A stretch of DNA of 50,339 nt, filler included, from Catajapyx aquilonaris (taxonomy: Eukaryota): NCBI GenBank assembly GCA_000934665.2. It is 2 parts of 2 records of this genome, joined end to end, with 100 filler letters (N's around TTAATTAATTAA, not from the genome) between each part and the next. Parts side by side here need not be neighbours in the genome. Positions count along the whole stretch, not along the records: positions 1 to 25,124 come from JYFJ02005424.1; 1 more part is not named here. One strand, 5' to 3'. Below the pieces are notes generated by a model. It made no database searches. It was not told the DNA's origin and was given only the letters and a program-made list of their open reading frames with translations. Made by a program: the position numbers and the translations under genes. Shown here piece after piece: positions 1-50,339 of this stretch. Each line of letters opens with the position of its first letter. Position 1 is the first letter of the stretch.

Positions 1-98
1 TCACGTGGTACCAGATGAAAAAAATTTGGCGGCTTTTTCGATTTTTAAAATGGAAAGGTCCACTGTGCCCCGTGGTCCACTGTGCCCCAGTCTCCCCA

Positions 99-1142
99 TA
101 TCATATTCCATTAAAATTCATACGTTAATTATCTCTGGCTATAATTAGGCAGCAATAATGTTCTATGCTTCTGGCCACCTGGTTATAACATCACTCAAGC
201 CCCACCCCCAATTTGTTCGAAGAGGGCGTTTAATTTTCGGTTGCCAGAATATGTATACCGTAGGGTGACCGGTGACGTCATGAAAATAAACAACACGGCC
301 GAAATTCGAACCTTTCTTGTAACTCGTCAATTCCCGTCTTAGCTGCCAGTCTCGCTGATTCCGTGCCACTGTTGACCTGGGGTCAAATCCGTGCCTCAGG
401 TCGCCCATATCAGGCTGGCACTGGGCCTGTGAAACGATCGGCTCGTAGTGACGAACGATGACGCTAACTGAGGGGAGGGGGCGTGCCAACGAAATCGGTC
501 GCGAGTTGAGAATTAATAAACAACGGACTCGGTAGGCCTCGATTGAGCATTACAACAGGAAGGACCAGTCACAGGGCAGGATGCGAATTTGTTTTATTTT
601 CTCGCCGAGTCTTCCTGACATTGTCGCTACCATTGTCGTTATCACCTGCTGTTCCTCAACTTATGATTCATGTTGGCCGCCATATTGCTCAATTCGAACT
701 CGAAACTGCTTGCCAACAGAATCGTTATTGGCATTACAGCACCGAATTCGGAACAGAGGGGTCCAGCAACAAAGAGCGGGGGTAAGGGGCGGGGCCTAAC
801 TGCCGGCTTTCCAATCCCGTGAAAGCAGCGCCGATCGGTTCAAGTCAGTTTGACGTCACCGCTAGTCAGTACGAACCGATCGGCGTTAAGAGAATACAGG
901 CCATGTACCAGACGAGTCATAGACGAGTCACAAGACAGGTTAGAATTTCGGCCGTGTTGTTTATTTTCACGACGTCACCCTACGTCACCTACTCAGGCAA
1001 CCGAAAACTAAACCCGCCCTTCGAACAAATTGGGGGAGGGGCCTGAGTGGCGTCAAAACAAGGTGGCCAGGAGCATGGGACATTATTTCTTCCGAATTAT
1101 AGCCAGAGATTATTAACGGATAGATTTTAATTGAAGGTGATA
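99..1142. mobile_element. Foldback/MITE-like element (~1.04 kb) with ~215-bp imperfect terminal inverted repeats
   Basis: ~99-315 (…tatctctggctataatt…ccaatttgttcgaag…gaaaataaacaacacggccgaaatt) is the reverse complement of ~935-1142; TA at both ends; no transposase ORF. Confidence 0.7.
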
Positions 1143-1425
1143 CATTTATAGACCATTAGAGTACTATGCAATCAAAATGCTTATGATTTTTAAATTAAAT
1201 AGTAAATTCGAATTCTCTCATTATTTTATCTTCATCTGGCCAGCCAGGGCCAGCAGGTAGAACTCATTCTGATTGGCTCGCGAGGAGTTTGAAAGTTAAT
1301 CCCATTGGCTTGCGCGAGAGTGGGCGGGGTTCGAAGTTAAGTCCGACGACAATATTTTGCTGTATCGGAGAATAATTATCAATTAATCATATTTTCACTT
1401 CTAGTACACTTCCATTTATTTCACA

Positions 1426-1639
1426 ACTAGCAGGATACCCGTTCTTCGCACGAGAATCGAAGATATTAATATATTGAAAAAATAGTAGAAGTTGTTATGG
1501 TAACTCCGTTGCCATGGACACCCGTTGCTATGACAGAGTATGGTGGTAGAGGGGCAGTGCGGTAGAGGGGAAGGGACGGTAGAGGGGGACATACCGACAA
1601 ACGCTGCCTTTTATATATACTGTATATATACAGTAAGAT
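1426..1639 (+). mobile_element. Short non-autonomous Helitron/DINE-like repeat, copy 1
   Basis: Starts actagcaggatacccgttcttcgcac and ends gggacataccgacaaac…tatat…agat; near-identical ends at ~47993-48198; internal GTTGCCATGG-type tandem units. Confidence 0.55.
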
Positions 1640-2590
1640 TTGTTTTGCACCGCATCCGCAAAACCCGACTGTTTCACTGTTTGTGTTACTCTGTGCCCTT
1701 TATGTCGAATAATACAAACTCTTCTTCACTTAAATTTCTGACAATACAGAGTGTTTCTAACTAGCGTGTCAATAATTTTATTACCCGCCAGTGATTTGGA
1801 TAGTGGGTAAGAAATATCGAGAGTATCGTTACCGGAATGATTCCCCCCCCCCCCCACACACACACGCATATCCGCTGTTATTGGTGGTGTACCAATGGAA
1901 AAGGGTTTCTATTGGCCCTATCTCTCTCTTGGCTCTGTGATCCCTCCCTCACACCTCTTCTTCCTTCCACGTGGTGACTAGTTTCATTTGACCAGTAGAA
2001 TGCTTTTTGCGAGGTGCTCCGGAAAGGGCATGCAATGGCCGGATGGTGTAGTACTGTATGCACAGCAACGCTTTCTTGGCCACAAAGGCGCATGACGACA
2101 AAATTTGGACAAAGTTTGATTATTCCACCTGAGAGCACCGAAATGGCTAGAAACGCAGATTTTGACCATGGTATCTGTGCAACTTAGCAGACAAAATAAT
2201 ATGTAAAAAAAAAAAGTTTAATTTTTGCATCTACTACACAGGGTGGTGCACTCTACAAGTCCCCGGGCTATCAGGGGGGAAGCGAAGAACGCCACCGTAC
2301 AAGGCGAAGGTAGGATTTTGAAACCGGGGAGGAAATAATAGGATATCCAAACAAACTCACCTGAACACGAAGAGAACTCACCGAAAAGCGCTCCAAGTGA
2401 GAAAATCAATATCCTACTCGGGGAACGAATGCGGGACCTTGATGTGGAAGGCCTGATGTTACAACTGAACCACGATGCCTTCCCGGAGGTAGGCCATTGC
2501 CAGGGGACGGATATAGGCGAGTCTGGAGGCGGTTGTCACAACCTGGGGACCTCCCGGGGATCCATTATCTGCTTCTTCGTTCCAATTTTG

Positions 2591-3075
2591 ATATATCAAG
2601 GTGTCCCTTACTAGTCGCCCTTCCGTCCGGCAGTACACTCTTTGCCCCAAAACAAGTCGTAAATGTAGGGAGGAGAAATGTGGAGGCAGTAACCGGTAAC
2701 GAGATAAACGCTGATCAAGATGAGGTCGCCCGTAAGACAATCGCTGCAACCCACGCACCGGCTTTTGTGCGGGAGGAGCGGCAATGGCTTTAGCAAGGTC
2801 GTCTCGCGCTCAGGGAGCAATGTCGGGTTCATCTCCTGCCCCCTAGGCAACCCCTACACGTGAAGGAGTCTATTGCCGCTCCTCCCGCACAAAAGCCGGT
2901 GGGTGGGTGGCCGCGATTGTCTTAGGGGCGACCTCGTGTCTCGATCACCATCGTTTATCTCGTTACCGGTTACTGGCTCGACATTTCTCCTCCCTACATT
3001 TACGACTTGTTTTGGGCCAATGAGTGCACTGCCAGACGGGAGGGCGACTAGATAGTAAGGGTCACCCTGATATAT
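2591..3075. mobile_element. MITE with ~190-bp inverted arms
   Basis: 2591-2785 is the imperfect reverse complement of 2872-3075; the mirror-image ORFs in the track (LVALPSGS…PKQVVNVGRRNVE) come from this symmetry. Confidence 0.75.
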
Positions 3076-3726
3076 GGTGTAGCACTGGGAGTATAATGTC
3101 ATGTGATGGCATCTCTGCCAATACTTGTATCAATGCGGGTAACTGCTATTCGCGATGGTATTGTGGTTTACTGCACATCTTCTGGTTAGGACAAGACAGA
3201 AGCGGAGTGGAAATTGAGAGAGAAGGAACAGAGACAGGGAGAGCGAGGGTAAGATTAGAGATGCAAATAAAAGAAGTGAGTGTTGGGGGTATTCAGGTAA
3301 TGGGAAGAGAAAGGGGGGATGTACTGTTCATAGAGTATGGACAGTATCTAATCCAAGGCAATATGGAATCATCCACCTGTAGCATTACTCCAATAATTTT
3401 TCTGGATAGCTGGATACCCCCTCTTTGCAATGCGATAGTTAATTGGCTATACAGTACTGTTCAATAGATCTAGGTAATATCGTCAATATCGGTCTTAACA
3501 AACATTTTGTTTTAGTATTACTACTGCTACCATATAATGTACAGAGGTTTCTTTTTTATGTTTATAATGATGTACAAGTATAAGTTATAAATTAAAGGGT
3601 AAAAATTTATTAAGGGTGACGTAAAAGCGTACAATAAGCCAGTCATTTTTTAAAGTTTACCCGGTAAGGATGAGGCGGAGTACAAAGTGGCACAATATAT
3701 TTTTTGGCTGAATTACCGTAGTTACC

Positions 3727-4665
3727 AGTGATGGGGAAGATACTTTCAAAAAGTATCTAGATAAGATACTAGACACTTGGAAATATTTCCATCTAGATAC
3801 TGTACTAGATACTCGTTCGACATTGTATCTAGATAAAATTTCGGATACCGTCCATACAACCCCATATACGATATACTGACTCGCAGGCGTGTGCGAATAT
3901 ACAAGGTGATTCTCTGGAATGGAAACCCAAACATTCCTCAATAACTTTTTAACTATGGTATGGTTCCAGGTGAAAATTGACATGTATCATGCCAAACAAG
4001 GTCTGATTAAAGAATATACCAAAAGTGGTCCCCTCCAGCATCCAGGAAGAAGCCAGGGGGAATCTCAAGGCAACAGTCCCTGTTGCCTTGAGATTCCCCC
4101 TGGCCAAGCGGGCGGGCGGCCTAGGATGGATGCATGGCCGCCGCGAATCAGCACGAGTCTTCGGCAATATGCAGACTCGCAATAAAAAGTTCCTGGATGC
4201 TGGAGGGGACCACTTTTGGTATATTCTTTAATCAGACCTTGTTTGGCATGATACAAGGTAAGTACATGTCAATTTTCACTGGGAACCATAGCATAGTTAA
4301 AAAGTTATTGAGGAATGTTTGGGTTTCCATTCCAGAGAATCACCCTGTATTTATTTTGACTTATTTGTCATCCTCAATAACATTATACTCTGGTTCACTG
4401 TGAATTGAAACATATGTATAGTTTATTCGTTTGGAACTGTAATATAATAAGCTACTCTAGAGTCTACAGTGTAGGGGAATCATGTTTTCATCAGGAAAAT
4501 CACCTAAAAAGTATCTGGAAAAGTATCTGGTGATGCCACACAGATACTCTACGAGTGTACGTAAAGTAGCTAGATACAAGTATAGATACACAAACTTCTA
4601 ATTATCTAGATGAGATAAATATATTCATTTTGGTATCTAGATACTTGTATCTAGATACTTCCCAA
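3727..4665. mobile_element. hAT-like non-autonomous element with TATCTAGATAC subrepeats, interrupted by a nested MITE
   Basis: Begins cagtgatgggg; (g)tatctagatac motifs cluster at 3750-3835 and 4510-4660; ends …gatacttcccaa. Confidence 0.5.
3902..4347. mobile_element. Tc1/mariner/pogo-type MITE
   Basis: ~145-bp near-perfect inverted arms (caaggtgattctctggaatggaaaccc… / …gggtttccattccagagaatcaccctg), flanked by TA on both sides. Confidence 0.8.
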
Positions 4666-6316
4666 GGTAAAATAATATTTTTCAACGTCGAGCTTACGTG
4701 TATTCCTTGAAAACACATGCTAACATGAGCATATATTCGAAAATTTATTATGTGACACAGCTACATAATATATTCGCCTTTATCTTCGACTGTGCGCTTT
4801 GGGGGTGCAACTGCACCCCACCATACTGTTCCCAATGGTCACTTTTTCCTGTCCATTTTTCTTGCTTCTCCTATGGTTTTAATTGACCAAACTTCATCAA
4901 AGATTTTTCCTGCCACGCTACCATATATGGACGGTGTTATGCAATAAAGTGTCAACCCACAAAAATGTCAAAATTGTGTTAAACCCAGGAACATATATCC
5001 AAAGGATCGTACTTCATTCAGTTAAAATCCAGCTGGCGAAATCTTCATGCTTCTGCCATAAATGACCGAAACGTAAACCCACAAATGGGGACCAATATGA
5101 AGCTTAGGCGATGACGTCACATATGAAGGAAAAGGAGAAGCATAACAATCGGCGCTGGGGTAGGTTTGCACCAAACCTCATCATTGCCGGCCTAGCAGTT
5201 TTCATGCGACAGTCGCGCATCGATGTCTTATTGATTTCATGAAACTTAGGGCATAAAAAATTAATGCTTGCATATATTATATTAGGCGCTGGTCTAGGGT
5301 ACGGTCTGACTATACATTTGTACTACATGTACTATATTTATATAACTAGAGTTTTATGGGGGTGTATTTGCGCTCCGCCTCATCAGAATAAGTTGGGTCC
5401 GTGACCTCACCAATTCCACATTTATCAAGCTTATTTTTCTTATTATTCTGACAGTATAATGTTATAACAGTATTACGACAATGCCAACTATTGTATAACC
5501 TATAGTGTCATACAAAATTTCTGCAAATGCAATAGGACGCATTATCTGCCTGTTCTAGTGTGCAAACCGACAATGAAATGCGCAGAAATGAGAAGGAAAG
5601 GAGAATATTTTTCAAACTCTCGGTTTCTTTAGTAACTTAGGCCTACACAGTAACATGCACAAAGCATATTATTGTCAATAGTACAATATGAATCCTTGAT
5701 TTTCAAAACCCTTATTGTCATAATTTGGTCAAAATTAAATTTTGAATTATGCAATATACGTAATTGTATAACTTATAATCTCGGAACGTGCTTTCTAACG
5801 GCCAGATGAGTTTTTTGCTAGATCAAAATATGCAGTTCCCTAAGGAAATGTTTGCTAGAAATTCATCCCTTAGGGAATAATGCAACTTTCAAACTTGCAA
5901 CCCTGAAACATCTACATCTTCATGGCGGCTTGGATCGTTCTGCATTTCAAGTCTTCGTATTGTCATTGTGTTCGGTTTTTCCGCTTCTCAGCGTTGGGAA
6001 GAGAAAAACAAAGGTTTGACATAAAAATGACAGGGCTGCCTCTCTTTTATCCCCTAAACCAAGTAGCCGCTTGAAAGATGTCCAACCAATGAGATCGATC
6101 TCTAGATCCACTCAGCCATAGGCACTGAAGAGATCGCGGCATGTACTCCCATACAAATCCCCCTGGAAGACGTCAGCATGACCCCCCACCCACCCCCACC
6201 CCCACCCACCGCCCCCCTCTTATTAATACAATATAATCCCTCGTGATTCGGGTTCGGGTTCGGGTTCGGATTTGGTGGGCAAACTAAAAGTGAGGGGGGG
6301 GGTACTTCTCCTGCAG

Positions 6317-6604
6317 GAGGTGAGGTTCAAGGCGCACAACCCAAAGGCTCACTCCAAAGGAGGCTCGCTAGAGAACTCTGTGAATGGTCGGTCAGGCGAC
6401 GCAGAAGCGGCCACAGCCCTCCTCCTACCGCCGGGCAAGGACATCAACAAGATATTGGGGCTCACCCCGTCGGCCATTGACATGTACTCTCGCATCATGT
6501 TCCCGGTCTTTTTCGTCTGCTTCCAGCTCATGTACTGGATTATCTACCTGCACATCAGCGACGTCATAGCCGACGATCTCGTCTTGCTCAATGCTGATGA
6601 ATAA
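6317..6604 (+). CDS. Rdl: GABA-gated chloride channel RDL, terminal coding exon copy 1 (end of M3-M4 loop, M4, stop; 95 aa)
   Basis: Acceptor cttctcctgcag|[27 protein letters not shown]…[60 protein letters not shown] matches the insect RDL C-terminus ([20 protein letters not shown]…[39 protein letters not shown]). Confidence 0.93.
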
Positions 6605-7465
6605 TAATTACTTACCGATTCCTACCTTTTTTGTAACTGTTTCGAGTACCCATCATCAGCAGCGCTCCTCCCCTACCCTCCCAACCTCACCCTTTAAACA
6701 AATAAACGTAGAGGATGTGCACAGGCACTGTGTAGATGTGTACTTAGCACGTCGTAACGCAGTTTTCGCTGAAGGCAGTGATGTCGACTAGAGATTTTCT
6801 GCATGGTCGAGGCTTATGGTAACTGACTTGCGCAGCACGCAGTTGGAAAATGACTTACTGCGCAAACATCTGAGCAGATGTACTGCGCGTAACTCAGACT
6901 CATGCGCGATAGCCCTGCAAGAGCGTCGTCGACATTTGAGTGCATCGAAAGTCAGTAATCCCAAGTGCCGACCATACAAGAATGCTTTAAAGTCGACGAA
7001 GATTACAAGTGTCAGTAGGGCAGAAAACAAGACATATGTATAATATGCTAGTTGAATTAGTCATGCCATAAACGACACTTTTCTCAATGGCAGTGGCTCC
7101 TTGTAATCTGTCAAGAGCGACTTACATTACCACGCTACATTGCGAATTGCCTTCCTCAGGTTTTCCTACCCTATTTCCATCATGGCCTGACCATCTGTTC
7201 TGCGCAACAATTGAAATGTCTGGAAACTATGTTGGTTGAGTTTGAAAAGTGATATTTACGTCTTCTCGCACATTCTGCTTACCATACGAAAAGTGCCAAA
7301 AAGTGCAGTATGTCGCTCGGCACAACGATTCGTCGCACTTGACAATTTCCAAGTGTAATAATTGTTTTGTTTTGTTTCGTCGATTATTTTGCAAACAAGA
7401 AACGTTTATAAGATGTGATTTTAGACTTAATAGATGTGGTTATTGTACATTTTGCAGGCAATTTT

Positions 7466-7631
7466 AGTAGTCTCTCGGTCTGATGGGAAATGGCGCCCTA
7501 GGTGAGGCTTACTAATTTTGGCGCCCCCCATAAGTGACTCCAAAACCTACTCAAATTGCGAAGCCCGTACTCCCGTACGCAGTGGCGCCCTAGGCAGTCG
7601 CCCAGGTCGCCTAGCCAGAAGACCGGCACTG
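7466..7631. mobile_element. Short GC-rich hAT-like MITE remnant
   Basis: Repeated ggcgccctagg motifs and end …cgcctagccagaagaccggcactg, a GC island in AT-rich context; left end degenerate. Confidence 0.4.
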
Positions 7632-7951
7632 ACGTGTTAAGCTTATAAGGTACTATATTTTGAAAAACAAAGTGCAAAATCAAGGTTGATAATGATCTTG
7701 TTGATATCTGGACCAGTACCATTCATTAATTGATCAGAGCCTATACAAAGAACTAAAAGTAATTGATTAAAGAGCCGAATAAAGTGGATGTGGAACGTTT
7801 TGTGGCCCTCTTGGTGCAGAGTAGAGCAATGCTGACTGCAATATTAACGCTACACTCTCCATACCATGAATATTTCTAGTACTTCATATTGTAATACCAG
7901 TAACAATCTATATGAAGAAATGTAATGAGTGTAAACTACTGCCAACAATGG

Positions 7952-7968
7952 CATCTGCTCAAGACTGA
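7952..7968 (+). promoter_or_regulatory. Conserved 17-nt element CATCTGCTCAAGACTGA downstream of Rdl exon copy 1 (putative 3'UTR miRNA target)
   Basis: Identical at 12857-12873 and 19570-19586 although the flanks are strongly diverged. Confidence 0.65.
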
Positions 7969-10900
7969 TGTAATCTCAAAGTGTGTGAGCAAGACATACA
8001 CAAGTAAGCTGCCTCCGGCACAAAAAATATTGTTACACGTGTGAAGTGCAGAGTGTGGAAAATAAGGATTCTATGTTATAACCCTTTTCATAGGATTACA
8101 TGAGCTGTACAGTATGTGTCTATCGTATAGGCATCACCAAAGCATAATAATTTCCCTTAACTTCACTCTCGCTTGTTTACAGACGAAAAATGCTATATCA
8201 CAAATCGGTGTTCAAATCATGTCACAGAAATTATAGTATTTGCTGGGGGACCTTTGTTAGTGTGTTATTTACCTGCACCTATATCTGAAGCGTTGTGTGT
8301 ATCTTAAACAAGTTGATAATGTCATTTATACTCTAAAAATATTGCACCGACTCTCACAGCATTTTTACAACATAACCAAAGCGGCAGTTTATGTTTAACC
8401 CCAAAAAATACTGCATTTTCTGAAACTACTTGATCAAATCTGTGTAGAATGCTATATAACTTTACACATAAAAGCTATTTAATCCATTGCAGAGAGGATC
8501 TGTCGTCATACAGTACATTTTAAGGTACGCTAAGTTCGGATATACGCGGTGACTCGAGTTCATATGCAAATACATTGCGCTTGTCAGGGATTAATTTTGT
8601 GGTAGATGTTGTCTACTTATATTCGATTGTCCTAATCCAGTGAGTAAGTTTAAGTGTACTTCGCTTACAGCTCATTCATTTGCTCACATCCGTCCCTTAC
8701 CCACATTTAATTTGCTTGTCTCCCTCACCACATTCACCAACGTCGTGTGTTTGTACGTACATACCGTAGAATTATTACCATTGTATACAAAGAAAACTTC
8801 AGAGGGAGAGTGACGTCATTTATGAGGATGTGAAAAGCGCTTGTTTTCTCTTATCTCTCATTTGGAGAATGGTGTAAAATGGACTCTGTGCGACTTGAAA
8901 GAAAGGTACTGAAAGTGAAAGTGGATATTGTTTTGTGATTCTGGTCGTAACTTCATATATTATCCTATGAACCTTTTTCGGAATTATCATGACACCTCTC
9001 ATCGGATATCTATCAATTTTAAAACCAATAATATCAGTTTCACAGTAATTGAGGAGATGACCAGAATGACAAAGTTGGAAAGCAATACGAACTTGTGTTG
9101 ATTAGTTTTCCATATAGTCAGGCAGTGAGTTTTCATGCAATGTGCGTGGTACTCATATTTTAGACGCAGAGAAGATTGTAAATACAAAACGCTGATGAAA
9201 CGTTCTTCCCTTGTTCTTACTTCTCCCAAGTTCAAGGTTATTCATGTAAAGCTTCTGTTCTCTAATAATTCTGGAATATCCGCACATGCCCTTGATGACA
9301 TTTCTGGAGGAGTTTGTATTTCCGAGAGGATATCCTCCTGGAGTTATGAGGACGTCGAATGAGGATAATCCTGGATATCTATGTATATCATCGATTGTCC
9401 AGGATATGTGAGCTAATCAGATATTGTCGAGAATGACAGACGTTTCGGACCTAAGAAACGCATGTCATAGTATAGAGAACCTATACATGACCCCTTGTCT
9501 TGTATGAACGTCATCACAACGTTACCTTTACCTAGAGTAGTAAAGAAGGGTTGCATGTACGTATATGGCGGCTCATCGGGCCCGTTTCGCTCAATGTCCT
9601 GCAAAAAACAAAGCACGACTTCAGAAAAAGTCTTTTTAAGAAATATCTAGTACTATGGATACCCAAGTACGGAGCAGCTGATGGCGGACAGTGACGTGAA
9701 AACGGCGCGTTGAGTGACTGATGGGGTGATTAATGACCAAACGCAACCTTATAACGGTCAGTTACCAACAGTCTTTGTAGTGGTTTATCTATCATATATA
9801 TCATTATATATTATAATTCTTTGGATGACGCATGGAGCACGCATTTGATTTGTAGGCGTAAAGTGCATACAGGATGAGGTTGAATGTCTGCCCTACCCGT
9901 TTTGCGCATCTGCGCAGCCGCGTGGCTTCGGGAATATAATATATATGTGGGTGTGTGTGGGTGTGTGACCTCACTCGTGTGTGTTGACGCGATGAGTTGC
10001 CAAGGTGCTAAAAGCGACTAGGGCTCGACTTCTTCCACACCCGGTATCACATACATAGATTCGGAACAAGGACGTTGAGGACGTCAGGTCCTATTTTATG
10101 GAATGCTGTGTATGACTTATTTTCTTTTAAAATTTATTTTTTCTGAAGTTTCATGGCGCTGAGTGCATGGCTTTGAATCCTGGTTGGTTGAGTAAGGTCC
10201 GACAAGTACGAGTTCGCATTACACTTTTTTGAAAAATTGAAGACATTGACATCTATGGATATCTATTGATACATCTATTGATATTTTCTGAAAACATGCG
10301 TGATATTTACGTGAATTCATCAATCCAGTGTTACGCGGAACAATATCGTGATAATTTCAATTTTGTTCATGACCTTATTCAACTCAATCTGTCATGAGCC
10401 TACTCTATAACAAATAGTTCGCTTGGTAGTTTACTCCCACTACCAGGTGGTTCAGAATCGACCAAAAGACGAATATTGCCTTTACATGGAACAGCAAGTT
10501 TTATTTGTAATTTGTTTAAGGAGTAACATGATATGTTAATGGATTTCGTATAACCATACCACCTATAGTTGAGAAAGATGTGATCACTCAATTTCTTAGT
10601 AGATTTGTGGTCATACGAACATCCGTCATCAGGTTTCCATGTGAATAAAAGGCACATACCAGGATGAAGTGTTTCTGGGGAAACAAGATCTCTACCTCGC
10701 ACTTCACTCAAATTTAGTGATACGCTCTTGACTAATTGAACCGTTAAGGAATCATTCTGGTGCAACTTTTTGGTTCCTTGGCAAAAGTGTTTGTCAATTT
10801 TGCTTATAAAAAAAGGTATGCACAAAGGTATTTAAAAAGCACGAAAAATCTTGGCTGCGAGTTCCTTTTCATGGACTTAGCTAATACTTAGACATCCTCA

Positions 10901-11560
10901 CTGAGATGTGAAGGGTGGAAAATGATAACAGCACAAGTCCATATGTCTCCAAATGCTGCACGACAAGGCATTTTAATTCCCAATTTATCTCTAATGTGTC
11001 TGAGGAAAGAACTAGATCTATTATTTTAGGATGAGCGCATGCTAATTGTCTATTAACACTGGTTAATAGACAATTAGCATGGCACAATTTTGGTTAATTT
11101 TCTCCCAGAGGATGAGTAAATTTTGGGGGACAGCAGTAGCAATGGTACTTGCATAATTAACTGCAAGCGGGTGAGGCAGCTAACTAACACTTATTTTGAT
11201 ATCGGTAATAACAATACCTACCTACAGTGCTAATAACGTGAGAATAATTTCAATGAAATATGGTGGAGTATCGCTGCCTGTGCTACCTCTGGGATATTAA
11301 ACAACAAATACAACTTCATTATTTCCATCGTAATAAGTCGGTCTTGACTGGAAATAATACCTGTGAGGCTGTTTTAGACCTCAGGACTTGTCGGTTATCA
11401 CTCTCCTGCCTTCGAATGCAGCATGAATAAGCTTGTCCCCGTCACAAACCGAAAGGAACGCTCGCTTTGACCGCTTCCAAACTGGTCTGGAAACCACCTG
11501 ATATTCGAGCATGGTCGCCATATCGTATCCGAGCTATACGACAATGTATTTCTTTGGCAG

Positions 11561-11872
11561 GAGGTGCGGTTCAAGGCACACAACCCAAAGGCCCTCTGCA
11601 AAGGCGGGACCCTCCTGGAGAACACAGTCAACGGAGGTGGTGGTCAGGGCGACGAAGAGTCGGCGACTGGTACTGGAACCACGCCTCATCTTCTGCCACC
11701 GGGAAAGAACATCAACAAGATGTTCGGTATCACGTCGGCCGACATCGACAAGTACTCCCGAATCGTGTTCCCAGTTTGTTTCGTCTGTTTCAATCTTATG
11801 TACTGGGTCATCTATCTGCACATCAGCGACGTATTGGCCGACGACCTCGTCTTGCTCAATGAAGAATCTTAA
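11561..11872 (+). CDS. Rdl: RDL terminal coding exon copy 2 (closest to canonical; 103 aa)
   Basis: Acceptor tatttctttggcag|[31 protein letters not shown]…[62 protein letters not shown]. Confidence 0.94.
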
Positions 11873-12856
11873 TCCTTGCACTTTTACCGTACCGGTGCCC
11901 TACCCTTGCTACCTGCGACTCCTCCCTTACAATTTTGTACTGTTGCACATCCTCCCACTCCTCTACATCTCAACAATGGTTGCATAAAGCACAAGAACTA
12001 CTTTAAAAGGGGAACAAGCTTTATTTGAACTGAAATTTACATTTTTGGATATGTCACACATGAGGTACATTCACCATGCATGCATCACACTTTCATCGCA
12101 TAGATTTGAATGGAAGCTTTTTCCGAGGCCGGTGACTGAATTTTTAAGACGGTTTTTTAAAGCAGGCAGGGACGTTTAAAAGACGATGACCAGGCTGTAC
12201 GGGGTTTGTGCTATCCTTTTTTTAAAACTTGGCACAGCGCGAAATATACCGCATTTCTCGTCACATTTTGGCCAAATTTTGCAAACGACCATAATGTATT
12301 AATTATTACAAGAGGCGTTGCGTGCCTAAGAACTGTATGTCCACTTTGGTTCAAGAAATTGTTTTTCCAGTAGGGTATATTTGACCCCATTGGTCATTGT
12401 CAGTGGTGAGGTGGTTTCAAAGGATATATTGCACTATTTGCTTACCGGAGCGAAGGTGCCAAACATTTTGTGCAGGAAAGTACGCGTTGTTACACCTCCT
12501 TAACTTGCAAGTTTCTTCGTTCTCGGTTTTTTACTATACATTTTCATGACTTGAAGGTTGTGATAGATATGTCGATGAGGGAATTAAGATTTATGCAGTT
12601 TATAAGTTAGATGATTTCAATATAGAAACAAGAAAGCGGAATTCATTCCATAAAAATAATGAGCTCGTGAATTACATCTCTCTAGGTTTCCCCACAAGTG
12701 TACACCATAATTCCCAAGTGATTTCTCCCTTGAAATGGCACAATATAAATACACTTACTGTCTAGTTTGACATCGGTTTTTTTTGCCCTGAGCACCATAA
12801 GAACTCTATTGTTGGAATGAGTCAATAGTATTACACTACATCCGCTAACGCTGTGT

Positions 12857-12873
12857 CATCTGCTCAAGACTGA
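12857..12873 (+). promoter_or_regulatory. Conserved 17-nt element downstream of Rdl exon copy 2
   Basis: CATCTGCTCAAGACTGA, ~985 nt after the stop codon. Confidence 0.65.
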
Positions 12874-13320
12874 AGCCAAATAATAAGTGAAGAAAGCCTG
12901 AAAGTGCAAACAGTGGACTTCACCTTCTCAAAACAGTGATAATAACTGCCCCAAATTTCTTGAGTGTTGAATGTGTAATATTACATCTCAGAACTTTAAG
13001 CATGTTTGACCCTTTGATAATATGCCCAAAAATATGCGTGGTGTTCTGTCTATAGCATAGGCATTGCGATTATGCCTGAAACTTATTCCCCTCATCAATA
13101 TCGTCGCCATTCTAGAACAAGAAACAATACAAACGCGTTAATTGCTATTTTAAACAATCTGTTTTACGACAGTTGGTGCACCCGCAACACCGCAAAAGTA
13201 TGTGTTCAAACCATCGGACCAATACAGTAATTCAACAGCGATAATTTCTGCTTTCCTTGCTCGGGATTAAAAAGAAAAAAAGCATACAATAACTTCCCCT
13301 TTCCTCAGTGTACTTTAAAC

Positions 13321-13321
<1 letters not shown>

Positions 13322-13391
<70 letters not shown>
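13322..13391. repeat. (TTA)n microsatellite
   Basis: Direct reading. Confidence 0.95.
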
Positions 13392-14452
13392 GCAGTTATG
13401 AATACAAGAACGTAATTTAAGACCAGCCAAGTTCGGGTATACGCGGTGATCACAATTTACAAAAATCTTTATTAATATGATAGGCTACTACGTGTACTCA
13501 CTGAACCTGTTGTCCCATAAGACTGGTCGATTATGGCTTAGACCAAAATGTAATGTCGAAATCCAAGAGTTTTCTGGGACATGAGGTACATCGTACCGTA
13601 CAGAAAGGAAAAGGGAAGTCAAATTCATGTTGTGTAGATTTGTACTCTACCGTATGTTTTGTACAGTTAGGAAATGTTCTCCCCCCCCCTCCCCAATTCC
13701 CTCACTTCATAAACTCAATTAATTAGTTTTGTCTCGGCTTCCTAGCAATATTGTTATGTAAGAATACCGTAACGTATGCAATAGCAGATTTTGTAACCCT
13801 TCCCCCCTCCCCCCTCCCTACAAAAACCGACAAAAACCTATGTGTGTGTGTGATTTTAGACACTTGTCGAAGAAGACAGGAACAGTTGAAAGTGACTCTT
13901 GCGCGACTGATGAACAAAATTTTGTTAGGCCCAACCTCCCAATCTCACCTTACGCATCACACATATAAAGGCTCACATTTCCGCACGTGACACATGCAAA
14001 AAATACAACCAGTTACATTTTTCCATAAACATATCCTTCCATCTACATTATATGTTGACCAATTGCTTTTTTACAGTCGTGTAAAAATGGACCTGTGTGC
14101 CATAGGAACGCTGTGTACTGTTAAGTGGCAGTCGTTGTTTATTTGTTTTGGATCGCGCTGATTGGTTACCGCCAAAGTGAGCGACCGAATCGTTAATGCA
14201 CGGTGTAGGATCCTCATGTTTTAGGTGAAGAAAGAGTGTAAATACAAAGTGCTGAGAAATACACAAAATCTCTTTCTTATCACTTTTTTGTCTTCCACCT
14301 AGATAAAGATGCTTCACGATTTGATTTTACAGTGTTTCCGAATAATAACTTTTAGCTTGAAAGATGCACTGCTCTCTTGTACTTAATTTCGAGGAAGATT
14401 TTGCACTGGGTAAAAGATATGCCACGCAATACACACTCCGACTGTAGGCTTT

Positions 14453-14503
14453 CTTTGTCACTGCAGACTCCATCTTTTTTGTCACTGCAGACTCCATCTT
14501 TTT
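14453..14503. repeat. Short tandem duplication (tttgtcactgcagactccatcttt x2)
   Basis: Direct reading. Confidence 0.85.
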
Positions 14504-15342
14504 TCTCGTCATGGAGAATGATAGTATCCTGACTTTTGATTGGGTTACTCTCGAGAGAAGTGGAGTTGGCTGGTGCTAATAATCTTATCGTTTACATTAT
14601 GTCTCTGATTTGTGATATTTCTTTAACTGTGTCCAAAATCCAGGATCTGCTGCCACGGGCAAACTCTCTTATTCCTCAGAAACGGCCACCATTAAGAGTT
14701 ATGACGAGGATGTAATCATGAACTTATCATGTAAACATTGTATGCAACCAGCACAACCTATACTTTGTGCTCCTTCTAGTTGCTTATATTTAGAACTTGA
14801 TGAATATTCCTTAGCCTACTGATATATTCTACACTGCTTTTGCTCACTTCATGTCTTTGCGTCTTTCCTCATCAACCTTATTTCCACCAACACTAAATTG
14901 AGTCCGATCTCGAGAAGGTTGTCCGCCGAGTAGTGGTTGGTAGCAGTAGACATTGTTCTCACTGTCCAATCCGTTCCGCTCCTGGTGAATACCAGAGTTG
15001 GTCGCCTACATAAGGGACAAAAGTGGGGAGAATAGATGGAACATAGTTCACTTCATTCCAGGAGCAAATTTCAAACAAGCTCTCACACACGCACATGCAT
15101 ACATGCACCCACGCACGCACACAACATGGATCAGGTCAGGCCCTTCGAGCTGAGGACTATTCTACTATAAGCAACCTCTGGAGTTGACCAGATTATAATA
15201 TTAGGGGCCGGTTGCGTAATTGATAATAATTAATCATTCGGATATTAAATATCATTTAGCACCGTCCGCTGGACTAGTAGATGAGATGGTTCAGTAATAA
15301 AGCGCTGCTTAACTAAACAGATTTCCAATTTTCCACTCAAAT

Positions 15343-15463
15343 GAGGGGTGTGGTGGAAAAAGGTGATAACCATCATTTGTGACATTTTTGACCTAAACAC
15401 CTAGCAACTATGTAAAAAACGTGACAAACAGTTTGGTATACTCCAAGTTCAAGTATCATATAC

Positions 15464-15501
<38 letters not shown>

Positions 15502-15646
15502 GTGTGTGTGTGTGTGTGTGTGTATGTATACTAGACGGCCACACGGACTAGAACATTCTCTATGATTTAAGATAATGCAAACTTAAATTCGTTCTCCTGA
15601 AAAATTAGACCTTTGTGGGTTATCACGTTTTTCCACCACACCCCTC
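15343..15646. mobile_element. Sola-like MITE containing a (TA)n(TG)n microsatellite
   Basis: TIRs gaggggtgtggtggaaaaaggtgataacc / ggttatcacgtttttccaccacacccctc; 4-bp TSD aaat on both sides; GAG…CTC termini. Confidence 0.7.
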
Positions 15647-15995
15647 AAATGGCAAACCAACTTCTACACCAGGCAATGCGCATTTTTAACAATGCTAGCT
15701 TTTTGTTCGGAAAAAAAATAGTTGTGCCCAATTCTAGAGCTGTTTAAAATGTGCACTGCAGTTGCACTGTATAGTTTGGCTTTTCATTTTATGTGGAAAT
15801 ATGTGAGAAACGGACGTAAGTTCACCTAACTGCAGCTGGACTTTTATAAAAAATACAATATTGAGTGTGCATCCTGTGGAGTTATAAAGGAACATCCAGC
15901 TAAATTCAAATGGATAGCCTAGTTGGACGCTAAGAGAGGCTATTTCTCCTATTGTGATGTCTTTTGAATTAAAGCATTCCATGGCCTACTTGTAA

Positions 15996-16076
15996 TTTGA
16001 GATATGTTGGGTAAACCGGGCAAAACCCTTGTCGTAGTGACAAGGGTTTTGCCCGGTTTACCCAACATATCTCAAA
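15996..16076. repeat. Perfect hairpin, 38-bp stem and 5-nt loop
   Basis: tttgagatatgttgggtaaaccgggcaaaacccttgtc-gtagt-gacaagggttttgcccggtttacccaacatatctcaaa. Confidence 0.9.
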
Positions 16077-17233
16077 CAAAAGGATTGAGCGAAAGGGAGT
16101 TATGCGCGATATCCTGCTGCTTATTATAAAAATCCAGCTACAGCAAGTGAGCCCAGGCAGTCGCCCCCATCTTTGTTGCACATTCAGATAACGAAAATTT
16201 CAGACCACAACTGACTTTCCGAAAAATACATGGTATTGATGAACTCCACCGATGTTTTCTTAACTATTCTTTTTGGGTAATATTTTTATTGGCCCAAGAA
16301 GTAATCAAAAGTGTTGGAAAGCCGTCCGTAGACTATAGGCAAATTCAAAGGTCCTTGTTTGCGTGATATCAGATAATCTATGCCTAACTTCAGGTACCGT
16401 AGACATCATTCTCTCAGAGCTGCTTCATAAAACTGGAAATTCAAGTATTTCTCCTCTTTGACACCTCCCCCCCCCCCTTTCCCCCTGCACTCCTCAGTTT
16501 GTCAGGGGAGCTCATAAACACCATTATGAACTGTAAAAAGGTGCATGGGCAACTTAATGCCAAGTGCGTTCTAGTCGGCGCTTCGTGCCGGGTTATGAAC
16601 ATGTGCATGGGTGGGCAACATAATTTTGCGGGGCACATGAACCGAATTATGGGTAATTTCCAGCGATGGACACCATTCATTTCAAAATGAATTATTTACC
16701 TTTGTTAAGGACTCATGCCCTTTTCATAAAAGAGTACGTTCAGCGTCCGCACGGCCACTATCAACAATTGGATTATCTATATTCACCTGATATTCATTTA
16801 CTTCCATTTCCCTTTTGCGTCAATTCCAATCATCTGAATATACTGGATGAGCTTCACAAGCATTCATTCCTATTTGAAATTTGCACCTACAGTATTCCAT
16901 GACCTTATAAATCCACTTCCATTATTTTGTCAGTTTGGCTTAATTCGGAATGAATATAATATTATATTCGGAATTGAATGGTAGCGTCACTGGTTTTCAT
17001 ATAGTGGTCAAAATATGATGGCATGGACTGGAAGCCAGAGAAGCATAGGAGCAGGGCGGACTCGGCAGTGGGAACAAGCTTAATCCAGTCTTTCGCCTAG
17101 CTGAGCCGTATCCGGATTGCCGTCCAAGCCAGTACGACGGTTATCAACTGCTTCTCTACTCAAGGCTGCAAGAACAATGTTATAATGTACAGTGTACCCA
17201 ATCAATGTTTCTAATATGATTTCTCTCGTACAG

Positions 17234-17548
17234 GAGGTCCGGTTCAAGGCTTATGACAACAAAGCTCACTCGAAGGGAGGTACACTGGAAAATACAGTGA
17301 ACGCATCCCGTGGTCCGCCCCCTCCCCCGCCCCCGCCTCCAGCAGCAGACGAAGAGGCAGCGGAGAAACCCCCGGACAAGAAGTTGAACAAACTGTTCGG
17401 GATCACTCCAGCGGACATCGACATGTACTCGCGAGTCATGTTCCCGGTCTTTTTCGTCTGCTTCCAGCTCATGTACTGGATTATCTACCTGCACATCAGC
17501 GACGTCGTAGCCGATGATCTCGTCTTGCTCAATGCTGAGGAATCTTAA
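17234..17548 (+). CDS. Rdl: RDL terminal coding exon copy 3 (polyproline loop; 104 aa)
   Basis: Acceptor atttctctcgtacag|[107 protein letters not shown]. Confidence 0.93.
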
Positions 17549-19569
17549 TTCCATCACTTCCTCCACATTTTGTAATCGATCCATCTTTCATAAACCAAAT
17601 CCTACCCCCACTCCTACCCCAATTGCAATAACCTTATTCCCACCAACAAAAGCGTACACTTAAACACTATGTACATGAAGTGATGTTTTCCGTAAATATC
17701 AGAATGCACCGTGAATCTAGTCACCGATCAAAAATGTTCTAGAGTGAGAATCATGAACAATGCATATGGCGATGTGTAGGCAGCAGAAGTGACCTCAGGT
17801 ACAGGGAGTGTCGAAAAGTCATAATCCAGAAAAAAATCTTTATAGATCATTCTTAAAATATAAATCCATGTTTCCTATTACAAGGTGGCGTCAAAAAAAG
17901 ACTATTCCTGGGGCATATACAGAGGTTGACGAGTGACTAAGCTTCTTCATCCAATGATTAAGAGCGGCAGTGGCGCCTTATTTGCCACCTCCCTTTCCCC
18001 AACCCCCACCTGGGATACTGCTACAACCACTTGTGCTGGCAGTTACTGCAATTCGGTTCTCCACGCAACCCTTCATTCACTCCATTGAAATTTTCCCAAT
18101 GACAGAAATGAAGTGAACGACGCTGCATGGACAAATTAGGAAGTGAAGAGCAGTGCCGCACATTTATACCAGTCTCCCAGGTGGGGGATCAAATCTCCAG
18201 TCGAGACTGACGCTCTTGACGGATGACTATTTATTCCGGAGTCTACCATATCGTCAGCCAAGATATAAAACCGAGCACAACACCCATACAATAAATTGCC
18301 CCATGAATTTTCCCTGCCGCTAGACGTCAAAATTTTGAGGCCTACAAATTGTTTAGTAGTACGTGCAGGATATGTGATTGCATTTAAAATAAAACCATTC
18401 ACTACCCCCTCCCCCTCCAAAACACTTCATATTACACTAGTTAGCTAACTTTTGGAACTGGAATGAATTCATAAGTGAATAATAGTTTGAGACGTCATAT
18501 TGAGCTTCAGTTCTTCCCTTTTTAAGATAGATGAAAATGTAGGAGTTTATCGGAAAATTTATTAGTTTTTCTTCCAACTTTAACGCTCATATTTTGCCTC
18601 ACGAGCCATTTGTAACCATCATTCATAATAATATTACAACTACGACTTAAATGCACATAAAAGAAGAGCACATCACATGATGGTTCGTGCCAGTTAAAAT
18701 ACACCTGGTGCACAGAGTTTATAGTTTGGCTCCTGAAAAGTATTGTGTAGAGATAAGGTGCCCGAACGTGTTTTGCACATTTGTAGCGCACGCTGTCGCT
18801 ATAATCATTATGTAATATAACATTAACTGTTATTTGTTGCACGCTCTTCAGCTCCTAGCGAATGACAGAATAACAGTTCGTTTTGTGTCATATGATGATC
18901 ACGTTCAGAAGTCAATGATGCATGGCAGGTGCGTTATTTTCAGTTGAAACATGCGTTCACGTTAGTAAAAATCATTCAAATATAATCTATCTTTAGAATA
19001 AGCCCCATAAATTCACAAATCATTCTAAACCGACAGAAACTGTTGTAGGTTTTGTAGCTTTAATATAACTTTATTATTGTTTTATTTTTATTTTTATTAA
19101 CAAGAACAACAACAACAATGAGTAACATTCTACGTCTCTAAAACGTGATCGCTGTAACTATTCTTGCACAAACAAATGTGCCAAACAAATTGCAGGCAAA
19201 TGCTTGTAGCACATTGAAGAACTATAATAACTGCATCAATTAGCCATTTATTTTCATGTGGTGCGTCCGGACGTGACTCCATATTCCAAAATGTGATATA
19301 ATTGAGCTAAAATAATTAGATTTTTAAATATCGCCAATTTTTTGTTCAACTTGTTAGTCATTCTGCTGCTATTTTCTCTCGCCAAAAATTACAACTCATT
19401 ACAAAACAACGCATCCTATAATACCCCACAGCCATACTTACCATGATCTTCCTTATGCAGATTAATATCCCCAAGTATTACTACTACCAGACTTATGTTA
19501 GATATATACTTCTAATATTAAGAATAGAAGTACAGATGTAAATGGAAGTGTATACTACCGCCTTGATGG

Positions 19570-19586
19570 CATCTGCTCAAGACTGA
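19570..19586 (+). promoter_or_regulatory. Conserved 17-nt element downstream of Rdl exon copy 3
   Basis: CATCTGCTCAAGACTGA; the upstream context agtgtatactaccgccttgatgg aligns with copy-1 agtgtaaactactgccaacaatgg. Confidence 0.65.
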
Positions 19587-19670
19587 CATAAAACACAAAA
19601 AAGTGATGCAAGTGTTACACCTCTCAAGAGACCTATAGAAAGCATTTCATTTCCTCCTTTTTAGAAACTA

Positions 19671-19831
19671 CAGCCGTTGAACCAAAGAACTATATTACGT
19701 CACGTTCAGCCCACCTCCACCAGGTTCTTTCCTCCTATCACGTCCCCGAATCGCTCTGCAAGCATTCTACTGCGCATGCTCAGAAAACATGGATGGTGTG
19801 ACGTCATATCGTTCTTTGGTTTAACAAACTG
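19671..19831. mobile_element. Small MITE with TA TSD
   Basis: cagccgttgaaccaaagaactatattacgtcac … gtgacgtcatatcgttctttggtttaacaaactg, flanked by TA. Confidence 0.65.
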
Positions 19832-20267
19832 TATCTGCAATAAATTATTGTGAGAATTTCTTTAGAATTGTACGTGCGACGGTTATAAAACTTACTCTGT
19901 TACTTGGAAACGTTATCGTTGCACGTTAACGAAAATGCATGTAACTTATTGTTAGTTACTAGCTGTATATTTTGTTCTGTATAAAAGTTCATTTGCATAC
20001 CGGGAGAAGTACTGGCGGGGATTTGCAAATTTATATTGGCCATTAATTTATAAATTAATGAAACCACATTGACATTGTGGGCCTTGTCACGAATACAAAA
20101 ACACATTTGTACTGCCACGATTGCATTTGGTCATATACATATTGTTGCATTTCTGAAAACAGTAATTAGCATGTCCAAATATCCAAAGAGTATACTTTGT
20201 TCAGAATGTCACTTTTTATGCTCGTTATAACAGTGGGCCTAGTAATAATCCTTATATTGCTCTATAC

Positions 20268-20433
20268 CAGGGGTTCTGAACCTGGGGTGCCCCTGGGGGT
20301 GCGAGCAAGGTGCACCCCTGGACTTATTCTAACTATGAACTTAACCAATCACGCCTGGCAGGGGGGAGGGTGTGCGACAGGGACCGACTGTCTTCAAAGG
20401 GGTGCGGAGGCCCGAAAAGGTTGAGAATCCCTG
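20268..20433. mobile_element. hAT-family MITE
   Basis: TIRs caggggttctgaacct / aggttgagaatccctg; perfect 8-bp TSD ctctatac (20260-20267, 20434-20441). Confidence 0.85.
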
Positions 20434-20956
20434 CTCTATACTGAGCTGAGTCCTCCTATTTTGACACACTAATTTTAACGGGCAAATGGGGTGATAATTG
20501 TCGACAAAGAATATGCAATGTGGATTACTCGACTATGACTAGTGCAGAAAAGGCAGCATTATAACAACTATAACTGAAAAATTTAAATAGTAAGTACCAG
20601 TGCTTCACTTGTGAATTATCGATAATAATGTGATTGGCTCAGATAATTTCAGGCAAAAATTATGATTAGAATAATTCCTGCAACACCGAACAAAAAATAA
20701 TGCCCATGGTATGCTGCTTTAACGTAACTGAAGTACAGTGTAAATGCTGACCTACCGTCTGATTTTATTGGTATACATTCTCTGCGCCACAACGTAAAAA
20801 ATATGACAACGTACGCAATTCATAGGTTGCTAATGTGTGAATTTTTGTAAGTAATGATTTTCTGTCACTGCTTCATATTTAGTTCCCAGGATATGTGTTC
20901 CTTAATCAGAATAATTATGTGTGCGTCGTTCTATATTGTCAGAAATCTATTATAAA

Positions 20957-20959
<3 letters not shown>

Positions 20960-20998
<39 letters not shown>
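20960..20998. repeat. (AG)n microsatellite
   Basis: Direct reading. Confidence 0.95.
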
Positions 20999-21002
<4 letters not shown>

Positions 21003-21996
21003 CTGTGACGCAATGAGAAGAAAACGAATTCAAAAGTGAAGTGAGAGCAACGTACTTTTTCTACGTATGGACCGATGAGTGGCTGTGATGATTCCATAAA
21101 GAAGCTGACAAAGAGGTACTGCTGTTGTTACGAGAGAAAGCGAGAATTCAAGTGCGTTTATGTCGCTGGCCAAACATTTTGTTGGACTCGGCCTCACTTC
21201 AAAACCAAATCCTCGTCTTGCAATAAGACACGCCCAGAATACATTTACCACACCTTTTATCCTGCTTCCATAAAAAATAAACAAAATAACCTCCCGAATA
21301 AAGGTTGATTTAACAACGATTCTTTATGACTTAGAGAAGTAAGGGTAATTGCAGCAATTATACGGTAGAAACTACTCGCGTGTTATTTTAGGATCGGAAT
21401 GAAATTGTAACTACAGTATAATAATATCTTCCAATAAAAGGGTTGCGTTTTCATTACGTGGAAAGCCCGTATTCATTATTAGTTAGACAATCATTCGTGT
21501 AAGCTTATATTATATTCATTTATATTGGGTTAAAGGGGGTCGGTGGGTAGATCAGAAATTCTTTTTATGCTACAGCGTATATTTTCAAAGTCATTATTTC
21601 ATCTTCTACTTGTGATAGAGCTTTTCTGTTTTGGTTGTCCTTAGTATGATACAGTATTTTCCTATTGAACTGCATTCTCGAATTACTGACAAAATGGCTT
21701 CAGAAATCCTCTAAAACACTTAATCGATTAATTATTAATCAACTTTATTTAACCTCGCTACTGCACTCCAGTTATACAGGACGATAACTTGTGAAATACA
21801 CAAGGTTGTAACAACTGCTGCACTTCAAACCTTCTTCAGTAACTACTTACCTTGGCTTTCAATCTTCACACAAAACAAAAATTATTCAGCCAAGTGACTT
21901 ACTTGCACAGTTTGGAAAGTGTTTAGAATCATGAATCATTCGGATCATCAATTTCGAAACATGAAGGTCTTTCAACCGTAAATGATCATAATACAA

Positions 21997-22112
21997 GGGG
22001 GTAACCACTTCGGTACTCCGGTGTAGACACATGCAATGGTACTCCCAGGTACTCCTTGGTACTCCCTGAATTTGATACTCCAGTGCACACTTTTCAGTCG
22101 AGTGGTTACCCA
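21997..22112. mobile_element. Small TIR element with ggtactcc subrepeats
   Basis: gggtaaccact … agtggttaccc termini; internal ggtactcc repeated about four times. Confidence 0.45.
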
Positions 22113-22571
22113 CATATCATAATATCATATCCCTACTGAAATAAACCTTTTCGGAACGAGGCTCTGCCCGCCTCAAACAGGTTTAAATGATACTATACCG
22201 TACCCATAATACTGTATCTACGTAGCTAACATTTTACAAGCAGAGCATGGGAAGGCCTCTAGAAATAGTACAACAGGAGCGACAACGGACGTGTGCGTCT
22301 CATAATATGAGAGCATACTAGCACCATCAAGAAACTGGGTGGGTTTATCCTGCGAGTTAGATCTACCGCCAGTCAACAGAGCCACTTGGGCTGCCCTCAA
22401 TACTCAGGATAACTCAGGTAAATCAACCTATTTGTGCCCCCCATTTTTCTCGCCCAATTTATGACCGCCTATGGAAGAACTTAAATAACAAGAATTCCAA
22501 AATGTAGCATAGTAATTAACCACTTTGGAAGCACTTCCTATCTTTATTTAACAACATGTAGTGAGGTGAAG

Positions 22572-23401
22572 CAGGGCCACCTAGAGACAAGGCCGGGGCG
22601 CGGGAACGGGTGGATCGCTGTGACGTCACGCTAGGGGGCTAGCTTTTCCATAAGCGGGCTATGGCGGGAGCACGTTTTTGTACACATTTCAGCGAATTTC
22701 GTCATACCAATGCATCGGAGGCCCATGACACTCTCTAATTGATGTCAGGGAAAGAATGTGGGGATTCCAACGGCACCAAATTCGATTTAGTATGTGTGCA
22801 ATGTGTCTGCATATTCGGCGACATATAAGACGAAGGATGTCAGGCATGAGGAAGAAGTGCAGGAATAATTAATAACAGTGGGGTTTTAAATTATAAAGTA
22901 TTAATTTTAATATTATTTCATATTTCCTATTTTGCGGAAAGAGTCCAAACGTAACATGCAAGTTATACTCATAAGCATTGAACCAAAATTAGCACATTAC
23001 ACAACATAATACCATTTAGCTCTTGATAATTACATACAGTACATACCCAACACTTGTAGACCAATTGTACAACAATTTTGTAGACCAGTGTTATCTAAAT
23101 CAGAGTGGATAATTTCGAGGGAATAAGTGATTGACATCTGGACGAAGGACAGCTGGGTTCTCCCCCACCATTTACTACTGTCAAACAAAAACATGTGCGA
23201 TTTTTTCACATCGTTGGAATCACCAAATCATTCCCCAGATATCAATTAGAGGGTGTTATGATCCTCGGATGCATTGGCATGAAAATAATAGAGAAAACGT
23301 GTACAAAAATGTGCTCCCGCCATAGTCCGCTTACGGAGGAGCTCGCCCCCTAGCGTGACGTCATGATTGCGGCGCCCGGGCCTTGTCTCTAGGTGGCCCT
23401 G
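22572..23401. mobile_element. Non-autonomous TIR transposon (830 bp), P/Galileo-like by TSD length
   Basis: ~115-bp imperfect TIRs starting cagggccacctagagacaaggcc; exact 7-bp TSD ggtgaag (22565-22571, 23402-23408). Confidence 0.8.
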
Positions 23402-24165
23402 GGTGAAGGTCAGTGGTGAATTGGTTATCAAGAAATAAATGAGACTGTCAAGTGCTGCACAGCCACAGTGTAATATGGGGAGAAAAGTCGTTTCGAAATT
23501 TTTTACACGTTTATTTTAAAATGGGGAAACAGTTTGAAGGTTACAATTATTAGTAATTGAAGATGTCCTTTTCCTCTTTTGAATGTTTGTTCTGATCGTA
23601 CCGATGCATTTAAAGCAGGGTTGTGAACCGAAACGAACCCTTGTTCCGTGAACCCGATAACATTGAACCCGCTCCGGAGCAGTAGAGTCGGGTTCGGAGC
23701 GAGCGTCGGAACTGGGTACGCGTTCAAGCAGGTTCAGGAGGAGAGTGGAGGTGGAGCCAAGGTCGGAGCGGGTTCGGGGTTCGGTTCAGGCCAACGGGTT
23801 CGGAGCGTTTCAGAGCTTGGTTAGGTAGCCTACAACATACCAACCCAACAGGGGGAAAGGCAGTAAAACCGCTGGATTTACCCCAGAGTATGCATCATGT
23901 TTTCATGGTGGGAGAATGACATTTCCAAGCACCCGCACAGGGTGTACCGCAAACGTCACATTTTGATGTCATGCGCATTTTTGTATGCCACAATATGTCA
24001 TACGCATTTTTTATATGTTACAATAATATGATATTGCAACATACCAAAAATGCGTAAGACAAAAATGTGATACAACGAATTTGAGGTCAATTTTCTCAGT
24101 GTAGGACCGAGCCGATTTTTAAGTTACATGTCTTAAAAGAAGCGTCTCTCCATGCTTGACCAAGA

Positions 24166-24307
24166 GATATAGGAATGGTTCGTGCCCCCTGAGCGATTCA
24201 CCCGCAGAACGTTTAAAAATCCTCCTATAACCTACTCTACGTTATTTGGCACAGTATTTAATGTGTTGCAGGTGAACCGCTCAGGGGGCACGAACCATTC
24301 TTATATC
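24166..24307. mobile_element. Small MITE
   Basis: gatataggaatggttcgtgccccctgagcgattcacc … ggtgaaccgctcagggggcacgaaccattcttatatc. Confidence 0.7.
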
Positions 24308-24308
24308 G

Positions 24309-25075
24309 ATTAGATCAAAAACTTTCCCTTCAGTAAAAAAAAGAGAAGTAAGACCTCCGCGGCGGAATGAAAGTACTGAAACAAGGCAGGCGCACGTAAG
24401 ACCTTCACCAATTGATTTAAGCTGTACCATAGGTCTTACTCAAGCAATTTCCAATTCACTGCTCATGAAGTCTCCTTTCTGAAACAAATCTTTGGAATTT
24501 CTGTCGTACTACTAGTTACTTCTAACTTAGCAGTACCAGTGTAGTGCAATGGTACTGCTAAGTTAGCAGTATATCTTAGCTCTTATTGGCAGCATTAGTT
24601 TTCCATGAGCCACTCTATATTAGTGTTTTATGAAATTAGGAACTTCAATATTAAGCACATTGAATTTCTATGCGATTAGTGCGAATTATTGCCCTGAAAC
24701 ATTCATGAAGAATCGTCACCTCTCTTTTAGATGCTGATTTTAACTCTAATGTTAAATTTTTCACATATAAAGGTTAATTGGTGAATTTTAGAGGGTCTTT
24801 TTCGATTGGACCAAGTCTGTTAGGATGGGTTTAGTTTTTCCCCAATTTTTTTCTTTTCATAATAAAATCCTACGTATACTGCTCTGAGTAGTTTGCAGCA
24901 GTCATTTTACGAGCCGTTCCGTACCGTACTTGAGAATTGCTTGAGTAAGACCTATGGTACATCTTAAATCAATTGGTGAAGGTCTTACGTGCGCCTGCCT
25001 TGTTTCAGTACTTTCATTCCGCCGCGGAGGTCTTACTTCTCTTTTTTTTACTGAAGGGAAAGTTTTTGATCTAAT
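24309..25075. mobile_element. TIR element with ~140-bp near-perfect inverted repeats
   Basis: 24309-24449 is the reverse complement of ~24935-25075 (one visible mismatch); AT-rich non-coding interior. Confidence 0.75.
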
Positions 25076-25124
25076 TTCAGTTCTTTTTTGACAGTACACA
25101 TAACTTATGCTCTACAGTGTGTAC

Positions 25125-25224
25125 NNNNNNNNNNNNNNNNNNNNNNNNNNNNNNNNNNNNNNNNNNNNTTAATTAATTAANNNNNNNNNNNNNNNNNNNN
25201 NNNNNNNNNNNNNNNNNNNNNNNN
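25125..25224. other. Artificial assembly spacer (44 N + TTAATTAATTAA + 44 N)
   Basis: Exactly 100 nt and symmetric; the 12-mer places stop codons in all six frames. Confidence 0.9.
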
Positions 25225-25226
25225 TA

Positions 25227-26654
25227 ATCCTGCACAACGTCTGCTACTTTTGTTTCCAGCCAGAGGACAAGCTCAACCCAACCATACCACAGTCACTCTA
25301 CAAACTGTTGGGACGAGACCACCTCTTTCCGATACCTGCTAGTCCGAATAGATGGGGGGAAATTTACCGAGCCGTTCATTATGAAGACGTTGACATGAAG
25401 AGAGCTCGAGAGAGGGCAAAAGATCCCGACAAGTACATCCTCTCTCTGGAAGAGTATGCACTGCTGGACATAGAAAAACGTCGGAATGTAACAATACGCG
25501 TGTACGTCCCAGAATTGTCTATGACTGATTTTTACCCCAATGGTACTTACAGCGGTTTCGTGGGCTCAATTTTCTATGGGCAGGCTGATGCAACAGTGGT
25601 ATTATATTTTACTGCCCAGTCAATCCGAGCAGTCACTGCACCGTTTCCTGTAATATTCCTTAGATTTTGTTTCATAAGAAGGCATGCTCAGCCAGACATA
25701 AAGTGGTACCTAATTGTCCAACCTTACACCCCAACAGCTTGGTTGGGTGTGTTTCTGACAGTCATTTTCTCGTCCATAATATTGTACATGCTTGAAAATG
25801 GCGAAGGAAGGATACGAACAGCTATTATGACAGGTAATGAACGAGCTTCGTCTCTCCTAAACATGTTGAGAATAATCATGCGTGAAATAATCGAGCAAGC
25901 AATTTCACTTGCACCTTACCCATCGCTTCGAGCCTTTTATTCGTACGTGTTGTTGTTTTCATTGGTGATTGGATGTCTATACAAGTCCAGAATCGTCGCT
26001 CTGCTCACTTTCCCAGAGACTGAGGTCCTGCCCAACACAGTCCGGGAATTGCACACCTCCAAATTTCCCATTGGTATAGTGCTAGCAATGAGGATTCTCA
26101 TCGGGAAAGGAATCAAGATGAGTGGGTTGAAATATGCGCAGGAAATGTACGACAGGAGTGAAACAGTGTCCCGTTGGGGCGAGTGTTTCGAGAGAGCAAT
26201 TCTCGAGGATTTTGCTTGTCTCGTGACAGACTACCATTATCGCCGAGAGTCGGTGAACTTCGTGGACCACAACGGGAACCCTCTGGTGCATTTGATGCCA
26301 GAGTATTATTTTCCCTCCTACACAGGACCAGCCTTGCCACGGGATGTAATAGACGCTCCAAGAATTTTAAGAGCATCGCTTCACATGTATGAATCCGCCA
26401 TATATTCGCAGAGAGAAGAGTACCCCAATCACCGCAAATTCCTCCGTCACATCCTGCGAGCCCGACACTTGGCCTCCGAAGATGGCAGTGTAACTTCCGA
26501 TGACCGTGTCCTGACCTTTTACAAGGTGTCCCCTGTCCTCCTCGTGTGGTCTTTCGGACTAGGTTTATCCAGCCTAGTTTTCCTTTCGGAGTTGTTGGTT
26601 CCTCGGAAGACGTCGAAAGACACCAATGTCCCCATCTACCCGTATTTGGCTTAG
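25227..26654 (+). CDS. Divergent ionotropic receptor (IR, variant iGluR family), 5'-incomplete, no intron in the visible part
   Basis: Frame is open from the gap to TAG at 26654. S1-like GTYSGFVGSIFYGQADA; pre-M1/M1 IVQPYTPTAWLGVFLTVIF; LRAFYSYVLLFSLVIGCLYKSRIVALLTFP…PNTVREL; S2 FACLV…VHLM…YESAI; final TM LTFYKVSPVLLVWSFGLGLSSLVFLSEL. Confidence 0.85.
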   Translation: MLHNVCYFCFQPEDKLNPTIPQSLYKLLGRDHLFPIPASPNRWGEIYRAVHYEDVDMKRARERAKDPDKYILSLEEYALLDIEKRRNVTIRVYVPELSMTDFYPNGTYSGFVGSIFYGQADATVVLYFTAQSIRAVTAPFPVIFLRFCFIRRHAQPDIKWYLIVQPYTPTAWLGVFLTVIFSSIILYMLENGEGRIRTAIMTGNERASSLLNMLRIIMREIIEQAISLAPYPSLRAFYSYVLLFSLVIGCLYKSRIVALLTFPETEVLPNTVRELHTSKFPIGIVLAMRILIGKGIKMSGLKYAQEMYDRSETVSRWGECFERAILEDFACLVTDYHYRRESVNFVDHNGNPLVHLMPEYYFPSYTGPALPRDVIDAPRILRASLHMYESAIYSQREEYPNHRKFLRHILRARHLASEDGSVTSDDRVLTFYKVSPVLLVWSFGLGLSSLVFLSELLVPRKTSKDTNVPIYPYLA

Positions 26655-27218
26655 TCTATTCTCCCCCAACACGAAAGTATTTACGTCTCCTTTAGGTCTC
26701 TTAATGTATGTTTGATGTGGCACCATATTTGATGAAATCATATTGTACAATATAATGCAAGTTACAGTCGTTGATTTTTTGTGGTCATTGTTCTTTGTGG
26801 TGTTGGTGTTGCGATAAAGACACAGATGCCATTAGATAACGCACATAATTATTGTTAGTCAAAAATATGTTATAGTGTATTTTCAAAAGCAATGGATTCA
26901 ATATATTAATATTTTAAAACATTTTCCTTAATAAAACCACAATATCAACATATCGGAAGAACATTTCCCGAAGCACAGAGACAATTCAAATCGTTCCAAT
27001 GTGTTGCAGAAAGATGAAGAGTAATAATTTGGCTTCTTTTCTTATCCTTCTGAGACCGGACGTCCAATATATTGGACATCCGGAAAAGTCTTTTTTTTGC
27101 GCCAACTGGTGATGCCAACACGTAATCTGTTGGTATCCCATGATTACAATCTGGCCTCAATAGGTGTAGCCACCTAGTGTCAAATATCTGACTTGGGCCG
27201 CGCAAATTAAATCGCGGA

Positions 27219-27232
27219 AAAAATGGCGGACG
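27219..27232 (+). promoter_or_regulatory. YY1/Pho-like motif (AAAATGGCGG) in a CpG-rich patch; possible promoter or 5' exon of the downstream F-box gene
   Basis: Motif only; a candidate donor ctg|gtaatt lies at ~27401. Confidence 0.25.
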
Positions 27233-28999
27233 CCGCTGCTGAAGCTAGGCGCTCATCTGATAAGTTTTTTTTTTCCTTCTCATATTTAGAGTGCGATTCT
27301 TGTCAATGCAGCGAATGTCCTGGGATTAACAAGGAATATGCATTAGGAAATACGAAAAGATGCGTCAGTGACAATCTTTGTTGCAATGCTGTAGAGAACT
27401 GGTAATTTTCTTTTCTTCCTGAGACCAAAATAATGACCATTTAAATGTACATCCGAAAAATGGCATTTTCTTTAAGTGCCTGTACCTATACACCCATAAG
27501 GAAGTGTGCTTTGCACTATGCAGTTCAGTTTTAAAATCTAGTATAGCGAGGTATAATGCTAGGAGGTCATAAGGGAAGGAGAAAGGCCCATGCCTGGAGT
27601 GGTGGCATTTCAAATAATTTAATATTTATCTTTAACCAGTACAAACGTAACATTGGAGATAATACGTATATAAGTGCATCGACAAATACTACTGCATGAG
27701 TAATTCGTATTGCAGTGCATTAGCTATATAGCTGTGCTGTTCTGCAATTTGAGCATTACTTTTCCAGCCTATTAATATTCACCTCTCCTCTATACATTTG
27801 CATATGAAAATTATTAGGCTAAAATTTTAAATAACAGGGAAAAAAGTAAAGGTAAGCTGAAAAATCATATGTAATTAGCATTAAATTTAATCTGGATTTT
27901 ACCGTTGCGCTTAATCGACATTAGACCCTTTTCTTTTGATACATTTTGCAATCAATTCTTAGAAATATCTTTCATAATATAGTAATAACCCCCCTCAAAA
28001 TACTCTCCTGCTTGTTAGAAAATCAAGAGTGTAACAGTACGTCAGTACATTAGGGTTTTACTTGCCCAAATTCATATTATTCGGCCACCCAGAAGAAATG
28101 GAGGGGTGGGGCTATAAACAAGATGCGATAAAAGGTTTCCATTAAGATTGTCTGGACTTTAGTATGGATAATTATGAATGGTAACAATTTAGCTAGGAGT
28201 CTACCAAAGTTGAAGTGAATTTGACAGTTAACACCTGAAATAAATATAATAATACCTTGCGCAGTGAATATCTGCTGTGTGGTCTGATAATATTGCTGTC
28301 ACTACGTTTGTTTCTTACTAACGAGATGGGAATTTTAATGACGAACCTCAGGGACCGCATAAACCCAAAAACCGCATTGCAATTAATTACAAAAGAAAAT
28401 CTACCACGGAATTTAAAAGCATTTATCTTGGCTTGCAGATGTTAAATTTTCTTTGAAGCATTTTTGAATTAAGGAATTTTTAAAGCCATTTTACATTAAT
28501 TGAATTGAAATTTGTATCATAGCACATTGGCCTGAGTTATAAATAAACAATACTATCATACCTGCCACCTGCAAGATGTTCGACAGTATGGCACAAAATG
28601 CTTTAGTCTCACAAAGTGGCTTGGTGTCCACCCATGATCTCACAACTTTTTTAGGCGGAGTCGCTAAGGACTTGGCGGTTTTTTTTACGAGTCCGTTTTT
28701 GGTTAGATTTAATATACTTTAAACTATGCCTTGTTGTGTTTTTACTTCACCTGAGCATTACGTCAGAATATTTTTTCATGGCATGACTTATTCAGATAGT
28801 GAGAGAGTGTGTTGTGTTGGGAGTCACTTTTGGGGATGGGGGCTAATAGGGCATGTCATTGGCACATGTGACCAGAGGGCATAATCCCGGGCCCGCCTTC
28901 CTCCTGATGTCAGTCCATGATATAGGGTGGCGTCTAGTGGAGTCACTTTCTCGGCTCGGCTTGTCACTAGTGTAGTCACCAGTCCTCTCACTGCCAGCC

Positions 29000-31175
29000 A
29001 TGCCTTCACGTCGTGGTCGTATAGCACGCTCTTTGCTCTGCTGCTTTCCGCTATATTCAAGCTCAACATCGGAGGAATCGGACCAGGTCAATGGAAGTCA
29101 ACACCAAGCAGGAAAGGTCAGTTCACTCTTTTATTACTGTACATGGACTTCAATTATTCCTATATGTACCAAAAATGTGCATTTTTCGCCCCTCTTGACT
29201 GTACAAGAACGGCCTGTAGATTTTTATGTTACTACGCATATTTTGTCAGCATGTTTTTGCACTTTAAAGACACCTGAAGCTGCATGTAGAGTTTGTTCAC
29301 ACTTTGCTTAGCATGAAATAGGTAAATAAAATATTATTGGGCAACAATTTTTGTAGGGATATTTTCCACCCCGACTTGACCCCAAACTGTGTGCATTTAG
29401 TAGTGGCCCTTGTGTTTATACCGTTGATATCTGCTGGAAGGTCAATGGTCGTCGTTCCCCCAAGGAAAAACTATCGGTGAACAACATTGATAGTAGGCCA
29501 GTTGCCCTGCATTATTGTGAGATTATCTGAGTGTGTGTCCCCGCCACGAGCGCTTAATTAAATGTAAGTGAAGAAATATTATTTTTCAACTTGACCTATA
29601 TAGGCTCAACTTCGCCATTAAACTGTAGTTAAATGCATTGCCGCAATAGTAATTTTTTTCCGATATTTTTATTGATACTGATGTGATGTAATTACGGAAT
29701 GTGATAATGTCTTTTGACGTTTTAAAAAGGGAACGAACTTTACCGGCACATTTTTAGTTATTATTTATTTGAATTTCTCCGTGATATTGCACTTCAGACA
29801 CATGTAATTAATTACCAACATTTAACCAATTATTAGTCCATGTAATGTAAACTGTTACCGGTACATTTTGTGAGGAATTTGACCGCACATGGCTTGTAAC
29901 CTTGTACAGAGATTAGCCTTGGGAGGGTGGAGAAGTCCATGAAAAGAATTTTCTTGAGGGTAAATGAACTGGAGGTTTTTCCGATGTATTTTCCTAACAT
30001 TTTCAAAAAATTTCCAGAGTACGGCCAAGATGTCGCCTTTTGCCAAACTTCCTCCGGAGATGAAACTCCGGATATTCTCCTACCTGACCAAGCCGCAAGA
30101 TAAGCTTCTAGGTGCCGGATTGGTGTGTCGTGAGTGGCGTCTACTGTTGCTGGATGCCACTCTCTGGAAGAAGATTGTGATTGACGGAAGAAGGGTCAGT
30201 GACGAAGATGCTGCTGATGTGGTCAGGAGAATGCCGGAACCCAACAGGTTGTACCTGCGACACTTTCCAACCTCCGACAGTGTCCTGGAGGCTGTAGCCG
30301 AAGAATGGAGTGACCTGAAAGTGCTGGAGATGCAGATGGTCCACACACTGAAGATCACCACGATGGAGATGCTGGCCAGCAGGTGCTCCAAACTGATTTC
30401 TGTCACTCACAACGCGTGTCATCATCCGGATGGAACTCGAAGCCCAGTTGACCTGTTCTCCGGATGTGAACAGCTGACCACCTTCAGGCTTATAAAATCC
30501 GGTCGAAGTTCACCTGTGGGTATGAACACTCCTAGTTATCCATCCCTCTCACAGCTGACTTTGCTGAGCCAAGACGGCTGCGATGCTGAACTGAAGGCGT
30601 TGATGGAAGCCTCGAAAGGTCAGCTCCGTAATCTGAAGGTGTCAGGTGTGTGTGAAAAGGCAACGATGCGGGTGTTGTCTCGGCAGCATCTTGAAGCCCT
30701 CCGGATCGTGTTTGTTCTTAACCAGAAGCCTAACAACCTGCTCAGAATAGGTGTTCAGCCAATCCAACACTTGCGTGAGTTGCATCTGAACGGACCTGAA
30801 GACGAGAGGCCCGGATCGCTTCCGACACGTGAGACCTTCTCTCATCTGTTTGGTCATCCCCGACCCACAATGGAGGTCATCACCTTCCAATGCATCGGCA
30901 CAATTGACAACGACCATCTAAACTTGCTGGCAATCAACTGTCCTTCGCTGGTCAGACTCTCGGTGGTTCTGACCAAATCCAGCTTCAGCGGACTGATCAG
31001 AGTGGCCAGCAGCTGCAGAAGACTCAAGTTCCTCAAGTTCTATCCGACCAGCTGTCGGAACATGACCGGACCACAACTGAAGCAGCTGGTGGAGACCAAG
31101 GACGACCTGGAGATAGATTACTTGGAGAACATGTCCTGGTACGCCAAGCACTACCGGATACCACGCAGGAAATGA
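29000..31175 (+). CDS. F-box/LRR-repeat protein (exons 29000-29116, 30018-31175; ~424 aa; alternative start ATG 30030)
   Basis: F-box FAKLPPEMKLRIFSYL…AGLVCREWRLLLLDATLWKKI followed by LRR-like repeats (LAINCPSLVRLSV, ASSCRRLKFLKF). The upstream exon (gccagccATG … AAG|gtcagt) joins tttccag|AGT in phase 0 but is less certain than the main exon. Confidence 0.85.
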
Positions 31176-31595
31176 AAAATGTAATTTGCAATTTTCCAGC
31201 CGATATTTTCTGGTCAAACCTTTTTTCATGCGATTTCCATTTTTGACGCCACAGTAATGATTGTGAGAGCAACTTGACTATGTACTGAATGTAAAATAAT
31301 AATAATAAAGCTTCAATCATGCACAGCAGTTGAACTGACGTTTAATTTGGAACCGGACCAATCCATGTTAATGCAGTTTAATTAATATTCTTATTGCATG
31401 TTGAATGTGGCAGGTGAGGTCTTAAAATTTGGTCTGTAATAACCAGTCCGTAATAACAAAAGTTGGGCTAATATTTATCTGGTATTGAGCAACAAAGCAT
31501 TTTTGAACAAACCGGTCCATTTTATTTATGTGATGATGATGATGAGATTACTATTTAAATTTTGAGCATTTTTGCCTGGAAAAAATAATTTCGAT

Positions 31596-34500
31596 TTATG
31601 AGAATTCCCTGGTGATGGCTGCGCCGGTCAGGATGCCAAGAAGAAACGACATCGTAAGGTACACTCCAGTGAACCGACTCTGGTTCTCCACACCAGTCCT
31701 GAGCTGCAAGGCAAATCGAAAATAATGTCAACAATGAACACCTTCATACTCTTTAAAGAGCAAGTGTTGTTTTTTTTATAAAAAAAAGTCAGTTTGCCAA
31801 AAGTAGTTGCCAACCTACCCCTTTGCAGATGTTCTCGATTCCTTGCGGCAGTACCTCTGAGGCCAACCTTGACATCGTGTCCTTCGGTGGTAAATTTCTG
31901 CAGACACCAGCACGGGGTTTGTGCCCATATGGTTTTTTGAACTGCGAATAACACGGAACGCAATTGTTGCATCAGTTTGAATAAATTCATATCGATCAGA
32001 CAATATTTAATTAGTTATTGGGACGACAATTATTACCTGCTTGACGGTTTTGGCCGGATGAGCAGTTGTTTCGGCGGGTTTCTTGTCCAGCAGCTGCATC
32101 ATGGCCGGAGGGAGGGACATGCGCAGCTCGTCGTACAGCTCCATGACCTCGTCCGGAGACAGGGTGGCCAGCAGCTTGAAGATGTCGTCCACGATCTCCC
32201 CGCACTCGCAAGGCTCGAAGCAGCCGCAGGGCTCCTTGGGCCCGCTCGTCTTGAGCACCCTCTTCTTTCGAGGCTCGAACTTGGCTGGTGACGACACAGA
32301 GGGCGATATCATTAAAAAAAAAAAGGAGTCAAGATAGCGCGCACCCACATTCGCGCAGCTCCATTGTCCTGACAACAACGGTGCCAGAGTTACTCCTACA
32401 CCCGTCTGAGGTTCCGGAGCCTTGGCAACGTCGTAAACGCCATATGGTCCCCCCTCCCAAGTGTAGCGTTGGAAATAAGTGCAGCCAGTATACACATAGA
32501 GCTATTGATAATGCTATCTGCGCGAAATGTGCTGCGCTCTCGGTTAAAACCATTTCAGATTAATTGAATTGATTTTGTGTGTGTGTGTACTTACCGGCCT
32601 GATCCGGCTGGTGGTGGTGTGCGCATGGGCAATGGGCCTTGCACACGCAGGTGCATGACTGCTTAGGATCGGCCGAGTGGTAGCACGTGCATCCGGTGGA
32701 CACACACACCGGGCAGTCCTCAGGACAGCTTCCGGAAATGGCCTCACTTCCAGCAGACACAGTGTCGGTCCCGCTGCGATTCGGGGACGCTCCTGACATC
32801 GGGGACGCTCCGGACGTCGGGGACAGTCCTGACATCGGAGACGTCCCTCTGTCCGACAGCAGGAAGGAGTGCTCGGGCGGACCACCCTTATTGAAGACCA
32901 TGCTGGGTTTGGCAGACCCGAGCATAACCGCGACGGAGCGGCACACCAACCCTGGGAGATGCGAGCAGACGCAGGGCCCGATGCACACGCAGCTTGGGGT
33001 CATTGGCACGGAGTCGTACATCGCCGCGTCCGGAACGAACTCATCGGGCGACTTGTAGCAGCGGCAGGGACCCACGCAGACGCAGCTGTTTCCTCTGGCC
33101 ACCTGGCTGACCTTGGAAGGCGCGCACATGCAGGGACCCATGCACACGCAGCTGCTTCCTTTGGCCCCCTGGCTGGCCCGGGAAGGCACGCACATGCAGG
33201 GACCCACGCACACGCAGCTGGCTTTGCCGGCCTCGGAAGCCGGTGCGGGCTCCGCCGATTCTTCCGTCTCGTCGCACCTGCAGTCGTCGCCGCACGTGCA
33301 ATCGCTCATCATGCTGTACTGATCCGACCTATCCGAGAGCTCCTTCCAGTTCTGCGGTATGTACGCGTCCATGTTCCCTTCCAGCTTCAGTATCTTCTTG
33401 TCCGGACCGCACGTCGACTTGGCTGCAGCGGAAGGGTTGGGGCACTCGCAGACCTCGCAGGTGCACTCGTCATCCTCTTCTGTATGGTCCACCTGGTACG
33501 TCGCCACCTGGTCCACCCCGCCTTCGACCCTCCCGTACGTGGAGACCCGCTGCGTTTGAACACCGCTCTCGCTCGACTCCACGAACTTCTGCGTCTCGAT
33601 CTTCTCGGTGCTCTTGGTCATCTCGAGCAGCGCGATCTCCGGGACCTTCTGGATCGACAGGGTGCCAGGAACCCCTTCCGACTCGCCACCTTCCTGCTCC
33701 AGCTTCTCCATGTCCGCCAGAGTGAACGAGGCCTTGTACAGATCGCCCTCCAACCTTCCCGGTTCCGCGTGCTTGACCACCTCCAGGGTCAGTCCCGTCT
33801 CGCCGTGTCCGGTCGGATCGGACGCGTCCATGTGGGACGTCGCCTTGATGTCCATGACCGGACCTTCCTCCGAGTACATGTGGAGGCTCAGGTTGACGTC
33901 CACCGGACCTGGGAAAGGCGGGTAGGCCGCGTTGAACGACCGTCGTCCCGACACCTGCTGGTCCTCCGGGAGCGTTGACCCATCCAGACACTCCCCTGCC
34001 TGCACCCCTTTGTCGACGACAGGAACCACGCTGGCCTGGGTCATCGCGTCCACCAGGCCTTCTCGAGGCGGCAAGGTGCCTGACTTGGCCTGCCGCATCT
34101 TGGCCTTGCCCTGTTCCAACGCCTTCTGAGCCGCTTCAGCGATGGACACCTTGCTGCCCCTCGCCGATTTGGACTGTCCCGGTGCCGCTGCCTCCACCGC
34201 CCCTTCCTCCGCCGGTTGCGCTTCTTGGTCCGAAAAGTTTGAGGCCGTGTCGCTTTCCACTTGGTCCGATTTGACCGAGGATTTGTCGCTTGGGGCCGAC
34301 TGGTAGCTTATTGGGGCCGACTGGTCGCTTACTGGGGCCGACTGGTAGCTTGTTGGGGCCGACTGGTCGCTCATTGGAACCGACTTGTCGCTTGTGCCCG
34401 ACTTGTCGCTCGGGCCCGACTTGACGCTCGGGTCCGTCTTTCCGCTAGATATGTCGTCCGTTTCTGTCCGCTGGGAGGGCGACCCTGAACCAGGGGCCTC

Positions 34501-35995
34501 CGGTTCGGCGACGACGGGTTTACCTGCGGGATCGACCAAGGTCAGCAGCTCGGTCGGAAGGACCTTGGACGTTTTGTCGTCCGGATCCGCTTTCCAAACG
34601 ATGTCCGCTTGAAGACCCTGATCACGCTGGCTGGCCGCTGAACAAAATTTTATTAAAAAGTCAAAATGGTCTCTTAACTGCTAGAAAATTAGAAATTGAG
34701 ATTCTGCGTGCAAAATGCTCAGGAGCCGTATACTCATCAAGGTCACTCGCAATCGACAAAGTCGATTGACGTCAAAATGACGTCGCAAATGACGACCAGG
34801 GCAGGGGGAAGAGAATTGGCGACGTCATTTTGACGTCAATCGACTTTGTCGATTGCGAGTGACCTTGATGAGTATACGGCTCCTGCGCGTAGTCCCGTGC
34901 AGGAGGCTCAAAGTGCCAAAAAAAAAAAGCGTGGTACTGAAGGTATCCTACAGATGGCACCGGCTGTACGTGCGCATCACTGGTGCGCATAGTCTTCTCA
35001 TTTTTAATTAACTCAATATCTCGTTTCAAGAAATTTGGCACTTTGAAGCCTTTGGCATTTCCCCCTCTTTATTGCAACAAGCTGTATGTAATAAAATAAA
35101 ATCGCATGTACTTACCACTCGGTCCAGCCACGCCAGGCTGCAAAGAAAGCCGCAGAAGATGAGACAATCGAAAATGGAAGCATTTTACATAATGAACGAA
35201 TACCATTATTTATTTTTACTTAAATCGTCCAAAACATTTCGAGTCAATTGCAACGCAAATTATTTATCTACTGGAACGAAGATTTCCAGGCTTTGCTTTA
35301 AAAATCTGTGCACTTTTCGTGCTTTACAAATATCTAATTAGCTTATTTAAAAAAAGTATATTCGAGAAGCAAGAAGAAATTAGCCGGCTCAAAAATATTA
35401 GGAAGTTGGAAAGTGTGCAATAAGTGAGTCGTACAGTACTTACCGGCTGGTAGGGAAAGGCTGGAAAGGAAAGGAAATATTTCAAGTTAGTGTATAATAA
35501 TGGTTGTATTTAATGTTAAACAAGAAAAATGAGTGTGAAATAATTAGTGATGATTATTTATCCTGAGTGCGATAGATGCATCAATGTACAAAAAATTAAC
35601 TCATGTGTCTTGTACACCGTAGAAGTGTAATTACTCATAAACTGGCCTTCTGCTGCCTTGAAAAGAATATGAACGACTCACCAGATTTTGGTTGCGACTT
35701 CTTTAGAGCGACTTGATCCTCGCAGAATTTTGCACAAAATTCCAAGACGTTACTGGGCTGATTTTTTAGAACCTGCAGTACAAAGTGTACATGTTTGCAC
35801 ATTGTTCTCTGTATACGGTCACAATTTTATATTTCATTACATTGTGAACAGTCTCTTTACCTCTCTGCATAGGTCATAGAGGAGAGGCTTCAAGCCGAGT
35901 GGGATTGGGTACTTCTTCTTCCCGTCAGGACCTTCAGGCTCCGGTATTGAGTTCAATTTTCGCACAGAATTTGGGCGCGTCGGCGGCATTGTCAT
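31596..35995 (-). CDS. RIIa dimerisation/docking-domain protein with low-complexity and Cys-rich repeats (~887 aa); exons 35861-35995, 35682-35772, 35444-35460, 35116-35137, 32595-34637, 32037-32284, (optional 31819-31897), 31596-31703
   Basis: Spliced N-terminus YPIPLGLKPLLYDLCRE|VLKNQPSNVLEFCAKFCED fits the PKA-RII/Sp17/CABYR/ropporin D/D motif. GT-AG junctions chain in phase (0,1,0,1,1,0) into the 659-aa ORF of the track. The last exon(s) are uncertain. Confidence 0.72.
34720..34885. mobile_element. Young MITE with 67-bp perfect inverted arms, in an intron of the RIIa-domain gene
   Basis: 34720-34786 is the exact reverse complement of 34819-34885. Confidence 0.85.
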
Positions 35996-36842
35996 GGGAG
36001 CAGCTGAAAGAAAGCATAACGTCACAACCAATAATATAGAGAAAAAAAATTGCAAGTCGACATCGACATTAGAGCAACTCAATTGTTGGAAAACACGTGA
36101 ACGCATCGTCATTTGCCTAATGCTTCGTCGCGTCTATCTTGAAATAATTACAATCGTAATACAGCGTAATTTACCAAGGAAATATTGCTTCCAGTGAAGT
36201 CATACAAATTTTTGCAGCACTTCTTGGTTACCAAAATATTTGCACATTAATTTTTCGTTATATTTCACTCTCTAACAGACCCATCTTCCATGCCTATACA
36301 TTTAGCCTAAAGTATATTAAGCAACACTTTCGATGACTTTCGTTGGCTGTTTGACCTGTTAAAATGACCTGAACATAACTCACTGAAGGCAGCCTCGTTC
36401 TCCGTCCAACACCCTCCCTGGATTGGCAACAATATGTTGTTGACTTGATACAAAATGCCAACATTGTGTTATCTCCATGCATGTGTGAATGTGTCTGTTG
36501 TGGGTGCAAAATCAATATGAAGGAATCTGTAAATGACTAAGGAGGCACCACGTTTCACAGGAAAGGGCATAGGATGATGGACTCAGGTCATCTGAGGTCG
36601 CATGAGGACAAAATGGGACCAAAAAAACAATTAACTTTATTGTTGTAGATCGTTTATTTTTTGATGAGGCAACGTATCTAAGGCAATTGGTAAAGCCTTG
36701 TGTATGACCTTTTTGTACCTGAAAAAAACCAACACAATTGATCGAGGGCAATAATAATAAGTGAAACACCTTATTAACTCAGTGTCTGTATTGTTGGAGC
36801 AGCAGGCAATTTTAGCAGCTTATTATTGATACTTTGTAGTAG

Positions 36843-37560
36843 TTAAACGGTCCTTTTAAACTCATTGTAGAGGCATGTGACCAGGTTGTGATATCCAGAG
36901 CAGTCTGGTTTGGCAGGATCTACTCCTTCAGCTGTGGAGAAGAAAAAAAGAAATTAACAAAATGTTAATATTGCTGTTGACTTTCGACCTTTAGAGACAG
37001 CAATGATTGCTTACCATGCTTTACAAAGCAGGTTTCCATCCTATCAATTTTATCTGCGTATTCAGTATGCTTTTCTTTGCAGTCCTTGGACAGCTGGGAA
37101 GCAGCCTCCAGACTGACCCTTCCATCAGGGGTCAACTGGAGTTTAAAAAAATTCAAAATTAGTGACCACACTCGGATTATTAATAATTCAAAGTCTGCTT
37201 ACCACTTTGAACTTTTCCATCATGCACTTGACGATGCACTGCCAACATTTTAATAAAAATGTTATTAGTGGTCTTAAATTAATTTAACACTGATTACTGT
37301 ACCATTCCATGCTCGATCCAGAGGTTAAAGTTGCTTTCGTATTTTCCGTTGGGCCCTGCTATTTTGACAACACAGAAGTCGTATTCAGCCTGGAACTCGA
37401 TGGCATCTGGACACTGTCGAAAATTAATTGTTAATTAAATTTTTCGGATTAGTTAGCCTAATTTCGATGTGAAAAATTGTGATGATCAAACCTGATTGGC
37501 TAAAGACTGTCCCGATAAAGCTAGGGCCACCACCAAGATGGAAGCAACTTGAATCGACAT
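36843..37560 (-). CDS. Odorant-binding-protein-like gene A (8 Cys); exons 37492-37560, 37303-37413, 37203-37238, 37015-37135, 36843-36931
   Basis: MSIQVASILVVALALSGQSLANQ|CPDAIEFQAEYDFCVVKIAGPNGKYESNFNLWIEHGM|CIVKCMMEKFKV|LTPDGRVSLEAASQLSKDCKEKHTEYADKIDRMETCFVKH|AEGVDPAKPDCSGYHNLVTCLYNEFKRTV*; signal peptide plus the C-X3-C and C-X8-C OBP signatures. Confidence 0.88.
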
Positions 37561-38054
37561 GTTAGTCCTCTGCAATGATACTGTTCAGTACGTGTGCAAT
37601 ATTCATTTGCATTTTCGTCATACTCGGACACGAACCAGGAGGATGTGACCTGTCCTGATCTGCAATGCCATCTCGGGAGGTTTGTCAATGCGACTTGCGC
37701 AGATTCAAATGGCCCTATTGCGATGCTGATGAGCTTCCGGAGAGCCTAGTGTCAACAATGACGTCTGGACCACAATTGCATGCAACTGTGATTTTATTAG
37801 ATATGTGGGCTTCAATTATGACTCATTCTTATCTGTCCAAAGGTCATCTGACTGACGCATTGGAAACATGAACGCTTACTCCGCAGGATATTTCATATAT
37901 CTTCTGTTTGAAGCCCATTATCTCGGTAACAAGACCCTAAATTACATCAATTCGCCAATATTATATCTGAATAATTTAGGCTTAGAATTAATTCAGATGC
38001 GGAATCTGACTAGATTGAAGGTTTTGGAATTTTTCTCATGGAAAAAAAGTTTCA

Positions 38055-38230
38055 TAAGATCTGTCAGTCTGTCTGTGGACAGGTATCAGGGCCTAAACCG
38101 CATGAGATAGCAACAAACGGTTTTCGGATTCTGATTCAGCGGATCCTAAACATATTTTATGGACAACATCCGGTGACCTGCCACTTACGGTTTTCCGGGT
38201 TCACTCTATATCCGCCAAGGTCAAGTTACA
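38055..38230. mobile_element. DINE-1/Helentron-like dispersed repeat; second copy inverted at ~45825-45982
   Basis: ctgtcagtctgtctgtggacag…gattcagcggatcctaa…ggttttccgggttcactctat…ccgccaaggtcaagt matches the reverse complement of 45825-45982. Confidence 0.65.
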
Positions 38231-38548
38231 GTTTAAATTGGGTTCCTTGACAACCGGATTATGAGACTGATAACATTCTATGTCATTGTTGTCCCATTAG
38301 AATCGTATCGGGTTAGTCTCATTTTCTCAATGAGAAAAAGTATACTCGAATCACGCTGGTTTGATTTGCCAATCTTGTTTTATTGCTATCAAAAAAATAA
38401 CCTTCTTGCAAATATTCAGATGTCCGGGAAGAGTTAGTTTTTCACATATAATAATTAAATATGCAAATTGGGTGCATGATTGGACGCCATTTATTTTAAT
38501 GCTCCTGCCAAACGTGCGTACAATTCAGGCTAAAATGTGCCTCATTCT

Positions 38549-39412
38549 TCAGCTTTTCTTGAAGGCTTCAGCCATGCAGTCTGCTAGTTTGCTGTACCCA
38601 CCGCAATTCTTCTCCTCCGGTTTGACATCAGCGGCTATATTGTTAAAAAAAATTTATGCGTCATGTACATTTCATGTATAGCACTTCGGGAATAATAATT
38701 ATTCCCATACCATAAGCTACCATACCATAAGCATTACCATAAGCTACCAATAGATGCCATCAGCTCATTTTTCATGAAAATGGACTTAGGGGACTTTGGA
38801 ATCCCACTCTTCAATTGTCAAATGTACTTACAGTGTTGGTCGAAACATTCGTCTATCCTGTCGATCTTGTCTGCAAATTCAGTGTGCATCTCCTTGCAGT
38901 CTTTGGCCAATGAGCGAGCTTCCTCTCGGTTTATGCTTCCATCGGCATTCAACTATAATAATTAATAATTTAAAAAATATATTAAACCACAATTTCAAGT
39001 TGCAGTTGATGGAAAGGCTCTCTTGTTATGTCAGGTAATCAGGCCTTCAACAATACTTACGATATTCATCTGGCCCATAAGACACTTGATAATACACTGC
39101 AATGGAAATATTCCACATTTTAATAAATTTAATCATAATTAAAAGCTGGCTTAATCCGTCACAGTCTAGTGTCCGAACTGCACTTATTTGAGCACAACTT
39201 AAACCGCAATTAAAATTCAATTTTTAGCGCATGTGCCATTTTCAAACCGGACTCCAGGCCGTCACCAGATAAATTAATTGTTATTAGAGTTAATGACCCA
39301 TCCGTCAGTTAGCCAAAGCTCCATCGGATTCATCTTAAGAGCTTCCTTTCCTGCGACAGTTTCCACGCAGTGATTGTACTCTGCTGCAAACTGAATCTTA
39401 GTAGGACACTGC

Positions 39413-39484
<72 letters not shown>

Positions 39485-39553
39485 CTTGTTAGCAGTGGCA
39501 TGTTGAATAGTTAGTGTGAGAACAAGGAGACAGATCCTAGCATGAGCCTTCAT
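38549..39553 (-). CDS. OBP-like gene B; exons 39485-39553, 39298-39408, 39061-39096, 38832-38952, 38549-38634
   Basis: MKAHARICLLVLTLTIQHATANK|CPTKIQFAAEYNHCVETVAGKEALKMNPMELWLTDGW|CIIKCLMGQMNI|LNADGSINREEARSLAKDCKEMHTEFADKIDRIDECFDQH|SADVKPEEKNCGGYSKLADCMAEAFKKS*. Confidence 0.88.
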
Positions 39554-40315
39554 GGTGTGCAAATGCGAATTTTTTTAAAAACCAAGCCGTCTCCATCGCA
39601 AAATCTTCTTTAATATTTGGCGTATCTGGATTTGTACTGCGCAGAAAGAGTTGAGCCGGAAAAGTAGTAACAAAAGTTAACAAAAGCGGTTTATCGCAGC
39701 AGGAGTTTCAACACAGAAAGTTTCATATACAACCTATTGTGTGATATCTATTATATATTATGGAGATTGCATCGGATATGTGACTATTATGTACAACCAG
39801 TAATTGCAGTAATTCGTATGTTAATATTTTGTGCACTTGCATTTCACTTTTCAATAGTCGTTTTCAAATTTTAGGGTAAAAATTTTTGTACCTACACTCT
39901 CTAAAAAAATCTGAGTGGTTTTCCACTCAATTTTAGTGGCTTTTCACTCAATTTTAGTGGCTTTTCACTCAATATTCTACCCCCAGGATTGATTGCGGCT
40001 CATATTGAGTGGAAATCACTCGATAACGTGAAGTGAAATATTTTTTAACTCAAACTGAGCGATCATTTCACTCAAATTGAAATGACCTCTCAATTTATCT
40101 CAAACGAAATACGCAAAATAATAATTATATGTATTTCGTTTGAGTTGTGATATGAAAATTTTGATGCCAATATCAGTTAATGAGCCCAGTGCGAATGTTT
40201 TAATAAGCAAGTTGTCATTATTTTTAAGTACCACCATATTTTTTATTATTATTCAGTTTTACAAACATTACATTATTTAATTCATTACATGATTTATTTC
40301 ATCGGGAGAGTTTTA

Positions 40316-41144
40316 TTATTGCTTGAACTGAGCCACCATGCAATCGGTCAATTTGCCGTAACCAGCGCAATCGGGTTTGGAAGGGTCCACGTCTGCAGCT
40401 GTAGAAATAAATAAATAATAAGCAAATCATATAAATCGGCGAATATCTGCAAACAACATTTTTGGCGAACAAATATTTTGGCATGCTGTATATCCAACAA
40501 AACAATTGAGACGATTACGCGGATTTAACATTGTCTTCATCTCCTTGGTCGGTTTAGTACATAATATGCAATGAACAGATAATTTCCCATGTGTTAAATT
40601 CCCAATTTTCAGCATGTGTGAATACGAATGTTAATTGTAATTATATTGTTAATTACCATGCTGCTCGAAACACTCGTCCATCAGTGCTATCTTGTCAGCC
40701 AATTCGCTGTGCATATCCTTGCAGCTCTGCGAAAGAGACTTGGCCTCAGCCATGTTGATCTTCCCATCACTGTCAAGCTGCGATCATAATTAATGCAACA
40801 TTTAAACATAATTACTCGAATTCAAATAAGAAAAAAATTATTGATGCTCACAATCTTCATTCTGTCCATCATGCACTTTGTGATGCACTGTTTGGGGGAA
40901 AAAAATATGCAATGTTAGACAGGAAAGCAATAGATTTTTCTGATGAGCTGTGTACTGTCCACGTATTATGTTCGGATAATAAGATTAATTGACAGTACAC
41001 CACCCTGCAAGTACATACCCATCCATGTTCCATCCACAGTTCCATCGTGTTAGAAGAAATCGTTTTCCCATCTTTTCCAGCCACGTTTATCACACACTTT
41101 GTGAACATTGCAGCTAACGTCCCTTTGCTGGGGCACTGCAAAGC

Positions 41145-41218
<74 letters not shown>

Positions 41219-41322
41219 TTATTATTATTATTATTATTATTATTAGACACCTGGTTAGATGATGCTTGATGGACAGCAATAATGGCGGCAAGAAAAAGGA
41301 CAATGCTGGTGGACGTCTTCAT
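40316..41322 (-). CDS. OBP-like gene C; exons 41251-41322, 41019-41135, 40852-40887, 40657-40777, 40316-40398
   Basis: MKTSTSIVLFLAAIIAVHQASSNQ|CPSKGTLAAMFTKCVINVAGKDGKTISSNTMELWMEHGW|CITKCMMDRMKI|LDSDGKINMAEAKSLSQSCKDMHSELADKIALMDECFEQH|AADVDPSKPDCAGYGKLTDCMVAQFKQ*. Confidence 0.88.
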
Positions 41323-41449
41323 GGTTGAAGCTTGTCTGTTTGAATGGAAATGTGTGTAGCCTTCTGGGCAATTCTTCGTCGTATGTATAGCATTGTTATT
41401 TTGTTCATGTCGGGAAAGTACGGAGCAAGATTGTGAGGATAGTTGACGT

Positions 41450-41882
41450 CCAAAAAAAAACATCCTGCATTTGAGATGCAAATGAGTGGAGTTGCCCAAG
41501 TTGTGCTCATTGCACGCAATGCAGTGTATGACAGTCAAAAAGCAAGTGAAGCGCATATCGACGCGTTTAAATATATGTGCTTGTACACAGGATTGGTCAT
41601 GTCATCATAGTTCATTTTCTTCCATCCTGCAAGGTAATCAAGAGATGGGATGCCCCATTTGAACCCTGACCCCACTAGTTCTTCCAGAGTCGTAGGAAGG
41701 TGTTCGTCAGGCGGTGTGGTGATGAACTCCACAAGTTTGGTCCTGTATCCGCAGCAAACCAGGGTCGAAAACAGCCAGAAAATTCCGACAGTGAATCGGT
41801 GCAATCCATGTGAAGGTCCGGTCAAAGGTTGCTCTAGAATGATCCGGAAGAGGAAGGTCGTAGAATGTAAGAAATTAAGCAA
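41450..41882 (-). pseudogene. Ionotropic receptor fragment (pore/M2 and start of S2), truncated and frameshifted
   Basis: FLFRIILEQP…HRFTVGIFWLFSTLVCCGYRTKLVEFITTPPDEHLPTTLEELVGSGFKWG parallels the IR at 25227-26654. No N-terminal half and no final TM fit between the flanking OBP genes. Confidence 0.75.
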
Positions 41883-42004
41883 CTTGGTGCTCCTTTGAGA
41901 CGAATGGATTAGGCTGAGTATTGCTTTTATTGCTTACGACTGCTTATGACAAGAACAAGATTTTGTATCAATACTGATTGGTTTCGGATCAGTCCATTCT
42001 CTGT

Positions 42005-43264
42005 CTATTTTTGCCTCCACTCGACCACTACGCAGTCGACCAGCCTGGCATAACCACGGCACCCATCCAGGACAGGGTCCACATCCGCTGCTGTGAATTG
42101 AATAATTATTAATGTGCAAAAACTACACCTAATAAACAGCCTTGTTGCAGAAATAATCTATATCTACTGTAGACTTTGATTTAAACTCAACATAATAATT
42201 ATGTAAAAAGTGTTAGTTATAGTTACCATGATTTTCAAAGCAGAGGTCTATTCTCTCTATCTTCTCGGCCCAACTGGTGTGCATCTCCTTGCAGTCTCTA
42301 GCAAAAGAAATTGTTTCCTCGCGGTTCACTGTTTCGTCAGGATTCAGCTGCAATTATTAATTGTGATTAGAGTTATTTAAAATATAAATATTAATTCAAC
42401 AGGAAAAATGATCGCAATTGTAATTTACATGATATCTCCATCAACTCCATCGCACCAGTTTTCTAGTTGTCAACATTAATTTAAGAAACTCCGACAATAT
42501 ACCAAATATTTTATTAATATCACTATTGTTTTTTGGCACTTGAAATTATTTTAATGGGGCTTTTATTGTTATTTTTATTGCTTATTCTTCCAAACAAGCT
42601 GTTGGGGGCGACAATCCCATAAATTCGACAGTACTACCTATAGTGTGTACCCTTACTCCCCACATTGAAGTGTGTAACTTACATCTACAATAATTAAAAG
42701 TACTTACCAGATTTAAAGTTGACATCAGGCATTTGATTATGCACTGTACAAAAGAGAAGTTTGTGTCAAAAAAATTAATGAGAATTGCTTCAAAAAAATG
42801 AGCTGAACAACATTTAATTCCAATAACAACAAATTAGTCTATATGTAAGAATTTTTCATCGAATATAATTAATGTTAATTAATATAAAACACAACCCATC
42901 CGTGCTCCATCCATAGTTCCATGGAATGAGGTGCCGTGATATTTGGACCAGCGACGCTGTAAAGGCAGTTGGTGAACATCCCAGCCAGAGTACCTCGGCT
43001 GGGACACTGAAAAATTAAGAAATAAAAATATTACATTTTACGTATCATTACCCACAGAGTTGACAATACTTATGGTGACAACAGTCCTGGTATATGCTAA
43101 ATATCGTGCACACCGGATTACAGTTAAGTAGATTTTCATCAACTTATTCATGGCTATATAGTGCTGCACTTTACCAGTAATATTGGTCAAATAATTATTA
43201 CCTTATTGGCTGCTACAAGTTGAACTGCGAACACTAGAAGAATGAGACATGCTGATGCCTTCAT
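42005..43264 (-). CDS. OBP-like gene D; exons 43202-43264, 42896-43006, 42708-42743, 42227-42347, 42005-42090
   Basis: MKASACLILLVFAVQLVAANK|CPSRGTLAGMFTNCLYSVAGPNITAPHSMELWMEHGW|CIIKCLMSTLNL|LNPDETVNREETISFARDCKEMHTSWAEKIERIDLCFENH|AADVDPVLDGCRGYARLVDCVVVEWRQK*. Confidence 0.88.
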
Positions 43265-44085
43265 TGCTGCTTGCTCGTGACTGGAACAGTGGCAGTGCAA
43301 TTTTCATTTTTGCGAACATATCCGTCTGTTGGCTGAGGGATGTTATCAGGATTTATTTATTTTTTCCTTTTCAGAACAGGCCTCTGTGTTCACTATGCCA
43401 GATTCCGTGACTCCCCTTGCCTCAACTTGAATCGTATTGTAAATTATAGTGCCAGAGTGGTGCTCTGCCACACTCCAGAGCAAAATGTTGTCGAATGCTA
43501 CAATTTATTCATTAGAAAAGTACTGACGTCACAATCGGCAACAGAAAATGTCAACAATATAATATGGCTGCAATGTAAATGTCAACTACGGGTTTGTGAT
43601 GCTCAATGCTTATATTATGTAAGGCTGAATACATTACGCGTGCGACTTATGAGGATGATGTACTCTATTTTTTATTTAAATTCAATTCCTTTTCTGAAAA
43701 TGTAGGGGTTGTCCAACAATGGCGGAACATCGTTAACAATAACTCTGATGATTTACATTCATTCGGGCCGCACACCTGAGAACTGAAAGTTTGTAAATGA
43801 TTTTTTTTTTCGTAGTTGCTCTATTTTTTTTTATTACGATACAGCTTAAGTACTGTTCATAGTTGAAATCGTCATAACCATTGCACAAAATGTGATGCGT
43901 TACAGTTACAGTTAGAGTCGCGCCATTATGATTCTTACGCGTATAATATACGGAATATCCTGGTCCTCACGTAAAACAAATATTTAGCAATACCTGTGGA
44001 TTGCATGTGTTCTGTGCTGTACTTTTTTTTATTGCTCCTGCCAAATGCTGTAATTACACAAAATAAAATCTGCTGTAATGTAGGC

Positions 44086-45007
44086 CTAGTGTTGCCTGAA
44101 CTCGTTGACCATGCAGTCGACCAGACTGTTGTAGCCAGAACAATGAGGTTTGGCAGGATCCACGTCAGCGGCTGGGGGGAAAAAAACCATTTAATTTGAG
44201 ATGATTTTTAAAAAACCCGTTGAGGTCAAGTCACCAACACTGATGGTGCCAACCAGATATTTAATTTGCCAAAACTGTCCATGTAGTACCATCACCCTCG
44301 CACAGATGGCGCATCCTCCCTGCCCACTCCTGCCACTTGCGAAGGGTAGTGCGGTAGACTACATGCACCAAGGTAATGACTCATCCCAGACAAACAAACA
44401 GAAAGACAGTTTTAAGTATGAATACCATGCTTCTCGTAGCACTGGTCCACCCTGTCGATCTTGTCAGCCCAATCGGTGTGCTTCTCCTTGCAATCCTTGT
44501 GCAACGAAGCTGCTTCTTCTCGATTGATCGTACCGTCTGCGTTCACCTGAATCATTAATAATAATTAATAATCAATCTTCATAAAGTCACTAAATTAAAA
44601 ACGTGTTTTCAAAATGGAGTACTCACGATTTTAAATTGCTCCATCATGCACTTGACCACGCACTGAAATGAATAAGACAAGTTTTAATCAACGTCGTTAG
44701 TTGAGTCACTAATGAATTGGTGACAATGAATACAGACTGATCCGTGCTCCATCCAGAGTTCAAGGTCGGTCATACCCGCACCTCCGACCTTCTCTTGGCA
44801 GCTTTTGTACTCCGCATCGAACTCTGTCTTCTCTGGGCACTGCAAATTGTTTACAATTTTAGAAAAAAAAGGATTTGCGCACAGTATTAAATAAACCCGG
44901 TCCGGAACCGGCCCACTATTTGATTAAAGATTGACCTTGTTGGCTGCCCCACGATGCACAGCGATGGTGGCCACCAGGAAGAGGATGATGCAGGCAGAGG
45001 TCTTCAT
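44086..45007 (-). CDS. OBP-like gene E; exons 44936-45007, 44738-44839, 44627-44662, 44426-44546, 44086-44171
   Basis: MKTSACIILFLVATIAVHRGAANK|CPEKTEFDAEYKSCQEKVGGAGMTDLELWMEHGS|CVVKCMMEQFKI|VNADGTINREEAASLHKDCKEKHTDWADKIDRVDQCYEKH|AADVDPAKPHCSGYNSLVDCMVNEFRQH*. Confidence 0.88.
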
Positions 45008-45054
45008 GGTTGCAGCTACACTCGAATAAGTAAAGAGTGTCTGCAACATCCTGC

Positions 45055-45062
45055 CTCTTATA
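45055..45062 (-). promoter_or_regulatory. Putative TATA box (TATAAGAG) of OBP-like gene E
   Basis: ~50 nt upstream of the ATG; the same 8-mer lies upstream of gene G (50012-50019). Confidence 0.5.
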
Positions 45063-45530
45063 ATATCTCTCTCATCTGATCATCAGGAGGGGATATTACA
45101 AGGGGAAAAGGCCAGAAGGGGAACAAAATATGACAAAATGAAAGGGCAGGATGGGCTATCAGTTGTTTGGTAAAAGGCAAGGGCACTGGTGACCAGCCAG
45201 GGCGGGACTAGATCACATTTTGACAAGGTCGTTTTTGTGCCAGGTGCACGCAGCAATGTCACTACCAAGTCTGCCGATTATTATTCATCATGTTGTGGAC
45301 AGACATTACTTATATGTTTAATGAGCGAAAATAGGTTGCAATTTGAGGTCAAAAATTGTACAGTCGGCAGATATCTCAAAAAAATTTAAATAAAAATAGG
45401 AAATGATAATTTCATTCAAAATTGGCTTGGTCTGCAACTCTGTCCGCGGTTAGTCATCAGTAGTGCCATTTGTATGAGGGCATTACGTCTACAGTCGGAA
45501 AGGGGGGGGGGGGCATGGCAGGGTTGCCAA

Positions 45531-45710
45531 GTTTTTGAATGTAAACAAAGATTGACAAGAGTCGAGTCGACTCTTGTCAATCTTTGTTTACATTCAAAAA
45601 CAGGTCATACTTGGCATAACTTAGTACGTGTAAGGACAGGTCATACTTGGCATAGTACGTGTAAGGACAGGTCATACTTGGCAAGTACGTGTAAGGACAG
45701 GTCATACTCG
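45531..45710. repeat. Perfect 35-bp-arm palindrome followed by a ~30-bp tandem repeat (probable TE interior)
   Basis: 45531-45565 / 45567-45601 exact inverted repeat; then caggtcatacttggca…agtacgtgtaagga about 3.5 times. Confidence 0.8.
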
Positions 45711-46139
45711 TCGAGTCGACTCTTTTTTTTCATTGCCAATGAAATTCAAATTGGACAACAATGTCTTTGAATGTTGTCAGTCTCATTTCTCGTTGCCAAT
45801 AAGTGACCATTCAAAAGATTTCATGTAGACTTGACCTTGGCGGATAGAGTGAACCCGGAAAACCGGAAGTGGCATGTCACCGGAAGTTGACCGTGACACC
45901 TACTTAGGATCCGCTGAATCCGAATTCGAAAACCATGCTGTTTAGGCCATAACTGTCCACAGACGGACTGACTGACGGACAGGGGCCGTTCAACAAGACT
46001 TAATTTGATGAGAAAAATCCTAATAATGCAAGATTAACGCTTCTTAATTTCAACAATGCAACGGATTTTGATTTATTAGGCATGAAATTTATGACTTCGG
46101 ATACATGCGCTTCACATAAACGTCATACAAGTTGGCCCA

Positions 46140-47445
46140 TTACAGAGTCTCTACTTCCGAATAGTCCGGGACGTTGTTTCCGCCTCCGGGTCCAGGACGT
46201 CTAGGAGGGTGACGACGAGGAAGCAAGCAACCTACGAAGTCTTGTAGTGAACTGCAGTCTGAGCTGGATCGCATAGAGTCTCCTAGAAATCATAGTGTTT
46301 GTGTCAGAGTGTGTTCAGAAACAATTGTCATCAGCAATGTAAAGTGACAGACCATGTTGGTTGACACATTCTTGCGCGTTTTGGAAATATCTGCTCATCC
46401 TTTCGTGCTTCCTTTCGCAGTCTTGCAGGTGGGTCATTGTCCCTTCACGATTCAAGGTGCCATCTTCGTTAAACTGGCCGAAGAAACACAATGTTAGTAC
46501 AGGTATTGCTCGGGCTAATTGCATAAAATGAAACGACAATAGTATTTACTCACCAGACCCATTGTCTGCATGACACACTGGACCACGCACTGTTAGGGAG
46601 ACAAGAATCAAAACAAGTTGTGACATCTCATACGTACACTTAGCAGCCAGCTTTTGATACGTTGATACTTACAGCAGGGTCTGGCCGAGGTCCTTCAAAA
46701 CCCCGTTGACCTCCTTGTCTTTCCCGACGTGGACTGCGTACCTCTCTGTCCCTACCACCTCCCTCAACCGAAGAAGTGTTCCTCATGCATTGTCTTACTA
46801 CAGCCATCATCTCTTCTTTGGTATCCGGGCACTTAAACAGTAAGGAAATATTCGCATTGAGCAGCTGGCAACCAGTAAACTGTTTTCCTATACGTCATCA
46901 CTATGTTGCCTTAGTTAACATTATGTTAGCCTTATGTTAACCTTAGTCAAGTTGCCCTCAGTTAACACGCTTCGGGCAGGGAGCATATACTACATAAGAG
47001 GCGCAAACTTCGGTCAGCGCCATTGATTTCCGCGTCTCTCTGTTTGGGGCGTTGCCAAGGCTGGCGGCCATTTTGAAGTGGGGGCAACGCTAACGAGGTA
47101 TAAATAGGGTACAGGCAAAAATAGGGTCCGCCATCTTTGATGGTTTTGGCGGCCATGGCAAGAACACGCGCGAATCAAAGATGGCGGACCCTATTTTTGC
47201 CTGTACCCTATTTATACCTCGTTGGCGTTGCCCCCCCACTTCAAAATGGCCGCCAGTCTTGGCAACGCCCCAAACAGAGAGACGCGGAAATCGAATGTTT
47301 GCGCCTCAAATGTAGTATAATCTCCCTGCTTTGGGTTTGAATAGATGTTATCCTTCTGAAGACCTTTTCGACTCACCTGCTGGGCTGAGGCCATGCAAAC
47401 CATGGCAGCTACCATCACCAGAAGCATGAGTTTTATGCCGTCCAT
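46140..47445 (-). CDS. OBP-like gene F (extended loop and C-terminal tail); exons 47377-47445, 46673-46831, 46554-46589, 46353-46473, 46140-46282
   Basis: MDGIKLMLLVMVAAMVCMASAQQ|CPDTKEEMMAVVRQCMRNTSSVEGGGRDREVRSPRRERQGGQRGFEGPRPDPA|CVVQCVMQTMGL|FNEDGTLNREGTMTHLQDCERKHERMSRYFQNAQECVNQH|GDSMRSSSDCSSLQDFVGCLLPRRHPPRRPGPGGGNNVPDYSEVETL*. Confidence 0.85.
46977..47328. mobile_element. Palindromic MITE in intron 1 of OBP-like F
   Basis: cagggag…ctccctg, almost wholly self-complementary; flanks cttcggg / ctttggg (7-bp TSD, 1 mismatch). Confidence 0.85.
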
Positions 47446-47992
47446 GTTTGGTGCTGCGAACCTGCTTCGTGAGTCAGACAGAAATGGGACCGAACACCGC
47501 CCGTCTCTCTTTTTTGTTATAAGCCGGTGCGAGACCTTCGAGTGGTTCCTGTCGTGTTTGTTTTACAGCCCCTGTCCAAGGACCCTTGCTGGGGCCTATG
47601 CGCTGTAAAATGCTTCCTGTGGAAAGTACGGGCTTTCCAAACTAATTCACTCCCAACTCTGGGGGTTTTTCTCGCCATTTCCGCGTTTTCCGACACGATT
47701 TATTTCCATCCATCATCCATTGTTGGATGGAGGCCTGTGAATAGGAGTATTGGTCACACGAGCTGGGACTGTCAGGTGATGTGGATTGAATCCAAGGGCG
47801 AACTAAGGACTCGAGGGGTGTTGTTGTTCATACAAAATGGACAGTAGGTGTATAGTCCAAGAAAAACTTATCGATCAGCCGAAGACCAACTATCTCATCT
47901 TTATTCAATTAAATTTAATCGTGAAAATGTTCCCAGCCAAAAAGAAATTAAATAGAAAAAAAGCAAAATTATAATTTAATGTCAACGATATT

Positions 47993-48198
47993 ACTATATT
48001 AGCAGGATACCCGTTCTTCGCACAGAAAAAAAGGTTGTAAAACCTGCGGGATGGCAGCCCCGTTGCCATGGACAGCAGTTGCTATGGTCACCCCGTTTCT
48101 ATGGCAACCCGTTGCCATGGTATGGTACGGTGGTATAGATGGGAGGGGCGGTAGAGAAATGGGACATACCGACAAACTTTGCCTTTCATATGTAAGAT
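47993..48198 (+). mobile_element. Helitron/DINE-like repeat, copy 2
   Basis: Shares agcaggatacccgttcttcgcac and gggacataccgacaaac with 1426-1639. Confidence 0.6.
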
Positions 48199-48590
48199 TA
48201 ATTTCATATGTTATCTGTTGTGAATTATATTACATTAATTACATTCATATTTAAATGATTTTAACACTATGAAATGACTAGGCGTCAGTTATTTCAGAGT
48301 TCAAACTGTATGTGCCTTTGACTCCTGCATTTTCTGTGACTCAAGTAGTGCCTGGCAGTCCCCAAGACGATGGAAGTGTCGTAGACTGTGTTCGTCCTGA
48401 CTGAGTAGATCAGTGTGTAAATAATAGGGAAATTGCACTAAGAGCATGTGATTGGTCCGAGATTTGCAAACGAAAATGAAGAAAACAGTTTGAATTATTT
48501 TGCGCATTCGAGCAGGCATTTTTATTAATTACATTGATGATTTAAGCATTGTTGCAAAAAAAAAAAGCGGTGCATCATTTTTTTTCCAAT

Positions 48591-49934
48591 TCATTCAGTC
48601 TCCTCTTTTTCGTCAACAACTGGAAATGCGCAGTCTGCAAACTGCTGGAAAGTGGTGCAAGTGGGCTCGTTTGCTTTGAAGGTCGATCCTATAGGAGTAA
48701 AAGAATATCATAAATTAATATTGTATTATTTTTTTTGCATTATGTGAATGCTTTTTTTCGCGCTTTTTTTGTTTCCTAAAAAAAAGAGCCAAAAGTGTCA
48801 CCATGCTCATCCAGGCAGACCTTTGTCCTCTCAAACAGAGAGGACAAATTCTCATACTTCTTCTTGCATTCCTCCAGCAGGACATCAGATTCTGCCGTCT
48901 TGAAGTTGCCATCATCATCAAACTATCCATTTAAAATGCAAAAAAATAAATTTAGCCACTATTTCAAACCAACATAATTTCAAGAAATCACTCACGAGAT
49001 TCAACTTCTTCATCATGCATCTTATCAAGCACTGCAAATATACAAAATATGTATTAGACATTTTGGATTGATGACGCAGCTATACACCATTACTTTGAAC
49101 TTTATTTGGTTAACTTTTTATATATATAAAAAATGTAAGTAACTTGCCGGAGCAACTCCGTTAACTGGACCACCTTCCTCGCCGCTTCTGTCTCTGGAGC
49201 AACTGTTTATTATCTCAATATATTTGTCCAAGTCAGGACACTGCAAAAATGAAACCATAATTAGTATACCAGTTAATTAACTAGACACTATAAAGCTAAG
49301 CCAGGGAGCATAATTATACTACATGAGAGGCTCAAACTTCTGTCGGCGCCTTTGATGTTCGCGTCTCTCTGTTTGGGGCCGTTGCCATGGCTGGCGGCCA
49401 TCTTGAAGTGTGTGGAACGCCAACGAGGTATAAATAGGGTACAGGCAAAAATAGGGTCCGCCATCTTTGATGGTTTTGGCAGCCATGGCAAGAACGCGCG
49501 CGAATCAAAGATGGCGGACCCTATTTTTGCCTGCACCCTATTTATACCTCGTTGGCGTTCCCCACACTTCAAGATGGCCGCCAGCCTTGGGAACGCCCCA
49601 AACAGAGAAACGCGGANAAATCGAATGTTTGCGCCTCTTATGTAGTATATTGCTCCCTGGCTAAGACCCATACTTTTCTGGAAAAAATTATTGTTTTTGC
49701 AATATCAGTACAAAATATTTTTTTCAACAAGCCGCCGCAGGGAAACCGGGTTGCCATGGAGACCAGGTTTCCATGGAAACCAGGTTGCCAGGGATACCAA
49801 AACCTGGACAAACAAACAAACTGTGCATTTTATAATGACACAGATTATTGTGAGGTCAGAAGGTTAACACTGACCTTATCCTGCCCGTACGCGAGCACCA
49901 GGATCACGGAGAAGAGAATTGTTGCCCTGAGCAT
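48591..49934 (-). CDS. OBP-like gene G; exons 49875-49934, 49148-49240, 48996-49031, 48802-48922, 48591-48688
   Basis: MLRATILFSVILVLAYGQDK|CPDLDKYIEIINSCSRDRSGEEGGPVNGVAP|CLIRCMMKKLNL|FDDDGNFKTAESDVLLEECKKKYENLSSLFERTKVCLDEH|GSTFKANEPTCTTFQQFADCAFPVVDEKEETE*; intron 2 modelled with a GC donor. Confidence 0.83.
49302..49659. mobile_element. Second copy of the palindromic MITE, in intron 1 of OBP-like G, apparently nested in a Helitron-like repeat (~49280-49845)
   Basis: Highly similar to 46977-47328; flanks gctaagc / gctaaga. Confidence 0.85.
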
Positions 49935-50011
49935 TGTTAGCACGTCTCTTACGATTGCTGGGAAATACCAGGAGAAGCAGAAATAAGCAAGTGTTCCTCT
50001 GGAGATATATG

Positions 50012-50019
50012 CTCTTATA
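50012..50019 (-). promoter_or_regulatory. Putative TATA box (TATAAGAG) of OBP-like gene G
   Basis: ~80 nt upstream of the ATG; identical to the motif upstream of gene E. Confidence 0.45.
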
Positions 50020-50339
50020 TTAAACCGGACAAGAGACGATATGATTCAGGCGACAAGTTGTCACGTCGCCCCCAAGGACTACTGGGCGTTCAATTCATTT
50101 TGCGCCTTCCTCTTCTCTATTGGCTTTTCATCTCCTTATTTTCAACGCAATTGTTGGAGGCGGCGGCGCCCATCAAAGGTGACAAAGCGGATTCACGAAA
50201 GAGCTGCTTTGACACAAGTTATAGTAGTGTGTGTCAACCTGTCATAATATTCACTTAAAAATTATTGCCCTGATGATTCGCACGCAACTGCTTCGTTGCC
50301 AATTGCGACAACCTATTGTTGCGGTGCATTGAATTTCCA

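Follow-up and report, generated by a model that had tools for sequence, protein, structure and literature searches.

Tandem terminal exons at the Rdl locus of Catajapyx aquilonaris

The window analyzed here, a stretch of 50,339 nucleotides (filler included) of the Catajapyx aquilonaris genome, carries three intact copies of the last coding exon of Rdl on its plus strand, which we call A, B, and C (Table 1). Each copy lies in a stop-to-stop frame that runs from EVRFK through the M4 helix to a stop codon, and the start-to-start distances of 5244 and 5673 nt agree with the spacing of 5.2 and 5.7 kb given in an earlier, sequence-only reading of this DNA. That reading had also described a homologous phase-0 acceptor, a separate stop codon for each copy, and the absence of frameshifts, all of which we could confirm: a pyrimidine-rich tract and CAG followed by GAG GT are found in all three copies, TAA stands at the homologous place in each of them, and the indels between A, B, and C preserve the frame and occur in the loop only. 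Every copy thus has an acceptor, an open frame, and a stop of its own, and no constant coding exon follows. At the nucleotide level, the three exons are 71-87% identical, and the similarity among them reaches from ca. 15 nt before the acceptor up to the stop with unalignable flanks on either side (blastn at E <= 0.01 gave no match for five of six flank pairs and one 20-nt match for the sixth). Direct repeats of at least 30 nt within positions 4000-20000 comprise only the two halves of the Rdl terminal exon and one 34-nt pair, a scarcity that places the triplication of the exon far beyond chance. At all three copies, CAG and the first codon form a CAGGAG tandem acceptor, and the same tandem acceptor gives rise to annotated isoforms with and without a Glu in Schistocerca and Zootermopsis. 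Over the 1.39 kb that follow the stop of copy B, neither AATAAA nor ATTAAA is present and there are only variant hexamers, a point against the reading as alternative last exons given below.

Table 1. Features of the Rdl terminal-exon array and its surroundings. Positions count along the whole window; candidate poly(A) signals are hexamer pattern matches only.
Feature	Position	Strand	Description
Upstream sequence, presumably the last Rdl intron	1..6301	+	No Rdl exon by tblastn; foldback repeats
Copy A acceptor region	6302..6316	+	Pyrimidine tract and CAG; similarity between copies begins at 6302
Terminal exon copy A	6317..6604	+	95 codons (6317-6601) and TAA; end of the M3-M4 loop, M4 with derived residues ([20 protein letters not shown]), C-tail
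AATAAA, candidate poly(A) signal of copy A	6701..6706	+	97 nt past stop
Copy B acceptor region	11546..11560	+	
Terminal exon copy B	11561..11872	+	103 codons (11561-11869) and TAA; canonical M4 ([20 protein letters not shown])
CATAAA, variant hexamer of copy B	11983..11988	+	111 nt past stop
ATTAAA, first canonical-type signal after copy B	13266..13271	+	+1394 from stop
Copy C acceptor region	17219..17233	+	
Terminal exon copy C	17234..17548	+	104 codons (17234-17545) and TAA; proline-run loop, derived M4 ([20 protein letters not shown])
AATAAA, candidate poly(A) signal of copy C	18290..18295	+	742 nt past stop
Second AATAAA, copy C	18388..18393	+	+840 from stop
Ionotropic-receptor-like ORF, next gene downstream	25227..26651	+	Weak Pfam Lig_chan match, E 7e-4, under the curated cut-off

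The whole window was searched by tblastn on both strands with five RDL proteins as queries, among them the full-length sequences of Schistocerca and Zootermopsis. Only the three loci A, B, and C matched, all other matches had E >= 0.024, and neither the ligand-binding nor the M1-M3 parts of RDL found any match with E < 0.4 in the window, which bears out the previously noted absence of such exons between the copies. Likewise, tblastn detected no Rdl exon downstream of copy C within the window. A duplication of the whole Rdl gene was considered and rejected, as no ligand-binding or M1-M3 exons accompany the copies on either strand. Upstream of copy A, there are large local inverted repeats at 99-1142, 2611-3051, and 3899-4350. 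On the 3' side, the ionotropic-receptor-like ORF bounds the Rdl locus, and the genes downstream are unrelated to Rdl. A 403-aa F-box ORF in the window found no homologue among 2369 candidates, and Rfam gave 0 matches in the window.

Identity of the copies and their M4 variants

All three copies match the C-terminal (M4) end of the Pfam family Neur_chan_memb (PF02932) and cover profile positions 194/201-233 of 233, with E-values of 2e-4 (A), 1.2e-6 (B), and 2e-4 (C). At 29.5 bits, copy B exceeds the cut-off of 28.1, and A and C remain under it at 22 bits, as is expected for a fragment. The best protein matches (60-76% identity) carry the names "GABA receptor subunit beta" or "resistant to dieldrin", and the closest database matches to the exon copies reach only 70-76%. 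Copy B is nearest to the RDL of other species (76% to Ischnura). Among solved structures, insect RDL (PDB 9she and three more entries) matches copy B with an E-value of 2.7e-40, followed by the next GABA-A chain at 2e-7; the alignment of copy B spans residues 382-474 of the 476 aa in the solved chain, and M4 is identical at all but three residues over DKYSR...ADDL. Within M4 and immediately before it, copies A and C share the replacements K>M, V>M, C>F, and N>Q, and B is canonical. At the M4 Asn position, Asn alone is found in 237 of 266 proteins typed. The four M4-region residues changed in A and C are nearly invariant elsewhere, and their change appears to be the new element of this locus.

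Age of the array and selection on its copies

Estimates of dN/dS between the copies, which had been proposed along with the original observation, came to 0.137 (A-B), 0.18 (A-C), and 0.166 (B-C) by the Nei-Gojobori method at a dS of 0.9-1.2, and synonymous and non-synonymous proportions differ with Fisher p-values of 1e-8 to 1e-11. Such values at this dS point to an old duplication after which purifying selection has maintained all three copies; long neutral decay of one copy would drive the dN/dS of its pairs towards ca. 0.5. When a neutral copy was simulated with substitutions alone, its frame was still open in 3-8% of runs at d 0.45-0.6, so that an open frame by itself is weak evidence and the argument is carried by dN/dS. 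We consider it unlikely that only one copy, in all likelihood the canonical B, is used, with A and C as leftover duplicates whose splicing is rare or absent. Copy B alone retains the M4 that is nearly invariant across the RDL matches examined, and neutral frames do survive by chance at the low rate just given, as would be expected if A and C were relics. However, all pairs have a low dN/dS with dS near saturation, all three copies have kept the acceptor region next to unalignable introns, A and C carry the same four replacements and no random damage, and copies of this kind are used alternatively in the Cimex isoforms described below.

A probable single gene with alternative last exons

We think it likely that A, B, and C serve one Rdl gene as alternative last exons and that the rest of this gene, with its ligand-binding and M1-M3 exons, is located upstream of the window. 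Its last constant exon (ending in ...PKQT in relatives) would be spliced to any one of the three acceptors, and the transcript would end at the stop codon and poly(A) site of the chosen copy. Each mRNA would hold one copy, and as the copies are terminal, this exclusivity would come simply from termination without any special mechanism. The result would be three subunit classes with a common GABA site and pore that differ in the last third of the intracellular loop, in M4, in the extracellular C-tail, and in the 3'UTR. Of the earlier proposal that one gene makes three subunit classes, the anatomy, the acceptors, the selection, and the lack of other Rdl exons stand; beyond these, we infer that all three copies are spliced in Catajapyx aquilonaris and that the choice among them is regulated. 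The differences in M4 and the loop may then alter gating, lipid or drug modulation, or targeting. A docking/selector RNA mechanism is not needed for terminal exons, and no pairing of the type known from Dscam1 exon 6 was seen among the 25 longest of 54 inverted-repeat pairs in positions 1-17300 when one arm had to be linked to sites before at least two copies, though a docking site could lie outside the window.

The assignment to one gene depends on the absence of alternatives within 50 kb. It seems highly improbable to us that the array is an assembly artefact or that it represents three separate Rdl genes with their remaining exons elsewhere, even if the upstream gene body lies outside the window. 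X1, a DNA-like run and the only public sequencing run found, gave 29 short contigs at a depth of 0-9, none of which has a joint at an acceptor or spans two copies. These contigs nonetheless match parts of each copy's bin at >=95% identity, though X1 is possibly the source sample itself. Had reads been collapsed or duplicated, the copies would be near-identical, whereas they differ to the extent given above and have unrelated flanks, and there is no run of N between them (gaps are found only at 25125-25224 and 49617). As for three genes, whole-gene duplicates in Plodia and Pieris differ along their entire length, and no further Rdl exon is present within 50 kb.

Comparable exon arrays in other animals

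The sequence-only reading had known of no duplicated set of terminal exons, which proved too strong: RefSeq isoforms of Cimex lectularius already end in three such copies. Among 16 isoforms of one gene, three different full exon copies follow the same upstream sequence, with copy types represented by X12/X16, X10/X14/X18, and X9/X13. These isoforms are automatic RefSeq models named "gamma-aminobutyric acid receptor subunit beta", X1-X18 (e.g., XP_024083547.1 for X12, XP_024083545.1 for X10, and XP_024083544.1 for X9), and a literature search returned no open paper that treats them. In the protein set compiled here, 41 of 41 protein pairs with identical first 100 aa and different last 45 aa come from Cimex. 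A screen of 97 full-length matches for the same N-terminus and a different C-terminus returned cross-species pairs only and missed the isoforms because 90% clusters hide them; it was the cluster members that revealed Cimex. Lepidopteran "isoform X1/X4" pairs were rejected as alternative terminal exons since they differ over their full length and hence belong to separate genes.

As in the window, the Cimex unit starts at EVR[FY]K after ...QT and runs through M4 to the stop, with the same boundaries in types i-iii. In contrast to the window, Cimex has one and the same M4 helix in all three copies, which differ in the loop and at their last residues, so that this precedent supports the alternative use of copies and not a functional role of M4 differences. 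A fourth, partial copy modelled as an internal exon also sets Cimex apart. The suggested search of related taxa extended this picture beyond the three full copies of Cimex. Timema species have three conserved copy types, two of which are fused in one gene model, and copepod-like sequences have two copies, one of Asn-type and one of Gln-type; one copepod-like record of 458 aa holds both junctions, ...PKQT/EIRLNMHD and ...PKQT/LHDGGG.

Some of these gene models recall a different arrangement in which copies are joined in series, from a donor inside one copy and before M4 to the acceptor of the next, so that the array would mainly lengthen the loop. In the Cimex models X1-X8 and X11 (601-aa), the partial fourth copy ending in ...YSRIVFP is indeed joined to the next EVRYK, and gene models of Tigriopus and Timema also run two copies together. 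The latter, however, carry intron-derived residues or a cut M4 tail and look like artefacts of the gene predictor. The window copies show CCG/GTCTTT or CCA/GTTTGT at the matching place, which is a poor donor by the consensus in an unscored judgement, and the full M4 and stop are retained under selection in all three of them. We therefore regard joining in series as very unlikely at this locus and continue with the copies as alternative last exons.

In the C. elegans GABA-receptor gene unc-49, a common N-terminal part is reportedly spliced to any of three alternative sets of 3' exons (Bamber et al. 1999 is said to have described this), and these sets are said to include the whole transmembrane domain. 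In the window, only the end of the loop, M4, and the tail are exchanged. From this one gene, C. elegans obtains the three subunits UNC-49A, B, and C, according to excerpts of PMC3990606. The unc-49 set and the window array arose independently.

Within Rdl itself, exons 3 and 6 of Drosophila and many insects are likewise tandem homologous exons of which each transcript holds one. The choice between their variants changes agonist potency, as stated in parts of PMC12309072 and PMC13762713. Exons 3 and 6 are internal, lie in the ligand-binding domain, and have donors on both sides, whereas the window copies are terminal with their own stop and 3'UTR. Whole-gene duplicates of Rdl (RDL1/2/3 of Lepidoptera and those of aphids) provide subunits with different loops and C-termini (PMC6121307). 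These duplicates are complete genes that differ over their full length, in contrast to the window where no other exon is duplicated within 50 kb.

Four variants of RDL exon 9 (9a, 9a', 9b, and 9c) have reportedly been found in Laodelphax striatellus by Jiang et al. 2021. The difference between 9a and 9a' is said to be a single Glu, and that between 9b and 9c seven residues plus a gap of two, and the variants reportedly shifted the potency of GABA and beta-alanine in oocytes and left block by ethiprole and fluralaner unchanged. Exon 9 is probably the homologous exon, given that an optional Glu agrees with the CAGGAG acceptor with which the Rdl terminal exon opens. In the open literature, we found no paper on alternative terminal or M4 exons of Rdl; Jiang et al. 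2021 and the supplements of cockroach and cysLGIC surveys may bear on this.

A possible second M4 class and its implications

In a tree built from 97 retained columns, copies A and C form a group (support 97/93) that is joined with B (89/74), so that the window copies group together. The Timema copies form a clade of their own (97/87), as do the Gln-types of copepods (100/99). Common descent of the terminal-exon duplications across taxa was not seen in this tree of 97 columns, in which Cimex is represented by one copy only, and the grouping by lineage suggests that the duplications are lineage-specific or have been homogenised. The tree does not support a shared origin of the Gln-type M4 of copepods and that of the window, and this idea was dropped. 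More tentatively, it is possible, if rather doubtful, that arrays of the last Rdl exon arose repeatedly and independently in this lineage, bed bugs, stick insects, and copepods and in this lineage and copepods yielded a second, Gln-type class of M4, i.e., one gene with the same GABA site and pore and a different lipid-facing helix. The layout itself is not unique and belongs to a kind of array that is already known and barely described.

RDL is the target of cyclodienes, fiproles, isoxazolines, and meta-diamides. If its last exon is chosen from an array, a cloned RDL cDNA would stand for only one of several loop/M4/tail classes, and arthropod expression studies, resistance screens, and gene models may miss subunit forms. 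Several public gene models do fuse or split copies of the Rdl terminal exon wrongly. Work on RDL isoforms deals almost only with exons 3/6 and RNA editing. A second M4 class, if real, would be a third source of diversity, so far overlooked, in a major target of insecticides and parasiticides. The M4 helix faces the lipids and influences the gating of pLGICs, as set out in excerpts of PMC8119899, and channels with variant M4 could differ in gating, in modulation by lipids or allosteric drugs, and in synaptic targeting. For the study of this helix, M4 variants that occur naturally on a subunit with no other differences would also be a clean tool. The solved RDL chain (9she and the three further entries) has the canonical Asn-type M4, and no A/C-type M4 was found among the PDB structures matched. 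As a side observation, the Gln replaces an M4 Asn that is conserved from vertebrate GABA-A subunits to insect RDL.

Three tandem copies of the last Rdl exon

Rdl encodes a subunit of the arthropod GABA-gated chloride channel, and the Catajapyx aquilonaris window holds three intact plus-strand copies of its last coding exon (copies A, B and C, comprising the end of the M3-M4 loop, M4, the C-terminal tail and the stop), with frames, exons and stop codons where the sequence-only reading had placed them. We consider it likely, judging from exon structure and sequence comparison, that these copies are alternative last exons of one Rdl gene, which is the best-supported reading of the locus. Each frame runs from ...Q, across the acceptor, into EVRFKA..., a variable part, ...Dx[30 protein letters not shown]... 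and the stop, and each matches the last 33-40 positions of Pfam Neur_chan_memb, i.e., M4. A pyrimidine-rich tract and CAG precede every copy and give CAGGAG with the first codon. As had been proposed, all three have their acceptor at EVRFK and a stop codon of their own, here TAA. Copy starts are 5244 nt (A to B) and 5673 nt (B to C) apart, and the intervening sequence is free of N runs.

Features of the Rdl terminal-exon array and its surroundings
Feature	Position	Strand	Remarks
Copy A, stop-to-stop frame	6227-6604	+	ORF reading
Copy A, exon proper	6317-6601, then TAA	+	
Copy B, stop-to-stop frame	11471-11872	+	ORF reading
Copy B, exon proper	11561-11869, then TAA	+	
Copy C, stop-to-stop frame	17186-17548	+	ORF reading
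Copy C, exon proper	17234-17545, then TAA	+	
Large local inverted repeats	99-1142, 2611-3051, 3899-4350		arms 61-156 nt, 83-100% complementary
Ionotropic-receptor-like ORF, next frame downstream of C	25227-26651	+	weak Lig_chan match below curated cut-off
F-box/LRR ORF, intronless, 403 aa	29964-31172	+	F-box-like match, E 9e-14
706-aa ORF without any Pfam match	32560-34680	-	in a 60% G+C island
Second ionotropic-receptor-like open frame	41535-41933	-	weak Lig_chan match below curated cut-off

The tblastn queries, run against both strands of the entire 50-kb window, were five RDL proteins taken from the initial homology search, among them two of full length (Schistocerca, 473 aa; Zootermopsis, 509 aa). 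Matches were confined to RDL residues ~378 to the end, found three times, and the ligand-binding and M1-M3 parts, which are highly conserved, gave no match with E < 0.4 on either strand, confirming the earlier claim that no such exons lie between the copies. Upstream of copy A, positions 1-6301 have foldback repeats as their sole feature, and no coding sequence could be recognised there; the large inverted repeats look like foldback or MITE-type elements in the presumed last Rdl intron. The next open frames past copy C are not Rdl, and the array thus lies at the 3' end of the Rdl locus. The first of them starts directly after two N runs (25125-25168 and 25181-25224). No homologue of the F-box/LRR frame reached E <= 0.001 in a set of 2369 candidates drawn from 5.8 billion proteins, and the 706-aa frame shows several Cys-rich C-V-C-x-G-P-C-x-C repeats, Ser/Asp-rich repeats and tandem repeats of 18-66 nt.

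Divergence, constraint and mosaic history of the copies

Protein identity among the three copies is 73-76%. Copy B carries [25 protein letters not shown], the form of the tallied RDL matches with at most a few changes, and is nearest to other species (76% to the damselfly Ischnura), while the best matches of A and C reach about 66-71%. Copies A and C have four replacements in common, K>M, V>M, C>F and N>Q, located within M4 or immediately ahead of it. The Asn position affected by the last of these was typed in 266 proteins and is N alone in 237, Q alone in 22, H in three, both N and Q in two and N twice in one, with no match in one; by alignment, this Asn is found also in vertebrate GABA-A alpha-4. 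As the sequence-only reading had noted, protein comparison reveals no frameshifts, and the loop differs between copies by in-frame indels, with a run of nine prolines in copy C.

In nucleotide alignments extended by 200 nt 5' and 300 nt 3' of each copy, likeness between copies starts ~15 nt 5' of the acceptor and ceases no more than a few bases from the stop codon. A repeat finder reported, as direct repeats of at least 30 nt in 4000-20000, only the 5' 62 nt of the exon, its 3' 183 nt and one unrelated 34-nt pair, and when 1.5-kb flanks were compared by blastn, five of the six pairings were without a match at E <= 0.01 and one yielded a lone 20-nt match. Nei-Gojobori estimates on aligned codons are dS 1.16 and dN 0.159 for A-B (dN/dS 0.137), 0.875 and 0.158 for A-C (0.18) and 1.21 and 0.20 for B-C (0.166), with synonymous change in significant excess (Fisher p 1e-8 to 1e-11). 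The dS values and the unalignable neutral flanks indicate that the duplication is old, and the dN/dS of 0.137-0.18 shows strong purifying selection in every pair, meaning that no single copy drifted for most of the time since duplication. An open frame by itself is weaker evidence of constraint than dN/dS; 3-8% of simulated neutral copies (substitutions only) are still open at d = 0.45-0.6.

Over the 5' repeat, copy A shares 84% identity with B and 71% with C; over the 3' repeat, which is the M4 part, the order is reversed (87% with C, 78% with B). Exchange between copies, or else a staggered origin, likely lies behind this mosaic, and the A-C dS of only 0.27 in the M4 half, as against saturation, suggests gene conversion between non-adjacent copies.

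Similar arrays in other arthropods

Homology searches met the same layout in Timema, copepods and Cimex lectularius, the last being the clearest case. Among 16 RefSeq isoforms of one gene, taken from the 90% clusters of bed-bug RDL, the same upstream sequence continues into three different full exon copies (X12/X16; X10/X14/X18; X9/X13). The models X1-X8 and X11 (P0342, P0336, P0331, P0017 and others) include, as an internal exon, part of a fourth copy that ends ...YSRIVFP just before M4 and runs on into the following EVRYK copy, so that the modelled loop has two modules. Within the protein set, all 41 pairs with identical first 100 and differing last 45 residues are from Cimex. Isoform clusters of Schistocerca, Zootermopsis, Cryptotermes, Periplaneta, Cloeon, Neocloeon and Diaphorina have one copy each and no second; some vary in the presence of the first Glu, as expected from the CAGGAG tandem acceptor.

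The Timema poppense model (224 aa) has two terminal-exon copies in series and therefore scores twice the usual bits, and short models of five further Timema species reveal three conserved copy types. Across the six species, these types stand in separate short models or fused in one (P0296, P0276, P0283, P0285, P0122, P0126, P0081 and P0001), and the sets are probably the same kind of array, mis-annotated.

A copy with N at the M4 Asn position (Asn-type) precedes one with Q (Gln-type) in the Tigriopus californicus (copepod) model P0010 (718 aa) and in P0121 (163 aa, contig of 1116 nt), and the Gln-type copy occurs alone in many records. In both P0121 and P0010, the Asn-type M4 continues without a stop into the Gln-type copy, with ~8 codons between the two in P0121, the last being a Q that resembles the CAG of an acceptor; this run-on may be genuine read-through or splicing in series, or may reflect loss of a stop or an artefact. 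The JGI record P0164 (458 aa, contig of 2907 nt) has an RDL body that passes from ...PKQT into EIRLNMHD..., the start of the Asn-type copy, followed by an exact repeat of ~50 residues of the M3-loop segment that passes from ...PKQT into LHDGGG..., the Gln-type copy. The latter begins at the acceptor known from genomic fragments and both junctions are in one frame, which is suggestive of two spliced isoforms collapsed by the assembler.

In a tree of 37 terminal-exon sequences, window copies A and C group at 97/93 and are joined by B at 89/74, the three Timema types fall together at 97/87 and the copepod Gln-types stand apart at 100/99. From these groupings, the arrays would have arisen separately or been homogenised within lineages and the Asn-to-Gln change would have arisen twice, though an alignment of 97 kept columns makes this indicative rather than firm.

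Predicted expression and relation to known systems

We propose that the donor of the preceding exon would join one of the three acceptors and that the transcript would end after that copy. Since the copies are terminal exons with stops of their own, exclusivity requires no special device, and among the 25 longest of 54 inverted-repeat pairs in 1-17300, none was of the docking/selector type, with one arm pairing to sites ahead of two or more copies. Candidate poly(A) hexamers are AATAAA at +97 after A, CATAAA at +111 and ATTAAA at +1394 (no others) after B, and AATAAA at +742 and +840 after C. For governing the choice of last exon, the obvious candidates would be neural regulators that act on proximal poly(A) sites. 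The three predicted subunit forms would have agonist site and pore in common and would differ in the M4-adjacent part of the loop, M4 and the extracellular tail.

In the planthopper Laodelphax, RDL exon 9 reportedly has four variants, two differing by one Glu and the other two by seven residues and a two-residue gap, and these are said to have affected agonist potency. This pattern fits a tandem acceptor plus duplicated copies of the same terminal exon; if exon 9 is indeed that exon, alternative Rdl terminal copies are already in print for one insect. We found no discussion of the Cimex isoforms or copepod Rdl variants in the open literature. The sequence-only reading had taken a duplicated terminal exon set to be undescribed, but the array is not categorically new, since the bed-bug annotation has the same architecture and a planthopper paper probably describes it. 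The novelty lies in a further deep-branching lineage that has three copies and, in two of them, a changed M4 that includes loss of the otherwise nearly invariant Asn, and in the recurrence of Rdl terminal-exon arrays among arthropods, which public annotations often model wrongly.

The published accounts consulted attribute Rdl diversity to exons 3 and 6, to RNA editing, to variants of the loop and to gene duplication (PMC12309072, PMC7891696, PMC13762713), and Jiang et al. 2021 is cited for "novel alternative splicing of RDL exon 9" in Laodelphax. According to PMC3990606, C. elegans unc-49 makes three GABA-receptor subunits from one gene, a system that is analogous to the Rdl array but independent of it.
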